From a virus: a DNA stretch of 64,000 nt. The stretch's first letter is position 1. Each line of letters starts with the position of its first letter. The notes below the pieces were generated by a model, which was not told the DNA's origin, searched no databases, and saw only the letters and a list, made by a program, of their open reading frames with translations. Below, one piece after another: positions 1 to 64,000 of this stretch. The DNA lies in IMG/VR virus record IMGVR_UViG_3300042914_002215; one strand, given 5' to 3'. Both the position numbers and the translations under genes were made by a program.

Positions 1-902
1 ACATTGGTAGCATTCTTGTTGAATATCTTTTACAGATGGGTTGTTTAGTAACTGTAATTGATAACTTCATGTTCGGACAAACAAGTCTGAATCACTTGTG
101 TGACAATAAAAATCTAAAGATTGTGAACGGTGACATTCGTAATCCATCACACATGGCACCTCTACTAAAAGAAGCAGACATAGTTATACCTCTTGCTGCA
201 TTAGTGGGTGCACCACTGTGTAATAAAGATGTTGTTGGTGCAGACACGACAAATAAAGATGCGATGTTCTGGATGCTGAATGCTGTATCTAAAAAACAAC
301 GCATTATTATGCCTACAACTAACTCAGCATATGGCACTGGCGATGAGAACAACTTCTGTACAGAGGAATCACCACTGCGTCCAATCTCTAAGTATGCGAT
401 TGATAAAGTAGCAGTTGAAGAAAGATTGATGGAACGTGAGAACTCTATCAGTTATAGACTAGCAACTGTGTTTGGTATGTCACCACGTATGCGTACTGAC
501 TTGTTAGTAAATGATTTGACATATCGTGCAGTCAATGATGGTTATGTTGTTATCTTTGAAGGTCATTTCAAACGTAATTATATTCATGTACGTGATGTTT
601 GTGAAGCATTCTTACATGCAATCTATCAGTTTGAAGAAATGAAAAGCAACATCTATAATGTAGGATTGTCATCTGCAAATGTATCTAAGTTGGAACTATG
701 TGAGATTATCAAAAAACATGTGCCAAACTTTACGATTGTAGAAGGTGATATCAAGAAAGATCCAGATCAAAGAAACTACATTGTATCTAATGAGAAGTTG
801 GAAGCAACTGGTTGGTATCCTTATCACACATTAGATGATGGCGTTGAAGAACTAATCAAAGGTTATCAGTATCTCAAAAACAATAAACACGGTAACGTAT
901 GA
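1..902 (+). CDS. NAD-dependent epimerase/dehydratase (extended SDR), 5'-truncated by the window edge
   Basis: The reading frame continues upstream of the ORF-track Met (…IGSILVEYLLQM); contains VIDN, GDIR, LAALVG, YxxxK (YAIDK) and RNYIHVRD motifs. Confidence 0.9.
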   Translation, partial: IGSILVEYLLQMGCLVTVIDNFMFGQTSLNHLCDNKNLKIVNGDIRNPSHMAPLLKEADIVIPLAALVGAPLCNKDVVGADTTNKDAMFWMLNAVSKKQRIIMPTTNSAYGTGDENNFCTEESPLRPISKYAIDKVAVEERLMERENSISYRLATVFGMSPRMRTDLLVNDLTYRAVNDGYVVIFEGHFKRNYIHVRDVCEAFLHAIYQFEEMKSNIYNVGLSSANVSKLELCEIIKKHVPNFTIVEGDIKKDPDQRNYIVSNEKLEATGWYPYHTLDDGVEELIKGYQYLKNNKHGNV

Positions 903-1438
903 GCACAAACAACCATTATGTAAACAATGCTGACTTTCTTGCAGCACTCATCAAGTACCGTGATGAATGTGAACATGCAAAGAAAAACAGCACACAAGAA
1001 CCAAAGATACCAGACTACATTGGTGAATGCTTTCTAAAGATTGCAGAACATCTATCACGTAAGCCAAACTTTATTTCATACACATATCGTGATGAGATGA
1101 TATCGGATGGTGTAGAAAACTGTCTGATGTATTTCCGTAACTTTGATCCTGCTAAGTCTAAGAATCCATTTGCTTACTTCACACAGATAATTTATTATGC
1201 CTTTCTGCGTAGAATTATGCGTGAGAAGAAGCAACTGTATGTAAAGTATAAGGCAACACAACAGTTTGGTTTGTTAGATGAAGGCGAAATGTACGAAGAT
1301 GAAAACGGCAACATGAAACAGTTTGAGTTGTACGACAATATCTCCGAGTTCATTCATAACTTTGAAGAAAACAAAAAGAAAAAGAAGGTAAAGAAGTTAG
1401 TTGGACTTGACAACTTTCTTGATGATGATATAATCTAA
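899..1438 (+). CDS. gp55: T4-like late-transcription sigma factor
   Basis: HYVNN…YIGECFLKIA…NFISYTYRDEMISDG…NPFAYFTQI motifs; lies upstream of gp47/gp46. Confidence 0.95.
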   Translation: MSTNNHYVNNADFLAALIKYRDECEHAKKNSTQEPKIPDYIGECFLKIAEHLSRKPNFISYTYRDEMISDGVENCLMYFRNFDPAKSKNPFAYFTQIIYYAFLRRIMREKKQLYVKYKATQQFGLLDEGEMYEDENGNMKQFELYDNISEFIHNFEENKKKKKVKKLVGLDNFLDDDII

Positions 1439-1440
1439 GT

Positions 1441-2511
1441 ATGAAACTATGCATACTTGGTGACACGCATTTTGGAATGCGTAACGACTCTTTGGAATTT
1501 CATAAATATATTGAGAAGTTCTACGAGAACACTTTCTTTCCATATCTAAAAGAAAATGGTATTACAACCGTTGTACAACTTGGCGATCTATTCGACCGCC
1601 GTAAGTTTATTAACTTCAATTCACTCTATTTGTGTCGTAAATACTTCTTTGATAAACTTAGAGAAAATGACATCAAGTTCATTACGCTTCTTGGCAACCA
1701 CGATGTCGCATACAAGAATACGTTAGAGGTAAACTCATCTCAACTGTTACTAAACGAATATGATAATATTACTATATACGATTCTTTTAGTACAGTTAAT
1801 TTTGACGGTATTGATGTTGACATTGTACCTTGGTTATGTGACGACAACGAAAGTGAAATCCTTTCTCAAATAAAATCTTCCAAATCACAAATCTGTTTCG
1901 GTCACTTTGAAATAGAAGGCTTTGAGATGCAAGCGGGCATCATGCAACAAGAAGGTCTAGACCGCAGCAAATTAAAAAAATATGATGTAGTTCTCACTGG
2001 ACATTTTCATCACAAGTCAACAGATGGTTCAATTACATACGTAGGCACACCGTATGAAATGTTCTGGTCTGACTACAATGATCCACGTGGATTTCATATC
2101 TTTGATACTGATACACGTGAGTTAGAGTTCGTACAAAATCCATATAGAATGTTTTATAAGTTGAATTACAAAGATGATCTGGAGCACTTTGCAGAAAACT
2201 ATCGGACATTTGATTATTCAATCTATAAAGATTCATATGTCAAAGTAGTAGTATTGATAAAACAAAATCCATTTCTGTTTGATGTAGTAATTGATAATCT
2301 ATACAAAGCTGGAGTTGCAGATGTAACTATTGTAGAAGATTTTACCGAAGTAGAAAATAATAACGATGAAGAATTGGTAGATCGTGCTGAAGATACCATG
2401 ACAATTCTTTCCAAATATATTGATAACTTGACACTCAATGTGGAATCTGATAAACTAAAGAACATTATGCAAGAACTTTATGTAGAAGCATTAAGTACCG
2501 AAACTGAATGA
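1441..2511 (+). CDS. gp47: Recombination endonuclease subunit (Mre11/SbcD-like)
   Basis: GDTHFG, LGDLFD, GNHD and GHFH metallophosphoesterase motifs; synteny. Confidence 0.95.
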   Translation: MKLCILGDTHFGMRNDSLEFHKYIEKFYENTFFPYLKENGITTVVQLGDLFDRRKFINFNSLYLCRKYFFDKLRENDIKFITLLGNHDVAYKNTLEVNSSQLLLNEYDNITIYDSFSTVNFDGIDVDIVPWLCDDNESEILSQIKSSKSQICFGHFEIEGFEMQAGIMQQEGLDRSKLKKYDVVLTGHFHHKSTDGSITYVGTPYEMFWSDYNDPRGFHIFDTDTRELEFVQNPYRMFYKLNYKDDLEHFAENYRTFDYSIYKDSYVKVVVLIKQNPFLFDVVIDNLYKAGVADVTIVEDFTEVENNNDEELVDRAEDTMTILSKYIDNLTLNVESDKLKNIMQELYVEALSTETE

Positions 2512-4217
2512 TATTATTTAAAAGACTACGCTGGAAAAATTTACTCTCAACTGGCAATCACTTTACTGAGATATTACTAAACGGCAATCCAAACACGCTA
2601 ATCGTAGGCACAAATGGCTCAGGTAAGTCAACGATGCTTGATGCTTTGTGTTTTGGTTTGTTTGGCAAGCCGTTTCGTAATATCAACAAGCCCAATCTCC
2701 TAAATAGTATTAATGGTAAAGATTGTGTAGTTGAGATTGAGTTTTCTGTTGGCAATAAAGAATATAAGATTGTTCGTGGTATCAAACCGAATGTGTTTGA
2801 GATATACCAAGACGCAGTTTTGCTGAACCAAGATGCGGCTGTAAGAGATTATCAAGACTACTTAGAGAAGTTCGTTCTCAAACTAAACTACAAGTCTTTC
2901 ACGCAGATCGTTATTCTTGGTTCAGCATCCTTTACACCGTTCATGCAGTTATCTGCTGCTGATCGTCGTGCAATCATTGAAGATTTGTTAGACATTCAAA
3001 TCTTTTCTACAATGAACAGTCTGGTAAAAGAAAGACTGTCAAATAATAAAGAGTTGACCATAGCCAAGAAGAACGATGTATCACTTCTTGAGCAAAAATA
3101 TGAACTCAAAAAAGAGCATCAAGATAAACTCAATGAAGATATTGAAGTAAAGGTAAAAGAATATGAGAAAGAGATACTTCTGCACAGAGAAACAATACGC
3201 ACCTTATGTGGAGAGATTGACGATCTGGAGCAATCAAAGAAAGCACTTGCCGAAATCTGTGCGAAAATTCCTGAAAATGAAAAGAAGATTGCTGCGTTTA
3301 CAAAAGTTGAGTCACAGATTGAGAGCAAAATATCCAAAGTGGGAAATGATAGAAGTTTCTATGAACACAATGCTGATTGCCCAACCTGTAGGCAAGCCAT
3401 TACCTTGGAGTTTAAAGAGGGGCAACTCACAGAACTTGCTACAAAAGAACAAGAACTCAGGAGTGGTCTAACAGAACTACAAACAAAAATAACAGAACAA
3501 GAAAATGTTATTGCCGATCTGCGTGAAAAAGAAAAAGAACTGTCTAATGTTCGTGTTCAAATCGCAACCACAAACACAAGCGTCAAAGGTTTGAATGACA
3601 CAATCAAGAGACTTGAAAAAGAAATCAAAGAACTAAGAACACCGAAAGTAAATAACACAGACACAAACGAATTGGAAACAATTCAAACACAGATAAAAGA
3701 ATCACAAGAAGAACTAAAGCAGTTGATGATTGATAAAACATATCTTGATGTAGCATCAACTTTGTTGAAAGATACTGGTATCAAAACCAATATCATCAAA
3801 CAATATTTGCCTGTGATAAACAAACTGGTAAACAAATATCTTACCAGTATGGACTTCTTTGTGAACTTCAATCTTGATGAGTCTTTCAAAGAAACAATCA
3901 AGTCACGCCATCGTGATGATTTTAGTTATCACAATTTCTCAGAAGGTGAGAAGCAGCGTATTGATATGGCATTGATGTTGACATGGAGAGCAGTAGCCAA
4001 GTTGAAAAATTCCATAAATACAAACCTACTGATACTGGATGAGGTTTTTGATTCAAGCCTAGATACCAGTGGCACAGAAGATTTGATGAAGATACTACAC
4101 ACACTTGACAATGTAAATCTGTTTGTCATCAGTCATAAAGGTGACATACTACAAGATAAGTTTATGAATACAATACGATTTGAGAAAGTCAAAAACTTTT
4201 CAAGGATAATGAAATGA
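2508..4217 (+). CDS. gp46: Recombination ATPase subunit (Rad50/SbcC-like)
   Basis: Walker A GTNGSGKST, coiled coil with CPTC hook, FSEGEK signature, LDEVFD Walker B. Confidence 0.95.
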   Translation: MILFKRLRWKNLLSTGNHFTEILLNGNPNTLIVGTNGSGKSTMLDALCFGLFGKPFRNINKPNLLNSINGKDCVVEIEFSVGNKEYKIVRGIKPNVFEIYQDAVLLNQDAAVRDYQDYLEKFVLKLNYKSFTQIVILGSASFTPFMQLSAADRRAIIEDLLDIQIFSTMNSLVKERLSNNKELTIAKKNDVSLLEQKYELKKEHQDKLNEDIEVKVKEYEKEILLHRETIRTLCGEIDDLEQSKKALAEICAKIPENEKKIAAFTKVESQIESKISKVGNDRSFYEHNADCPTCRQAITLEFKEGQLTELATKEQELRSGLTELQTKITEQENVIADLREKEKELSNVRVQIATTNTSVKGLNDTIKRLEKEIKELRTPKVNNTDTNELETIQTQIKESQEELKQLMIDKTYLDVASTLLKDTGIKTNIIKQYLPVINKLVNKYLTSMDFFVNFNLDESFKETIKSRHRDDFSYHNFSEGEKQRIDMALMLTWRAVAKLKNSINTNLLILDEVFDSSLDTSGTEDLMKILHTLDNVNLFVISHKGDILQDKFMNTIRFEKVKNFSRIMK

Positions 4218-4807
4218 GTGAAATACTAACAATTGATACCGCTGCTGGCATACAACAAGTAGAACAAGTAGAGCCACTACAAGTGTTTGATGATAACTAC
4301 TTTATGCTTCAGCAAAAAATACCAGAATACACTGGTGGATTTCCAGCACCAGCAATGGTAAACTTAGCCAAAAGATTGAAGTTGACAATGAAACTTTATT
4401 CTGGTCTTGGTCTTGCTGCTAATCAATGTGGTATTGCAGAGCGAATGTTTGTTATTGGTACAGATGAGTTTCAAATGGTATGTATCAATCCAAAAGTATT
4501 AGATGAAGATGATGAATGGGAAAAAGGTAAAGAAGGATGTCTATCCTCACCCGGATTGTTTCTGAATATTGAAAGACCGAAGTCAATCAAAGTAGGATTT
4601 ACCGATGAGTTTGGTGAATACAAAGAAGCAATGTTACAAGGATTATCTGCTCGTTGTTACCTTCATGAGCTTGACCATCTGAATGGAATCAAGTATACTA
4701 GCTATGTAAAACCACTTGCACTTAGAATGGCAAAACAGAAAGCAAACAAAATTGTGAAGAAAATTATTAGGAATCACAAAAATGGAAAACAAAGTTCAAG
4801 AATCTAG
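4214..4807 (+). CDS. def: Peptide deformylase
   Basis: GLGLAANQ, EGCLS and HELDHLNG motifs. Confidence 0.93.
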   Translation: MSEILTIDTAAGIQQVEQVEPLQVFDDNYFMLQQKIPEYTGGFPAPAMVNLAKRLKLTMKLYSGLGLAANQCGIAERMFVIGTDEFQMVCINPKVLDEDDEWEKGKEGCLSSPGLFLNIERPKSIKVGFTDEFGEYKEAMLQGLSARCYLHELDHLNGIKYTSYVKPLALRMAKQKANKIVKKIIRNHKNGKQSSRI

Positions 4808-5132
4808 TTCATATGAAAACTGCATGGAGTTGTTGACCGATGAGTATCAACCTCCAACACTAAGCAGATTTTTTGGTGAAGAAGAAAATGATGAAGATGG
4901 TGGTGTAGATACCGAAAATGCCGAATGGAAAAAGCATTGGGTTGGTATGCCAGAGTTCGTCCAGAACGACAAGAAAACATTCAAGACAATTTATCTACAT
5001 TTCCGCAATCAAGAAGATTATGATGCATTTGCCAAATTGGTTGATCAGAATCTCACTATGAAAACAAAGTCTATCTGGTATCCAAAACTAGAGCGTGATG
5101 AAAACTCACTCAAGAGATGGATTGAAGAGTGA
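4782..5132 (+). CDS. Small acidic phage protein, probable partner of the downstream TAGT-like glycosyltransferase
   Basis: ORF with W-x-GMPEF…HFRNQEDY…SIWYP pattern; translationally coupled in the cassette. Confidence 0.55.
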   Translation: MENKVQESSSYENCMELLTDEYQPPTLSRFFGEEENDEDGGVDTENAEWKKHWVGMPEFVQNDKKTFKTIYLHFRNQEDYDAFAKLVDQNLTMKTKSIWYPKLERDENSLKRWIEE

Positions 5133-5133
5133 A

Positions 5134-5925
5134 ATGGATTTTCTGAAAGAAAAGCCTCAGGTTCTGTTTGAATATTTTCTACAAGACTATGGCAGTTTAT
5201 TTGATATAGACGCTGAAGAGTGTAGAGCACTAAGAAAAACAGATAAGATTTTCCAAGAACTGTCAATAAAATGGTATGATGATCTGGAACATGAGCATGA
5301 AAGAAACATTTATGAGGTGTACAATCACGATTACTATTTTATAGATATCTTCAATTGTTTTGTTACCTATAGCAGAGATTATATCAAACGTATAATCAAG
5401 TCATCACACTTTCAGGAACTCAAAGATGCCAAAGTAATCGTTGACATCGGTTGTGGAATAAGTTATAGTACATGCTTACTGAAGCAAATATTTCCTGAAG
5501 CAAAAGTCTATGCCATAAATCTCAAAGGCACCAAACAATGGAAGTTATGTGAGATAATGGCGCAAAGATTTGATTTCAATCTTGTTGAATCTATTCATGA
5601 CATTGAAGAATCGGTTGATATTCTATGGGCTTCAGAATACTTTGAGCACATTTATAATCCAATTGAACATGTTGATGATATAATTAAAACACTGAATCCA
5701 AAACATATGATTGTAGCAAACTCATTCAACACATGGGGAATGGGACACTTTACAAAGTATGATGTCTATGGTACAATAGTAAGTCAAGACAAAGTTAGTA
5801 AAATGTTCAATCAACATTTGATGGCAAAACAATATGAGAATGTCAAATGTGGAATATGGAATAACAAACCTATAGTATGGAAAAGAAATGACCAATCCAA
5901 CACATCCAGTTTATATCGTTTCTAA
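5134..5925 (+). CDS. Class I SAM-dependent methyltransferase
   Basis: VIVDIGCGISY SAM motif I and EYFEHI motif; start chosen at the ATG just after the upstream stop. Confidence 0.75.
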   Translation: MDFLKEKPQVLFEYFLQDYGSLFDIDAEECRALRKTDKIFQELSIKWYDDLEHEHERNIYEVYNHDYYFIDIFNCFVTYSRDYIKRIIKSSHFQELKDAKVIVDIGCGISYSTCLLKQIFPEAKVYAINLKGTKQWKLCEIMAQRFDFNLVESIHDIEESVDILWASEYFEHIYNPIEHVDDIIKTLNPKHMIVANSFNTWGMGHFTKYDVYGTIVSQDKVSKMFNQHLMAKQYENVKCGIWNNKPIVWKRNDQSNTSSLYRF

Positions 5926-6784
5926 AGGTCGTTCAGACACAATGATCACCTCACGATCATTGTCACGCATGAGAGTACCACACTACATTGTAATTGAACC
6001 ACAAGATAAAAAGCCATATGAGGATGCACTTGATAAGTTCGGCATTCGTGACTATGTAACATTGATTGTCGCACCGTTCAGTAATCATGGTGATGGTCCT
6101 GGTCGTGCAAGGAACTTTGCATGGGATCATTCTATCTCTATCGGTGCAGAGAAACATTGGGTGCTTGATGATAATATCGCAGACTTCTACCGCTTGCATA
6201 ACAACTATCGTATTCGTGTAGAGTCTGGCTGCATCTTCAAAGCAGCAGAAGATTTCATTGATAGATTTGAAAATGTGCCAATCTCTGGCTTTCAGTATCG
6301 TTTCTTCATTGCACCAAATCAAAGTTATCCACCATATGTAAAGAATACACGAATCTATTCTACACTATTGATTGATAATAATTGCAAGCACCGTTGGCGT
6401 GGTAGATATAATGAAGATACTGATATCTGTCTGCGTGTATTGAAAGATGGTGACTGCACCATTCAATTTAATGCATTTCTTCAAGGCAAAGCAGCGACAC
6501 AAACTGTCAAGGGTGGTAATACAGAAGAGTTCTATCACAAAGAAGGTGTTGAAAAGAATCATTGGGTAGATGGTGTCAATGCTGAAGGTACCAGAAACAA
6601 ATCAGAAATGCTGGTACGTATGCATCCAGATGTAGCACGAATGGTATGGAGATACAAACGCTGGCATCATTATGTTGATTATTCACCGTTCAAGAAGAAT
6701 GAACTGCGTTATAAAAAGAACATCACAATACCAACTGGTACAAATGAATATGGTATGAAATTGGTAACTAATTTCAAGTCTTGA
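5888..6784 (+). CDS. GT-A fold glycosyltransferase, TET-associated (TAGT)/GREB1-like family; candidate DNA-base glycosyltransferase
   Basis: YIVSKGR, ARN, WVLDDNI (DD motif), WRGRYNEDTD…L and GGN motifs. Confidence 0.75.
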   Translation: MTNPTHPVYIVSKGRSDTMITSRSLSRMRVPHYIVIEPQDKKPYEDALDKFGIRDYVTLIVAPFSNHGDGPGRARNFAWDHSISIGAEKHWVLDDNIADFYRLHNNYRIRVESGCIFKAAEDFIDRFENVPISGFQYRFFIAPNQSYPPYVKNTRIYSTLLIDNNCKHRWRGRYNEDTDICLRVLKDGDCTIQFNAFLQGKAATQTVKGGNTEEFYHKEGVEKNHWVDGVNAEGTRNKSEMLVRMHPDVARMVWRYKRWHHYVDYSPFKKNELRYKKNITIPTGTNEYGMKLVTNFKS

Positions 6785-6809
6785 CAATTGCGTCCATCTC
6801 TGTTATTAT
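6781..6809 (+). promoter_or_regulatory. sigma70-type early promoter
   Basis: TTGACA-N17-TATTAT. Confidence 0.75.
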
Positions 6810-6835
6810 TACCATATAGTGATTAACAGGAGATG

Positions 6836-6997
6836 ATGATGTCAGAATTACAAGACTTTGTTGACGAAAATGAAACAAATTACCAATTTGCTTTGCTTGA
6901 TGTCAAAAATGCAATAGATACATATGGCATTGAAATAGTGTTTGAAGCACTAGACTTGACAAATATCGTCATGCTTGATACAATGTATGTTCAGTAA
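6836..6997 (+). CDS. Small hypothetical protein (~53 aa, below ORF-track cutoff)
   Basis: AGGAG RBS after the promoter; open frame MSELQDFVDENE…MYVQ. Confidence 0.55.
   Translation: MMSELQDFVDENETNYQFALLDVKNAIDTYGIEIVFEALDLTNIVMLDTMYVQ
6956..6984 (+). promoter_or_regulatory. sigma70-type early promoter for the peptidase-vWA gene
   Basis: TTGACA-N17-TACAAT. Confidence 0.75.
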
Positions 6998-7013
6998 TTG
7001 ATAGGAATATCAA

Positions 7014-9275
7014 ATGAGCAACATTCAAAATCAAAAATCTGGTCTTGCCAAACTGATGGCGACCGAGAATCTCACAGTTCAACATGCTAAAACAAATACA
7101 GCATCGTTTGATCCCAAAAATCGTATTCTAACTTGCCCAATCTGGTCAGAAATGTCTGGCGATCTTTATGACTTGCTGATGGGTCATGAAGTTGGTCACG
7201 CTATTGATACACCTGCTGATGGTTGGCACGGTGCAGTACATGATCGTGGTGCAAATTACAAAGGCTTTCTCAATGTGGTTGAAGATGCACGTATTGAGAA
7301 ACGCCAGAAACGCCGTTATCCCGGTCTGCGTCGATCATTCATCAACGGCTTCAATGAGTTGATGAAGCGTGACTTCTTTGGTATCGGTGATCGTGAAGTC
7401 AATACATTCCCATTCATTGATCGTTTGAACATGTATACCAAATCTGGTTATACAATGCAGATTGCATTCAATGCAAAAGAACAGGACTTTGTTGACCGTG
7501 TTCAAGCCTGCGAAACTTGGGAAGATGTTCTCAAAGTTACAGATGAGATTTGGGATTACTCTAAACAAGAACAATCACAAACCAACATGCCGCAAGATAG
7601 TTTCGGCTTCAGTGATGAAGATGCTGATGGTCAACAAGAAACTGGTGCCAATGAGGGTGATGCTGAGACTCAAGCAAAAGGTAACAATGAGTCTAAGGCA
7701 AGTGATAAGGGTGATGGTGGTGATCAAGAAAAAGAATCACAATCATCAAGTGGCGATGCACAAGAAAATGGCGACAATGAAGATGGTGAAGATGGTGATG
7801 CCATCAACCGTTTCAAAGAATCACAGAATACACGTGATGATGTTGAGCCACGGTGTGAGACTGATGAAAACTTCCGTCGCAACGAATCTTCTTTGATTGA
7901 CAAGAAAGCACGTGAGTATGTGTATGTCAACATACCACAAGCCAATCTGAAGAAAATTATCACGCCAGCAAAACGTGTACAAGAACTTCTGACCGCTGAG
8001 TTTTCCGACCAGCGTAAAGACTATGAAACAGTTGCTAACAATTTGTACAATGAGTTCCGTCGTAAAAACGAACGATTCATTTCTCTGTTGGCAAAAGAGT
8101 TTGAGATGCGTAAAGCGGCTGATAAGTTTGCGAAAGCAAAAACATCGGACACTGGTGATATTGACGTTAGCCGTATCTTCAAATATCAGATTGATGATGC
8201 TATCTTCAAAAAAGTCATGCGTGTACCGAAAGGTAAATCACATGGCTTAATTCTGTTACTTGATAAGTCTGGCTCAATGTTTGAGAATCTGGCGGCATCA
8301 TATGAACAGATTTTGATACTGGCTATGTTCTGCCGTAAAGTAAATATTCCTTTTACTGCCTACGGCTTCGGCAATTCTGAGGGCGTTCGTGACATTGATT
8401 TTCCCAATGGCCGAACTGATGAATACTCATATGAATGTTTTAGTAAATCATACAAAGATATGGCTTTGTCGGATGTCTTTCTGCGTGAGATGATCAATTC
8501 TAAAATGAGTAACTCAGAATTTTCAAAAGCAGTAAAAAATATTCTTTGTCTCAAAGATTCGTACTCAGGTCGTAACAGATATTCATATCATGGTACAAAC
8601 TTCTATCGTCCACAATCCGATAGTTTGTCTAACACACCATTGTCTGAGGCATTGGTTGCTTGTCAACCATTGATCAATGAGTTCCGTCAAGTGAACAATC
8701 TTGATATCGTGAATCTGTGTGTGGTACATGATGGTGATGCTGATGAAGTTCGTAATTATTACGATTCAACTCAACGCCGTGAATTCTTTGGTCCCAGGTA
8801 TCAAAATGTTTTTCTTGTAGATAAGAAAAATAAAGTACAACAAGAAGTGCCCGCTATTGAAGATGGTGTACGAATTGCTGTGGCTAAATGGTTGTCTAAG
8901 ACAACTGGTGTAAAGATTATTGGTTTCTATCTTGCACCACACAGTCAAGTCAAGGGTGCACTACGCCGTCGTTTGTATAATGATGAAATTAACCCGTTGC
9001 GTGATGATGCAAACAAACGGTATGAATTGTTTGATGTGATGAGTAAATACCAAAAGATACTAAAGAAAGAAAAGTATCTTGAATCAAAGAATGATGGTTA
9101 TGAATCATTCTTTATTCTACCTGGCGGTAATGAACTCGGTGTTGATGATGAAGAATTTGAAGCACCAGAAAAAGTTACTACGGCATCTTTGACTAAAGCG
9201 TTTTCTAAGTACACCAAGAATCGCCAAGTCAACCGTGTGTTGGTATCACGTTTCATCGGTATGATAGCAGTTTGA
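7014..9275 (+). CDS. CobT-like protein: HExxH metallopeptidase-like N-domain, acidic linker, vWA domain
   Basis: HEVGH, NVVEDARIE, acidic low-complexity linker, LLLDKSGSM (MIDAS), TPL and HDGD motifs. Confidence 0.8.
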   Translation: MSNIQNQKSGLAKLMATENLTVQHAKTNTASFDPKNRILTCPIWSEMSGDLYDLLMGHEVGHAIDTPADGWHGAVHDRGANYKGFLNVVEDARIEKRQKRRYPGLRRSFINGFNELMKRDFFGIGDREVNTFPFIDRLNMYTKSGYTMQIAFNAKEQDFVDRVQACETWEDVLKVTDEIWDYSKQEQSQTNMPQDSFGFSDEDADGQQETGANEGDAETQAKGNNESKASDKGDGGDQEKESQSSSGDAQENGDNEDGEDGDAINRFKESQNTRDDVEPRCETDENFRRNESSLIDKKAREYVYVNIPQANLKKIITPAKRVQELLTAEFSDQRKDYETVANNLYNEFRRKNERFISLLAKEFEMRKAADKFAKAKTSDTGDIDVSRIFKYQIDDAIFKKVMRVPKGKSHGLILLLDKSGSMFENLAASYEQILILAMFCRKVNIPFTAYGFGNSEGVRDIDFPNGRTDEYSYECFSKSYKDMALSDVFLREMINSKMSNSEFSKAVKNILCLKDSYSGRNRYSYHGTNFYRPQSDSLSNTPLSEALVACQPLINEFRQVNNLDIVNLCVVHDGDADEVRNYYDSTQRREFFGPRYQNVFLVDKKNKVQQEVPAIEDGVRIAVAKWLSKTTGVKIIGFYLAPHSQVKGALRRRLYNDEINPLRDDANKRYELFDVMSKYQKILKKEKYLESKNDGYESFFILPGGNELGVDDEEFEAPEKVTTASLTKAFSKYTKNRQVNRVLVSRFIGMIAV

Positions 9276-9279
9276 TAAT

Positions 9280-9318
9280 GGACCACTACTTGACAAAGTG
9301 GTGGTTCTCTTTTATAAT
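9280..9318 (+). promoter_or_regulatory. Hairpin (terminator-like) overlapping a sigma70 promoter
   Basis: GGACCACTACT-TGACAA-AGTGGTGGTTC stem followed by TCTTTT; TTGACA(9290)-N17-TATAAT(9313). Confidence 0.75.
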
Positions 9319-9350
9319 GATAGTTCCTACAGTGATGGAGAATTTATATT

Positions 9351-10538
9351 ATGGCAACACGTGCTGAAAAACGCCAAGCATTTATTGATGCTATTCTGGC
9401 AACTGGTAAGACTCAAGTTACCACTGATGATATTCGTGATATCGTAGAACAAACTGGCCTGAAGTGGCCACAGTGGTTCACTAAAGATGAATCATATCGT
9501 ATCAAGCGTGGTGTGTTCCGTGTTCCTGGTGTCTCCAATGAAGCACCAGAGCCAATCAATATGGTCGCACAAGTAATACCCATGGCAAAACCTGCTGCTC
9601 CTGTTGCTGGCAATCGTATTGCTAATGTGACAACTGATCTTGAAATTGAGAATCTGATTCCAACTCAATACAAAAACTATGTACCTTTTGGCAACTTTGA
9701 AGATGTGTTGTCAATCGTACAATCTAGTCAATTCTTCCCTGTGTTCATTACTGGTCAATCTGGTAATGGTAAAACAATGTCAATTGAACAGGCTTGTGCC
9801 AAAGCAAAACGCAAATTTGTTTGCGTATCAATGACACCTGACACCGACGAAGGCGATCTTCTTGGTAACTATGTTCTGATCAACGGTCAGATGGAATGGC
9901 GTGATGGTCCTGTCACGGTTGCAGCCCGTCAGGGTGCTGTACTCTGTATTGATGAGATTGATTACGGTGCTCAGAATCTTTCCTGTCTCCAACGTGTACT
10001 TGAAGGTAAACCATTCTTGCTGAAGAAAAAGAATGAACTGGTTACACCTGCACCTGGTTTCACTGTCTTTGCTACTGCTAATACCAAGGGTAAAGGCTCT
10101 GAAGATGGTCGTTATATGTTTACCAACGTGTTGAACGAAGCGTTTCTTGAGCGTTTTCCTAACACTATGGAACAAGATTGGCCGCCGGCTAAGATTGAAG
10201 AAAAGATTATCGGCAAAGAACTTGATGCAGTTGGTCGTCCTGATGCATCATTTGCCAAGAATCTTGTGACATGGGCGAATGCAATTCGTACTACATTTGC
10301 CGATGGTGGCTGTGATGAAGTTATCTCCACACGCCGTCTGGTACACATTGTCAAAACTTTCGGTATCTACAATGATAAAAAGAAAGCGATTGAGTATTGC
10401 TTGAATCGTTTTGATGCCGATACTAAGGCTACCTTCTTTGACTTGTATACCAAAGTTGATGCTGGTGTTGATCCTACTGTCGCACCTCCACATGAAGAGA
10501 AGTCTACCGCAACTGAAGGTGAAGAGATTCCATTCTAA
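9351..10538 (+). CDS. CobS-like MoxR-type AAA+ ATPase
   Basis: GQSGNGKT Walker A, LCIDEID Walker B, ATANTKG, LNEAFLERF and ISTRRLV motifs. Confidence 0.88.
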   Translation: MATRAEKRQAFIDAILATGKTQVTTDDIRDIVEQTGLKWPQWFTKDESYRIKRGVFRVPGVSNEAPEPINMVAQVIPMAKPAAPVAGNRIANVTTDLEIENLIPTQYKNYVPFGNFEDVLSIVQSSQFFPVFITGQSGNGKTMSIEQACAKAKRKFVCVSMTPDTDEGDLLGNYVLINGQMEWRDGPVTVAARQGAVLCIDEIDYGAQNLSCLQRVLEGKPFLLKKKNELVTPAPGFTVFATANTKGKGSEDGRYMFTNVLNEAFLERFPNTMEQDWPPAKIEEKIIGKELDAVGRPDASFAKNLVTWANAIRTTFADGGCDEVISTRRLVHIVKTFGIYNDKKKAIEYCLNRFDADTKATFFDLYTKVDAGVDPTVAPPHEEKSTATEGEEIPF

Positions 10539-10560
10539 GGTAATCTTTCACCTTTACCAG

Positions 10561-10597
10561 AGGGAGTGTTGACACACTCCCTTTTTTTGTCTATAAT
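10561..10597 (+). terminator. Intrinsic terminator fused with a sigma70 promoter
   Basis: AGGGAGTGT-TGAC-ACACTCCCT plus T-tract; TTGACA(10569)-N17-TATAAT(10592). Confidence 0.85.
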
Positions 10598-10606
10598 GTA
10601 ACGTAT

Positions 10607-10649
10607 GTAGAGAAAAGTCGCCTCTACTATTTGATCATTTGGTGCGACT
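10607..10649 (+). promoter_or_regulatory. Putative H-type RNA pseudoknot in the 5' UTR
   Basis: S1 GTAGAG(10607-12)/CTCTAC(10622-27); S2 AGTCGC(10616-21)/GCGACT(10644-49). Confidence 0.55.
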
Positions 10650-10671
10650 AATTTTTTATGGAGTAAATTGA

Positions 10672-10935
10672 ATGTCTGCTAAACAGAAAATCCTCAACTA
10701 TCTTTCTAAAGATTCTGGCTACAACACATTGACTGCTGCTCAGATTCGTTCACGTTTCGGTATTACAAATGTTGGTGCACGTATTGAAGAACTACGTGCT
10801 GAAGGTCACTGCATCTATACTAACAAGAAAACCCTAAACGACGGTCGTACAATCACTGTCTATCGTCTAGGTAAACCTAGCAAGGCAATGGTAGCAGCAG
10901 CACACGCTTTGCTTGGCGGACAAGCATTTGCCTAA
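10672..10935 (+). CDS. Small winged-HTH DNA-binding protein
   Basis: KQKILNYL…LTAAQI…RFGI…ARIEELRAEGHCI pattern; GGAG RBS. Confidence 0.7.
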   Translation: MSAKQKILNYLSKDSGYNTLTAAQIRSRFGITNVGARIEELRAEGHCIYTNKKTLNDGRTITVYRLGKPSKAMVAAAHALLGGQAFA

Positions 10936-10953
10936 AAAAGGCTAAAAATCAGC

Positions 10954-10996
10954 AGAGTGAAAGCATATATATTTGTATGTGTTTTCACTCTTTTTT
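10954..10996 (+). terminator. Intrinsic terminator
   Basis: AGAGTGAAAGCATATA…TGTATGTGTTTTCACTCT hairpin followed by a T-run. Confidence 0.7.
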
Positions 10997-11007
10997 ATGG
11001 ATAGATT

Positions 11008-11823
11008 ATGCAACTACAAGTTAACCTTGAACAACTAAGAAAAAATAAACTGTTCGTTGCTACACCAATGTATGGTGGCATGAACCACGGTTTGTACATG
11101 AAGTCATGTCTTGACTTGCAAACCATCATGATACGTTATGGTATCGAAACAAAATTCTCCTTTCTCTTCAACGAATCCCTAATCACACGTGCTCGTAATT
11201 ATCTGGTAGATGAATTTCTGCGTACAGATTTTACACACATGATGTTCATTGACTCCGATATTCATTTTGATCCAAATGATATTATTGCATTGATGGCACT
11301 TGATAAAGATGTTATCGGTGGTCCTTATCCTAAGAAGTCAATCAATTGGGGTAACATTGCTGAGACAGCACGTAAACATCCTGATTTGAATCCAAAAGAA
11401 CTTGAGAATCTTGTTGGTGAATATGTGTTCAACGTAGTAAAAGGCACACAACAATTCCAAGTATCAGAACCTCTAGAAGTTATGGAGATTGGTACAGGTC
11501 ACATGATGATCAAACGTGGAGTGTTTGATAAGATGAAAGAGGCGTATCCTTTCATTCGTTATAAGCCTGATCATATTGGTCAAGCACACTTTGACGGTTC
11601 ACGTTACATTCACGCATACTTTGATACTGTAATTGATACTACTGATTCATGTGTGGGTGGTGGTTCTGATCGTTATCTGTCAGAGGATTACATGTTCTGT
11701 CAGATGTGGCGCAAGATAGGTGGTCAAGTTTATCTGTGCCCATGGATGAAAACTCAACACATTGGTACATACGCATTTACTGGCAACATGCCCGCTGTTG
11801 CTCAGTATACTGGTAGACTTTGA
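11008..11823 (+). CDS. GT-A fold glycosyltransferase-like protein
   Basis: VATPMYGG, ESLITRARN, FIDSDI (DxD), GTGHMMIKR and LSEDYMFC motifs. Confidence 0.7.
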   Translation: MQLQVNLEQLRKNKLFVATPMYGGMNHGLYMKSCLDLQTIMIRYGIETKFSFLFNESLITRARNYLVDEFLRTDFTHMMFIDSDIHFDPNDIIALMALDKDVIGGPYPKKSINWGNIAETARKHPDLNPKELENLVGEYVFNVVKGTQQFQVSEPLEVMEIGTGHMMIKRGVFDKMKEAYPFIRYKPDHIGQAHFDGSRYIHAYFDTVIDTTDSCVGGGSDRYLSEDYMFCQMWRKIGGQVYLCPWMKTQHIGTYAFTGNMPAVAQYTGRL

Positions 11824-12089
11824 TTGATTACAAATATAGTGAGGACCGTATTCTTGAAGAAGTAAAAAAATACATCGACAAGACATACGGTCAACACTAT
11901 TCACTAAACAAATTCCAAACTTCAGAATTCATTATAGACTGTGGGCACGGTGAAGGATTCTTTATTGGAAATATTATGAAGTATGCACAGCGTTATGGTA
12001 AAAAGAATGGCTACAATCGTGATGACTTGATGAAAGTCGTTCACTATGCTATAATGGCTTTACATAATCATGACTTGACGAGGAAATAA
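11820..12089 (+). CDS. DUF3310-like (T7 gp1.7/SaV-like) small protein
   Basis: HY…GF-x-IGNIMKYAQRYGKK-x-G…DL-x-K pattern. Confidence 0.65.
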   Translation: MIDYKYSEDRILEEVKKYIDKTYGQHYSLNKFQTSEFIIDCGHGEGFFIGNIMKYAQRYGKKNGYNRDDLMKVVHYAIMALHNHDLTRK

Positions 12090-12092
12090 ATT

Positions 12093-12773
12093 ATGAAACT
12101 ATCTAATGACACAATCACTCTTTTGAAGAACTTTGCTTCAATCAATCAGGGTATTCTTTTCAAGAAAGGTAAGACACTCCGTACCGTATCTGCACAAAAG
12201 ACTGTAATGGCAGAAGCAACTGTCGGTGAAGAGTTTCCTACCGAGTTCGGCGTGTACGACCTCAACAACTTTCTTTCAGTTCTTTCACTACACAAAGAAG
12301 ATCCAGTTCTTGACTTTCAAGATAACAGTGTAATTATTTCTGGACTACAGGGTCGTAGTAAGATCAAGTATCGTTTCTGCATGCCTGGAATGATTGTCAC
12401 TGCATCTGACAAGCCAATCACAATGCCCGACTGCGAAATCTCATTTGAGTTAAAGCAGGAAGATTTTGATTGGGCATTGAAAGCAGCTGGTGTTCTTTCA
12501 TCACCAAATCTTGCAGTCGAATCTGATGGAGAAAAAATCTTTATCACCGCATTTGATCCTACAAATGATGCTGCACACACGGACTCACTTGAAGTTGCTA
12601 AAGGAAATGGCGACACATACAAAATCATTTTCAAACTAGAAAATTTGAAAGTAATTTCTGGTAGTTATGATGTCAAGATTTCTTCTAAAGGTATCTCAAA
12701 CTTCAAACACAAAACACTAAATCTCCAGTATTGGATTGCAACCGAAACTGGTTCAACATATCAAAAGGGATAA
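12093..12773 (+). CDS. gp45: Sliding clamp
   Basis: MKLSNDTITLLKNFASINQGI…FGVYDLNNFL; synteny. Confidence 0.93.
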   Translation: MKLSNDTITLLKNFASINQGILFKKGKTLRTVSAQKTVMAEATVGEEFPTEFGVYDLNNFLSVLSLHKEDPVLDFQDNSVIISGLQGRSKIKYRFCMPGMIVTASDKPITMPDCEISFELKQEDFDWALKAAGVLSSPNLAVESDGEKIFITAFDPTNDAAHTDSLEVAKGNGDTYKIIFKLENLKVISGSYDVKISSKGISNFKHKTLNLQYWIATETGSTYQKG

Positions 12774-12774
12774 T

Positions 12775-12990
12775 ATGGCAAAGTTAGTTCCATTTACAAA
12801 CGCATCACAAGCATTTGATGGCGATTCTATCTTCATCAATGCCGAAATCGTGGCATCAGTATTTGAGATTATTGATCCCGATGAAAATGCAAAACTTCAA
12901 CGATACACAGTCATCTATGGTGTAAACAATGTTGATTGGCGTGTCAAAGAAAGTTTACTTGAAGTTACAGCAGCATTGAACAACGCTTAA
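12775..12990 (+). CDS. Hypothetical protein
   Basis: ORF between gp45 and gp44 with an upstream purine-rich RBS. Confidence 0.6.
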   Translation: MAKLVPFTNASQAFDGDSIFINAEIVASVFEIIDPDENAKLQRYTVIYGVNNVDWRVKESLLEVTAALNNA

Positions 12991-13026
12991 TTTTATTTTA
13001 TATTATGATTTATGTGAAAGGAAACC

Positions 13027-13959
13027 ATGGAACATCTTCTGTGGACAGAAAAGTATCGCCCGCAAACAGTCGAGGACTGTATCTTACCAGAACGCTTGAA
13101 AGCAGTGTTTCAAGAGTATGTGAACCAGAAGCAGATACCAAATCTTCTTCTGGCTGGTGGAGCGGGCGTAGGCAAGACGACAATCGCCAAAGCCATGTGC
13201 AACGAGATCGGTTGCGACTTCATGGTAATCAATGGTTCTGATGAATCGGGTATTGATACATTCAGAGTCAAAATCAAAAACTATGCTTCATCAATGTCAT
13301 TGACTGGTGGCCGTAAGGTCATCATTATTGACGAAGCAGACTATCTAAATCCAAACTCAACTCAGCCAGCACTACGTAATGCAATTGAAGAGTTTGCAAT
13401 AAACTGTTCATTCATTTTTACGTGTAACTACAAAAGCAAGATCATTGATCCACTTCATAGTCGCTGTGCTGTTGTTGAATTCGGCATGAAGAACGGTGAG
13501 AAGCAAAAAATGGCTGCTGCTTTCTTCAAACGCACAACACAGATACTTGATACAGAAAAGGTTGAATACGATGAAAAGGTAATTGCTGAAGTAGTCAAGA
13601 AGCACTTTCCAGATTTCCGTCGTGTCATCAATGAACTGCAACGCTATTCCAAACTCGGCAAGATTGATGTAGGTATTCTTTCTCAGATTGGTGACATTTC
13701 TATCTCACAGATTGTCAAACATCTGAAAGAAAAAGACTTTGCATCCGTTCGCAAGTGGGCAGCCACGACTGATGTTGATAGCACAACATTCTTTCGTAAG
13801 TTGTATGATGCACTGTATGATGTGGTAAAGCCTCAGAGCATACCACAAGCCGTGATCATTCTTGCTGACTATCAGTACAAGCAAGCATTCGTGGCTGATC
13901 AAGAAATCAATCTGGTGGCATGTCTGACACAGATTATGGCTGATGTGGAATTCAAATGA
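13027..13959 (+). CDS. gp44: Clamp loader large subunit
   Basis: LWTEKYRP, GGAGVGKTT, IIDEAD and SRC motifs. Confidence 0.95.
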   Translation: MEHLLWTEKYRPQTVEDCILPERLKAVFQEYVNQKQIPNLLLAGGAGVGKTTIAKAMCNEIGCDFMVINGSDESGIDTFRVKIKNYASSMSLTGGRKVIIIDEADYLNPNSTQPALRNAIEEFAINCSFIFTCNYKSKIIDPLHSRCAVVEFGMKNGEKQKMAAAFFKRTTQILDTEKVEYDEKVIAEVVKKHFPDFRRVINELQRYSKLGKIDVGILSQIGDISISQIVKHLKEKDFASVRKWAATTDVDSTTFFRKLYDALYDVVKPQSIPQAVIILADYQYKQAFVADQEINLVACLTQIMADVEFK

Positions 13960-14543
13960 TACCAATTGAAGAACTTTTTCAAGATGGTCAGTTTAGTGCA
14001 TTCATGAATGAAAAGTCCACTAATGCGTGGAAAGGAACATTGTTTGAAAAATATTATGAAATTTCTAATCATAACAAAGGAATTTTAGGAGAAAAGATAG
14101 CCGCGAAGCACATGAGAAATTTGAATCATGATGTAAGACCTAGAGTGATTGCAGGACAAGATTTTATGATAGACGGATACAAAACAGAAGTTAAATTAAG
14201 TCTTGCACAAAAAGCAATCCAAAATAGATTTGCATTAAATCATATCTCAATGAAAAAAGATTGGGAAAGATTAATTTTTCTTGGAATAAATTATGATTAC
14301 TCAAAGTCTAAAATGGTATTCTTCACAAGAGAAGATTTTATAGACTACATGGAAACCGAAGATTTTCCACTTTTTAGACATCAACAAGGCGGTGAAAAAA
14401 TAAAAAATGATGATTACTTTTTTATGGGAAATTTCAATAAGTTTTTTTTATTAGACTTTGTTTATGATATCTCCGAATGGAGAGACAAGAAAGAAAAAAG
14501 AGATGGAACAATTAAAAAAGGATTGGAACTTTGGTTCAGTTAG
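13956..14543 (+). CDS. Putative PD-(D/E)xK restriction-type endonuclease
   Basis: KG-x-LGE…D-x-MIDGYKTEVKLS pattern; coupled to a DNA methyltransferase gene. Confidence 0.55.
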   Translation: MIPIEELFQDGQFSAFMNEKSTNAWKGTLFEKYYEISNHNKGILGEKIAAKHMRNLNHDVRPRVIAGQDFMIDGYKTEVKLSLAQKAIQNRFALNHISMKKDWERLIFLGINYDYSKSKMVFFTREDFIDYMETEDFPLFRHQQGGEKIKNDDYFFMGNFNKFFLLDFVYDISEWRDKKEKRDGTIKKGLELWFS

Positions 14544-15541
14544 AAAAATATCTTAATGTTAGATTTAGTACAAGAAATTTAACAGATGTGGAATTTCATT
14601 CTATAGTTGATGATCTTGCAGAATCAATTCAATCCGTAGATTATAAAACATATTACTCAGATGATAAGTTGAATAAAGACTGGAATGATTTGAAGAAATG
14701 GAAATCATTTGAAACCAATATCAATTCTACTTCCAGAATTGGAATGAAATTGTGTGAACATTTTTTTCCAAACTTCTATGAAATAGAAGATAATAAAGGA
14801 AGAAGTTTCTCAAATAGTTGGACAAAAGAGAATCTAAAAAAAATTCTTGCTTGGAATAGAAAAAGTCACAGCACACCATATCTTTCTGAATTAAAACGTG
14901 GCATATATTTTTGCTGTGGTCTAACAAAGAGTACGATGTATAGACCACAGATGGCAAAATTGTTATGCATGAATCATAAACCAAATGTTGTTTTAGATCC
15001 TTGTGCAGGTTGGGGTGGCAGAATGATGGGTGTTGTTTCTAGTGGTGCAAAATATATTGCGTTTGAACCTAACACAGAGACATACAACAATCTACAGAGA
15101 TTGGTGCAGTTTCTAAACATTCAAGATCAAGTAACATTAATTTGTGATGATGCACTTAAAATGGATCAATACGACATACCTAAAGTAGATATGGTATTGA
15201 CAAGTCCACCTTACTTTGATGTAGAAGTATATACAAAAGAAAGCACACAGTCTATAACAAACATTACAAATTATGAGACTTGGGTGAATGAGTTTTTAGA
15301 ACCTCTTGTCATCAAAGCAGTTAGTCACTTAAACACTGACGGTGTTAGTTGTTGGAATGTTGGTAAAGTTGCCAATAAAAATATGGCAGATGACATCAAA
15401 CGTATACATGATAAGTTAAACTTTAAAAAGATCAATACATTTTCAGTGGTTAGCAGCAAAAGGCAAGCATTACAAAACGAATCTAAAAATCAAAAGAACT
15501 TTGATAATACGGAAGTATTTAAAAATGAGCAATCCATTTGA
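14531..15541 (+). CDS. Amino-DNA methyltransferase (N4-C/N6-A)
   Basis: VLDPCAGWGGR SAM motif I and TSPPYF catalytic motif IV. Confidence 0.85.
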   Translation: MVQLEKYLNVRFSTRNLTDVEFHSIVDDLAESIQSVDYKTYYSDDKLNKDWNDLKKWKSFETNINSTSRIGMKLCEHFFPNFYEIEDNKGRSFSNSWTKENLKKILAWNRKSHSTPYLSELKRGIYFCCGLTKSTMYRPQMAKLLCMNHKPNVVLDPCAGWGGRMMGVVSSGAKYIAFEPNTETYNNLQRLVQFLNIQDQVTLICDDALKMDQYDIPKVDMVLTSPPYFDVEVYTKESTQSITNITNYETWVNEFLEPLVIKAVSHLNTDGVSCWNVGKVANKNMADDIKRIHDKLNFKKINTFSVVSSKRQALQNESKNQKNFDNTEVFKNEQSI

Positions 15542-15911
15542 CTATGTAAACTCCATTCTACAGACCAAGAAACAACTTATTGTAGATGAAATCACAGAGA
15601 AGGACTATGTTCCTTTTCTGTCTAATCGTGCTCTGTCCCAGCACAAAGATTGTCTGGCCTATGCCAATGAGATGAATAGTAGGCACTACCTGGATAAGAA
15701 GCTACAATTTGACTATTTACTAAATACTGTCAGGTCTATGAAAAGACCATTTGCGAAGTGGGCAAAGGCAGAAAAAAACGATGATTTGGAATGTGTAAAA
15801 TTGGTCTATGGCCTTTCCGACTCCAAAGCACGTGATGCTTTGCGCCTACTAAGCAAAGAACAAATCCAAAAACTAAAAGAACAAACCTTCACGGGTGGGT
15901 TAGGAAAATGA
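15525..15911 (+). CDS. gp62: Clamp loader small subunit
   Basis: PFDYVNSI…YVPFLSNRALS…ANEMN…LQFDYLLN…KWAK; precedes regA. Confidence 0.92.
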   Translation: MSNPFDYVNSILQTKKQLIVDEITEKDYVPFLSNRALSQHKDCLAYANEMNSRHYLDKKLQFDYLLNTVRSMKRPFAKWAKAEKNDDLECVKLVYGLSDSKARDALRLLSKEQIQKLKEQTFTGGLGK

Positions 15912-15912
15912 C

Positions 15913-16317
15913 ATGGTTGATTTATCTAAATTTGTCGAAGTCACCTTGCCTAAACAAGATGACTTTCTAAAAGTACGTGAGACACTAACACGCATTGGTG
16001 TCTCAAGTCGGAAAGAAAAGGTACTCTATCAATCTTGCCATATACTGCATAAGCAAGGCAAGTATTATATTGTACATTTCAAAGAACTGTTTGCACTAGA
16101 CGGTAAGCTATCAACGATTACCGAGAATGATATACAAAGACGTAACGCTATTGCCAATTTATTAGAAGAATGGGGCTTGCTAAAGATTGTAAACTATGAT
16201 ATAGTAGAACATAACATGGCACCAATTCATCAGATTAAGATCATTGCTTTCAAAGAAAAGGATGATTGGGAACTGATTGCTAAATACAATATAGGTAAAA
16301 AAGGTAAAGTAGATTAA
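15913..16317 (+). CDS. regA: Translational repressor RegA
   Basis: DDFLKVRETLTRIG…LYQSCHILHKQGKYYIVHFKELF. Confidence 0.96.
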   Translation: MVDLSKFVEVTLPKQDDFLKVRETLTRIGVSSRKEKVLYQSCHILHKQGKYYIVHFKELFALDGKLSTITENDIQRRNAIANLLEEWGLLKIVNYDIVEHNMAPIHQIKIIAFKEKDDWELIAKYNIGKKGKVD

Positions 16318-16329
16318 TGGTGATATATC

Positions 16330-16512
16330 ATGAGCAAAGTGAAAAAGAATCCAGTGAAACTGATTAACAAGTATACCAAAGAAGAAGTGTATACTCGGGA
16401 TTACGATGATGTGATCAAAGAAGGCTCTAATGAGTTTATCAAAGTGTTTAATCAAAGTAATCCACAAAGAACTTATCTTGTCAATCGGACAGCATTTTCG
16501 ATTGCCAAGTAA
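16330..16512 (+). CDS. Hypothetical protein
   Basis: 60-aa ORF with a GGTG RBS. Confidence 0.6.
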   Translation: MSKVKKNPVKLINKYTKEEVYTRDYDDVIKEGSNEFIKVFNQSNPQRTYLVNRTAFSIAK

Positions 16513-16514
16513 GT

Positions 16515-16570
16515 CGTGATGCCTAATGGATCACGTTGCTTTTAACTTGCTTAAAAAGGAGAAAAAAATG
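16515..16570 (+). promoter_or_regulatory. ROSE-like RNA thermometer in the hsp20 5' UTR
   Basis: 5' hairpin CGTGAT(G)CC-TAAT-GGATCACG, then CTTGCTT-AAA-AAGGAG, in which the UUGCU motif pairs with the SD leaving a bulged G. Confidence 0.6.
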
Positions 16571-17047
16571 ACAGTAGGACGTATTGCTTTTGGACCTTTG
16601 TTCCATCAAACTCTTGGTTTTGAAAAGTTCATTCATGATGTTGAGAGCATTCTGAATGATACTAAACCTGTAACAAACTTTCCTCCACATAACATCATCA
16701 AACTTGATGATAATAAGTATGTGGTTGAACTTGCTGTTGCTGGTTTTGGTAAAGATGAAATTGATATTCAAGTGCAAGAAAATACCTTGACTATCAAAGG
16801 TGAGAAGGCCGAAGGCACACCAAATCTTGAATATCTACATCGTGGTATTGGCACTCGTTCTTTCACTAAAACAATCACTATTGCTGACACCATTGAAGTA
16901 AAAGGTGCAGAATACAAAGATGGTATTCTACGTGTTGGGTTAGAGAATATCGTACCTGAACATAAGAAACCACGCAAGATTGAAATTGGTAATGAACTAA
17001 AAACATTCCAGCCACAACTTTTACAAGAAGAAAAGAAGGCTGCGTAA
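16568..17047 (+). CDS. hsp20: Small heat-shock protein (Hsp20/IbpA family)
   Basis: FPPHNI…ELAVAGF…YLHRGIG-x-RSF…GA-x-YKDGIL…PEHKKPRKIEI; start placed after the AAGGAG RBS. Confidence 0.93.
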   Translation: MTVGRIAFGPLFHQTLGFEKFIHDVESILNDTKPVTNFPPHNIIKLDDNKYVVELAVAGFGKDEIDIQVQENTLTIKGEKAEGTPNLEYLHRGIGTRSFTKTITIADTIEVKGAEYKDGILRVGLENIVPEHKKPRKIEIGNELKTFQPQLLQEEKKAA

Positions 17048-17050
17048 TAG

Positions 17051-17075
17051 AGTGGGGCGCAAGCCCCACTTGTTG
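17051..17075 (+). terminator. GNRA-loop hairpin, probable terminator after hsp20
   Basis: AGTGGGGC-GCAA-GCCCCACT followed by TGTT. Confidence 0.65.
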
Positions 17076-17089
17076 AAAAAAGGTATATA

Positions 17090-17665
17090 ATGGATAAAGA
17101 CTTACGATCATATCTCAAAATCTATTCTGATTGGCTCACACCAGAAGTGTGTGAAGAGACTGTTGATGAACTTGAAAAAATAGAAGGACAGTTTCAGACA
17201 CACGCTTTCTATGACTATCACAATGATAGCCACCATTCTTACAATAATGAATTGTCTGTCACATGGTCAAACGTGAGACACAAAGAATACATCATGAAAA
17301 GAATATGGGAGGGTCTACAAAGATATCATCAAGAACTTACAGCATGGGGTTGCACATGGTATTCTTCATGGCAAGGTTATACAGAAGTTCGTTTTAATCG
17401 TTATCGTGAAGATACAAACATGAAATTACATTGTGATCACATTCATTCAATGTTTGATGGGCAACGAAAAGGCATTCCAACATTGACTGTTCTTGGTGGT
17501 TTAAATAATGGATATGAAGGTGGTGATCTTGTATTTTGGGAAGATACTCATATAACTTTGAAATCCGGTGAGATAATGATATTCCCATCAAATTTTCTTT
17601 ATCCACACAGAGTTGATATGGTGACAAAGGGTACACGATACTCATATGTTTCTTGGACATGGTAA
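17090..17665 (+). CDS. 2OG-Fe(II) oxygenase (prolyl-4-hydroxylase-like)
   Basis: HCD (HxD), YEGGDL, FPSNFLYPH-x-V…G-x-RYS motifs. Confidence 0.88.
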   Translation: MDKDLRSYLKIYSDWLTPEVCEETVDELEKIEGQFQTHAFYDYHNDSHHSYNNELSVTWSNVRHKEYIMKRIWEGLQRYHQELTAWGCTWYSSWQGYTEVRFNRYREDTNMKLHCDHIHSMFDGQRKGIPTLTVLGGLNNGYEGGDLVFWEDTHITLKSGEIMIFPSNFLYPHRVDMVTKGTRYSYVSWTW

Positions 17666-17829
17666 TGAAATCTAATTCAAATTTTAAAATGAATAAAGCA
17701 TTGAAGATATCACTTTCTTCAATGTCGGGTGAGCGTAAGCGTGATTACAAACAAGAGATGATCAAAGCAATCATTGCTCCACGCATCGAATTCAAAAAGA
17801 AAGCAAAAGTAGAGACAACAGATGAATGA
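17665..17829 (+). CDS. Small basic hypothetical protein (54 aa)
   Basis: Open frame overlapping the stop and start of its neighbours (MKSNSNFK…TTDE). Confidence 0.55.
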   Translation: MKSNSNFKMNKALKISLSSMSGERKRDYKQEMIKAIIAPRIEFKKKAKVETTDE

Positions 17830-18637
17830 CATATTGATGGTAAGTCACTTTCACAAGGACTTTCCATTCAATCATGATTCAAGTTGGATGAAAGCCGCTT
17901 TTGCTGGTGGCAGATATCCTTATGGATGGAATCCACCTGGACCCGGCAATTACGTCAACACTACACAGATGCATAGTATTCACGAATACATGCATTACTA
18001 TTCTGGTTGCCATGAGGATGAGTTTCTTCGTGCAATGGGTCAACAAGCATCTGAATATTACCTGTGGAAGTATGGTCAAGCAGACTACATTGGGTGCACC
18101 ACATATCGTCGGTACCTGAAGTTTGATGATGGACTTGAACCGAATGTCATCAAAGCAGGTATGGCACCGACAATTCAAAGTGCAAATTATCTTTCTTCCG
18201 ATCAACAACGAGATGCAGCATTGACATTGTTGCAAACTCATGATATAATAACAAATAGACTGACACCTCTACCATGCTCAGTGATTGATCAATATTTACA
18301 GTCACAGCCGTCAGAGTATATCAATTTATTCTTAGATGGTATTGAACAATTGATGCCAGATTACCGAAGTAAGATGAGCTGGTGGCATGGTAATGAAGCA
18401 AGTTTTGAGACTTGCTATATGATGCGTAAGCAACTGTTCAAGAAGTATGTCAGTGAATTATTTGAACTATTAGAATATGTATGGAAAAATGCAAAAACAG
18501 CATATCCAAGAATGCCGACAACATCAGAACCACTGCCGTGGCGATATCCAGGCTTCTTGGGTGAAAGATTCTTGCCATTCTTTATATACGCAAATGATGT
18601 AAACGTGTTTCGGGTTCCGCTTGTGATTCTGGAGTAA
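17822..18637 (+). CDS. DUF4422-like (glycosyltransferase-associated) protein
   Basis: DYIG-x-x-x-YRRY…F-x-KY-x-x-x-LFELLE…R-x-PGFLGERF motifs. Confidence 0.65.
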   Translation: MNDILMVSHFHKDFPFNHDSSWMKAAFAGGRYPYGWNPPGPGNYVNTTQMHSIHEYMHYYSGCHEDEFLRAMGQQASEYYLWKYGQADYIGCTTYRRYLKFDDGLEPNVIKAGMAPTIQSANYLSSDQQRDAALTLLQTHDIITNRLTPLPCSVIDQYLQSQPSEYINLFLDGIEQLMPDYRSKMSWWHGNEASFETCYMMRKQLFKKYVSELFELLEYVWKNAKTAYPRMPTTSEPLPWRYPGFLGERFLPFFIYANDVNVFRVPLVILE

Positions 18638-18691
18638 CCCGGAACGATTTTTCGACAAAACTCTTATATGCAAGTGAGTGCTTACTTCTAA

Positions 18692-19186
18692 ATGAAAGAG
18701 AAATACGTAAAAGCCCATATGAAAGCAGCCAGCGTTTATGCTGAACTTTCTACCGCACAAAGATTACAGGTAGGATGTGTAATCGTCAAAGACAACACAA
18801 TTATTGGTATCGGTTACAATGGTATGCCATCGGGCTGGAATAATATGTGTGAAGAAGTTGAATTCATTTTCAAAGATGAGTGTCATTACACAAATGAATG
18901 GCTGATAGAAAATGGTTTTACCGAAACCGCACATGGATGGACAAGATTGCGTTCCAAAGCAGAAGTGCTTCATGCTGAATCCAACGCTATTGCAAAAGTT
19001 TCTCGGTCAACAAACTCAAGTGATGGGGCATCAATGTTTATTACCCACGCACCATGCTTAGAATGTGCTAAAATGATATATCAGTCAGGAATCAAGGAGG
19101 TCTATTACAAGCACGATTATAGAAGTAGTGCCGGAATCAACTTTTTGAAACAGTGTGAAGTTAAAGTTAATAAATGTGAGGAGTAA
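18692..19186 (+). CDS. cd: dCMP deaminase
   Basis: GYNGMPSG, HAESNAI and PCLEC motifs. Confidence 0.93.
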   Translation: MKEKYVKAHMKAASVYAELSTAQRLQVGCVIVKDNTIIGIGYNGMPSGWNNMCEEVEFIFKDECHYTNEWLIENGFTETAHGWTRLRSKAEVLHAESNAIAKVSRSTNSSDGASMFITHAPCLECAKMIYQSGIKEVYYKHDYRSSAGINFLKQCEVKVNKCEE

Positions 19187-19189
19187 ATT

Positions 19190-19420
19190 ATGAGCAATAT
19201 TACAAAAGTGGCTAAGCAACTTGCTGAAGCAAATTCCAAACTTCCTAAAGCATACAAGTATGATCTTGTAATGCGTGATTTCGACAATAAAGTCGAACTA
19301 ATCGGTCTTGTTGATGATCCAACATATGACATTGCTGACTTTCGTGGTCGTGAAATGTTGTTTCCTAAAAAATGGGTCACACTTGACGTTTATGAACCAA
19401 CAACAAAGGTAACAGTATGA
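19190..19420 (+). CDS. Hypothetical protein
   Basis: ORF with a GAGGAG RBS. Confidence 0.65.
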   Translation: MSNITKVAKQLAEANSKLPKAYKYDLVMRDFDNKVELIGLVDDPTYDIADFRGREMLFPKKWVTLDVYEPTTKVTV

Positions 19421-19725
19421 GTGATATAAGATGTTTTACATTTAAAACACACCAAACTATTATTGGTGAAGTAGTGAGTCAAGGTGATGTGGGTTTTTCA
19501 ATTAAAAATCCAGTTCAAGTAATTTCTGTGCCACCACGTTCAGCAAATGATCCTGGTGGTGTTGGATTTGCTCCTTATCTTGCTTTCGTTGAAGAGTTTG
19601 ATAAAGGCATTGCTTTGAAATGGACAGATATTCTCACAAACAATACACCTGTTCCTGATCTATTGGAACAATATCGTAGAATGTTTAGCCGTATTGAACT
19701 AGCACCAGCAGGACTAAAACTTTAA
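19417..19725 (+). CDS. Hypothetical protein (Sm-like small T4-type protein preceding gp43)
   Basis: Translationally coupled ORF. Confidence 0.6.
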   Translation: MSDIRCFTFKTHQTIIGEVVSQGDVGFSIKNPVQVISVPPRSANDPGGVGFAPYLAFVEEFDKGIALKWTDILTNNTPVPDLLEQYRRMFSRIELAPAGLKL

Positions 19726-22256
19726 TGTCAAAATACTATACAAACGTATGTGTTCACAGTAATCATATATTGTTTCGTGGTGTAACAAACGGTCGGAGAG
19801 TAAAGAGCAAAGTCAAATACTCTCCGACTTTGTTTTTACAGTCTAACAAACAATCACAATGGCGTTCATTGTTTAACGACCCATTGGAACCTATGAAATT
19901 TGAAACTATTCGGGAGGCACGTGATTTTGTCAAACGTTATGAAGAAGTTGCAAACTTTAAAATCTATGGTAATACACGCTATGAATACGCATTCATTGCT
20001 GACACTTTTAGAGGCGTTATTGATTGGGACATTTCTCAGTTACATGTTGCTTTCATAGACATTGAGGTTGGTTCAGAGAATGGCTTTCCTAATCCATATA
20101 AAGCAACTGAACCTATCACTGCAATTGGTATTCACAGACTGGGTGGTAAAACTAAAGTCTATGGATGTGGATCATATCGCAACAATGATGAGAATGTAGA
20201 TTATGTTACTTGCAAAGATGAAATCGACTTGTGTGAACGTTTCCTTGCTGATTGGACAAGCGATCACCCTGACGTTGTTACTGGTTGGAATATCAAGTTC
20301 TTTGATGTACCTTACCTTGTCAATCGTATTACACGTATACTTGGCGAAGATGACGTAAAGAAAATGTCACCTTGGGAAATAATCTCTCAACGTGACACCG
20401 TGTTCAAAGGCAAAGAACAAACAGTTTATGATATTGTGGGTGTGTCTGCACTTGACTATCTTGAATTGTATCAGTGGTATGCGCCCGGTGGCAGAAACAT
20501 TGAAAACTATCGTCTTGATACGGTCGCAAACGTAGAACTTGGTGAAAGCAAGTTGTCATATGATGAGTATGACAGCCTTCATCAATTATACAAACTTGAC
20601 TATCAAAAGTTCATTGACTATAACATCAAAGATGTAAAACTGGTTCTGAGACTTGAAGATAAGTTGAAGTTGATTGAACTAGCACTGACTCTTGCGTATG
20701 ATACCAAGACAAATTATGATGATGTTTTTGCACAGACAAGAATGTGGGACGCACTGATCTACAACTATCTGCTAGAAAGAAATGTTGTTGTACCTCCACG
20801 CCGTATTGCGAAAAAGAATGAAGCGTTTGAGGGTGCATATGTCAAAGAGCCACAGATTGGTATGCACGATTGGGTTGCATCATTTGACTTGAACAGTCTG
20901 TATCCACATTTGATTATGCAATACAATATTTCGCCAGAAACACTTGTTGAGACACGTGATTATACTGATGAAATGCGTGATCTTGCAGTGAAAGCATCCG
21001 TTGAAAGTTTACTGAATAAAGAACTAAACACTAGTAAACTTGAAAAGGTCACAATCACACCAAATGGACAGTTCTTCCGCACAGACAAGCAAGGCTTTCT
21101 GCCAGCCATGATGGTCGATATGTATGAAGATCGTAAGAAGTTCAAGAAGTTGATGATTCAATCACAGAAAGATTACGAAAAAGAAACAAATGAATCTAAA
21201 AGAAAAGAAATTGAAAAGCTGATTGCAAGATATAACAATCTTCAACTTGCCAAGAAAGTTTCACTAAACTCAGCCTACGGCGCAATGGGCTCTCAGTATT
21301 TCAGGTTTTATGATTTGCGTCAAGCACTTGCTATTACTCAAGCTGGTCAATTATCCATTCGTTGGATTGAAAACAAACTCAACGAATATTTGAATAAAAT
21401 CCTAAAATCTAATACTGACTATGTTATTGCTTCGGATACAGATTCTATCTATCTCAATCTTGGTCCATTGGTTAATTCTGTGTATGAGAAAAAACCATCA
21501 ACTGAGAAAGTTATCGCCTTCATGGACAAAATCTGTGAGGAGAAGATTCAACCATATATCGATCAGAGTTATCAGGAACTTGCTGAATATGTTCATGCGT
21601 TCGACCAAAAAATGCAAATGAAACGTGAAGGCTTGTCCGATAAAGGTATCTGGACTGCAAAGAAACGATATATTCTGAATGTGTATAACAATGAAGGTGT
21701 TCAGTATGCCAAGCCAAAACTCAAAGTCATGGGTCTTGAAATGGTCAAGTCATCAACACCTACTGTTGTACGTGACAAGATGTATGAATTGGTAGATTTG
21801 GTTGTAAACACAGATGAACAAACCGTTCAAAAGTTTATTGCCGATTTCAAACAAGAGTTTATGAAACTACCTGTTGAAGATATATCTTTTCCACGTGGAC
21901 TCAATGGTTTGAAAGATTATTCTGATTCCAAAACAATATATAAAAAGGGAACACCTATTCATGTCAAGGGTGCTATACTTTACAATCACTTCCTAAAAGA
22001 GTATAATATAACTAATAAGTATCCTCTTTTGCAAGAAGGTGAGAAACTAAAGTTTACCTATCTAAAAACGCCAAATCATTTCAAAGATACAGTAATCTCA
22101 TTTCCAATGAGATTGCCTAAAGAGTTTGATTTGCAGCCCTTTATTGATTATGAAACACAATTTGAAAAGACTTTCATTGATCCAATTCAAATCATTCTAA
22201 CATGCATTGGTTGGAACACTGAGAAAAAATCTACACTAGAAGATTTCTTCGGATGA
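19725..22256 (+). CDS. gp43: Family B DNA polymerase
   Basis: DIEV exonuclease motif, SFDLNSLYPH, KVSLNSAYG and ASDTDS; C-terminal LEDFF clamp-binding motif. Confidence 0.97.
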   Translation: MSKYYTNVCVHSNHILFRGVTNGRRVKSKVKYSPTLFLQSNKQSQWRSLFNDPLEPMKFETIREARDFVKRYEEVANFKIYGNTRYEYAFIADTFRGVIDWDISQLHVAFIDIEVGSENGFPNPYKATEPITAIGIHRLGGKTKVYGCGSYRNNDENVDYVTCKDEIDLCERFLADWTSDHPDVVTGWNIKFFDVPYLVNRITRILGEDDVKKMSPWEIISQRDTVFKGKEQTVYDIVGVSALDYLELYQWYAPGGRNIENYRLDTVANVELGESKLSYDEYDSLHQLYKLDYQKFIDYNIKDVKLVLRLEDKLKLIELALTLAYDTKTNYDDVFAQTRMWDALIYNYLLERNVVVPPRRIAKKNEAFEGAYVKEPQIGMHDWVASFDLNSLYPHLIMQYNISPETLVETRDYTDEMRDLAVKASVESLLNKELNTSKLEKVTITPNGQFFRTDKQGFLPAMMVDMYEDRKKFKKLMIQSQKDYEKETNESKRKEIEKLIARYNNLQLAKKVSLNSAYGAMGSQYFRFYDLRQALAITQAGQLSIRWIENKLNEYLNKILKSNTDYVIASDTDSIYLNLGPLVNSVYEKKPSTEKVIAFMDKICEEKIQPYIDQSYQELAEYVHAFDQKMQMKREGLSDKGIWTAKKRYILNVYNNEGVQYAKPKLKVMGLEMVKSSTPTVVRDKMYELVDLVVNTDEQTVQKFIADFKQEFMKLPVEDISFPRGLNGLKDYSDSKTIYKKGTPIHVKGAILYNHFLKEYNITNKYPLLQEGEKLKFTYLKTPNHFKDTVISFPMRLPKEFDLQPFIDYETQFEKTFIDPIQIILTCIGWNTEKKSTLEDFFG

Positions 22257-23164
22257 TACATGTAATATTGCCATTTTTGACTGCCATTGCTTTATCGGGT
22301 ATTGCTGCATATTACTCGGTGATTGGTCTTGCACAGATATTTCCAGGTTCATACTGGCCCATCATCATCATGGGTTCTGTGCTTGAAGCAGCAAAATTGG
22401 TAACTGTATCGTGGGTATATAATCATTGGAAGTCAACATTCTCTGCACTCAAACTTTATTTTCTCATTGCTGTAGTGCTGTTGATGGGCATCACTTCAAT
22501 GGGAATCTTTGGTTATCTTTCAAAGGCACACATTGAACATTCAAGCACTGTAGCACCACAAGTAGCAAAGGTAGAAATCTATGAGGAAAAGATCAAAGTT
22601 ATTCAATCGCAGATTGAGAGGAACAACAAGAATCTTAGTCAGTATGATGAGGCTGTCGATCAAGTTATGGTCAGGTCGAAGGATGAGAAAGGTGCCGAAA
22701 AGGCGAACCAAATACGTAAAGCCCAACAGAAAGACCGTGAGAGAATCATTGCAGAGACTAAGAGGCTACAAAAAGAGATACAGTTACTCACGGAAGAAAA
22801 ACTTCCTCTATCCTTGGAAGTTCGCAAGGCTGAGTCGGATTTGGGGCCTATAAAATATGTTGCTGAAGTTGTATATGGCACACATGATCGTGACTTGATT
22901 GATAAAGCAGTTCGTTTGGTAATCTTTGTCATCATTGTGGTATTTGATCCGTTGGCAGTATTGTTGTTGATAGCAGCCAATCAAACATACCGCAGAATCA
23001 AAGAAGAGAAAGATGAACCTGAGCCAGTCAAAAAGGTAGCAAAGAAGAAAAAGATTGACACACCACCAACAAATAGTTTAGAATCATTCTTTAGTGATGA
23101 TAAACACACAGTAATACCAAAAGACAAAATCGCAAATATTGGAGAAATTGATGAGCGTACTTGA
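22253..23164 (+). CDS. Membrane protein with a coiled-coil domain
   Basis: Three N-terminal TM segments, a coiled coil, and a fourth TM segment (IVVFDPLAVLLLIA). Confidence 0.7.
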   Translation: MIHVILPFLTAIALSGIAAYYSVIGLAQIFPGSYWPIIIMGSVLEAAKLVTVSWVYNHWKSTFSALKLYFLIAVVLLMGITSMGIFGYLSKAHIEHSSTVAPQVAKVEIYEEKIKVIQSQIERNNKNLSQYDEAVDQVMVRSKDEKGAEKANQIRKAQQKDRERIIAETKRLQKEIQLLTEEKLPLSLEVRKAESDLGPIKYVAEVVYGTHDRDLIDKAVRLVIFVIIVVFDPLAVLLLIAANQTYRRIKEEKDEPEPVKKVAKKKKIDTPPTNSLESFFSDDKHTVIPKDKIANIGEIDERT

Positions 23165-24212
23165 TAAACTGAAGAAAGCATCAACGATCAAAGAAACATC
23201 GGTGCTTTCTAAATCTAAGTTCTTTACAGAGAAAGACATGATTCAAACTGATGTGCCAATTGTGAATGTGGCACTATCAGGCAATCTTGATGGTGGTCTG
23301 ACACCAGGATTGACGATGTTTGCGGGTCCATCGAAACACTTCAAAACCGCCTTTGCACTTTTGATGGCAAAATCATACATGAACAAGTATGATGATGCAG
23401 TTGTTTTGTTTTATGATTCAGAGTTTGGCACACCACAATCATACTTTGATGCTTTTGGTATTGATACTGAGCGTGTTCTACATACACCTATCACAGATGT
23501 TGAACAATTGAAACATGATATCATGAATCAATTACAGAACATTGAAAAGACTGATAAAGTAATTATCATTCTTGACTCTATTGGTAATCTTGCATCAAAG
23601 AAAGAAGTTGAAGATTCAATTGAAGGCAAATCTGTTGCTGATATGAGCCGAGCAAAACAGATGAAGTCTTTGTTTCGTATGGTGACGCCACATCTGACAA
23701 TCAAAGATATTCCTATGGTTGTTGTCAATCACACATACAAAGAGATTGGTTTGTATCCTAAAGATATTGTTGGTGGTGGCACAGGCTCATATTATTCAGC
23801 AGATACAATCTGGATTCTAGGTCGTCAACAAGACAAAGATGGTACAGAGATTGTCGGCTACAACTTCATCATCAATGTAGAAAAGAGTAGATATGTCAGA
23901 GAAAAATCCAAAATACCTGTTACTGTATCTTTTGACGGTGGTATCAACAAGTGGTCTGGTTTATTGGATATTGCACTCGAAGGCAATTTCGTCACTAAGC
24001 CAAGCAATGGTTGGTATGCCAAAGTAGATCAAGAAACTGGTGAAGTTCTTGAAAAGAAACGCTTTGCTGATACACAGACAGAAGAATTCTGGAAAGATAT
24101 TCTTGCTGATGAACGTTTCAAAGAGTTTGTAAGGAAAAAATATGAAATCACTTATAGCAGCATTATGGGACAAGATGTCGTTCAGGAAGAAGAAGTTGAA
24201 ATATCAGATTAA
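23151..24212 (+). CDS. uvsX: RecA-like recombinase
   Basis: AGPSKHFKT, FYDSEFG, DSIGNLASKKE and GGTG motifs. Confidence 0.96.
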   Translation: MSVLDKLKKASTIKETSVLSKSKFFTEKDMIQTDVPIVNVALSGNLDGGLTPGLTMFAGPSKHFKTAFALLMAKSYMNKYDDAVVLFYDSEFGTPQSYFDAFGIDTERVLHTPITDVEQLKHDIMNQLQNIEKTDKVIIILDSIGNLASKKEVEDSIEGKSVADMSRAKQMKSLFRMVTPHLTIKDIPMVVVNHTYKEIGLYPKDIVGGGTGSYYSADTIWILGRQQDKDGTEIVGYNFIINVEKSRYVREKSKIPVTVSFDGGINKWSGLLDIALEGNFVTKPSNGWYAKVDQETGEVLEKKRFADTQTEEFWKDILADERFKEFVRKKYEITYSSIMGQDVVQEEEVEISD

Positions 24213-24507
24213 CGAAGATTTTCAATTTCTTCCATCTGATGATGACAAGATAACTGGCATCGGCATACTGAAAGGAAAGTATGCTGGTGTTCTTTATCAT
24301 TATGGCAAAGCAAGAGTGATAGAAGAGGGTGATTTTGCAAGATTAACTTTTGACTATACTATCATTCACACACCCACATTCACCGTTCATGAGTTGCAAA
24401 CTGATGAAGAATTTCATACAATGATAGGTGATATACTAACTGAAATACTCATGGAACAATCCGATGAAAAGACTCGAAACAATTATTCTGAAGAACTTGA
24501 TATTTAA
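24142..24507 (+). CDS. Hypothetical protein at the position of T4 gene 40
   Basis: ORF overlapping the end of uvsX and the start of gp41. Confidence 0.55.
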   Translation: MKSLIAALWDKMSFRKKKLKYQINEDFQFLPSDDDKITGIGILKGKYAGVLYHYGKARVIEEGDFARLTFDYTIIHTPTFTVHELQTDEEFHTMIGDILTEILMEQSDEKTRNNYSEELDI

Positions 24508-25867
24508 TGAAGAATATGCACGAAAAATTATTCCGTTTCTGAAAAACGAATACTTCTCAGATACCACAGAGAAAAATCTTTTTGAGGAAATTAATAGTCA
24601 CATCCACCAATTCAAACATCTTCCAACATACGAATCACTTGTAATAAACTTTACTGAATCACGTAAACTGACAGAAGAGCAGGTCAGAAATGCTGTTGAA
24701 ATGATTCGTGAAATCAACGCAGACAAAAATGATCCAACTGACGTAGACTGGCTCATCAAGCAAACTGAAAAGTTTTGCCAAGACAAAGCAATCTACAATG
24801 CCATCATGAAGTCTGTTAAGATTCTTGATGAAAGAGAAAACAAAGAAGATAAGGGTGTAATTCCAAAGTTGTTGAGTGATGCACTTGGTGTGTCATTTGA
24901 CAGGTCTGTCGGTCATGATTATATTGATGACTCAGACAACCGATTTGAATTCTATCATCGTCACGAAACAAAGATACCATTTGATCTTGACCTATTCAAC
25001 AAGATTACAAAAGGCGGTCTGCCAAAGAAAACACTAAACATTGCACTTGCTGGTACTGGTGTTGGTAAGTCACTGTTCATGTGTCATGTTGCCGGTTCTT
25101 GTCTTGCACAAGGTCTGAATGTGTTGTACATCACGATGGAAATGGCAGAAGAACGAATTGCCGAACGTATTGATGCCAATCTATTGAATATTGATATTGC
25201 AGACTTGAACTCTATCAGTAAACAAGACTATGATCGAAAGTTCTCCGCACTCAAAGTAAAGACGCATGGTAAACTGATCATCAAAGAATATCCAACAGCA
25301 GCAGCATCAGCACTCCACTTCAGAGCATTGTTAAACGAATTGCAACTAAAGAAAAGTTTTAAACCTGACATCATCTTTATTGACTATCTTAACATTTGTG
25401 CAAGTGCCAGAATCAAGCCTGGTGCTAACGTAAACAGTTATTCTTATATCAAGGCTATTGCCGAAGAATTGAGAGGTCTGGCCGTTGAGTTTGATGTTCC
25501 GATAGTCTCTGCTACTCAGACTACCAGAAGCGGCTTCACCAGCTCGGATCCAGGTTTGGAAGATACGTCAGAGTCGTTTGGTCTGCCAGCCACAGCAGAT
25601 TTTATGTTTGCTTTGATAAGCACAGAAGAGTTGCAACAATTGAATCAGATAATGATCAAACAACTCAAAAATCGTTACAATGATCCAAATTATTTCAAAC
25701 GATTCGTTGTGGGTATTGACAGAGCCAAGATGAAATTGTATGATGTTGAACAGGGAGCACAAGATGATCTGGTAGATGCAGGTCAAGTGCCACCAGACAA
25801 GCCTTTGAATACCTTCGGTGAACGTGAAAGACAGTCGGGTAATAAGTTCGGAGGCTTCAAAGTATAA
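24464..25867 (+). CDS. gp41: Replicative DnaB-like helicase
   Basis: LAGTGVGKS, ITMEMAE, IDYLNI, SATQTTR and KQLKNRY motifs. Confidence 0.96.
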   Translation: MKRLETIILKNLIFNEEYARKIIPFLKNEYFSDTTEKNLFEEINSHIHQFKHLPTYESLVINFTESRKLTEEQVRNAVEMIREINADKNDPTDVDWLIKQTEKFCQDKAIYNAIMKSVKILDERENKEDKGVIPKLLSDALGVSFDRSVGHDYIDDSDNRFEFYHRHETKIPFDLDLFNKITKGGLPKKTLNIALAGTGVGKSLFMCHVAGSCLAQGLNVLYITMEMAEERIAERIDANLLNIDIADLNSISKQDYDRKFSALKVKTHGKLIIKEYPTAAASALHFRALLNELQLKKSFKPDIIFIDYLNICASARIKPGANVNSYSYIKAIAEELRGLAVEFDVPIVSATQTTRSGFTSSDPGLEDTSESFGLPATADFMFALISTEELQQLNQIMIKQLKNRYNDPNYFKRFVVGIDRAKMKLYDVEQGAQDDLVDAGQVPPDKPLNTFGERERQSGNKFGGFKV

Positions 25868-25894
25868 ATACTCTAATAACTTGGAGGATTTATG
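25863..25894 (+). promoter_or_regulatory. T4 late promoter with an RBS/AUG-sequestering hairpin
   Basis: TATAAATA at 25863; TATAAATACTCTAA pairs with TTGGAGGATTTATG (13/14 pairs, TAAC loop). Confidence 0.8.
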
Positions 25895-26644
25895 GCTGCA
25901 CAACAGGGATTTCAGTATGAAAAAAATGCAGCAGCAGAGCTGAAAAAATTTGGTCTTGTTCCCAAAAGTTTCGTGCCAGCCGGTGCGGGTCATGATCAGC
26001 CCGACTTGTTACTAGAGTATAAGAAAAAAAAATCTGGTTGTGAGTTGAAGATTACTGCCGCATCTGCTGGTTCTCTTGTCATGAAGTATGATATAAACGA
26101 TAAGAAAAATCCATGGAAATTTGGTGATATCAAAGCAGATGATGATGAAAAATTATTCATTCGTGATCTAGCATATGAAGTTGGACTTTTTGATATAATC
26201 AAAAAACAATGGAAAGATGTGCCATATAAAAGAGATAAAGATGCTAAGTGGGAAGCAACAGCAGGTAAACTAACACCACAGCAACGATATGAACGTGATA
26301 GAGATACCTTCAAAGATATTCGTGGAGAAATATCAGCAACGAAAATTGAAGAATATTATAACAAAAAAGATACGTATTACGTGAATGTTGGTACTCACGG
26401 ATTTTATTTGATGGGTATCAAAAATCCACTAAAACTCAAAGACGTGCCGATGTTTGGTAAGTCAGCAAAGGCAACATATCGTGCAAGAGTACAATACAAA
26501 GGCAGTGGCAATTATCAATTTACTTTTGAGATGCAGTTCTCAATACCAGCAAATAAAAAATCACCATTCAATATAGCGCCAGTAAGTGGCAAGAATGTAA
26601 ACATAATAAAAAAAGAAATCAATCTAAGCTGTTTCGACATATGA
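25892..26644 (+). CDS. Putative PD-(D/E)xK-family nuclease
   Basis: G-x-x-YE…PDL…ELK pattern; late-only regulatory hairpin upstream. Confidence 0.5.
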   Translation: MAAQQGFQYEKNAAAELKKFGLVPKSFVPAGAGHDQPDLLLEYKKKKSGCELKITAASAGSLVMKYDINDKKNPWKFGDIKADDDEKLFIRDLAYEVGLFDIIKKQWKDVPYKRDKDAKWEATAGKLTPQQRYERDRDTFKDIRGEISATKIEEYYNKKDTYYVNVGTHGFYLMGIKNPLKLKDVPMFGKSAKATYRARVQYKGSGNYQFTFEMQFSIPANKKSPFNIAPVSGKNVNIIKKEINLSCFDI

Positions 26645-27864
26645 AATTCATGGACTATCTAAAAGAGAGTAAAGAGGGCAAGAATGTTCATTTAGAACAT
26701 CTTGAGGATAATGTATTAAACAATGGAGTTACAGGTGCACGTGAAGCAATAGATTTTCTGCGTTCTTTACGTAACATGCTTGCAGGTCACACAGGCACAA
26801 AAATGAATGTGACTACAAAATGGGATGGTGCACCGGCAATCTTTGCTGGCACAAATCCAGAGAATGGTAAGTTTTTTGTTGGTACTAAATCAGTGTTTGC
26901 AAAAAATGCAAAATTGAATTATACTGATGAAGATATTGATGAAAATCATCCGAGTGAAGGACTCAATCAAAAACTAAAACTTGCATTAGCATTCTTACCT
27001 AAGTTAGGTATCAAAGGTGTTCTGCAAGGTGATATGATGTTCTCTAAAGGAGATATCAAGCATGAGACAATCGATGGAGAAGATTATATCATCTTTCAAC
27101 CAAATACAATCGTATATGCAGTCCCAACAAAATCAAAGTTGGCACAAGCAATGCTTGCTGCACAAATTGGCGTGGTATTCCATACATCATACTCTGGTAA
27201 AACACTTGAGACAATGAAAGCGTCATTTAACATTGATATTGGTCACTTGAAAACTACCAAAGATGTTTGGTTTCGTGATGCATCATTCACTGACGCATCT
27301 GGTTCAGCTACATTCACCGAAGAAGAAACGGCCGAAATCACATCAATTCTTTCACAAGCAGGTCGTGTATTTCAAACAATACCTGCACTGACATTGAATC
27401 GTGTTGCTGCATCTGATGTGTTTCTGACACAAATTAAAACGTTCAATAATACCAAAGTTCGTGAAGGTAAAAAGATTGCAGACACCAGAATTCATACACA
27501 AGAACTGATAAACTGGGTTGAAGCAAAACTAAACAAAGAAGTATTAGCCGCAAAGAAAGAAGATACAAAACAGAAACGTATCAAAGAGAAAAATGAAGTC
27601 ATGCGTTTTTATCGTTCAAATGCAATCTATCTAAAACAAATATTTGATTTGATGAATCTGATTGTTGATGCCAAGTTGATGATTATCCGTAAACTTGAAA
27701 CAATTAGGAGCATCGGCACGTTTGTACGTACCGATGACGGTTTTCGTATTACGGCTCCCGAAGGGTTTGTTGCCGTTGATCACTTAGGCAAAGCATTGAA
27801 ACTGGTAGATAGATTAGAATTCAGTCACAAAAACTTTACAGCACAGAAAGCGTGGGACAAATGA
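26641..27864 (+). CDS. ATP-dependent ligase-like nucleotidyltransferase with a capsid-targeting N-terminus
   Basis: KWDG (motif I), QGD (III), EGFV (IV), LKLVDR (V); N-terminus MKFMDYLKE. Confidence 0.6.
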   Translation: MKFMDYLKESKEGKNVHLEHLEDNVLNNGVTGAREAIDFLRSLRNMLAGHTGTKMNVTTKWDGAPAIFAGTNPENGKFFVGTKSVFAKNAKLNYTDEDIDENHPSEGLNQKLKLALAFLPKLGIKGVLQGDMMFSKGDIKHETIDGEDYIIFQPNTIVYAVPTKSKLAQAMLAAQIGVVFHTSYSGKTLETMKASFNIDIGHLKTTKDVWFRDASFTDASGSATFTEEETAEITSILSQAGRVFQTIPALTLNRVAASDVFLTQIKTFNNTKVREGKKIADTRIHTQELINWVEAKLNKEVLAAKKEDTKQKRIKEKNEVMRFYRSNAIYLKQIFDLMNLIVDAKLMIIRKLETIRSIGTFVRTDDGFRITAPEGFVAVDHLGKALKLVDRLEFSHKNFTAQKAWDK

Positions 27865-28133
27865 GTTACGATATCAATAAGATTTTAGCAGAGTATGCAG
27901 ATGATGACTTTGGCTTCAGTGCAGTAGATGAAGTTGAATATGAAGCAGTCATTGCAGAAAAAGACGAAACTGTTGAAGAGTACAAAGAAAGACTTCAACA
28001 AGTAGAAAAGATTATCATGCCATTTCTGACCAATCTATACAAGACTGCCAGCCAGCCATACATTCATTGGCCTAATCGTGGTCCTATTATTGAGAAACAG
28101 ATGCAGAAAATTCTGACATTGACGAGGGGCTAA
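27861..28133 (+). CDS. Hypothetical protein
   Basis: DDFGFS…PFL-x-NL…YIHWPNR pattern; coupled ORF. Confidence 0.65.
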
Positions 28134-28453
28134 TGTTCAACATCACATCAACTGCTGCAAAGAAAATCAAATCAATAATTGATGAAGAAAACCCAGATTT
28201 GAAACTACGTGTGTTCGTACAGGGTGGTGGTTGCACAGGTTTTCAGTATGGCTTTACACTTGAAGAACAATCAGAAGCCGATGATCATGTGTTTGAACGT
28301 GATGGCATACAGGTTGTCATAGATAGTATTAGTATGCATTATGTGAATGATGCGGAAATTGATTATGAAGAATCATTGATGGGTTCACAATTCAAAATCA
28401 AAAATCCTAATGTAACTGCAACTTGCGGTTGTGGTTCATCATTTGCCGTATGA
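28133..28453 (+). CDS. erpA: A-type Fe-S cluster carrier (ErpA/IscA/HesB)
   Basis: [10 protein letters not shown]-x-GFQYGF…NPN…TCGCGSSF. Confidence 0.92.
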
Positions 28454-28623
28454 AAACATTCAAAGAATATCTAACAGAGAAACAAGAGTTTGTATCAAAG
28501 GCTGGTGCTGGTGAATGGGGTCGTCCAGAACTGAGAGATAAATATCTCACTGACACGCCAGGTCAAAGTACAAAACAATACAAAAAGTTTACAGGAAACT
28601 GGGCAACGACAGACAGAAAATAA
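28450..28623 (+). CDS. Small putative internal head protein
   Basis: N-terminus [10 protein letters not shown] resembles the T4 internal-protein capsid-targeting sequence. Confidence 0.6.
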
Positions 28624-28638
28624 ATTATTGGAGATATT

Positions 28639-29481
28639 ATGAAGGATTTGATAGTGGGTTGTGCGACCAATTATGATTGGTCAAAACTAAAATATTGGGT
28701 AAACTCAATCAACGCATCAGGATTTGAAGGTGATAAAGTCCTGATTCTTATGAACTGCGACAAAGATACCGTACAAAAAGTAACTGACGCAGGCTTCTCA
28801 ATCATAGCATTCAATCAAGATAAAGATGGTAATCTAACATATCAGTCACAACTGATGGTTCATGTTGAACGCTTCATTCACATTTATAAACTACTCAAAG
28901 ATAATCTTTATCGTTATGTTATTACAACAGATGTAAAAGATGTTATCTTTCAAAAGAATCCATCTGAGTGGTTGGAACAAAATCTAGTTAAAGAAGAACA
29001 TCTGGTATTTTCATCTGAGAGCATGAAATACAAAGATGAGCCGTGGGGACGTGAGAATCTAACACAGTGTTATGGTCAAAGCATCTACGAAGATTTCAAG
29101 AACAATACCATTTTCAATGTGGGTGTTCTTGCAGGTCGTGGTTATGCGATGAGAGATTTGGTATTACAATTATTCCTAAATTGTATCAATCGCCCAATTC
29201 CTATCGTTGATCAAGCGGTATTTAATGTAATGATTTCAAGACATCCTTATATTGAATCTTCAATGTATACCGCATCAGAAACAGGATGGGCATGTCAATT
29301 AGGTACAACGGCTGATCCAAGCAAGATTGATTCATTTAGACCACATCTATTAGAACCTTCACCGAAGATGGAAGGTGATAAAGTATTGACATCTACTGGA
29401 ATTGAGTATACAATAGTACATCAATATGATCGTGTACCAGAATGGAAGAAAGTGATTGAGGCAAAATATGACGACAAATAG
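28639..29481 (+). CDS. Glycosyltransferase-like protein
   Basis: ERF…TTDVKDVIFQ (DxxD), NVGVLAG, DQAVFN and HQYDR motifs. Confidence 0.6.
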   Translation: MKDLIVGCATNYDWSKLKYWVNSINASGFEGDKVLILMNCDKDTVQKVTDAGFSIIAFNQDKDGNLTYQSQLMVHVERFIHIYKLLKDNLYRYVITTDVKDVIFQKNPSEWLEQNLVKEEHLVFSSESMKYKDEPWGRENLTQCYGQSIYEDFKNNTIFNVGVLAGRGYAMRDLVLQLFLNCINRPIPIVDQAVFNVMISRHPYIESSMYTASETGWACQLGTTADPSKIDSFRPHLLEPSPKMEGDKVLTSTGIEYTIVHQYDRVPEWKKVIEAKYDDK

Positions 29482-30148
29482 AATAAAAGAACTGTTTTGG
29501 GAATTAGATAAACCATCTACAAAATGGTCAGGTTACTTTGATGTTTATGAACGACATCTGAAAAAGTTTGTGGGTAAAGCACCACGCATACTTGAAATTG
29601 GTGTGCTTGGCGGTGGTTCAATTGAACTATGGCTAAAGTATTTTGGACCAGGCACCTCTGTTGTTGCCGTTGATATCAATGAAGAGTGTTTGAAATATGA
29701 ATACAACGGTGATGTCAAAATTGTGATGGGTAATCAAGGTGATCCTGTATTTTGGGATGACTTTCTTGCGACACAAAACAAATTTGATATTGTCATTGAT
29801 GATGGTTCACATGTAATGAATCATCAGATTACAACACTTAACAAAGTATTTCCACACATCAAAGAGGGTGGAGTATTCATCTGTGAAGATACACACACAA
29901 GTTATTGGCCACAGCCATGGGGTGGTGTGTTCCGTGGTGCAGGTACATTCTTAGAGCATTCTAAACGTGTGACAGATATTCTCAATCAACAACACTTTCA
30001 GGGCGCACCGATTGCAGATGATGTTCTAAACACATATCATAATCTGCATTCAGTAGCATTTTACAATAGCATGGTTGTGATGGAAAAAGAAGAATTGAAA
30101 ACATTTGGTATCACAGACAATAAAGCAAACGTAGGAAGAGAACTATGA
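29468..30148 (+). CDS. Class I SAM-dependent (sugar O-)methyltransferase
   Basis: LEIGVLGGGS, VDI, DIVIDDGSH and GGVFICED motifs. Confidence 0.85.
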   Translation: MTTNRIKELFWELDKPSTKWSGYFDVYERHLKKFVGKAPRILEIGVLGGGSIELWLKYFGPGTSVVAVDINEECLKYEYNGDVKIVMGNQGDPVFWDDFLATQNKFDIVIDDGSHVMNHQITTLNKVFPHIKEGGVFICEDTHTSYWPQPWGGVFRGAGTFLEHSKRVTDILNQQHFQGAPIADDVLNTYHNLHSVAFYNSMVVMEKEELKTFGITDNKANVGREL

Positions 30149-30858
30149 AAATAGCACTGTGTATCTCCGGTCAACCACGTATGTGGGAAAAAGGTTTTGA
30201 GTATCACAATACAAACATCATCAAAGGTAATGATGTAACTGTATTTCTACATTCGTGGGAAATGCCAGCAGAACAAATGCAGCAGATTTCAGAAAAGTAT
30301 CAAGCAAAGAGTTTCATCACATCACCAAATCCTACGATTGATTTATCAAAATACACCAACACACCACCACCATCACCAAACTGGAAAGTCAAAGATGGTC
30401 GTATGTCAACGTGGGCACAAATGTATGCAATTTATGAATGTATGCGTACAAAACGTGAGTATGAAGAATATCATAATATGAAGTTTGATTGGGTCGTTCG
30501 TTCACGATTTGACTTTGCAATCAACATTCGTATACCGTTTGATACGCTGAATCCAAATAAACTGTACATACCAAACTGTCGTATGTCACTCAATCGTGAC
30601 TTTGGTAATGATCAGTTTGCATTCTCATCATCAGAAAACATGGACAAGTATTCGTATGCTTATCAGCACTACGATGAGTTTTATAAACAAGGTGTGCAGT
30701 TCATGATGGAAGATTTCATGAGTGCAAACTGGAAAAAGTATGGTCTTGTTGGTGATAATCTTGTGTACTGTGATGTCAATCACCCATTCTCACCAGGTGA
30801 ATATAATGGCACATGGCACTCACTTTTACGAAATGACATGGAAGAATGGCTGAAATAA
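30145..30858 (+). CDS. Putative glycan/phospho-sugar transferase-like protein
   Basis: MKIALCISGQPR…FLHSW…DWVVRSRFD…NDQFA pattern typical of uncharacterised proteins in glycan loci. Confidence 0.5.
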   Translation: MKIALCISGQPRMWEKGFEYHNTNIIKGNDVTVFLHSWEMPAEQMQQISEKYQAKSFITSPNPTIDLSKYTNTPPPSPNWKVKDGRMSTWAQMYAIYECMRTKREYEEYHNMKFDWVVRSRFDFAINIRIPFDTLNPNKLYIPNCRMSLNRDFGNDQFAFSSSENMDKYSYAYQHYDEFYKQGVQFMMEDFMSANWKKYGLVGDNLVYCDVNHPFSPGEYNGTWHSLLRNDMEEWLK

Positions 30859-31574
30859 ATCTTGTTATCTGTATGGCGGGTTATAACACACGCTTTCACG
30901 ATGTTGGCTTTGATATTCCAAAGTATCTGTTACCTTGGAATGGTAAGACAATCATTCATGATATTCTAAAGAATCTACACAAAGATTGTCATGTTCTTCT
31001 TGTTGCTAACAAGCGTGACATTTATTTTCAAGATCAACTTCTTGAAACGATTGAACCTTTTGGTTTGAATGAAAGAAACATTCTGTACATTGGCGACACA
31101 AGAGGTCAGGCACATACAGCAGCAATCGGTATTGGTCATCTGTATCATCCAGACTTACCAACTTTTATTCACAATGGAGATACGATTGTAACTGATCGTA
31201 ATTTGAAATTGATGAGTGAAATGCTTGCTGATCCTTATCTTGCTTATGTTGATGTGTTTGTGGGCAATTCACCAAAGTATTCTTATGTTCGTATGTTTGA
31301 GGAAACTGTGGTAGAGATTGTAGAGAAAAAACAAATATCACCATATGCATCATCAGGACTCTATGGATTTGAATCTGGCACAAAGTATCTTGAATATTAC
31401 GATAAACTTCAATCTACAGATGAACTTTATATTTCAAATGTAATTCAAAATATGATTGCAGATGGCAAATCTGTGTTCACAAATGGTTTATCAAATAAAC
31501 AAGAAACAATTGTGTTAGGCAGCCCACAAGAATACGGTATTGAGTTAGCAAGACAAACATTAGGTGCAAAATGA
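30846..31574 (+). CDS. Sugar-phosphate nucleotidyltransferase (NTP-transferase family)
   Basis: MAGYNTRF…PKYLL, T-x-GQAHT, HNGD, EIVEKK and ELYIS motifs. Confidence 0.8.
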   Translation: MAEINLVICMAGYNTRFHDVGFDIPKYLLPWNGKTIIHDILKNLHKDCHVLLVANKRDIYFQDQLLETIEPFGLNERNILYIGDTRGQAHTAAIGIGHLYHPDLPTFIHNGDTIVTDRNLKLMSEMLADPYLAYVDVFVGNSPKYSYVRMFEETVVEIVEKKQISPYASSGLYGFESGTKYLEYYDKLQSTDELYISNVIQNMIADGKSVFTNGLSNKQETIVLGSPQEYGIELARQTLGAK

Positions 31575-32539
31575 CTATAGTTATTCCATTGAAAGGTGGT
31601 TCTCTAAGTAAAACTTACAGATTACCACAATATGATATAGTTCGTAAAGAAGTATCACGTACAGAAAATCGTGAGTATGGTTTTATGCGTTGGTATTCTC
31701 AGTTGATGAAACTACAACACTTCAATCAGATTTATCCAGGTCTGTTTGCAGAAGTTGTTGCTGTTGGCTCTACTGGTGTTGATGCATGGTTTGATTTGAA
31801 ATATCTTCATGGTTTCCGTGACATCAAATCTATTCTCAGTGGTGAACCACTCAAAGAAGAAACAATATTCAAAATCAGCAAAGCAGTATGGAAAGGTTTG
31901 AACACAGTTCACTCTGTTGGTAGAACACCAATACCTGGCGCACCATCACTTTACTTCCGTGAAGAGATACATCAAAAGTTAATGGATGCATTGAAGATAC
32001 CAGCATTTGATGATTTCTTTAGAAAAGGTAGTTATTGGTTGAACAGTAGACCAGTCACGGGTCTTACTGGCACATTAGCAATTCATGGACCAATTCATGA
32101 ATTCTTTTCACATCTTGAGAATGATGATGAGTGTAATATTCATGGCAATCCTACATTAGAAAACATCATGTATTCTTTTGATGAAGATCGTGTTGTATTC
32201 ATTGACACGTATGAAGAAAGTATGTGGAATACAAAATATCTTGATTATGCACAAGTTCTTCAGTGCTCACGTAGTCATTATGGTTTTATTAATGATCGTG
32301 ATGTTCGTGTGGTTGAAACTGATTTCATGAATCCAAACACAATACCGAAGAACTTTGAAATCTTCAATGAGCACTTCGTGGCTGAACTGCCAAAAGATAA
32401 AATGAAACTCATAGATATATTAGAAGCATCACAGTTTATTCGTATGCTTCCATTTAAGTTGATTGCTGGCGACATCAACAAAGCAAAATATTTTTATGTA
32501 CATGCATCCAAATTGTTTCATGAGGCTTTAGATGAGTGA
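31571..32539 (+). CDS. APH/choline-kinase-like phosphotransferase
   Basis: Gly-rich GGSLS, RK, HGNPTLENI (Brenner-like) and VFID motifs. Confidence 0.7.
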   Translation: MTIVIPLKGGSLSKTYRLPQYDIVRKEVSRTENREYGFMRWYSQLMKLQHFNQIYPGLFAEVVAVGSTGVDAWFDLKYLHGFRDIKSILSGEPLKEETIFKISKAVWKGLNTVHSVGRTPIPGAPSLYFREEIHQKLMDALKIPAFDDFFRKGSYWLNSRPVTGLTGTLAIHGPIHEFFSHLENDDECNIHGNPTLENIMYSFDEDRVVFIDTYEESMWNTKYLDYAQVLQCSRSHYGFINDRDVRVVETDFMNPNTIPKNFEIFNEHFVAELPKDKMKLIDILEASQFIRMLPFKLIAGDINKAKYFYVHASKLFHEALDE

Positions 32540-33668
32540 TGAGTTTATGATGGACTATGACAAGTTCAAACGAACTTGGAAAGTAAAAACAGAACTACCA
32601 GTAGAATTCAAACTAACATATTCGGCTGATATATTCAATCCGAGTAATCAAGACATAGCAAATCTTTCCGAAAGCAATCGTAGAATCATTGTGATTGATA
32701 CTGAGGTATGGAATCTATACAAAGATAAGATTGATGCATACTTCGGTGCAACAAAACTTGAATCACAAATACTGATTATTGATTGCAAGGAAGAAAATAA
32801 GAACTGGAAGAACGCCGATGAAATTGTTACATTCTTTGAGAAACAAGGAGTCCTTCGTCGTGAGAAGATTATTGCGATTGGCGGTGGTGTCCTTCTGGAC
32901 ATTGTTGGTTTTGCTTGTAGCATTTATCGCCGTGGAATACCATATATCAAAATCCCTACAACACTTCTTGCAATTGTTGATGCCTCTGTAGGTTCAAAAG
33001 TAGCAGTCAATCATCTTGGTCGTCGTAATAGAATCGGCGCATACTATCCACCAGAAGCAACATTCATTGACAAAAAGTTTATTGCAACACAAAGTGAACG
33101 TGAGATTGTCAATGGTATTGCAGAGATATTCAAACTTGCAGTCATCAAGTCACCAGAACTTTTTAAGTTACTTGAAGAAAACGCAGAGATGTTGATTGAA
33201 GAAAAGTTTCAACATGGTGCAGTGCCAGTTCGTGTAATCAATCTTGCTATCACAGACATGATAGAAGAACTCGGCCCTAATCTGTGGGAGAAACGATTAG
33301 ATCGTTGTGTAGATTTTGGTCACACATTCAGTCCAGTGATTGAGATGGCAAACATACCAAACCTATTGCATGGTGAAGCAGTAGCACTTGATTGTTTACT
33401 CAGTTCATGTATCGCATTCAGCAGAACATACATTGGCTCAGATGAACTCAAAAGAATATTTGATGTAGCAAAACGATTGAAACTCAAAACATTCCATCCA
33501 GACTTTACAAACATGAAGATGTTGAAGGAAAGTTTGGGTGATGCAACAAAACACCGTAACGGTAATCAGTTTGCACCATTGCCAATTCACATTGGTAATT
33601 ACAAGATTGTAAATGATATCACAGATGAAGATATACAATATGGTATTGCTATTTTTGAGGAGATGTGA
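32532..33668 (+). CDS. Sedoheptulose-7-phosphate cyclase, EEVS (2-epi-5-epi-valiolone synthase) type
   Basis: GGGVLLD, PTTLLAIVDAS and RNRIGAYYPP, plus the diagnostic MIEELGPNLWE, VDFGHTFSP and HGEAV motifs. Confidence 0.85.
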   Translation: MSDEFMMDYDKFKRTWKVKTELPVEFKLTYSADIFNPSNQDIANLSESNRRIIVIDTEVWNLYKDKIDAYFGATKLESQILIIDCKEENKNWKNADEIVTFFEKQGVLRREKIIAIGGGVLLDIVGFACSIYRRGIPYIKIPTTLLAIVDASVGSKVAVNHLGRRNRIGAYYPPEATFIDKKFIATQSEREIVNGIAEIFKLAVIKSPELFKLLEENAEMLIEEKFQHGAVPVRVINLAITDMIEELGPNLWEKRLDRCVDFGHTFSPVIEMANIPNLLHGEAVALDCLLSSCIAFSRTYIGSDELKRIFDVAKRLKLKTFHPDFTNMKMLKESLGDATKHRNGNQFAPLPIHIGNYKIVNDITDEDIQYGIAIFEEM

Positions 33669-34333
33669 TGCGTAAAGTTGCTGTTGTCACTGGTTGCAGT
33701 TATGGTCTTGGCTTTGAAATAGCAGATAGACTTATTGACGAAGGCTATTTTGTCTGCGGTCTATCACGTTCACAACCCCCAATGAAATTGTTTTCTGCTC
33801 CTGATACATTTCAATGGATAGAATGTGATGTATCAAATGCAGAAGAAGTGAAGTTGGCATTTGAAAAGATGGGCGTGTTCATTGATGTGCTAGTCAATAA
33901 TGCTGGTGTGTTTGAGTATGGTGAGTTTTCTTCTCAGTCAATTAAAACGATTGATAAAATTATTGATATCAATGTCAAGGGCACGATGTATGTGACTAAA
34001 GCAGCACAGAAATATTTGTCACGTGGTTCAAATGTTTTCTTTATCAACTCTGTTGCTGGTTTGTACGAGATAAAGAATGAAGCAATCTATGCAGCATCAA
34101 AACATGCTCTCACAGCATTTGCTGGTATTCTTGGTGAAGAACTTCGTAATGATGGAATTAGAGTGACTAGCATTCATCCTGGCGGTATTGATACGCCAAT
34201 GCAAAGAACAAATCCAATCAAAAAAGAATTACTTCAACCGACAGAGATATCAAATCTAATCGTAAATGTAATCAATTCTAAAGCAACATATAAAACAATC
34301 AAACTATTTCCTGAATCAGAATGGCATCAATAA
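33668..34333 (+). CDS. Short-chain dehydrogenase/reductase
   Basis: TGCSYGLG, NNAG, S…YAASK and PGGIDT motifs. Confidence 0.9.
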   Translation: MRKVAVVTGCSYGLGFEIADRLIDEGYFVCGLSRSQPPMKLFSAPDTFQWIECDVSNAEEVKLAFEKMGVFIDVLVNNAGVFEYGEFSSQSIKTIDKIIDINVKGTMYVTKAAQKYLSRGSNVFFINSVAGLYEIKNEAIYAASKHALTAFAGILGEELRNDGIRVTSIHPGGIDTPMQRTNPIKKELLQPTEISNLIVNVINSKATYKTIKLFPESEWHQ

Positions 34334-35031
34334 TTCCAACTCAGCAGTTGTTCATCGTAACATCTGCACTCAATCCAAGAATGGGTGTTATTAGTCGTGA
34401 AGATAGACTTCAACAAACAATTGATGGTCTAAAGTCATTACGTGAAAAATGTCCAGATGCAATTGTCATACTTGCGGAAGGCTCACCAGATAAAGTTGAA
34501 GAAGAGAAAATAAAAGAACTGGCAGATTATGTTGATATGGTAGCAGATTTCTCTGGTAATAGAGATATTTCACAGTTTGCATCAGTAGGCAAAAAGAGTG
34601 AAGCAGAGAATGTGCTCATGCTCAAAATGATGATGTTGTTGAAACAAGAGCCAAGTTTAATGAAACTTCGTCATTCAGTAAGTCGCATTTACAAACTATC
34701 GGGACGAACAATAATCAATGATGGTTTTGATATCAATGATCATAATCGGTTTGGTAAATATGTGTTCAAGAAACGTATGCCAACATGGCTACAAGGTGAA
34801 CGTGCCGAGATTTTTACAGATTTGTTGATTACCAGATTATTCTCATTCTGCCCAAGTCTGATTGATGATTACATGATAGTATGTCAAAGAAACATAGGCG
34901 TGGTCAACGATGCTGGTATTGACACCGAACACGCTCACTTTTTCAATATAAATCCAAATTACCTCATAGAACTTGACGATATTCACTGCCAGGGCATCAT
35001 GGCAGGCACAGGAGCCACGGAAATCTACTAA
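34321..35031 (+). CDS. Hypothetical protein, possibly transferase-like; last gene of the cyclitol island
   Basis: FIVTS…R-x-QQT…SL…KLSGR…EH pattern; coupled to the SDR gene. Confidence 0.5.
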   Translation: MASIIPTQQLFIVTSALNPRMGVISREDRLQQTIDGLKSLREKCPDAIVILAEGSPDKVEEEKIKELADYVDMVADFSGNRDISQFASVGKKSEAENVLMLKMMMLLKQEPSLMKLRHSVSRIYKLSGRTIINDGFDINDHNRFGKYVFKKRMPTWLQGERAEIFTDLLITRLFSFCPSLIDDYMIVCQRNIGVVNDAGIDTEHAHFFNINPNYLIELDDIHCQGIMAGTGATEIY

Positions 35032-35041
35032 ATACTAAATA
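35026..35041 (+). promoter_or_regulatory. Tandem late-promoter-like TAAATA motifs
   Basis: ACTAAATACTAAATA upstream of the virion-associated gene block. Confidence 0.55.
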
Positions 35042-35073
35042 ACAGAAACAACTGCCGCAGAGGTAGAGGGATT

Positions 35074-37764
35074 ATGAAATTTAGAGATTTTCTACGTGAA
35101 CAGAAGGAAAAACATGCCGTCCTGGCTTTTGGACGCATGAATCCAATCACAAATGGTCACGAAAAATTAGTCAATAAAGTCAAAGAAATTGCCGATAAAG
35201 TCGGTGGTTCACATCACATCGTCCTGTCACATTCGCAGGACGCAAAGAAAAATCCCCTTACAGCAGATCAAAAAGTCAAACATGCCAGCAGAGCATTTCC
35301 TGGCACAAACTTCAAAGCAGCGTCTAAAGACAAACCAACTTTCTTTGATCATGCAGAAGAACTGCACAAGAAAGGTGTAACACATCTGCACATGGTAGGT
35401 GGTTCTGATCGTACAGAAGAATATCACAGACTGCTGCACAAATATAATGGCACACATGAAGGTGCTCGTTTCAACTTCAAAAAAATTACAGTACACTCTG
35501 CTGGCGAACGTGATCCAGATGCAGAAGGTGTAACTGGTATCTCAGCATCAAAGATGCGTGAACATGCAAAGAATGGCGATTTGAATTCATTCAAGCAAGG
35601 TGCACCATCATCAATGTCACATGCACATGTCAAACAAATGTACAACGATGTCCGTAAGGGCATGAGATTGCACGAAGAAATCATTCGTGAAGGTGTACAT
35701 GACAAAGGTATTTTCAAAGCAGTATTCTTAGGCGGTGGTCCTGGCTCAGGTAAAGATTACGTTCTATCAAATACATTAGATGGTCACGGTCTTGTTGAGA
35801 TCAATTCAGACAAAGCACTTGAATATTTGATGGACAAAGAAAATCTGGACAAGAAGATGCCAGATAGTGAAGAGAAACAACGTAATGAAGTTCGTAAACG
35901 TGCAAAGAATATTACAGAGTTGCGTCAACGTTTAGCCCTTCATGGTCGTAATGGTCTTATCATCAATGGTACTGGTGATGATCCTGAGAAATACATGAAG
36001 ATCAAAGAGATGCTTGAGAAACTTGGCTACGACACACATATGGTTATGGTAAACACCAAAGATGAAGTTTCTAAGGCAAGAAATATAGAACGTGGTCAAC
36101 GTGGTGGTCGTACAGTGCCAGAGGATATTCGTAGAGAAAAATGGGAAGCAGTACAACAAGCAAGACCACAGTTTGCAAAGATGTTTCGTGATAACTATGT
36201 TGAGTTTGATAACTCAGCAGATTTGCGTGAAGCACCACCAGAACTTGTTGATGCTAAGAAAAAAGAAATGGAAAATATCTACAAACGTATTCAAAAGTTT
36301 GTAGGTCAACCGCCAAAAGCAGATCAAGCAAAAGGTTGGATTGCAACAGAATTAGGTAAGAAAGATACAGCACCGATTCGTCGTGATACAAAGCCACACG
36401 ATGCTGCTGGCACACATGATCAAATGAATACGATGGGTCTAGAGTATTATGGTTTTGGTCGTTACGGCAAAGATGGCAAAGTAACTCATCGTTCAGTACA
36501 TGGTTCACTTGTGCCAGTAGAGAAGATTGCAAAAACTGTAGAGACACATCAAAAGAAAATGCAAAAGATGAATGAGGCAGTCACAGTCTCAATCACTGGC
36601 GATACAGTAGAAGAAGTAACACGCACAATCAAGTTTTTGAAAACAGATGATGAAGTAGAAATGGCAGAGGAAGAAGAAGTAAATACAATGTCCGATCCTG
36701 GTGCATACAATTTACTCACACTCGGTCATGGCATGATCAAAGAAGATTTACGTCAATGGTTTGATCCAAAACATCCAAAGGGTGGATGGAAACGTATCAA
36801 CAGTAAAGGTGAAGCGATTGGTCCTTGTGCCCGTGAGCCAGGTGAAGCAAAACCAAAATGCATGTCAAATGAAAAACGTGCATCACTATCCAAGAAAGAA
36901 CGTGCTTCAGCAGTCGCAGCAAAACGCCGTCACGATCCAAATCCAGAACGTCAAGGTAAACCGATCAATGTATCAAGTTTTGGTAAAGGTAAAATAAGTG
37001 AAGCGGCATATGAGGGCAATATTGGCATGATGGAAGTCATGAAGTTTCATCAGAAGGCAACTGACGAGCAGAAAAAACAATTCAAGAAACACATGGCAGA
37101 TAAGAATCATAAAGAAGCATGGAAGTTAGTTCAACACGTATCGGGTACAAAACTTGTTGGTAAACAATTTGAAGAAACAGAAAAGAAACAAAAACTAATG
37201 ACTGACAATAAAGGTAAACCAAGAGTGTTTCACTTTAGAATGTCAGCAGCAAAAGAAGCGCACCGTAATGGTGGCACTGTAGCAAAAGTTGGAAACAAAT
37301 ATGTTGTCAAACTAAAAGAGGACTTAGATGAAGTTTATACACCAAGTGATTCTACAATTGAAATCCATTATGGACAGAATAGTTCCACCCCTTCCGCAAA
37401 AGAATTGGGAAAGGTTAGAACCAACACTGGAAGAAAAGAAAGACCCAGTGCAGACAAACCCGTTGCCGAAGCAAGAAGAACCATCACCCTCAACACAATC
37501 AAAGAAAACTTCCAGAAGAAAGTCCAAGAGTCAATTGACAAAGGAATAGAACCTGGTATTTCTATGGCTGGTGCTGGTGAGTCTCCTGCACGTGACATGG
37601 GTGAGAAGTTGAGCAAGAAAGGTAAAGCAACACAAGTTGTGCCTAAGAGAATTGATGAGTTGACTGGCGATACAACAACAGCAAGCATCGGTGATCAAAA
37701 AGAAGATGAGTTGAAGAAAAAAGGTATCTCACTAACTACATTCAAAAAGAGAAACTACGTATGA
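35074..37764 (+). CDS. Multidomain protein: HxGH-type nucleotidyl(cytidylyl)transferase, P-loop kinase and small C-terminal modules; capsid-targeting N-terminus
   Basis: FGRMNP-x-TNGH, KNPL, GGSDR and SASKMR (NTase); GGPGSGKD, INSD and R-x-x-RGGR-x-VP (kinase); MKFRDFLRE. Confidence 0.75.
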   Translation: MKFRDFLREQKEKHAVLAFGRMNPITNGHEKLVNKVKEIADKVGGSHHIVLSHSQDAKKNPLTADQKVKHASRAFPGTNFKAASKDKPTFFDHAEELHKKGVTHLHMVGGSDRTEEYHRLLHKYNGTHEGARFNFKKITVHSAGERDPDAEGVTGISASKMREHAKNGDLNSFKQGAPSSMSHAHVKQMYNDVRKGMRLHEEIIREGVHDKGIFKAVFLGGGPGSGKDYVLSNTLDGHGLVEINSDKALEYLMDKENLDKKMPDSEEKQRNEVRKRAKNITELRQRLALHGRNGLIINGTGDDPEKYMKIKEMLEKLGYDTHMVMVNTKDEVSKARNIERGQRGGRTVPEDIRREKWEAVQQARPQFAKMFRDNYVEFDNSADLREAPPELVDAKKKEMENIYKRIQKFVGQPPKADQAKGWIATELGKKDTAPIRRDTKPHDAAGTHDQMNTMGLEYYGFGRYGKDGKVTHRSVHGSLVPVEKIAKTVETHQKKMQKMNEAVTVSITGDTVEEVTRTIKFLKTDDEVEMAEEEEVNTMSDPGAYNLLTLGHGMIKEDLRQWFDPKHPKGGWKRINSKGEAIGPCAREPGEAKPKCMSNEKRASLSKKERASAVAAKRRHDPNPERQGKPINVSSFGKGKISEAAYEGNIGMMEVMKFHQKATDEQKKQFKKHMADKNHKEAWKLVQHVSGTKLVGKQFEETEKKQKLMTDNKGKPRVFHFRMSAAKEAHRNGGTVAKVGNKYVVKLKEDLDEVYTPSDSTIEIHYGQNSSTPSAKELGKVRTNTGRKERPSADKPVAEARRTITLNTIKENFQKKVQESIDKGIEPGISMAGAGESPARDMGEKLSKKGKATQVVPKRIDELTGDTTTASIGDQKEDELKKKGISLTTFKKRNYV

Positions 37765-38345
37765 AAAAGTTTAGCGCATTCTTAGATGAAGCTGGTCGTT
37801 GCTGGCCGGGATATAAACCAGTACCGGGTAAAAAGCCATATACATTAGGCTCATGTAGAAAAGAAGAAGTTGAACAAGAAACTGAAACATTAGAAGAAAA
37901 GGGTCCTGGTCTGTGGGCAAACATTCGTGCAAAGAGAGCACGTGGTGAACGTATGAGAAAGCCTGGTGAAAAAGGTGCACCAACAGATGCACACATCAAA
38001 ATGGCAAGAGAAGAATACGAAGCAGATGATGGTCCACTCACAGAAGAACAACTAGAACAATTGAGACAAGAATCGGAAGCATGGCAGCGTAAGGAAGGCC
38101 AATCTGAGTCTGGTGGTCTGAATCGTAAAGGTATTGAATCATATCGTCGTGCTAATCCAGGTTCAAAGTTATCAATGGCTGTAACAACAAAACCAAGCAA
38201 ATTGAAACCTGGTTCTAAAGCAGCAAATCGTCGTAAGTCATTCTGTGCAAGAATGGGCGGAATGAAGAAAAGATTGACATCTGCAAAGACAGCACGTGAT
38301 CCAGATTCACGTATCAACAAAGCATTGAGAAAGTGGAACTGCTAA
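37761..38345 (+). CDS. Modular putative internal head protein (DUF6321-like C-terminal module)
   Basis: MKKFSAFLDE N-terminus; modules CWPGY, GLWANIRAKR and SFCARM…SRINKALRKWNC separated by E-rich linkers. Confidence 0.65.
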   Translation: MKKFSAFLDEAGRCWPGYKPVPGKKPYTLGSCRKEEVEQETETLEEKGPGLWANIRAKRARGERMRKPGEKGAPTDAHIKMAREEYEADDGPLTEEQLEQLRQESEAWQRKEGQSESGGLNRKGIESYRRANPGSKLSMAVTTKPSKLKPGSKAANRRKSFCARMGGMKKRLTSAKTARDPDSRINKALRKWNC

Positions 38346-39656
38346 GTGGCACAGTTTAGAACGGACTTACATAAGATAGATTCGGGACAAGTATTCACTC
38401 GTTATGAAGTGAATATGATGTCTGATCGTCTTTCACCATCTGGCACATTGACAGATGCGTTTGGCCGTTTGCGTATATCACAACCACTTACTCTATTTGA
38501 TAGCACACACCGTTTTGCTGACAATGGATTGTGGGTAACATCAAACACAGCAGGAAATAGTTCATATGCTTTTGTGAATAATCAAAGCATGATTACGATG
38601 ACTGTAGAAACAACTGCAAATGCAGAAGTCATTCGTGAAACAACAAAAGTATTTTCATATCAGCCAGGCAAATCTTTGTTGATGATGTCAACATTTGCTA
38701 TGGAAACACCAAAAGCAAATCTCCGTCAAAGAGTTGGATACTATGGTGCTGAGAATGGTATTTACTTTGAAAATGACGGCACAACAAACTACTTTGTATT
38801 GAAAAGTAATACAACAGGAACAATCACAGAGACAAAAGTTGCACAATCAAATTGGAATGTAGACAAGTTTGATGGCACAGGTTACTCAGCACAGAGTGGT
38901 GGTGCAGAACATACTGGTGGACTTGATGTGAGTAAAACAAACATTCTTTGGATGGATATTGAGTGGTTAGGTGTTGGTGATGTTCGTTGTGGTTTTGTAG
39001 TTGATGGAAAAATGCTTCCAGCACACATATTCCACAATGACAATAAAAACATTGTTCCTTACATGACAACTGCAACATTACCGTTGCGATATGAAATCAA
39101 GAATACTGGAGTTACCGCAAGTAACTCAACAATGAAGCAAATCTGCTCAACAGTAATTTCAGAGGGTGGATACGAATTATATGGCTCACAACAGGCAATT
39201 CAAACACCTGTCACTGCTCCAATAGATTTGCCTGTCCCAGGAACATATTATAATTTGATTTCTTTGAGATTGAAATCGGGTAGATTAGACGCAGTTGCTA
39301 TTCTTACTGCAATTTCATTGCTGGGTGTGACAAACAATGCATACTATAACTGGCAAGTTAGAGCGAGCGGTACTACAACAGGTGGAACATGGGTAAGTGC
39401 AGGAGATAATTCTGCGATAGAATATAAAATAGATGCTGCAACGATTACTGGTGGAAGAATATTAGCATCAGGATTTACAACAGCCACAACACAAAGTGCT
39501 GTGCCTGTAGATATTCTCAAAGAAGCATTGTTCAAGTTTCAATTAGAAAGAAATGGTTTAACCGGCACACCGTATGAACTGACACTGTGTGCCGCATCTC
39601 AAACTGCTGGTGCTGATATCTACGCATCAATGGATTGGGAAGAGATTACAAGATAA
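38346..39656 (+). CDS. Putative virion structural protein (beta-rich)
   Basis: DAFGRLR-x-S-x-P-x-TLFD, YQPGKS and WLGVG-x-VR motifs; Thr/Gly-rich; in a late block. Confidence 0.6.
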   Translation: MAQFRTDLHKIDSGQVFTRYEVNMMSDRLSPSGTLTDAFGRLRISQPLTLFDSTHRFADNGLWVTSNTAGNSSYAFVNNQSMITMTVETTANAEVIRETTKVFSYQPGKSLLMMSTFAMETPKANLRQRVGYYGAENGIYFENDGTTNYFVLKSNTTGTITETKVAQSNWNVDKFDGTGYSAQSGGAEHTGGLDVSKTNILWMDIEWLGVGDVRCGFVVDGKMLPAHIFHNDNKNIVPYMTTATLPLRYEIKNTGVTASNSTMKQICSTVISEGGYELYGSQQAIQTPVTAPIDLPVPGTYYNLISLRLKSGRLDAVAILTAISLLGVTNNAYYNWQVRASGTTTGGTWVSAGDNSAIEYKIDAATITGGRILASGFTTATTQSAVPVDILKEALFKFQLERNGLTGTPYELTLCAASQTAGADIYASMDWEEITR

Positions 39657-39679
39657 TAAAACTAAATCAGGAGAACAAC

Positions 39680-40723
39680 ATGTCAATTTTCAATGACAAA
39701 GCACTGAAAGGTGTAGCAGAAGCAGCAGCAAAAATCATGGCAGAAACAAGCCATGGTCTAAAGGGTAATCAGCATAAAATTGATGCCAACAAAAATGGTA
39801 AAATTGATGCTCATGACTTCAAACTTCTACGTGCAGGTAAAAAGCCAGCGATGAAGAAAGAAGAAGTTGAACAAATTGATGAACTGTCAAGAAGTAGTTT
39901 AGCATCATATACTAATAAAGCAGCACGTAATATGTCTACAATGACGGGAATAGCCGCAAAACAAACAACACCAGGAGGTAATCCTAAAAAAGGCACCGAA
40001 GAAAAGGCTAAAAAAATTGCTAATACCATTAGCAAAAGAATGCATGGTATCAATAAGGCAACATCTCGTTTGGCTAAAGAAGAAGTTGAATTGAACGAAG
40101 AAACAGAACAACTTCAAGAGTATGAGTCAAAAGGTGGTACATATCAGCACAAAGGTAATTACGGCACTTCATACAAGACAGATGAAGAAGGTAATGAAAT
40201 CAAGCCAGCAAAACAAAAAGGCTACGGTGCTCGTCAAAACTATGTTCGTGGCACAAGCACAGGCGAAAAGAAAAAGATGAAAGAAGAACTATCATTCACA
40301 GAAATGCTTGAACTGTACAACGAGCATGGTCTAAAAGTTCTTGCACCAATTGAAAAAGAAGAACAACAAATTGGTGATCAAACAGTTGAAGTTATTGATG
40401 CCGACAAAGTAAATGGTGTTGTTGCAACTATCGTTGAAGAGCCAACAGAAGAAGAGTTCAACAAAGAATTGAAAGATCAACAAGATAGTTTTGCTGGTAA
40501 AAAGAAACAACCAAAAGTTGCTGCTGGTAAAACAACTGGTGTAAAAGTTATGCCAGAAGAAGTTGAACTTGATGAGCGCACATTGACATCTGGTGAAGCC
40601 AAAAAGAAAGAAGAGTATGTCAAAGGCATGAAGAAAGGTCTTTCTGGTTTCAAACAGCGTTATGGTGAACGTGCTAAATCAGTAATGTACGCAACAGCAA
40701 CTAAGATGGCAAAGAAAGACTAA
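39680..40723 (+). CDS. Modular E/K-rich putative head/scaffold-associated protein
   Basis: EF-hand-like DANKNGKIDAHD; repeated EEVE(Q/L)(I/L/N)DE linkers; YATATKMAK tail. Confidence 0.6.
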   Translation: MSIFNDKALKGVAEAAAKIMAETSHGLKGNQHKIDANKNGKIDAHDFKLLRAGKKPAMKKEEVEQIDELSRSSLASYTNKAARNMSTMTGIAAKQTTPGGNPKKGTEEKAKKIANTISKRMHGINKATSRLAKEEVELNEETEQLQEYESKGGTYQHKGNYGTSYKTDEEGNEIKPAKQKGYGARQNYVRGTSTGEKKKMKEELSFTEMLELYNEHGLKVLAPIEKEEQQIGDQTVEVIDADKVNGVVATIVEEPTEEEFNKELKDQQDSFAGKKKQPKVAAGKTTGVKVMPEEVELDERTLTSGEAKKKEEYVKGMKKGLSGFKQRYGERAKSVMYATATKMAKKD

Positions 40724-40724
40724 T

Positions 40725-42008
40725 ATGAAAGTCAAACCTCTAAAAATCAAAATAAAGCAGCAGCCGCCAACTGCTGCTGAGAGGTTATATCAGAGACATC
40801 AGGCAATTCGTAAAGAAAAAGGATTGCCTGATCCATCCGAATATAAAAAGAAGTTGGAAGGTATGAAAGAAGATACCGAACAACTTGATGAGATGCCAGA
40901 ATCAAGTATGAAAACACGTGATGTACATTCACACTTGAAGAAAGCAGGTTGGGCAATAGCAAGAACTGGTGGTGGTCATGACATTTATAGTCATCCACAA
41001 GCAAAGCGTATTATTGCCGTGCCAAGACATAAACAATTGAAAGCACCTCTCATCAAAGGTATTCTCAAAGCATCAAAGGTATCTGAAGAAACAGAGATTG
41101 AAGAACAATTAGAGAAGAAGGGGCGATTCGTGTCTGGACCACCAAAGAAAACATTCAAAGCACCTACGATTGTATCGCCAATGAAAGAAGCAAAAGACAC
41201 ACGTGAATATGATTATGAAGGTGATATGGCAATGTCACAACTTCGTTCATTGGTATTCAATGCAGAAGATTTGATGGAAATGATGGATGAGAATACAAAT
41301 CTTCCTGAGTGGGTACAATCAAAGATTACACTTGCTGAAGATTATATCTCTACAGCAGCAAACTATCTGCGTGGTGAATTGACAGAAGAAGTGAATCTAA
41401 ATGAAGGTCGTCCATCTCAGCGTCATCCATTAGAAGATCATGATTATCACAAGAAGTCTAATGATGCATTGGTTCATATCGCAAAAGATGCTCATCAAGC
41501 AGCAGAAGCAATGAAGGGTCACAATACACAAGCAGAAAACAAGTATCGTGATCAAGCAAATGATTCTGCAACTGTAAGACATTGGAGAAGTAAGAATGGT
41601 ATGCCTGATTGGTACAGAAAGAAATACGGGCATGTAATTGATGGTAAAGTAATGCTCCCTGTACACACAGGTAGTATGAAAAAAGAAGAGATTGAGTATC
41701 TTGAAGAAAAGAATGCTCCAACTAATCCTGAACTGTGGTCAAGAGCAAAAGCACTTGCACGTTCCAAATTTGATGTGTATCCATCAGCATACGCTAATGG
41801 CTGGGCAGCAAAGTGGTACAAGTCCAAAGGCGGTGGTTGGAAAACTGTCAGTGAAGAAGCAGAAGAGCCAAGCATGGCAGCAAGAACTCTGTCACGTAAA
41901 GCACAGATCGTAAAAGATGCTGCGAAAAGCAAGAAAAACGAAGCAGAAGAGGCATCGGACAAGTTTCAAAAAGACCCCGAATTGTCCAGCGATATACAGA
42001 AAACATAA
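40725..42008 (+). CDS. Modular protein with an embedded HicA-like mRNA interferase domain and a DUF5872-like module
   Basis: MKTRDV…LKKAGW…RTGGGHDIYSHP…VPRH…GILK (about 40908-41075); NPELW…KFDVYPSAYA…YKSKGGGW. Confidence 0.65.
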   Translation: MKVKPLKIKIKQQPPTAAERLYQRHQAIRKEKGLPDPSEYKKKLEGMKEDTEQLDEMPESSMKTRDVHSHLKKAGWAIARTGGGHDIYSHPQAKRIIAVPRHKQLKAPLIKGILKASKVSEETEIEEQLEKKGRFVSGPPKKTFKAPTIVSPMKEAKDTREYDYEGDMAMSQLRSLVFNAEDLMEMMDENTNLPEWVQSKITLAEDYISTAANYLRGELTEEVNLNEGRPSQRHPLEDHDYHKKSNDALVHIAKDAHQAAEAMKGHNTQAENKYRDQANDSATVRHWRSKNGMPDWYRKKYGHVIDGKVMLPVHTGSMKKEEIEYLEEKNAPTNPELWSRAKALARSKFDVYPSAYANGWAAKWYKSKGGGWKTVSEEAEEPSMAARTLSRKAQIVKDAAKSKKNEAEEASDKFQKDPELSSDIQKT

Positions 42009-42012
42009 ATAA
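42005..42012 (+). promoter_or_regulatory. Late promoter
   Basis: CATAAATA upstream of an AGGAG RBS. Confidence 0.6.
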
Positions 42013-42039
42013 CTAATCAAAGATTTATAGGAGAAAAAC

Positions 42040-42618
42040 ATGTCACTTTGGGGAAACGTAGATGCATCTAACAATGCTCCAAACTTTTCAGGTCTAACTG
42101 GCTACGATACATCAACTACAGGTGAAAGTCTGGCTAACTCTCAGCCTTCATCAGTATTTGGTAATACATATATCAGCGCCACAAGAACAGGTGTGGAGTT
42201 TGGTGTATTTGGTATTGATGCCACAGAAGAAGGACTTATCACTGACGGACAGCCAACACACGCTGGTTGGGTAGCACGTACAAAGGGTGCTGGTCCAGTT
42301 GTATCAGTCACAGCAAACACTGATGCTGTAGGTCCTGCTGCAACAGCATGTACATATACACTTGTTATTTCAAACGGTGGTATAAACAATACTGCTGCTC
42401 AAGTTAGCGTAACTACTGCTGCTACTGGTAGAATCTCTAGCATTTCAATTCTGAACGGTGGTTTGTATACTGCTACACCAACAGCAAATACATTCGGTAA
42501 CACTGCATTCACCTTCACAATGGGTGGACGCAATGGTCGCACCACATTTGAAACTCTGGTAGCAATGGGTTCAATGACTGGTGATGCTTCCGACGACGCT
42601 ATTGCGCCTGATTCCTAA
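42040..42618 (+). CDS. Putative virion structural protein
   Basis: MSLWG…HAGWV…GR…ETLVAM pattern; Thr/Gly/Ala-rich; late promoter upstream. Confidence 0.65.
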   Translation: MSLWGNVDASNNAPNFSGLTGYDTSTTGESLANSQPSSVFGNTYISATRTGVEFGVFGIDATEEGLITDGQPTHAGWVARTKGAGPVVSVTANTDAVGPAATACTYTLVISNGGINNTAAQVSVTTAATGRISSISILNGGLYTATPTANTFGNTAFTFTMGGRNGRTTFETLVAMGSMTGDASDDAIAPDS

Positions 42619-42627
42619 TATATTATA

Positions 42628-42649
42628 GCGGCTGGCTTCGGTCAGCCGC
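42628..42649 (+). terminator. C(UUCG)G hairpin (terminator or stabiliser)
   Basis: GCGGCTGGC-TTCG-GTCAGCCGC. Confidence 0.65.
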
Positions 42650-42656
42650 ATTCATT

Positions 42657-43049
42657 ATGTCGTTTGAAAATCTAACTGATGAGAATATGATGTTGTACGC
42701 AGCCAAGGCCTACGATAAGCCTAACTGTATCATGAGTGAGTTTACCGAAGATATGAAGCGATTGAATTATCTCAAACGACTATTCAGGCGTTACAAGAAA
42801 CATGGTGAAATGCGTGAACGTCTGATACTCAATCACATTGTAGTTCTCTACAATCTGTTCGGACCAGAAGTAACAACAAGATTATTGTTCTTCAGTGCAA
42901 ATAAAGAAGATTACACAATACTGAAAACTTATTTGTTATTTCTAAATCTAATGCCCGAGCGTGTTCGTGGCATCAATGGCAAAGATATTCTGTCCTCTGA
43001 TATAGCAGTTGATATGGATATAGCAGAAGTTCTAAGAAATCTAAAATGA
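42657..43049 (+). CDS. Conserved T4-like hypothetical protein
   Basis: Y-x-x-P-x-C…EF-x-ED…YLKRL…ERLILNH…N-x-FG pattern. Confidence 0.7.
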   Translation: MSFENLTDENMMLYAAKAYDKPNCIMSEFTEDMKRLNYLKRLFRRYKKHGEMRERLILNHIVVLYNLFGPEVTTRLLFFSANKEDYTILKTYLLFLNLMPERVRGINGKDILSSDIAVDMDIAEVLRNLK

Positions 43050-43777
43050 CAATCATCATAGGACCAGGCATAACAATTACCGGTGGTATTGGTGTCAATG
43101 GTGGTGTTCCTCCGCCATTACCTTCTGGTGTTTATACATTAGAAGTTGGAACAAAAGCGCCCGTTCTTGGCGCTGGCGCACAAAATCCTTTTCCTGCATC
43201 TGGTTGGACATCCATCATTTCTTCAACAGGTGATGATGCCAACACGAATGTGTCTTTACCATTTACATGGACATATAACGCTAATAATTACACAAGTTTT
43301 TTTCCAAACTCAAACTATTATGTAACGTTTGGTTCCGGCTCAAATCAGTTCAATAGTTTGAGTGCGTCATCACCAGCACTAAACAAAATATATTTTGCTG
43401 GTGTTGATAACTCTTGGCAAAGAGTGTCCACATTTGTTTCTGGCACAGACTATAGAAGATTGCGTTGGGAAGGCACGGCTTCTACTACTGGCACACCAGG
43501 TAATCCTAACATGGTGTATGAATTGACATTCTTCAACCCAAGTTTGACTGGCGGTAATCCTTGGTTAGAGTTGCTTGTCGGCGTACAGGCAAGAGGAAAT
43601 TCAAATCCTGCTGTTATTTCTGGATTATACAGTTCAAGCGCAAAACTGACAGGTGGTGATTTGGGACCATCAAATCGTGGTGTCACTGCTAATCAGAGTT
43701 ATGTTATGGTAGGGAATAGTACAGGAACATCATGGACTGTATATACTGGTTATAATGTTGGTGGAACAGGGTACTAA
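43046..43777 (+). CDS. Hypothetical Gly/Ser/Thr-rich protein, probably virion-associated
   Basis: N-terminal IGPGITITGGI repeat; beta-rich composition. Confidence 0.55.
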   Translation: MTIIIGPGITITGGIGVNGGVPPPLPSGVYTLEVGTKAPVLGAGAQNPFPASGWTSIISSTGDDANTNVSLPFTWTYNANNYTSFFPNSNYYVTFGSGSNQFNSLSASSPALNKIYFAGVDNSWQRVSTFVSGTDYRRLRWEGTASTTGTPGNPNMVYELTFFNPSLTGGNPWLELLVGVQARGNSNPAVISGLYSSSAKLTGGDLGPSNRGVTANQSYVMVGNSTGTSWTVYTGYNVGGTGY

Positions 43778-43793
43778 TAACATAAATAAACTC

Positions 43794-44030
43794 ATGTCTA
43801 ACGAACTCAAAAAAGAATGTGGTCAAGGCTACTACTGGTGCAATACAGATAAAGTCTGTAAGCCTCTCAAAGAAGATGCAGGAGCAATAGGTGGTGCTCC
43901 TACTAATGCTGTGGGTGGTGGTGCTATTGCTGGTATTGGTGTAGGTCCACAAGGCGAACCAGGCGTAAAGAAACGCAAGACAGCAACATTCATATCATTC
44001 ATCAAGAGAAAGTCAAATGTGGCTTCTTAG
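43794..44030 (+). CDS. Small hypothetical late protein
   Basis: CATAAATA late promoter at 43781 directly upstream; Cys module followed by a Gly-rich module. Confidence 0.55.
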   Translation: MSNELKKECGQGYYWCNTDKVCKPLKEDAGAIGGAPTNAVGGGAIAGIGVGPQGEPGVKKRKTATFISFIKRKSNVAS

Positions 44031-44454
44031 TTTTTTACCTGACGCATTTCTATTATTCATAATCAACACAATTCTAATATGCGGTATCGTAGGTACCGTG
44101 ATAGGTTTTTTAGGTAGCAAACTGCCATTTATTGGCAACTATGCGAACATCATCAAGTATGTTTCCATAGCATTACTCTGTATCGGAATATATTGGAAAG
44201 GAGGCTATAGCGTCGAGCAGGAGTGGCGCCAACGAGTGGCTGAACTAGAGGAGAAAGTGAAAGATGCAGAAGAGAAATCACAACAAACAAATGTCGTTAT
44301 TGAAACGAAGATCCGAGAGAGAACAAAGAGAGTCGTTGAGACAAGAGAGAGAATTGTTGAAAAGATTAAAGAGATGGAAAAAGTTATCGATGCAAAATGC
44401 GAACTTGATCCCGCAGTTATAAGTATATTGAATGAGGCAGCAAAGAAACCATGA
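44017..44454 (+). CDS. Inner-membrane spanin (Rz-like)
   Basis: N-terminal TM segments, coiled coil, C-terminal Cys; followed by a lipoprotein gene. Confidence 0.7.
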   Translation: MWLLSFLPDAFLLFIINTILICGIVGTVIGFLGSKLPFIGNYANIIKYVSIALLCIGIYWKGGYSVEQEWRQRVAELEEKVKDAEEKSQQTNVVIETKIRERTKRVVETRERIVEKIKEMEKVIDAKCELDPAVISILNEAAKKP

Positions 44455-44711
44455 AAAAGTTATTGATTCTTTTGTTGCTTGCAGGTTGTAGTACCACTGT
44501 GCCAGTGAAACGCAAGTTTCCTGAAATACCAGATTCATTTAAGGTATCTTGTGCGCCACTGGCACAGATTAAGCAAGACACAGCCAAACTGAGTGAAGTG
44601 ATAACGGTTGTGACAGATAATTACTCACAGTATCATTTGTGTAGTGATAAAGTTGACATGTGGATAGAATGGTATTCGTTACAAAAGGAGATTTTTGACT
44701 CTGTAAAATAA
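44451..44711 (+). CDS. Outer-membrane spanin lipoprotein (Rz1-like)
   Basis: Lipobox LLAGC, Pro-containing region, two further Cys. Confidence 0.75.
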   Translation: MKKLLILLLLAGCSTTVPVKRKFPEIPDSFKVSCAPLAQIKQDTAKLSEVITVVTDNYSQYHLCSDKVDMWIEWYSLQKEIFDSVK

Positions 44712-44726
44712 TACCTGAGGATACAC

Positions 44727-45344
44727 ATGGAACTGACAAAAGAACAACTAAAGCAACTGCTTCCAAAAAACCCCTACATTGATCAGTGGCACAAAGCATT
44801 AGCCCAATTACTACCAGATTATGAAATCAATACGCCACAACGTATTGCAGCATTCATAGCACAATGTGCTCATGAATCAGGTGGTTTTATATTTCTAACA
44901 GAAAATCTAAACTACAAAGCAGAGAGTTTAGTAAAAGTATTTCCAAAATACTTCAAAGATTTAGCAACAGCAAAAGCATATGAAAAAAAGCCAGAGAAAA
45001 TTGCCAACAGAATTTATGCTGATCGTATGGGCAATGGTAATGAATTATCTGGTGATGGCTACAAGTATCGTGGCCGTGGACTAATTCAACTAACCGGCAA
45101 AACAAACTATACATGGTTTGCCGCATCACTTGAAATTTCTCCTGAAGAAGCAGCAGAGTATACACAAACATTTGAAGGCGCAGCACAGTCAGCATGTTGG
45201 TTTTGGGAAACTAATAAACTGAATGAATTGGCAGATAAAGGTGATATTCTTGCGATGACCAAACGAATCAATGGCGGTACGATTGGTTTGGAAGATCGTA
45301 AGAAGCACTATGAACATGCTCTCCATGTTCTGGGAGTACACTAA
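44727..45344 (+). CDS. Glycoside hydrolase family 19 endolysin
   Basis: AAFIAQCAHES, ENLNY, YRGRGLIQLTG and TKRINGG motifs. Confidence 0.92.
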   Translation: MELTKEQLKQLLPKNPYIDQWHKALAQLLPDYEINTPQRIAAFIAQCAHESGGFIFLTENLNYKAESLVKVFPKYFKDLATAKAYEKKPEKIANRIYADRMGNGNELSGDGYKYRGRGLIQLTGKTNYTWFAASLEISPEEAAEYTQTFEGAAQSACWFWETNKLNELADKGDILAMTKRINGGTIGLEDRKKHYEHALHVLGVH

Positions 45345-45577
45345 TGAAGTATCTGTCATTACTATTACTTCCACTATTAGTTGCTTGTCAAGAAAACTAT
45401 CGTTATCCTTGCCAAGACCCAGAGAATTGGGAACAAAAACAATGTAAAAAACCATACTGTAGTGCTAACGGAACTTGCCCTGAAGATTTGACCCACTATG
45501 AAAAAAATAAAGTAGGTCAACCTTCACCAGCACAACAAATACAAACACAAGTTCCAGCTAAAGGAGATTGCAAATGA
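45344..45577 (+). CDS. Small Cys-rich lipoprotein
   Basis: Lipobox LVAC; RYPCQDP…C…C…C. Confidence 0.7.
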   Translation: MKYLSLLLLPLLVACQENYRYPCQDPENWEQKQCKKPYCSANGTCPEDLTHYEKNKVGQPSPAQQIQTQVPAKGDCK

Positions 45578-46050
45578 TAAAAGAATTATGGGACGGTCCA
45601 AGATATACAACTGAAGAACTAAATGCACGATTGAAATTTTTCATCGGCATCGTATTAGGTCTTACACTATTCGGTATTGTTTTTGTTGTTCTATACAGTT
45701 TGATTTTTGTAACTCAGCCAATGAACGGCATGAGTCCAGTTGACAACAAGTTCTTTGAACTAATTATTCCTATTGCTACATTCTTGACAGGTACATTATC
45801 AGGTATCATGTTAGCAGGTGATGACAAAGACTTGAGAGCAAAAGCACTTGATGCTGCAAATAAGCCTTATACACCACCACCAGCACCACCATCGTTACCA
45901 CCAAGTGGCGGTTTTAGTGCATCGTTTTCAACTAGCAGTGCAGAAACGTTTGCAGCACCAGTTGCAGCAGTAGCAGCATTTGCACCATCAGTAGAAGCAG
46001 GCTTTGGTGGTAAAGAAGCACCTAAACAACCAGATCATCCTGAACTATGA
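45574..46050 (+). CDS. Two-TM membrane protein with a Pro/Ala-rich tail (holin or lysis-accessory candidate)
   Basis: Two hydrophobic segments; located in the lysis cassette. Confidence 0.6.
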   Translation: MIKELWDGPRYTTEELNARLKFFIGIVLGLTLFGIVFVVLYSLIFVTQPMNGMSPVDNKFFELIIPIATFLTGTLSGIMLAGDDKDLRAKALDAANKPYTPPPAPPSLPPSGGFSASFSTSSAETFAAPVAAVAAFAPSVEAGFGGKEAPKQPDHPEL

Positions 46051-46274
46051 TAAATTTCATCGTCAAGATGTTGTCTGGTGAGGGTGAAAACAATCCCAGT
46101 AGCAAGAGAGTGATTACCCTTTTGGCATTCATTCTTCTTGCTATTGGATTTATTGCCGAAGTGTTTTATGAAAAGAAATTGAATCCACAAACGTTTGATG
46201 CTATAATGTATATCGTCCTTGGTGGTTTGGGCTTTACGGCATCAGAAAAATTTATATCAAAGGAAAAGAAATGA
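46047..46274 (+). CDS. Small two-TM protein (holin candidate)
   Basis: SSKR followed by two TM segments and a charged C-terminus. Confidence 0.55.
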   Translation: MINFIVKMLSGEGENNPSSKRVITLLAFILLAIGFIAEVFYEKKLNPQTFDAIMYIVLGGLGFTASEKFISKEKK

Positions 46275-46468
46275 AAAAAGAATTTGCCGTCTTAGGAATG
46301 GTTTTATTCCTGTTGTTTGCTCCTCTGACAAATGCCGCTTTTGCTGCTGAAGAGAAAAAAGTATGTGTCAAAGAATTTGACAATAAGACTAAAAAAGAAA
46401 AAGAAGTATGCAAGACGATCAAAGTACACAAAAAACTAGAAGGAACAAAGATTCCAGAGAAGAAATAA
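46271..46468 (+). CDS. Small secreted protein
   Basis: Signal peptide (AFA), two Cys, Lys-rich. Confidence 0.55.
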   Translation: MKKEFAVLGMVLFLLFAPLTNAAFAAEEKKVCVKEFDNKTKKEKEVCKTIKVHKKLEGTKIPEKK

Positions 46469-46896
46469 TGGACGGAGATGTAGCACTTAGAGTAGAGGTC
46501 GGTGTTCTCAGAGAAAAGGTCTACACACTTGTAGACCTCTGTGAGAAGATGGATCGTGTCATTGAGAAACTTGCAGATAATAATAACTCCGTTGTCAATC
46601 AGATTTATAACGACATGGACAAAAGAAAACAAGAAACTGCAAGCGACATCAAAGAACTTCATTCACGTATTACCACGGTAGACAGAAATCTTTCCGATAA
46701 GATTGAACTTACCGAGCGTAGAATAATGGATGAGTTCAAGGCATTACGTGACCATATTACCGAACATAACAAAAAAGAAGATGAAGAACTTCAAGCACTA
46801 TCCAAATGGAAATGGATGGTAGCTGGTGGAGTGGTAGTTGTTGCATGGGTAGTATCAAACGTCAGACTGGACTACCTAGTAAAATTATTCAATTAA
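46468..46896 (+). CDS. Coiled-coil protein with a C-terminal TM segment
   Basis: Heptad pattern; KWKWMVAGGVVVVAW. Confidence 0.6.
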   Translation: MDGDVALRVEVGVLREKVYTLVDLCEKMDRVIEKLADNNNSVVNQIYNDMDKRKQETASDIKELHSRITTVDRNLSDKIELTERRIMDEFKALRDHITEHNKKEDEELQALSKWKWMVAGGVVVVAWVVSNVRLDYLVKLFN

Positions 46897-46925
46897 TTGA
46901 CACACTTGAGAAACACTGATATAAT
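46897..46925 (+). promoter_or_regulatory. sigma70-type promoter for the primase gene
   Basis: TTGACA-N17-TATAAT, ending 6 nt before the ATG. Confidence 0.8.
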
Positions 46926-46931
46926 GAGAAC

Positions 46932-47981
46932 ATGGCACTTTCAACTGACTCAAAATATGTGAGATTGGTTTCTTCACGCTTGCGTAATTTCAAGCAGAAG
47001 AATACAAATCTGTGGAATTTTTCATGCCCCTATTGTGGCGATTCCAAAACAAATACACTCAAAGCCCGCGGCTACATGTATGCCAAGGGCAATGATCTTT
47101 TCTATCGTTGTCATAACTGCGGAGTAGGAACAAATGTCGCCAATTTCCTCAAACATGTTGACCCATCAATACATGGAGAGTATGTACTCGAAAAGTATAA
47201 ATCGGGAACCACAGGTGTATCCAACACGTATCACTGGAAGCCTGAAAGTGCACCAAGAATCGTCACCAGCCAACCCAAATTTGGTCACATCGAAAAGCGC
47301 CGTGTATTTGAACATGGGGAATGGCTCAGTAATCTACCAAGTGGACATTTTTGTCTAACATACGTAGAGAATCGTTTACTTCCTAAAGAACATTACGATA
47401 AGTTATTATTCACATCTAACTATAAAGAATTTTGTGATGCTCTGATTCCAGATCATGGCAAAGAACTTGTAGAAGATGCACGATTGGTTATACCATTCTA
47501 TAATTATCAGAATGAATTGATTGCATTATCGGGTCGTGCATTAGAGAGTAGTAGTTACAAACTTCGTTATGTTACATTACGCACCAATGATTCAACAAAC
47601 AAGTTGATCTATGGCATGGACAGAGCTGATTTGAAGAAGAGAGTATATCTTGTTGAGGGTCCACTTGACAGTTTGTTTTTGAATAATTGTGTGGCATCTG
47701 GTGATGCCAATCTTGCACTGACGGTGAAAAATATTCAAGCAGAAAAAATTACGCTTGTATTTGATAATGAACCACGAAATAAAGAAGTATGCAAGTTGAT
47801 TGAAAATGCAATCAAATCAAATCATGATGTCGTCATTTGGCCAGATAATATTGAAGGCAAAGACATCAATGAGATGGTACTAAATGGTTTTTCAACAGGC
47901 GAAATCCAGGAAATCATAGATAGTAATACATTTTATGGTCTTGAGGCTATAGCTAAATTTACATTTTGGAAGAAGGTATGA
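46932..47981 (+). CDS. gp61: DNA primase
   Basis: CPYCGDS…CHNC zinc ribbon, RLVIPF, VEGPLDS, FDNEPRN and KDINEM motifs. Confidence 0.95.
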   Translation: MALSTDSKYVRLVSSRLRNFKQKNTNLWNFSCPYCGDSKTNTLKARGYMYAKGNDLFYRCHNCGVGTNVANFLKHVDPSIHGEYVLEKYKSGTTGVSNTYHWKPESAPRIVTSQPKFGHIEKRRVFEHGEWLSNLPSGHFCLTYVENRLLPKEHYDKLLFTSNYKEFCDALIPDHGKELVEDARLVIPFYNYQNELIALSGRALESSSYKLRYVTLRTNDSTNKLIYGMDRADLKKRVYLVEGPLDSLFLNNCVASGDANLALTVKNIQAEKITLVFDNEPRNKEVCKLIENAIKSNHDVVIWPDNIEGKDINEMVLNGFSTGEIQEIIDSNTFYGLEAIAKFTFWKKV

Positions 47982-47982
47982 T

Positions 47983-48156
47983 ATGAACGAACGAATCAAG
48001 GAACTGGCTATTGAGGCTGGATATATGGAAGATGCATTTGGCATAGGACATTGGGATATGCCTGAGTGTAAAAACTTTGCCGAGTTGATTGTCAGAGAAT
48101 GTGCTTCGTTGGTAGTAGACGACTATGTTATTTTAGAATATTTTGGAGTTGAATAA
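47983..48156 (+). CDS. Small hypothetical protein, paralog of the next gene
   Basis: MNERIKELA…FAELIVREC…FGVE (57 aa, read manually). Confidence 0.65.
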   Translation: MNERIKELAIEAGYMEDAFGIGHWDMPECKNFAELIVRECASLVVDDYVILEYFGVE

Positions 48157-48380
48157 TGAATTATATTAAACCAGAAGATATTAAAGAGTATGTAGGTAAA
48201 AACCCAACAGGTATTGCTGGTCATAGTGAAGAATTATCAGTAATGGTAAATCATTTCGCTGAGTTGATTGTTCGGGAATGTATTGAGATTGCTAATAAGA
48301 ATAGAACAGCCATGGAGATGGATAGAAATACACATTTAGCGGCAGATGTAATTAAACAACATTTCGGAGTTGAAGAATAA
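48156..48380 (+). CDS. Small hypothetical protein, paralog of the previous gene
   Basis: FAELIVREC…HFGVEE. Confidence 0.65.
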   Translation: MNYIKPEDIKEYVGKNPTGIAGHSEELSVMVNHFAELIVRECIEIANKNRTAMEMDRNTHLAADVIKQHFGVEE

Positions 48381-48385
48381 AAAAC

Positions 48386-48425
48386 ACTAAATAACATTGT
48401 CACTCAAAAGGAGTCCAGTGTTATG
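48386..48425 (+). promoter_or_regulatory. Late promoter with an RBS-sequestering hairpin
   Basis: ACTAAATA; ATAACATTG/CAGTGTTAT and ACTC/GAGT stems enclose the AAGGAG RBS and the AUG. Confidence 0.7.
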
Positions 48426-48995
48426 TCTAAAAAGTATGTAAAAATATGGGAAGATTATAATGGTCAAAAGTTGCCAGAAAACATGGAGATTCATCATATA
48501 GATGGTAACCACGACAACAATGATCCAAACAATCTATTAGCAGTAACGATAGAACAGCATTTAGAAATACATCAAAAACAAAATGATTATGGAGCGGCAC
48601 AGGCTATTTTGATGAGAATGAATAGAAGTGAAGAAGAAGTAAGATTGCTTGCCGAATGTGCTTCTGAACATCAAAAGAAATTATTATCTGAGGGTAGGCA
48701 TAATTTTCAATTGATGACTGAAGAAAGACGCAGAGAAATAAGCACAAAAGTAGGCATTCTAACCAAAGAAAAAAAAATAGGATTACATAGAATAAATGCT
48801 GATCCTATTCTATCAAAACAAAACGCATCAAAAGCAGGTATAAAATCTAAAGAAAAAAAAGCAGGTTGGCACGATCCTCTAAAAAGTGGTAGTAATTATG
48901 TGAGAAATACATTTTGGTGGACAAATAGCATTACAGGTGAAAGAAAAAGAAGTCAAGACTGTCCGGGTGATAATTGGAATAAGGGAATGAAATAA
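48423..48995 (+). CDS. Free-standing HNH homing endonuclease
   Basis: EIHHIDGNHDNNDPNNL…H…H; NUMOD-like C-terminus; inserted directly before thyX. Confidence 0.8.
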   Translation: MSKKYVKIWEDYNGQKLPENMEIHHIDGNHDNNDPNNLLAVTIEQHLEIHQKQNDYGAAQAILMRMNRSEEEVRLLAECASEHQKKLLSEGRHNFQLMTEERRREISTKVGILTKEKKIGLHRINADPILSKQNASKAGIKSKEKKAGWHDPLKSGSNYVRNTFWWTNSITGERKRSQDCPGDNWNKGMK

Positions 48996-49648
48996 TGAAA
49001 GCAAAAATTATTGGTGTTACTGCACCAAAAGGTGAACATAAAACTGCTCAAGATTTGATTGTGTATATGGCACGTGTTTCAAATCCAGCCAATCAAAGAT
49101 CAAATAGTGATCCATCAAAACTAATCAAGTATTGTATCAACAACCAACATTGGTCAATTTTTGAAATGGTCAATGTCGTAATGGAACTAGAAACAACTAG
49201 AGATATCGCAAGACAGATTTTGCGTCATCGTAGTTTTTCTTTTCAGGAGTTTAGTCAGCGTTATGCTGATCCAACGAAAGATTTGGGATTTGAGTTGCGT
49301 GAAGCAAGATTGCAAGACACAAAGAACAGACAAAACAGTATCGAAACTGATGATAAAGAATTGCAAGCTGAATGGAAGATCAAACAGATCAATCTTATTG
49401 CAGAAGCTAAAAATGCCTATGATTGGGCTATTGAAAATGGTATTGCAAAAGAACAGGCACGTGTAGTTTTACCTGAAGGCAATATTCAATCACGTTTGTA
49501 TATGAATGGTACCTTGCGTAGCTGGATTCATTATTGTCAGTTGCGTATGGCAAATGGCACACAAAAAGAACACATGGAATTAGCAGCAGCATGTTGGAAA
49601 CTTATTAAAGAACAGTTTCCAAATGTAGTAGAAGCACTAGAACAATAA
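48995..49648 (+). CDS. thyX: Flavin-dependent thymidylate synthase
   Basis: HWSIFE and RQILRHRSFSFQEFSQRY (ThyX motif), EQARVVLP. Confidence 0.96.
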   Translation: MKAKIIGVTAPKGEHKTAQDLIVYMARVSNPANQRSNSDPSKLIKYCINNQHWSIFEMVNVVMELETTRDIARQILRHRSFSFQEFSQRYADPTKDLGFELREARLQDTKNRQNSIETDDKELQAEWKIKQINLIAEAKNAYDWAIENGIAKEQARVVLPEGNIQSRLYMNGTLRSWIHYCQLRMANGTQKEHMELAAACWKLIKEQFPNVVEALEQ

Positions 49649-49661
49649 TATTGGAGATAAG

Positions 49662-51455
49662 ATGGTAGATATCAGCAGCATCAAAATAGACTTAGAAAGA
49701 GATAAACTGTTCGATGAACTCGGAATCAAAAGACTTAAAGAATCATATATGCGTGAGGACGAAACAAGTCCTCAGCAAAGATTTGCATTTGTATCCGCAG
49801 CCTTTGCATCTAATGCTGATCATGCTCAGAGGTTGTATGATTATAGTTCTAAGCATTGGCTTAGTTACTCTACTCCTATTCTTAGCTTTGGTCGTAGCAA
49901 GCGTGGTTTGCCTATTAGCTGTTTTCTCCCTTATTTGGATGATAGTGCAGAAGGTTTGGTCAACACTCTTTCAGAAGTCAACTGGCTTTCGATGTTAGGC
50001 GGAGGTGTTGGCATTGGATTGGGTATTCGTTCTGCTGATGATAAATCTGTTGGTATTATGCCTCATCTTCGTACCTATGATGCTTCCTCCTTGGCATATA
50101 GACAAGGTCGTACCCGCCGTGGTTCATACGCTGCCTATTTGGATATCAGTCATCCTGATATTCTACTATTCTTAGAAATGCGTAAACCAACTGGTGATCC
50201 TAATTTACGCACACTGAATCTACATCATGGTATCAATATCACAGATGATTTTATGCACATCATTGAACAAGCAATGCTTGATCCACACTTTGATGATACA
50301 TGGGAACTAAAAGACCCGCATTCAGGTGAAGTCAAAGACAAAGTATCAGCACGTGAATTATGGCAGCGCATACTTGAAACACGTATGCTAACTGGTGAAC
50401 CATACATTCATTTCATTGATACATCAAATCGTTTGATGCCAGAATTTCAGAAAGAAAAAGGTCTGAGCATTAGACAATCAAATCTATGCAGTGAAATTAT
50501 TTTACCTACAGATAAAGAACGTACAGCAGTATGTTGTCTTTCATCTGTGAACTTGGAGTATTATGATGATTGGAAAGACGATAAACTTTTTCTTAGGGAC
50601 TTGGCGGAGATGCTTGATAACGTACTTCAGTATTTTATTGACAATGCTCCTGATGCTATACACAGAGCCAGGTACTCTGCTCAACAAGAGCGCAGCATTG
50701 GTGTGGGGGCTCTTGGCTATCATGCTCTTCTACAAAAGAACAATATTGCGTTTGAATCGGCGCTTGCAAAATCATTGAACAACAAAGTATTTAAACATAT
50801 CAAGGAGAAGTTAGATGCAGCAAATTTGGAATTGGGCAATGAGAGAGGAGAGGCTCCTGACGCAAGTGGTACTGGCAAGCGTTTCTCTCATGTTATGGCT
50901 ATTGCCCCCAATGCATCTTCTTCAATCATCATGGGCAACACTTCTCCTAGCGTTGAACCTTATCGTGCTAATGCTTACAGACAGGATACATTATCTGGTG
51001 CTTTTCTAAACAAAAATAAATTCTTGGATAAAATTATCAAGGAGAAATGTGATGCCGACTCTAAATTGGACTATCAAGAAATCTGGTCAAGTATCATTGC
51101 AAACGACGGTTCCGTCCAGCACTTGGATTTCTTGGATGAATGGACCAAGGATGTCTACAAAACTGGTATGGAAATTGACCAACGATGGGTTGTGGACCAC
51201 GCCGCTGACAGACAACATTACATTGACCAGGCGCAATCCCTTAACCTCTTTTTTAGACCTGATGTGAATGTTAAATACTTACATGCAGTTCATTTTCAGG
51301 CATGGAAACAAGGACTGAAAACGTTGTATTACTGCCGTTCAGAGAAACTTGCAAAGGCCGACAAGGTATCCAAAAAGATTGAACGTGAGATTATACAAGA
51401 AATTGATTTGAAACAACTGGCTACTGAGGAGGTCTGTTTAGCGTGTGAGGGCTAA
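49662..51455 (+). CDS. nrdA: Class I ribonucleotide reductase alpha subunit (no ATP cone)
   Basis: ISCFL, SNLCSEI, VCCLSS, APNASSS, KTLYY and C-terminal CLACEG motifs. Confidence 0.95.
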   Translation: MVDISSIKIDLERDKLFDELGIKRLKESYMREDETSPQQRFAFVSAAFASNADHAQRLYDYSSKHWLSYSTPILSFGRSKRGLPISCFLPYLDDSAEGLVNTLSEVNWLSMLGGGVGIGLGIRSADDKSVGIMPHLRTYDASSLAYRQGRTRRGSYAAYLDISHPDILLFLEMRKPTGDPNLRTLNLHHGINITDDFMHIIEQAMLDPHFDDTWELKDPHSGEVKDKVSARELWQRILETRMLTGEPYIHFIDTSNRLMPEFQKEKGLSIRQSNLCSEIILPTDKERTAVCCLSSVNLEYYDDWKDDKLFLRDLAEMLDNVLQYFIDNAPDAIHRARYSAQQERSIGVGALGYHALLQKNNIAFESALAKSLNNKVFKHIKEKLDAANLELGNERGEAPDASGTGKRFSHVMAIAPNASSSIIMGNTSPSVEPYRANAYRQDTLSGAFLNKNKFLDKIIKEKCDADSKLDYQEIWSSIIANDGSVQHLDFLDEWTKDVYKTGMEIDQRWVVDHAADRQHYIDQAQSLNLFFRPDVNVKYLHAVHFQAWKQGLKTLYYCRSEKLAKADKVSKKIEREIIQEIDLKQLATEEVCLACEG

Positions 51456-51571
51456 ATGACATTCGAACTAAACTCAAAGAAACCAAAGCCGCATCCAAAA
51501 AGACCAACATACAAGGAAAAACCACCTGTTCAACCTCCAAAGAAAAAGGAGCAGGAAGATAAAAAAGAAAA

Positions 51572-52213
51572 ATGAGTCGTACCATAGCGTTGTTTGTGCA
51601 GCATCCACGTTGTTCAGTGCAATCAGTAAATGGTGTAATCAAGGCACTAGGGCCAGACTATAACTATAAGGTGTTCACAAAACATGAAGTTGAGGACGAT
51701 TATTTTGATTCAGTGGATTGTGTATGCTTTCCTGGCGGTGTTGGTGATTCTGATACCTACGATATTTTGTTTAAATATCATGAACATAGTATCAGACGAT
51801 ACGTACAGAATGGTGGCAGATTTCTCGGAATTTGTATGGGCGCTTATTGGGCTGGCAGGCATTATCTCAATCTTATGGATGGCTGCGAACCCGAACAATA
51901 TATCCGTCGTCCAAACACTTGCACAAAAAGATACTACAGCAAAGCAGTGGAATGTAACTGGAACGGCAACACAGACAGATTCTTCTTTTACGATGGACCT
52001 GCATTTGTCGGAGATGAATCAAAGTTCGAAGTCGTTGCAAGATACAAAAACGGCGACGCAGCAGCGATCATACAAAATAAAATTGGACTTATAGGTCCAC
52101 ATTTAGAAGCAGAAGAGTATTGGTACGACAAACCTTATTTACATAAACACTGGCATGAAGAGAGACACCATGCATTGTTGAGTGAATTTGTGAATAGACT
52201 AATGGAGAAATAA
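51572..52213 (+). CDS. BPL_N / class I glutamine-amidotransferase-like protein
   Basis: FPGG, GGRFLGICMGAY (nucleophile elbow) and GPHLE motifs. Confidence 0.75.
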   Translation: MSRTIALFVQHPRCSVQSVNGVIKALGPDYNYKVFTKHEVEDDYFDSVDCVCFPGGVGDSDTYDILFKYHEHSIRRYVQNGGRFLGICMGAYWAGRHYLNLMDGCEPEQYIRRPNTCTKRYYSKAVECNWNGNTDRFFFYDGPAFVGDESKFEVVARYKNGDAAAIIQNKIGLIGPHLEAEEYWYDKPYLHKHWHEERHHALLSEFVNRLMEK

Positions 52214-52214
52214 T

Positions 52215-52346
52215 ATGATATTAGACATGATCGTGTGGGGTTTCTTTAGTGCATGGGGCTGGATTGGTGCCAATGCAATCAAAGACAAAGTTTGGCCTGA
52301 GCCACCACAAACAGTAATAGTGCAGCCCGCAGAGAAAAAAGAGTGA
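52215..52346 (+). CDS. Small membrane peptide
   Basis: GGAG RBS; MILDMIVWGFFSAWGWIG…. Confidence 0.5.
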   Translation: MILDMIVWGFFSAWGWIGANAIKDKVWPEPPQTVIVQPAEKKE

Positions 52347-52600
52347 TGTGGGCATACATATTTACTTTTTTAAGTATGCTCGTAACAGACATTGTTTATA
52401 CTCAATTACTTAAATCAGTTCAAAACGATAAGCCATTTGCAGCAAGCATATGGGCATCACTGATTACATTTTTAGGTGGTGTGGCTATCATCAACTATAC
52501 AAATGACAATAAGATGATAATACCAGCAGTATTAGGAGCATTTGTGGGTACGTACATCGGAATGAAATTTCACTTACATGAGAAAAAATGGCACACTTAG
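52343..52600 (+). CDS. Small three-TM membrane protein
   Basis: Hydrophobic segments; GAFVGTYIG. Confidence 0.6.
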   Translation: MMWAYIFTFLSMLVTDIVYTQLLKSVQNDKPFAASIWASLITFLGGVAIINYTNDNKMIIPAVLGAFVGTYIGMKFHLHEKKWHT

Positions 52601-53220
52601 CAGCAAACATACCACCAGTACACTGTTACATACGCAAAGAATTTCTATATGACTTTGAAAAAGGTCATGGTGAATATGAGCCATGTATTTGGGTCACAAT
52701 CAAAAGTATCAGAGGTCAAGCATTCAGAATAGAGGCATATTTACCAAACTATGGCGCACTTTACGATAAACTACCATTACATGCATTTGTTAGCAGAACG
52801 AATAATCTACCAAAAGATTTTTTACCTTTAGACACACTTCAAATTTGGGATTGTTTCAGTTATGATTTCACTGTGATACAGAAAGCATTTCTTCGCAATC
52901 TCACATGTAAGTTTTATGCCAAAGACAAACAGTTTTATGAAGGCAATTACATGTTCACAGTGGATCATTCAGCACCAGACTTGAATATTATAGATACAAG
53001 TTATGCAGAATGGCCAGAAGATCATAAAAGTTTCAATTTCATTGAATTGTATAACGGTCAATATGCAGCACAACCAAATAATCGTTGCTTGTTCTTAGAT
53101 GCAGCAAGTAATCCCAAACAATTGAAGTTTCCAGATTTTAAGGTTTGTACTAAGAAGTATGTGGTTGAGCAAAAGCCCAAATGGTCTTTGGGTGACACTG
53201 AAACTGTAATGTATGAATAG
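52588..53220 (+). CDS. Conserved phage hypothetical protein
   Basis: YGALYDKLP…LQIWDCFSY…EHK-like…NGQYAAQPNNR pattern. Confidence 0.7.
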   Translation: MAHLAANIPPVHCYIRKEFLYDFEKGHGEYEPCIWVTIKSIRGQAFRIEAYLPNYGALYDKLPLHAFVSRTNNLPKDFLPLDTLQIWDCFSYDFTVIQKAFLRNLTCKFYAKDKQFYEGNYMFTVDHSAPDLNIIDTSYAEWPEDHKSFNFIELYNGQYAAQPNNRCLFLDAASNPKQLKFPDFKVCTKKYVVEQKPKWSLGDTETVMYE

Positions 53221-53228
53221 GAGATAAT

Positions 53229-53363
53229 ATGGCAAAGCAAGTTGGTGTATCTAAACATAAGTCTGTATTCAAACGCACCAAACAAGGTGGTCAAAAGAAA
53301 ACAGCATCAATGAATAAACATGAGAAACGTTCACATAAAAAATACAGAGGTCAAGGTCGATGA
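53229..53363 (+). CDS. Small basic protein (44 aa)
   Basis: GGAG RBS; ends KKYRGQGR. Confidence 0.55.
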   Translation: MAKQVGVSKHKSVFKRTKQGGQKKTASMNKHEKRSHKKYRGQGR

Positions 53364-53605
53364 AAAAGGTAATACGATTTACAGCATCATGGTGTGGACC
53401 ATGTAAGATGTTAGCAAAAACATTGGAAGATGTGCAAACAAACGTACCAATTGAAGTGATTGATATTGATGAACAACCCGAATTAGCAGTAGAGTTTGGC
53501 ATTCGTGGTGTACCGACACTTGTAATTGTAGAAGATAATGTACCATCAAAAAGATTAGTAGGCAATAAAACAAAACAAGAACTAGAGGCATTCATCAATG
53601 ATTAA
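53360..53605 (+). CDS. Thioredoxin
   Basis: WCGPC active site; GVPTL. Confidence 0.93.
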   Translation: MKKVIRFTASWCGPCKMLAKTLEDVQTNVPIEVIDIDEQPELAVEFGIRGVPTLVIVEDNVPSKRLVGNKTKQELEAFIND

Positions 53606-54590
53606 AAAACAAGAAATAAGACTAACAGACGAAAGAACATCATTCAAACCATTTGCATATCCTTGGGCATACGAGAGTTGGCTAAAACATGAACAATCAC
53701 ACTGGCTACACACTGAAGTACCGATGCTTGAGGATGTTAAGGATTGGAAAAATAAACTTACACAAAACGAAAAGAATTTTCTTACACATATTTTCAGATT
53801 CTTTACTCAGGGCGACATTGATGTTGCAGGTGGCTATGTTAATAATTACCTACCTTACTTCCCTCAGCCTGAAGTAAGAATGATGCTATTGGGTTTTGCA
53901 GCACGTGAAGCATTACACATCGCAGCATATTCACATTTGATTGAAACACTTGGTATGCCAGATACCACATACACAGAGTTTCTTGAGTATGAAGAGATGC
54001 GCTCAAAACACGATTATGTTTTGAGTGTTAGTTCACAGAATGGCGACAGAGCATCAACGGCAGCACACATTGCAGTATTCTCAGCATTCACTGAAGGTAT
54101 GCAATTGTTTAGTTCTTTCATCATGTTATTGAACTTTGCACGACAAGGCAAAATGCGTGGTATGGGTCAAATCATTACATGGTCAATCGTTGATGAAACA
54201 CAACATGCAGAGTCAATGATCAAGTTGTTCCGCACATATATCGAAGAGAACAAGGAGATATGGAATGATGATCTCAAATCAAAAATTTATACCATTGCTG
54301 AAAAGATGGTTGAACTCGAAGATAAGTTTATCGATCTTGCTTTTGCTATGGGTGGTATTGATGGGCTATCTGCTGATGACGTTAAATTATACATACGCTA
54401 CATTGCTGATCGCAGGCTCATTTCTCTTGGTCTTAAAGGCGTATTCAAGGTCAAGAAGAATCCGCTTCCATGGGTTGAAGAGATGATCAATGCACCAACA
54501 CATACCAATTTCTTTGAGAATCGTGCAACAGATTATTCCAAGGGTGCACTAACAGGAAATTGGGAAACAGTGTGGGGTAAAGCAGCATAA
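53598..54590 (+). CDS. nrdB: Ribonucleotide reductase beta subunit
   Basis: FFTQGD, EALH-x-x-AY, EGMQLFSSF, DETQH and NFFE motifs. Confidence 0.95.
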   Translation: MIKKQEIRLTDERTSFKPFAYPWAYESWLKHEQSHWLHTEVPMLEDVKDWKNKLTQNEKNFLTHIFRFFTQGDIDVAGGYVNNYLPYFPQPEVRMMLLGFAAREALHIAAYSHLIETLGMPDTTYTEFLEYEEMRSKHDYVLSVSSQNGDRASTAAHIAVFSAFTEGMQLFSSFIMLLNFARQGKMRGMGQIITWSIVDETQHAESMIKLFRTYIEENKEIWNDDLKSKIYTIAEKMVELEDKFIDLAFAMGGIDGLSADDVKLYIRYIADRRLISLGLKGVFKVKKNPLPWVEEMINAPTHTNFFENRATDYSKGALTGNWETVWGKAA

Positions 54591-54630
54591 TTGTTACAAA
54601 ACGATTTCAGTTTTGTTACAGTTCTATTTA
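54591..54630 (+). promoter_or_regulatory. Putative Pho box array
   Basis: 11-bp periodic units TTGTTAC-AAAA / CGATTTC-AGTT / TTGTTAC-AGTT / CTATTTA upstream of pstS. Confidence 0.5.
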
Positions 54631-54693
54631 AAAACTTGAAAAAAATAGATAAGTGTGATATTGTGCAATCGCACAATTCCTATAGGAGATATT

Positions 54694-55716
54694 ATGAAGA
54701 ATCTATTATTATCGTTGTTACTATTCACAGGTGTCGCATCAGCAGCAGATTTAACCGGTGCTGGTGCGACATTTCCATATCCAATCTATGCAAAATGGGC
54801 TGAAGCATACAAATCAGCAACAGGCATAGGACTCAATTATCAATCAATCGGATCGGGTGGCGGTATCCGTCAAATCAAAGCAAAGACAGTTGACTTTGGT
54901 GCAAGTGATATGCCATTGAAGCCGGAAGAATTAGACAAAGAAGGTCTAATGCAATTTCCTGCAATCATTGGTGGTGTAGTACCAGTTATAAATCTTGAAG
55001 GTGTTGCACCAGGTCAATTAAAGTTGACGAGTGATGTTGTTGCAGGTATTCATCTTGGTAAAATTACAAAGTGGAATGACAAAGCAATCACTGATTTGAA
55101 TCCTGGTGTAAATTTACCAGCATTGAATATCACTGTAATTCATCGTGCAGATGGTTCTGGTACAACATTCATTTGGACAAACTATCTGAGCAAAGCAAAT
55201 CCAGATTTTGCAAAAACAGTTGGTGAAGGCACAGCAGTGAAATGGCCTACAGGTATTGGTGGTAAAGGTAATGAAGGTGTTGCAGCAAATGTTCAACGTG
55301 TAAAAGGCGCATTTGGTTATGTTGAATATGCATACGCAAAGAAAAATAAAATTGCATGGGCACAATTGAAGAATCGTGATGGCAATTTTGTACAACCAGA
55401 CGATAATACATTCAAAGCAGCAGCAGCAAATGCAGACTGGGCAAATGCACCAGGCATGTATTTGTTACTGACATACCAAACCGGTAAAGATGCATGGCCT
55501 GCAACTGGCGCAAGTTTTATTTTAATGCACAAGCAACAAACCGATGCACTAACAGGCAAAGCAATTCTTAAATTCTTTGATTGGAGTTACAAGAACGGTG
55601 CAAAGATGAGTGAGGATTTGGAGTATGTACACATGCCTCAATCAGTTATCAAGTTAGTACAAGATAACTGGAAAAAGGATCTAAAAGGTCCTGATGGTAA
55701 CACAATTTGGAAATAA
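54694..55716 (+). CDS. pstS: Phosphate ABC transporter periplasmic binding protein
   Basis: Signal peptide, GAGATFP, YQSIGSGGG, DFGASD and RADGSGTT motifs. Confidence 0.96.
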   Translation: MKNLLLSLLLFTGVASAADLTGAGATFPYPIYAKWAEAYKSATGIGLNYQSIGSGGGIRQIKAKTVDFGASDMPLKPEELDKEGLMQFPAIIGGVVPVINLEGVAPGQLKLTSDVVAGIHLGKITKWNDKAITDLNPGVNLPALNITVIHRADGSGTTFIWTNYLSKANPDFAKTVGEGTAVKWPTGIGGKGNEGVAANVQRVKGAFGYVEYAYAKKNKIAWAQLKNRDGNFVQPDDNTFKAAAANADWANAPGMYLLLTYQTGKDAWPATGASFILMHKQQTDALTGKAILKFFDWSYKNGAKMSEDLEYVHMPQSVIKLVQDNWKKDLKGPDGNTIWK

Positions 55717-55725
55717 GGATAAATC

Positions 55726-57132
55726 ATGAAATTATTTAAGAAACTTGCTATTGTTGTTGCACTTACGACAGTAATTCCAGCATATGCTGATAGCCACAAA
55801 GAAACTCTGAGTATTCTGAGAGACAAAGGTATTCTTACTCAACAAGAGTATGAAACTAAAATCAAAGAATATGAGGATAAAGAAGAAAATAAAAAATTTG
55901 TTGAACAAAGAATTGACAGAGATGTTAGTGAATCAAACAAATGGAGAATTGCAAGACAAGATGATGGTGGAGTCATGGGCAATGGACTTGGAATCAAATC
56001 TAAAGACGGTAACACGACTGCCCAATTTACAGGTAGACTTCATATGGACTACCGAACTTATACACCAGACTATGCCAAAGGTCAAAGCACAGATACGTAT
56101 CAAGATGGCTTAGAAGTACGTCGTGCAAGATTTGGTGTTCGTGGTCAATTTGCAAAAGACTTCAAATATCTTCTATTAGCAAACTTTGGTAATGATACAG
56201 GTGCAGCATCAACATCATCTACTATGGATGAAATGTGGGTAAACTATGCAGCCAATCCTGAAATGCAGTTTCAATTTGGTTTGTTCAAAATGCCATTTAG
56301 TCTTGAGCAGTTGACCAGTTCAAACAATCTTGACTTTATGGAACGCAGTTTGATTGGTCAAACAGAAGGTGAATTTATACCTGCGAAAGAAACAGGAGTG
56401 ATGATACATGGTGTGCCTAAAACTGGTTTTACATATGCCGTGGCTCTCAGTCGTGGACGAGGAAATAAGAGCGCCACAGCGGACGGTACTGATGTAATTG
56501 GTCGTGCAACAGTAAACTTTGCTGAACTTGCTATGATCAAAGACACAGTAATGCATCTTGGTGCAGCATACAGTGTAGGTGACATTAGAGGTGGCGTAGC
56601 ACCAGCAAGTGGTCGTACAGAAAGTCGCCAACAAAGTGCATACTTTACAGGTCCTACATTGAGTGGAGATACAAATCGTACACGCCAAGGTCTTGAAGCA
56701 GCATACTCATATAAAGCATTGAAACTACAAGGTGAACAGTTTCAATTCACATATGATCCTGCGAAAGGTGCTGATCAAAAGATTGATGGTTATTACATTC
56801 AAGCAATGTACAATCTGACGGGTGAAAACCATAGTTACAAAGATGGTGTATTCGGTTGGGTAAAGCCAAGCAATCCAGTTGATAAAGGTGGCAAGGGTGC
56901 ATGGCAAGTTGGTGTACGTGCAAGTGAGTTCAATGCCGATGATATTGCAGTGGTCGCAGGCAAGACAAACAAAGCAACGTCACTGACATATGGCATTACA
57001 TGGTTTGCCAATGATAATCTACGTTTCATGCTAAACTATGTGGACACTAAGTTTGACGCACCTGTTGGTGCAGCAGGCAGTCGTGTAAACGGTGATAAAG
57101 CAGTAATGCTCAGAGGTCAACTGAGTTTCTAA
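55726..57132 (+). CDS. Phosphate-selective porin (OprO/OprP family)
   Basis: Signal peptide, GRLHMD, RRARFG, G-x-FKMPFSLEQLTSS…FMERS; C-terminal Phe; follows pstS. Confidence 0.85.
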   Translation: MKLFKKLAIVVALTTVIPAYADSHKETLSILRDKGILTQQEYETKIKEYEDKEENKKFVEQRIDRDVSESNKWRIARQDDGGVMGNGLGIKSKDGNTTAQFTGRLHMDYRTYTPDYAKGQSTDTYQDGLEVRRARFGVRGQFAKDFKYLLLANFGNDTGAASTSSTMDEMWVNYAANPEMQFQFGLFKMPFSLEQLTSSNNLDFMERSLIGQTEGEFIPAKETGVMIHGVPKTGFTYAVALSRGRGNKSATADGTDVIGRATVNFAELAMIKDTVMHLGAAYSVGDIRGGVAPASGRTESRQQSAYFTGPTLSGDTNRTRQGLEAAYSYKALKLQGEQFQFTYDPAKGADQKIDGYYIQAMYNLTGENHSYKDGVFGWVKPSNPVDKGGKGAWQVGVRASEFNADDIAVVAGKTNKATSLTYGITWFANDNLRFMLNYVDTKFDAPVGAAGSRVNGDKAVMLRGQLSF

Positions 57133-57142
57133 TAAAAGTAGT

Positions 57143-57183
57143 CTAAATAGGTGTTTCAGGGGAGTATCATGAAACACCTATTT
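57143..57183 (+). promoter_or_regulatory. Late-promoter-like motif with a perfect 14-bp hairpin over the RBS/start codon
   Basis: CTAAATA; AAATAGGTGTTTCA / TGAAACACCTATTT with GGGGAG in the loop. Confidence 0.7.
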
Positions 57184-57630
57184 TCCTTTATCATGGCTGT
57201 CCTGTTTTCACTACCAGTACAATCCGCAGAATACCGTCTACCTTTTGTCGAACAAAAAGATGGTACAACTAAAATTCCTTTTATTGAAAGAGAATGGATT
57301 CTCAGCGTCGGAAGAGATGAGTGGGATATCTATCTTGAAAAAGGAATGTTCGACAACCACAAAGAAATGTATGAGTTTCACGCAATCACCGCATACAAAA
57401 CTCCATATTATAGTGATGGTTTAAAGACCAAAGTAAGCAAGATATATACTTACGGAGTTCTAAACTGTAAACAATCAATTCTGCACATTTTCTACGAATG
57501 GTATGTTGACCCAGAGGAAAACATGATATTCAGAGGAACATACGAATTCGGTGCTTATTCAGTTGAAATGGAAACACCCGACACAGCAAGAAATGAAGTT
57601 TACAATCTAATTTGTAAGGAAATGATATGA
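57169..57630 (+). CDS. Secreted/periplasmic hypothetical protein
   Basis: Signal peptide (VQS-A); two Cys. Confidence 0.6.
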   Translation: MKHLFSFIMAVLFSLPVQSAEYRLPFVEQKDGTTKIPFIEREWILSVGRDEWDIYLEKGMFDNHKEMYEFHAITAYKTPYYSDGLKTKVSKIYTYGVLNCKQSILHIFYEWYVDPEENMIFRGTYEFGAYSVEMETPDTARNEVYNLICKEMI

Positions 57631-58082
57631 AAAAGTTTATGACAAAGTTTTACATTGCAGTTGGTTATGTTTTTCTTTGTTTGTTCTTACCAGTACAAGC
57701 AAAGACGCCAGAGGGTGTAATGTATGATGCACAAATCGTGCGTGTAAATGATGGTGATACTGTGGTTATTGCAGCACCATTTCTACCAAAGCCACTGAAA
57801 CCAGAACTAGCAGTTCGCATCTATGGAGTTGATACCCCTGAAAAGGGGTTCCGAGCGCAATGTCCAAGTGAAGATCAACGAGGACAAAACGCAACAAAGT
57901 TTACCACAGCAGCAGTTGCCAAATCAACTAAGCGTCAAGTGGTTCTTTATTCGTGGGACAAGTTTGGTGGTCGTGTTTTGGGAGACATCATTCTAGATGG
58001 TCAAAGTCTACGTGCTCAATTGATTCAAAATGGTTTTGCACGTGAATACTTTGGTGAAGCAAAACAATCATGGTGTAACTAA
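57627..58082 (+). CDS. Thermonuclease (SNase-like) with a signal peptide
   Basis: DGDT, R-x-x-GVDTPE, DKFGGRVL and NGFA motifs. Confidence 0.88.
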   Translation: MKKFMTKFYIAVGYVFLCLFLPVQAKTPEGVMYDAQIVRVNDGDTVVIAAPFLPKPLKPELAVRIYGVDTPEKGFRAQCPSEDQRGQNATKFTTAAVAKSTKRQVVLYSWDKFGGRVLGDIILDGQSLRAQLIQNGFAREYFGEAKQSWCN

Positions 58083-58261
58083 TGATTAAGCTACAGCACG
58101 AATGTTCAGCTTGTGGGTCACAATTCAGCATTTCATACAATGAGATGTATACTGAAAGTGATCCAACTCACTGCCCATTTTGTGGTGAGTACCTAATACT
58201 TGAAGATGAAAACTTTGATGATCAAGACCTTCATGACGATGAAGATGATGAGCCACTATGA
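58082..58261 (+). CDS. Small zinc-ribbon protein with an acidic tail
   Basis: CSAC…CPFC followed by a D/E-rich tail (59 aa, read manually). Confidence 0.65.
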   Translation: MIKLQHECSACGSQFSISYNEMYTESDPTHCPFCGEYLILEDENFDDQDLHDDEDDEPL

Positions 58262-58677
58262 CATGGTATTACAATGGTGTGCCGTTTGAAGATGACGGCA
58301 CACATTTGGGTTTTGTGTATCTAATAGAAAATCTTATCACAGGAAGAAAATATATTGGACGCAAATACTTTAGCAAAGCTGGTTACAAGCAAGTCAACGG
58401 CAAAAGAAAAAAGATCAGAAAGCCTTCCGATTGGGAAACGTATTACGGTTCCAACGACACACTCAAAAGAGAAGTTGCCGAAATAGGCGCACATAACTAC
58501 AGACGCACAATATTATATTTGTGCAAGTCTAAGTCGGAATGTGCTTATTGGGAAACTTACGAAATCCTTACACGCCACGCCTTGTTGGATGAGGTATATT
58601 ATAATGATTGGGTCACGGCAAAGATACGCAAAGATCACCTAAAAAATATTGCACTGCATCATAAAAATACTATATAA
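58258..58677 (+). CDS. GIY-YIG family nuclease (Seg-like)
   Basis: GFVYLI…KYIGRK…YYGS…E…YYN motifs. Confidence 0.8.
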   Translation: MTWYYNGVPFEDDGTHLGFVYLIENLITGRKYIGRKYFSKAGYKQVNGKRKKIRKPSDWETYYGSNDTLKREVAEIGAHNYRRTILYLCKSKSECAYWETYEILTRHALLDEVYYNDWVTAKIRKDHLKNIALHHKNTI

Positions 58678-58678
58678 T
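58646..58678 (+). promoter_or_regulatory. Promoter with an overlapping TGC-rich dyad
   Basis: TTGCAC-N18-TATAAT; ATATTGCACTGCATCAT dyad overlapping the -35. Confidence 0.45.
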
Positions 58679-58698
58679 AGTATACAAGGAGGTGCAGT

Positions 58699-58845
58699 AT
58701 GTTTAGACGAATTATTGAGTGGCTTACACAGCCTCAATTATCGGAACTTGAGCAATACGTCAGTTCAAGACAGCCGAAAAATGCAGCAGACGTAGAACAG
58801 CTTATCAAAGAGTTCAACCAAAAAAGGAGATTACAATGTTTTTGA
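58699..58845 (+). CDS. Small protein resembling DUF3563
   Basis: AGGAGG RBS; MFRRIIEWL…ELEQYV…AADVEQLIKEF (48 aa, read manually). Confidence 0.5.
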   Translation: MFRRIIEWLTQPQLSELEQYVSSRQPKNAADVEQLIKEFNQKRRLQCF

Positions 58846-59084
58846 ATCAACCACAATTCCCATCATTTTATACATGGAATGACATTCAGCGTAAATCTGA
58901 GGATGTCGCAATTAGAACAATTGATCTCAACAAGTGTGTAATTGATCACGTTCTTACCTATTTTGATGACATTACAGGAAAGCATTTTGCTACATATACA
59001 GAGAAGGCAGTAAATCTCAATAACAACGTAGCGGAAGATGCAAAGAAAATCATCAAATCAGAAAGTAAAAAATCTAAGGCTTGA
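58836..59084 (+). CDS. Hypothetical helical protein
   Basis: AGGAG RBS. Confidence 0.55.
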   Translation: MFLNQPQFPSFYTWNDIQRKSEDVAIRTIDLNKCVIDHVLTYFDDITGKHFATYTEKAVNLNNNVAEDAKKIIKSESKKSKA

Positions 59085-59298
59085 GATAGAAGGTAAAACC
59101 AAGTTTTGGCAACCAGTGGTCAGGAATGGATGGTGGATCAAGTTCTCCGTCTATCGTGACCACTTTATTTTATTGACGATTATTTCACGTTACACAGGTC
59201 AAACAGTCATTCGTTATTACACCAGTGAAGAAGAAGCCGTAGCATACATCAATTTCATTACAACCTGCAACGCACAAGACATAGTTCAATCAGCATAG
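59038..59298 (+). CDS. Hypothetical protein
   Basis: ORF filling the gap before gmhA. Confidence 0.5.
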   Translation: MQRKSSNQKVKNLRLEIEGKTKFWQPVVRNGWWIKFSVYRDHFILLTIISRYTGQTVIRYYTSEEEAVAYINFITTCNAQDIVQSA

Positions 59299-59305
59299 GT
59301 ACATT

Positions 59306-59923
59306 ATGAACATTATTGATTCTTTGAAACAGACCAAATCGGTCATTGATACTCTGTTGGAACAAAAAACAATAGAGTTTGCATCAGCAACAATACCTTC
59401 ACCACTCAATGAATTAGAAATGGCTGCACAAGAATGTGTAGACGCATTGAAACGTGGCAACAAAATCTTTTTCATGGGTAATGGTGGTTCAGCAGCAGAG
59501 GCACAACATCTGGCTGGTGAATTAGTATCATACTTCATGACACAAAGTGATCCATATGCTGCAATAGCATTGAACACTGATACTTCTGTTATCACTGCAA
59601 TTTCAAATGATTTAGGTTACAAACATATATTCTCACGCCAACTACAGGCACTATCAAAACCAGGTGATGTAGCAATCTATTTGTCCACATCAGGCACATC
59701 AGAGAATATACTTGAAGCAATGAAATATGGTAAAATAAGTGGACTAATCAACGTTGCATTTACTGGACTGAAAACCAGATACATGCAAGATTATGCCAAT
59801 TATTATATCGCAGCACCATCAACATCCACACCACGCATACAAGAAGCACATTTGATTTTAGGTCATTGGCTATGCGAATACATAGAAAAGAAACTACAGC
59901 CTAACGTCAAAGACGACTTCTAA
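59306..59923 (+). CDS. gmhA: Phosphoheptose (sedoheptulose-7-P) isomerase
   Basis: GNGGSAAEAQH-x-AGEL, TAISND, FSRQ, STSG-x-S-x-N and IQEAH motifs. Confidence 0.92.
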   Translation: MNIIDSLKQTKSVIDTLLEQKTIEFASATIPSPLNELEMAAQECVDALKRGNKIFFMGNGGSAAEAQHLAGELVSYFMTQSDPYAAIALNTDTSVITAISNDLGYKHIFSRQLQALSKPGDVAIYLSTSGTSENILEAMKYGKISGLINVAFTGLKTRYMQDYANYYIAAPSTSTPRIQEAHLILGHWLCEYIEKKLQPNVKDDF

Positions 59924-59926
59924 TGT

Positions 59927-60241
59927 ATGCCGATTCAAAAAACTTGTCCTAGATGTGGCACCACACATACCAAGCGTGGAGAATATTGTTCACGTTCTTG
60001 TGGTAATGTGCGTGTACATACCGAAGAAGATAAAAAAGTTCGCAGACAAAAACTAATTGAGTATCATCAAACACCAGAGGGTGCAGCAACAAGGGCTAAA
60101 TCATCCCGCATATCTACAGCAATGCGTAAAGGTGAAGAGTGGGAAAATATTGAAGCAGATGAATATGCGGTAGGCATACCTGATGTTACCGATTATGTGG
60201 CTGAGTATGATATCACATGGTCACGTGCAGAAAAATGGTAG
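59927..60241 (+). CDS. Zinc-finger hypothetical protein
   Basis: CPRC…YCSRSC. Confidence 0.65.
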   Translation: MPIQKTCPRCGTTHTKRGEYCSRSCGNVRVHTEEDKKVRRQKLIEYHQTPEGAATRAKSSRISTAMRKGEEWENIEADEYAVGIPDVTDYVAEYDITWSRAEKW

Positions 60242-60270
60242 TTGACAATTATTTCATTCAATAGTATAAT
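60242..60270 (+). promoter_or_regulatory. sigma70-type promoter
   Basis: TTGACA-N17-TATAAT. Confidence 0.8.
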
Positions 60271-60277
60271 CTTATAC

Positions 60278-60448
60278 ATGGCAGAGATATATACATTTAT
60301 ACCGAAACAAAAGCCTCAAGTGGATAACACAGAGTTAGACCGCTTGAGGGCAAAGTTATTGGAAATACATGAAGCCAGAGATGCACTTAACAGAGAGATA
60401 AGATTTATCAAAGATGCAATCAATTTACTTGAAAAAGGCGAACAATGA
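60278..60448 (+). CDS. Small coiled-coil hypothetical protein
   Basis: ATG 7 nt after the -10 box. Confidence 0.55.
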   Translation: MAEIYTFIPKQKPQVDNTELDRLRAKLLEIHEARDALNREIRFIKDAINLLEKGEQ

Positions 60449-60690
60449 CCGAAGATGACAGTGACTTTGACCATATTGATGATGTTAGCGTAATTGACAA
60501 GATTGACGTTTTGCTAACACTCATTGAAAATGGGCCAGATAACACAAGAACTAGGTATAGGGCATTAGCCGATGTTTTGAGTGAGGCAAAATTTCAGTTA
60601 TTACATGCATGGAATGAAGCACAATATTATTTGGAACTCTGTGAAGGGTACGAAAAAACAATCAAACAAATAGGCGATGAATTGAAGTAA
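60445..60690 (+). CDS. Hypothetical protein
   Basis: Coupled ORF. Confidence 0.6.
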   Translation: MTEDDSDFDHIDDVSVIDKIDVLLTLIENGPDNTRTRYRALADVLSEAKFQLLHAWNEAQYYLELCEGYEKTIKQIGDELK

Positions 60691-60714
60691 TGATTTGTCG
60701 CCAAGGAGACGGCG

Positions 60715-60807
60715 ATGAATCAAATGTACAAAGAACTTCTAATTTATATCGTACTATTACTCACAACTATGGCTCTGCCATATCTTTTTACAGCAATACT
60801 TAAATGA
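60715..60807 (+). CDS. 30-aa single-TM peptide
   Basis: AAGGAG RBS; MNQMYKELLIYIVLLLTTMALPYLFTAILK; its stop overlaps the next start. Confidence 0.5.
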   Translation: MNQMYKELLIYIVLLLTTMALPYLFTAILK

Positions 60808-61670
60808 ACAAACATTTCACACTTACAGAGTGGGTTGTACTATTTTCTTTATTGGTATTTTTGGTATTCAAATCAGCAGATGCAAAGCCACGCACAGAGA
60901 AAAGAAAAGCAGTTGAAACATATGGCACATTATCGATTATGGTAACAAATGTGACAGAGAATTCTATGATTCGTGGTCAGAATATAGATCAAGTTCGTGC
61001 ATTGGCTAGTATGACAAAGCTAATGACTGCAATGGTGGCACTAGATCACAATATGGACATGCACCGTAAATTGTATTTGAGTTCAAAAGCGGGCAGTCGT
61101 ATGCCCAAACGTGAATATACACGTGGTGAATTGTTTCATATGTTATTGATAAAGAGTGATAATGCAGCAGCAGAAACACTTGCAGCAGATTATCCTGGTG
61201 GTCGTGAAAAATTTATCCGTGATATGAATATTCGTGCAGAGATGATGGGCATGTTCAGCACACACTTTGATGATCCATCTGGCTTGAGTTCTGGTAATGT
61301 TAGCACCGCATCTGATGTAACACAAATGTTAATTGCATCTGCATATTATCCAGACATTCGTGAGATATCAACCAAGAAAAGTGCAGCAATTTTGACACAG
61401 GTCAAACGCAAAAATAGAATTGTTGTTCTACATAATACGAACACTGCCATTTTGTCACAGATTGATGGTGTTCAGGTAAGTAAGACGGGCTTTACCAACC
61501 CAGCAGGATTTTGTGTTGCCATATTGGTAGAGAAGAGTAAAGGTGATAATGTATATTATGAGGCAATTGTCGTTATGGGCGCACGAAATCCTGCACAAAG
61601 AGTTGACACTGTAAAAAGAGTAGTGTATAATGATATCAAAGGAGATTATTATGAGCCAAGCCGAATTTGA
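60804..61670 (+). CDS. Peptidase S11 penicillin-binding protein (PBP7/DacA-like D-Ala-D-Ala peptidase)
   Basis: Signal/TM segment; ASMTKLM (SxxK), SDN (SxN) and KTG motifs. Confidence 0.88.
   Translation: MNKHFTLTEWVVLFSLLVFLVFKSADAKPRTEKRKAVETYGTLSIMVTNVTENSMIRGQNIDQVRALASMTKLMTAMVALDHNMDMHRKLYLSSKAGSRMPKREYTRGELFHMLLIKSDNAAAETLAADYPGGREKFIRDMNIRAEMMGMFSTHFDDPSGLSSGNVSTASDVTQMLIASAYYPDIREISTKKSAAILTQVKRKNRIVVLHNTNTAILSQIDGVQVSKTGFTNPAGFCVAILVEKSKGDNVYYEAIVVMGARNPAQRVDTVKRVVYNDIKGDYYEPSRI
61603..61631 (+). promoter_or_regulatory. sigma70-type promoter inside the 3' end of the PBP gene
   Basis: TTGACA-N17-TATAAT, followed by AAGGAG and the ATG at 61651. Confidence 0.75.
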
Positions 61671-61866
61671 TATTGTTATGAATCGCATCAAAAATCTTAC
61701 CGAGTATGAAGTTCAAGTATTCATACCAGAGGGTTTTGAGTTTGACGGACCAGTGCCTTATGATATGAGTATATCAGGTGATACTGCATGGGTAAAAGTA
61801 ATTGCTGCATCACTAGAGGAAGCAAAGAATAAAGCATATGACTTCTTCGAAAGCAAATACAAGTAA
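61651..61866 (+). CDS. Hypothetical protein
   Basis: Own promoter and RBS. Confidence 0.65.
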   Translation: MSQAEFDIVMNRIKNLTEYEVQVFIPEGFEFDGPVPYDMSISGDTAWVKVIAASLEEAKNKAYDFFESKYK

Positions 61867-62020
61867 ACCCTGGCTAGCGCCAGAATATGATGTACCAGTG
61901 CTAGATAATGAAGAAATGTGGTCCCAACGTGTGATTGACCAAGCAGCAGCATATTTGTGGTTAGATATTGATAGGGAAGAAAATGAAAGAAAAGAACAAC
62001 ACAATCAAGATACTACCTGA
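61838..62020 (+). CDS. Hypothetical protein
   Basis: Short ORF overlapping both neighbours. Confidence 0.4.
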   Translation: MTSSKANTSKPWLAPEYDVPVLDNEEMWSQRVIDQAAAYLWLDIDREENERKEQHNQDTT

Positions 62021-62693
62021 GCCAAATATCAGTGGTATATTTCCAACACCAGTATTATTTGCAAAGTTTCACCGTGATTGGACAAAAGAAGAAAAAAAAT
62101 ATTTCGATGAAGTTGCAAAATCAACGACACAAAATACTGGCAATCTGACGAGTGCCAATCGTTACGTACTTGATGATCCTGTGATGAAAGATATCCGTGA
62201 TCACTATCAATTTTATGTAAATTATTACATGGAAAAAGTGTGTGCACCAAAGTATGACGTTGAAGCATATATTACACAATCATGGATGAACTACACGAAA
62301 ACTGGCCAGTATCATCACAAACATGCACATCCAAACAGTTGGATATCAGGTTGCATTTACATAAGCACTGATCGTGAAAAAGATCGTATTACATTTTATA
62401 ATGACAAATACAATCGTATAGATTTGCCTACAGAAAATTATAATCCATTCAATTCATCATCATGGTGGTTTTCTGTTGGCACCGGTGATATCGTTATTTT
62501 TCCATCATATTTGACGCATAGCGTAGAACAAACAACAAGTACCGATACAAGGGTAAGTATTGCTATCAATACATTCTTGAAGGGATATATTGGTGATGAA
62601 CATAGTTTGACTGGCTTGCATTTACAAGGTCAAGATGAATCTGCGCCACAGCGTACAGAGCCAAGACCTGAATATGCACCAAATGATTACTAA
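61983..62693 (+). CDS. 2OG-Fe(II) oxygenase-like protein (TIGR02466 type)
   Basis: IFPTP, SWMN, H-x-H-x-HPNS-x-ISG-x-x-Y, FPSYL-x-HSV and RVSIA-x-N motifs. Confidence 0.85.
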   Translation: MKEKNNTIKILPEPNISGIFPTPVLFAKFHRDWTKEEKKYFDEVAKSTTQNTGNLTSANRYVLDDPVMKDIRDHYQFYVNYYMEKVCAPKYDVEAYITQSWMNYTKTGQYHHKHAHPNSWISGCIYISTDREKDRITFYNDKYNRIDLPTENYNPFNSSSWWFSVGTGDIVIFPSYLTHSVEQTTSTDTRVSIAINTFLKGYIGDEHSLTGLHLQGQDESAPQRTEPRPEYAPNDY

Positions 62694-62777
62694 GCGGGTG
62701 TGGTGGAATGGTATACACACAAGACTTAAAATCTTGCGCCGAAAGGATTGAGGGTTCAAGTCCCTCCGCCCGTACCA
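62694..62777 (+). tRNA. tRNA-Leu(TAA)
   Basis: GCGGGTG/CGCCCGT acceptor stem, CAAGA-CTTAAAA-TCTTG anticodon arm, long variable arm, TTCAA T-loop, CCA. Confidence 0.92.
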
Positions 62778-62783
62778 ACAATG

Positions 62784-62860
62784 GGGCCGGAAGCATTTTT
62801 GGTATATGCGTCCGACTCATAATCGGGGGATAGAGAGTTCGAATCTCTCCCGGCCCACCA
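62784..62860 (+). tRNA. tRNA with CAT anticodon (elongator Met or Ile2)
   Basis: GGGCCGG/CCGGCCC acceptor stem, TCCGA-CTCATAA-TCGGG anticodon arm, GTTCGAA, CCA. Confidence 0.88.
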
Positions 62861-62864
62861 ACAA

Positions 62865-62939
62865 CTGGCGTTAGTTCAATGGATAGAACAGTAGCCTTCT
62901 AAGCTATAAATGTAGGTTCGATTCCTACACGCCGGGCCA
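62865..62939 (+). tRNA. tRNA-Arg(TCT)
   Basis: CTGGCGT/ACGCCGG acceptor stem, GTAGC-CTTCTAA-GCTAT anticodon arm, GTTCGAT, CCA. Confidence 0.92.
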
Positions 62940-62958
62940 ATTTTATTATGGAGCAATT

Positions 62959-63369
62959 ATGGACATAACTGTTAAAGTGCCACAAGGCACACAATCTGTA
63001 TCAATTAATAATATTAAAGGTGGTAGTGGTGGTACATTTGCTGCACCTGCTGTTGGATCAATAACCACACATGTAATGATGCCCAGCATCAATGCAAAAG
63101 AATATGCCATTCAAGGGCAAATGCTGGCAGTTGAAAAAATATTGGACAGTTATGAATTAGAACGAACAGGTCTATCAGCAAATATCAAAAACTTTGAAGA
63201 TGAAATAAAAAAAGATTTGATACAGGAAATGGTGCGTGAAATAGTAAAGAGAAATTGTATAGAATTCACCTCACAAAAAGACCTGATGACCAATAGTGTT
63301 GTCTATCGTGCAAGAATCTTTGTAACCCCCGATACACAGACCAGAATCATCAGACAGGTGCAAAAATGA
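62959..63369 (+). CDS. Hypothetical protein
   Basis: GGAG RBS; 136 aa. Confidence 0.65.
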   Translation: MDITVKVPQGTQSVSINNIKGGSGGTFAAPAVGSITTHVMMPSINAKEYAIQGQMLAVEKILDSYELERTGLSANIKNFEDEIKKDLIQEMVREIVKRNCIEFTSQKDLMTNSVVYRARIFVTPDTQTRIIRQVQK

Positions 63370-63431
63370 CAACAAAAGTTGCTAAAAAGAAATCACTTTG
63401 GCGAAAAAGGCAGTCTCCTAGCCGATAATAC

Positions 63432-63460
63432 TTGACAATCTTACCGTCCTCTGTTACTAT
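63432..63460 (+). promoter_or_regulatory. sigma70-type early promoter
   Basis: TTGACA-N17-TACTAT; spacer ends in CTCTGT like the promoter at 6781. Confidence 0.7.
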
Positions 63461-63489
63461 GACAATGTGATGAGAAAGAAAGGTAAGAA

Positions 63490-63759
63490 ATGAGTAAGAT
63501 TGTCAAAATTGATATAACAGAAGCATGTGGCTGGATCGGTATGGTGTTGATTCATGCTGCGACATTACCAACAAGTCTTGGTGTGATCCTAGGGTACAGT
63601 GATAGACTTCCGCCACTGAGCATGGTGTTGATGGTATGGAGTGGATTGTTTCTGTTTCTAATTCGTGCATTGGGTAGAAACGATAAGTTATACATAATCA
63701 GTAACGCCGTCGGTTTCTTCTTCAATAGTGTATTGTTGGCATTGATTGTTTTCAAATAA
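63490..63759 (+). CDS. Small three-TM membrane protein (PQ-loop/SemiSWEET-like)
   Basis: GWIG…P…LYIISN; three hydrophobic helices. Confidence 0.55.
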   Translation: MSKIVKIDITEACGWIGMVLIHAATLPTSLGVILGYSDRLPPLSMVLMVWSGLFLFLIRALGRNDKLYIISNAVGFFFNSVLLALIVFK

Positions 63760-63770
63760 TGGAGAATGTG

Positions 63771-63965
63771 ATGAGTTATTATGGTATGTTTACAGAAAAT
63801 GGTAATCATGTAATTGGTGCGATTGTATCTGTGGCAAAAGATTACAACTATACTTGGGAATGTGTAAGTGAGATACTTACCAAAATTTCAGAGATAGAGG
63901 GCTTTGAAGAGGCGACCGATACTGCGGTTCGTGAATATGTTTATGAAGCTATGGAGGGTGTGTGA
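63771..63965 (+). CDS. Hypothetical protein
   Basis: GGAG RBS; YGMFT-x-x-GN…EATDTAVRE pattern. Confidence 0.6.
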   Translation: MSYYGMFTENGNHVIGAIVSVAKDYNYTWECVSEILTKISEIEGFEEATDTAVREYVYEAMEGV

Positions 63966-64000
63966 TGAGAGCAGATGAAATGCGTATGTTTGGTATGCCG

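Follow-up and report, generated by a model that had tools for sequence, protein, structure and literature searches.

In the branch leading to acarbose and validamycin, an EEVS acts on sedoheptulose 7-phosphate and is followed by a reductase, a kinase that prepares the 1-phosphate and a nucleotidyltransferase, giving an NDP-carbasugar (PMC9200736). The pseudoglycosyl transfers characterised so far all use allylic, unsaturated GDP-valienol and an amine nucleophile, and are carried out by GT-B enzymes (PMC9200736). A first-pass annotation of the DNA studied here knew of no described viral cyclitol pathway, and in the literature we likewise found no publication describing one, or describing the cassette reported below. 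Kinase-fold proteins next to nucleotidyltransferases are known from pairs with roles in salvage and activation, among them AmgK-MurU and LicA-LicC. Known phage glycan islands include gene clusters for LPS or sugars in T4-like cyanophages, and the virion glycosylation genes of other phages.

The window, which is the whole stretch of 64,000 nt analysed from IMGVR_UViG_3300042914_002215, belongs to an uncultured T4-like phage from water, in agreement with the phage origin proposed for it earlier. Eight open reading frames (g1 to g8), all on the + strand, occupy positions 28639-35031, and every neighbouring gene pair overlaps, by 4-14 nt. The first-pass annotation had given this same overlapping arrangement and these coordinates, and its methyltransferase start is an in-frame ATG at 29468. 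The island is inserted as a discrete block between DUF6267 and another gene; in the related phage Melnitz only 0.4 kb separates these two. The same gene order is found in around 30 T4-like contigs of IMG/VR; with dN/dS values of 0.05-0.22, purifying selection acts on each of the eight genes. Together these results argue that the island is more than a chance assembly. On balance we regard the island as a phage-carried glycan-building module, whose substrates, products, step order, nucleotide, type of transfer and acceptor we infer from the genes.

The core gene g6 (32532..33668, 378 aa) encodes a protein matching Pfam DHQ_synthase and DHQS_C above their cut-offs; against NCBIfam aroB it scores 219 bits, under the 305-bit cut-off. 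Among solved structures in the PDB its best match is ValA (4P53, 295 bits), followed by DDGS (5TPR, 217 bits) and DHQS (137 bits or less). Three motifs, NLWE, VDFGH and HGEAV, align to ValA 4P53, whereas DDGS 5TPR has NLHE, IAYGH and HGHAV; the motifs and this contrast had been given in the first-pass annotation and the alignments confirm them. Both residues of the EEVS-versus-DDGS fingerprint, D261 and H341 (ValA D281 and H360), are invariant, where DDGS has A and T. E198, H264 and H280 are also invariant and the metal ligands are kept. A cassette cyclase from a bacterium likewise matches ValA best. In an IQ-TREE phylogeny the cassette-linked cyclases form one clade (support 99/97) apart from the ValA-like actinomycete enzymes, and all 22 sampled loci lacking the cassette (21 actinomycete, one myxobacterial) fall outside it. 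Monophyly of the phage cyclases has support 98/94, and a gammaproteobacterial MAG groups with them. The PDB ranking, the fingerprint residues and the tree agree with the earlier proposal: judged by sequence, g6 is an EEVS-type cyclase and not AroB or DDGS, a type within which EEVS, EVS and an enzyme with a novel product look alike. No EEVS-type cyclase was found among GenBank phage records.

Four genes, g4 to g7, are kept together in the approximately 30 T4-like viral contigs, and the same four-gene core recurs in 13 loci of bacteria, which span nine phyla or more. In two divergent phages (L029, L030) the core persists while all accessory genes differ, the neighbours being GT8, GT2 and GT29-like genes and a methyltransferase. 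Two of the 13 bacterial loci are clear surface-polysaccharide loci. The locus of a Polynucleobacter isolate comprises ManC, GT2, Wzz, the cassette, GT9, an RmlB-like enzyme, a dTDP-sugar isomerase, DegT and a methyltransferase. In a Balneolaceae MAG the cassette belongs to a large polysaccharide locus that also encodes an ABC transporter, GT2, GT4 and epimerases, and a bacterial homologue of g3 (L042:8254-9015) sits immediately upstream of it; no homologue of g1, g2 or g8 was found beside the bacterial cassettes. The reductase, kinase-fold protein and nucleotidyltransferase, earlier proposed to act with the cyclase, are thus inherited with it in both phages and bacteria, which fits an NDP-cyclitol product.

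The reductase g7 (33665..34333, 222 aa) is a classical SDR and a putative cyclitol ketoreductase. It matches Pfam adh_short over the cut-off (2.4e-41), and among proteins of known structure it is related to ketoreductases and glucose-1-dehydrogenase-like enzymes. This slot holds an SDR in 12 of the 16 cassette loci compared and an aldo/keto reductase at the same position in the other four, a non-orthologous displacement that speaks for carbonyl reduction as a step of the pathway. The sugar-phosphate nucleotidyltransferase g4 (30846..31574, 242 aa) matches Pfam NTP_transferase over the cut-off (3.4e-10) and, weakly, the RmlA, GlmU and MurU types in NCBIfam; its nearest solved relative is an NDP-sugar pyrophosphorylase (4EVW, 1.2e-12) and it is found in 15 of the 16 loci.

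The remaining core gene, g5 (31571..32539, 322 aa), adjoins the cyclase in all 16 loci. It has no match in Pfam. Its AF2 model (pLDDT 92.7) finds NahK, APH(2''), FN3K and LicA as best Foldseek matches, and VIA aligns 240-280 of its residues with APH(4)-Ia, APH(2''), choline kinase, FN3K and maltokinase at Z 17-19; the model thus predicts a small-molecule kinase-like protein of the APH/choline-kinase fold. The catalytic loop reads HGN(193)PTLEN(198) and is followed by D212. The ATP/Mg residues K26, E35, N198 and D212 are invariant. N193 takes the position of the catalytic Asp in the APH-type HxDxxxxN motif and is Asn in 28/28 homologues, so any phosphotransfer by g5 may be inefficient or atypical.

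The accessory genes flank this core. The first-pass annotation saw a GT-like gene at one end and an unknown gene at the other; the former stands, but weakly, and the latter can now be given a fold. The phage-specific g1 (28639..29481, 280 aa), a putative GT-A-type glycosyltransferase, matches PHROG 1579 'glycosyltransferase' at 2.5e-6 and GT_PLOD at only 0.011, a weak likeness. It contains an invariant T-D-V-K-D stretch (D98, D101), and across 29 viral contigs it shows 64-93% identity, with dN/dS 0.05. The terminal gene g8 (34321..35031, 236 aa), also phage-specific, has no match in Pfam, NCBIfam or PHROG and occurs in two copies in L027 and L028. Its AF2 model (pLDDT 84) matches alpha-1,3-GalT and glycogenin in Foldseek at ~1e-5, and VIA (Z ~12) gives a tie between GT-A glycosyltransferases and nucleotidyltransferases, with cytidylyltransferases as close; the Atlas lead is WavE, at 0.90 only. 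A GT-A / nucleotide-diphospho-sugar transferase superfold is therefore predicted for g8, a fold common to glycosyltransferases and nucleotidyltransferases. The methyltransferase g2 (29456..30148, likely start ATG 29468, ~226-230 aa) matches Pfam Methyltransf_24 just at the cut-off (1.2e-5) and a PHROG methyltransferase family at 8e-20. Its nearest solved relatives, 3SSM (2e-22) and the demethylmacrocin O-methyltransferase 8IA9 (5.6e-18), bear out the O-methyltransferase named earlier and place it in the SAM-dependent sugar O-methyltransferases of MycE/TylE type; it resembles methyltransferases acting on sugars already attached glycosidically. It is absent from L001 and L032 and relocated in L026-L028. 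The g3 protein (30145..30858, 237 aa), a possible transferase, matches DUF7796 slightly under the Pfam cut-off (3.2e-6) and PHROG 13607 at 7e-23, with Atlas clusters of viral DUF7796.

In the pathway we propose, g6 would take sedoheptulose 7-phosphate from the host and cyclise it; the resulting C7 cyclitol ketone, most probably 2-epi-5-epi-valiolone, would be reduced by g7 to a secondary alcohol. The kinase-like g5 would then place a phosphate on a cyclitol hydroxyl, most simply the new pseudo-anomeric one, and g4 would join NMP to the cyclitol phosphate, forming an NDP-cyclitol. Finally g1, g3 and g8 (GT-A-like or unassigned) together with g2 would put this donor to use, or modify it, on a glycoconjugate; the target would be a glycan of virion proteins or of the host envelope. 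We consider this course, from ketone to alcohol, phosphate, activated cyclitol and glycoconjugate, reasonably probable. Among the eight island proteins there is no match to epimerase, dehydratase, Zn-ADH, phosphatase, aminotransferase or GT-B families; since no epimerase, dehydratase or aminotransferase is matched, the cyclitol would be saturated. The least secure step is transfer of the carbasugar onto a glycan, because known pseudoglycosyltransferases use GDP-valienol and an amine nucleophile, and the first-pass annotation overstated it. If the pathway is correct, a virus would turn a common metabolite into a nucleotide-activated pseudo-sugar with a seven-carbon ring, as predicted from its genes.

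The same NDP-cyclitol could instead serve as a phospho-alcohol donor, with the cyclitol phosphate joined to the glycan by a phosphodiester as for CDP-choline, CDP-glycerol, CDP-ribitol and CDP-inositol. LicA and LicC likewise pair an APH-fold kinase with a nucleotidyltransferase, g5 has LicA as one of its fold matches, and cytidylyltransferases are as near to g8 as glycosyltransferases. The cyclitol is probably saturated, as no dehydratase was matched; displacing NDP from a ring carbon that is not allylic is difficult chemistry, and the pseudoglycosyltransferases known so far require the allylic donor and an amine (PMC9200736). However, the island has no match to the LicD, TagF, Stealth or CDP-alcohol phosphatidyltransferase families, these are also absent from the Pfam matches listed, untargeted, for cassette-flanking genes in four bacterial loci, and g2-type methyltransferases work on glycosidically attached sugars, so we hold a phosphodiester linkage to be rather unlikely. 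There is a small chance that no NDP-cyclitol is made at all, g5 being an altered pseudokinase or non-kinase enzyme and g4 activating an ordinary sugar 1-phosphate while the cyclitol has another fate. Kinase-fold proteins without the catalytic Asp often perform other chemistry, and the change to Asn is universal among g5 homologues, but the invariant ATP/Mg residues, the constant company of g5 with the cyclase and the near-constant company of g4 argue for activation. Cyclases of this family strip the sole phosphate of sedoheptulose 7-phosphate by their mechanism, and hence the nucleotidyltransferase would need a kinase.

Phage DNA, one acceptor suggested earlier, appears very improbable as the target of an activated cyclitol. 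DNA glycosylation is classically known from T4-like phages, and a clear TET-associated glycosyltransferase (TAGT) family member (window:5888-6784, 141 bits), 22 kb upstream of the island, adjoins a methyltransferase and could use such a donor for hypermodification. A complete 172-kb relative bearing the cassette (cyclase 98% identical) has, however, no TAGT, ThyA-type hydroxymethylase or C5 DNA methyltransferase, TAGT is present in only one of five other cassette-bearing contigs (fragments), and the bacterial cassettes are located in envelope polysaccharide loci. The island might also yield a free small molecule, whether a gadusol-like UV screen or antioxidant, as the first-pass annotation had considered, or a glycosidase inhibitor or signal resembling valienol, streptol or kirkamide. 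The gadusol gene set is an EEVS, a methyltransferase and an oxidoreductase (PMC4426668), signal and inhibitor roles of C7 cyclitols are described (PMC12904256), and UV protection might benefit an aquatic phage. We nevertheless find this improbable: the methyltransferase is dispensable, being missing from two viral contigs and from 13/13 bacterial cassettes, and is not of the fused MT-Ox type, whereas the kinase-like protein of every cassette and the nucleotidyltransferase of nearly all are not required for gadusol. The setting of the cassette, in GT-rich islands of phages and polysaccharide loci of bacteria, also speaks against it.

The proposed route to an NDP-cyclitol donor for a glycoconjugate shares with the GDP-valienol branch (AcbC/ValA, AcbM/ValC, AcbO, AcbL, AcbN, AcbU, AcbJ, AcbR/ValB, AcbS/VldE) an EEVS start, a reductase, a kinase and a nucleotidyltransferase, so that the earlier statement that the enzyme classes are the same holds at the broadest level. 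The kinase, however, is of the APH fold and not of ROK/glucokinase type, the nucleotidyltransferase is short, and the island has no match to the epimerase, dehydratase, phosphatase, aminotransferase or GT-B pseudoglycosyltransferase of that branch. Its ValA-like cyclases belong to actinomycete secondary-metabolite clusters; the phage cyclase lies in a separate clade, although ValA is its best solved relative, and the setting of the cassette is a lytic-type phage and bacterial envelope-polysaccharide loci.

In the gadusol (EEVS and MT-Ox) and mycosporine (DDGS and O-MT) pathways, too, a methyltransferase and an oxidoreductase accompany a sedoheptulose-7-phosphate cyclase (PMC4426668), but in the island the methyltransferase is separate, MycE/TylE-like and not always present, and it is the kinase-like protein and nucleotidyltransferase that are conserved. 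The g5-g4 pair resembles LicA-LicC (CDP-choline), AmgK-MurU (UDP-MurNAc) and NahK, with an APH-fold kinase and an RmlA/GlmU-superfamily nucleotidyltransferase; here the kinase would act on a carbocyclic C7 polyol supplied by the island's own cyclase and reductase, and its motif has Asn for the catalytic Asp. Like other phage glycan islands, this one consists of hypervariable GT-like and sugar-nucleotide genes inserted between conserved T4-like core genes, but its donor would be a carbasugar and not a true sugar.

The genetic setting of the island is that of a T4-like myovirus, with nearly all long open reading frames on the plus strand and a G+C content of about 38%. The window encodes a gp46-like nuclease, gp43 DNA polymerase, gp41 helicase, UvsX and the clamp proteins gp44 and gp45, together with NrdA, NrdB, CobS and a virion structural protein. 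The DNA polymerase shares about 51% identity with its counterparts in T4-like cyanophages. For the gene immediately upstream of the island, Methylophilales phage Melnitz (family Kyanoviridae) has a homologue with 47% identity. The eight plus-strand reading frames of the island (28639-35031, here g1 to g8), whose ends overlap by 4-14 nt, are exactly as the first-pass annotation gave them. The flanking genes, a DUF6267 gene and a gene of 896 codons, are 0.4 kb apart in Melnitz and 7.2 kb apart in the window, the gene cluster is therefore an inserted island. A scan for promoters and terminators gave no more sites than shuffled sequence.

The 896-amino acid protein (35074-37764) begins with a cytidylyltransferase-like domain, includes a P-loop kinase domain (zeta-toxin/AAA_33) and ends in a long C-terminal part. 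We rejected it as a member of the island because its homologue adjoins DUF6267 in Melnitz, which itself has no island; it is a conserved neighbour. A NadR-like role in NAD salvage is only a guess. Between DUF6267 and the island is an IscA/HesB-type iron-sulphur cluster assembly protein (28133-28453; Fe-S_biosyn, 4.5e-21). Elsewhere in the window there are scattered sugar-related genes, an NAD-dependent epimerase/dehydratase at the left edge (36-902), and a weak Anp1-like match and a DUF4422 protein (11008-11823 and 17822-18637); several glycan modules seem to be present in this phage. Residues 65-117 of a 427-amino acid protein (40725-42008) form an embedded HicA toxin domain (1.7e-10), and no HicB partner was noticed. 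Two adjacent genes at 54655-57132 encode a PstS-like phosphate-binding protein (PBP_like_2, 2.5e-35) and, next, a homologue of phosphate-selective porin O/P (6e-50). The presence of an outer-membrane porin in a phage suggests that the host is Gram-negative and that phosphate uptake is manipulated. Our guess for the host is freshwater Betaproteobacteria.

The cyclase g6 (32532-33668) has the two-domain architecture of dehydroquinate synthase (DHQS)-like proteins (Pfam DHQ_synthase, 2e-36; DHQS_C, 1.4e-19), and the glycine-rich NAD-binding loop GGGV..D is invariant in its relatives. Among solved structures its best match is ValA (4P53, 295 bits), followed by DDGS (5TPR, 217 bits), DHQS (at most 137 bits) and DOIS (90 bits). 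Two active-site positions are reported to separate EEVS, which makes 2-epi-5-epi-valiolone from sedoheptulose 7-phosphate, from DDGS (PMC4426668, citing Kean 2014). Both fingerprint positions of ValA were mapped onto g6 through the alignment with these solved structures. Phage residues D261 (VDFGH) and H341 (KHRNG) align with the ValA Asp and His, where DDGS has Ala and Thr. We take these ValA residues to be Asp281 and His360. D261 and H341 are invariant in 20 relatives of g6, and two DDGS-like sequences have Ala in place of the Asp and Lys or Thr in place of the His. Also invariant are E198, H264 and H280, the two histidines being 16 residues apart as in ValA; from the fold family these are presumed to be the Glu/His/His metal ligands.

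On these sequence grounds g6 is assigned as an EEVS-type, ValA-like cyclase, a label that does not separate EEVS from EVS (2-epi-valiolone synthase). The preference of the first-pass annotation for EEVS over AroB or DDGS is borne out, since ValA is the best solved match and both fingerprint residues are as in EEVS. An AroB gene of the shikimate pathway was rejected because g6 scores below the NCBIfam aroB equivalog cut-off and the protein is ValA-like, and a DDGS of a mycosporine pathway was rejected because the fingerprint residues do not match.

The island is widespread in environmental phages. A scan of IMG/VR gave 33 loci with a cyclase at 65-98% identity, about 30 of which carry most or all of the eight genes in the same order, so that the cluster, whose conservation in related phage contigs had been proposed as a check, is syntenic across them. 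The protein database has over 120 cyclase clusters with at least 73% identity, and the contigs that carry them reach 184 kb. All eight genes have dN/dS values of 0.05-0.22 against two diverged contigs. The most divergent phages (L029 and L030) keep only g4-g5-g6-g7 of the island, here called the core or cassette, and in these the neighbouring genes encode GT8, GT2, GT29-like and methyltransferase proteins. Identity to a single contig differs by gene, about 90% for g1-g3 versus about 70% for g4, g5 and g7, which suggests recombination between the accessory module and the core. Comparison of the window island with three further contigs (L033, L001 and L004) gave mosaic identity, with a reversed pattern in L001; the methyltransferase g2 is missing from this contig and from L032. 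The island had no blastn match in GenBank phages, and tblastn of the cyclase against them gave only AroB-like matches below 34% identity, a large part of them from records that are bacterial or mislabelled; an EEVS-type cyclase was found in no GenBank phage record.

The core is also found in bacteria. In a search of one genome per prokaryotic species we examined the best 80 cyclase relatives, and in 13 of these a g5 homologue is directly upstream of the cyclase. A g4 homologue was found by blastp in 11 of the 13 cassettes, and a twelfth has a weak nucleotidyltransferase-domain match. The reductase slot is filled by an SDR in nine cassettes and by an aldo/keto reductase at the same position in four, which argues that carbonyl reduction is part of the pathway. 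The methyltransferase is absent from all 13. These cassettes occur in Pseudomonadota, Myxococcota, Balneolota, Fibrobacterota, Acidobacteriota, Thermodesulfobacteriota, Saccharimonadota and one Prochlorococcus single-cell assembly. The last of these is a 10-kb marine contig (Prochlorococcus sp. AG-424-E20) with a nucleotidyltransferase, a kinase-like protein, the cyclase and an aldo/keto reductase beside a sulfotransferase; this short contig may be cellular or viral.

Around the cassette of Polynucleobacter sp. 80A-SIGWE, a cultured strain, there are genes for ManC, GT2, Wzz, GT9 and an RmlB-like enzyme, and the locus also encodes a dTDP-sugar isomerase, DegT, a methyltransferase and a split transketolase. 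The transketolase is at the end of this polysaccharide locus, as separate N-terminal and pyrimidine-binding genes (L114:19957-21176); its role might be in the supply of sedoheptulose 7-phosphate or in a pathway to branched sugars. In a Balneolaceae MAG the cassette is inside a large polysaccharide locus that includes a g3 homologue, and in a gammaproteobacterial MAG it adjoins a GT2 gene on a chromosome with housekeeping genes.

The first-pass annotation had proposed a phylogeny of the cyclase, and the tree places the phage enzymes in a separate cassette clade; it was drawn with ValA-like and DDGS-like sequences. The tree of 65 sequences was made with IQ-TREE and has the DDGS-like sequences as its root. 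In it the cassette-linked cyclases form one clade (99/97), and the 22 non-cassette loci sampled, 21 from actinomycetes and one myxobacterial, all fall outside this clade. Phage cyclases are monophyletic (98/94) and group with the cyclase of the gammaproteobacterial MAG (100/99). The ValA-like representative (487 bits to 4P53) sits in the actinomycete clade; the best match of the Polynucleobacter cyclase is still ValA. A first FastTree of 244 sequences agreed with this result.

The kinase-like protein g5 has no family match. Its AF2 model (pLDDT 92.7) matches APH(4)-Ia, APH(2''), choline kinases, fructosamine-3-kinase (FN3K), maltokinase and N-acetylhexosamine 1-kinase with Z-scores of 17-19 over 240-280 residues, and the bilobal kinase fold superposes on APH(4)-Ia, APH(2''), choline kinase and FN3K with an rmsd of about 3.1-3.7 Å over 240-264 residues. 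The catalytic loop is H191-G-N193-P-T-L-E-N198 with D212 downstream, the motif of the family being HxDxxxxN and, further on, a metal-binding Asp. Asn193 thus replaces the catalytic Asp, and it is invariant in the 28 g5 homologues aligned; the residues expected for ATP and Mg binding (K26, E35, N198 and D212) are likewise invariant. Asn is unusual at the catalytic position and is a weak point of the pathway reading. This Asn-variant kinase fold poses a well-defined question of enzymology.

Of the other core proteins, g7 is a classical SDR, and g4 belongs to the NTP_transferase family, is kept with the cyclase and has an NDP-sugar pyrophosphorylase as its closest solved relative. Among the accessory proteins g2 resembles MycE and TylE, enzymes that O-methylate sugars already attached to an aglycone. 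The protein g1 has a weak likeness to glycosyltransferases and g3 is a viral DUF7796 protein. The terminal gene g8, present as first annotated and there called unknown, encodes a protein whose model (pLDDT 84) has the GT-A/nucleotide-diphospho-sugar transferase superfold, and is equally near retaining glycosyltransferases and cytidylyltransferases (Z about 12). Profile-profile comparison gave no kinship of g1, g3 and g8 to each other. In the best 80 bacterial cyclase loci the g1 and g8 HMMs have no match and the g3 HMM has one. Homologue searches with g8 found close viral relatives only, all without Pfam annotation. Atlas searches with g3 and g8 gave viral clusters; their sole lead, WavE (0.90), was too weak to use.

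The cyclase reaction of the g6 family removes the only phosphate of the substrate and leaves a ring ketone. We propose that g6 would convert sedoheptulose 7-phosphate to the ketone, g7 would reduce this to a secondary alcohol, g5 would phosphorylate the alcohol and g4 would turn the cyclitol phosphate into an NDP-cyclitol. This order is the simplest reading of the conserved four-protein set. In this phage lineage g1, g3 and g8 are candidate transferases, and g2 may act late as an O-methyltransferase. As for substrate supply, no transaldolase was found in a complete 172-kb cassette-bearing relative. Both the glycosyltransferase-rich phage surroundings of the core and its bacterial polysaccharide loci suggest that the NDP-cyclitol would be used on a glycoconjugate. 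The broadest form of this reading is tentative, and we put it at somewhat less than an even chance: that a widespread lineage of freshwater phages of the T4-like type, and also bacteria from many phyla, make an NDP-activated saturated C7 carbasugar by a minimal four-enzyme route and install it on surface or virion glycoconjugates, a new class of carbocycle-bearing glycan with a glycosidase-resistant linkage that phages use in infection. The proposed enzymes of this route, predicted from the genes, are an EEVS, a ketoreductase, an Asn-variant APH-fold kinase and a short nucleotidyltransferase.

The form in which the cyclitol is transferred is less clear. No dehydratase, epimerase or aminotransferase was detected in the island, which makes a saturated cyclitol the probable product. 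Those pseudoglycosyltransferases that have been characterised belong to the GT-B enzymes and depend on allylic GDP-valienol plus an amine; according to the authors of PMC9200736, every natural pseudo-oligosaccharide known when they wrote has a C-N pseudo-anomeric bond. Transfer of the cyclitol phosphate through a phosphodiester, instead of transfer of the carbocycle in the manner of a sugar, is therefore a serious alternative, but no known phosphotransferase family was detected in the island. A free, gadusol-like product, which the first-pass annotation had offered as an alternative, is unlikely. The methyltransferase is dispensable, as its absence from L001, L032 and the bacterial cassettes indicates, while the kinase-like protein and the nucleotidyltransferase are kept. 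The gadusol pathway pairs EEVS with a fused MT-Ox protein, whereas in the island the methyltransferase and SDR are separate genes and the methyltransferase is MycE/TylE-like.

Phage DNA had also been suggested as the acceptor. The window encodes a clear TET-associated glycosyltransferase (TAGT) homologue (5888-6784; 141 bits against a cut-off of 27.5), which favours this option. However, the complete cassette-bearing relative lacks TAGT, a ThyA-type hydroxymethylase and a C5 DNA methyltransferase, and TAGT occurs in only one of five other cassette contigs, DNA is therefore a disfavoured acceptor. The TAGT gene is immediately preceded by a class-I methyltransferase gene and a small reading frame (5095-5925 and 4782-5132), downstream of a peptide deformylase (4214-4807), and this stretch may mark a DNA base hypermodification module. 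A search for TET/JBP gave no information, since its control also found the family nowhere.

EEVS-made C7 cyclitols are known from antibiotics and drugs, as parts of validamycin and acarbose, and also as a vertebrate sunscreen and as metabolites of plant symbionts. To our knowledge they have no known role as units of glycans on cell surfaces or of viruses, and are not known from viruses. The first-pass annotation knew of no described viral cyclitol pathway and our full-text searches agree: no paper was found in which phages, auxiliary metabolic genes or lipopolysaccharide are connected with valiolone or EEVS, and viruses go unmentioned in a cyclitol review of 2026. What would be new is EEVS cyclitol chemistry joined to nucleotide activation by different enzymes, its genomic setting and its viral carrier. 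If the cassette makes an NDP-carbasugar, it would be a compact new route to activated pseudo-sugars for glycoengineering and inhibitor design, and a new glycan decoration in environmental bacteria that is testable in the cultured Polynucleobacter strain. It would also be a new type of phage auxiliary pathway, in which eight genes are spent on a hydrolysis-resistant glycan unit that possibly masks receptors or protects virions.

The first-pass annotation held that the island has the same enzyme classes as the acarbose and validamycin pathways. This stands in the broadest terms only. In those pathways the C7-cyclitol 7-kinase is of the ROK/glucokinase type (AcbM/ValC), whereas the only kinase-like protein of the island is APH-fold and none of the eight proteins has a ROK or glucokinase match in Pfam or NCBIfam. 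An epimerase and a dehydratase (AcbO and AcbL) lead there to the unsaturated valienol skeleton; these families have no match in the eight island proteins (Pfam, NCBIfam and PHROG), and a novel enzyme of this type may be present through g3. Transfer there is by a GT-B pseudoglycosyltransferase (GT5 AcbS or GT20 VldE) to an amino acceptor that an aminotransferase makes, whereas g8 is GT-A-like and the island has no match to GT-B or aminotransferase families (Pfam, NCBIfam and PHROG). The nucleotidyltransferase of those pathways acts on a cyclitol 1-phosphate; g4, a member of the NTP_transferase family kept with the cyclase, is a candidate for such a step. In acarbose biosynthesis the AcbU and AcbR steps make GDP-valienol (PMC9200736), and the phage core resembles them in the activation by a kinase-fold protein and a nucleotidyltransferase that we propose here from the genes. 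The same pairing of a kinase-fold protein with a nucleotidyltransferase is found in LicA/LicC and AmgK/MurU.
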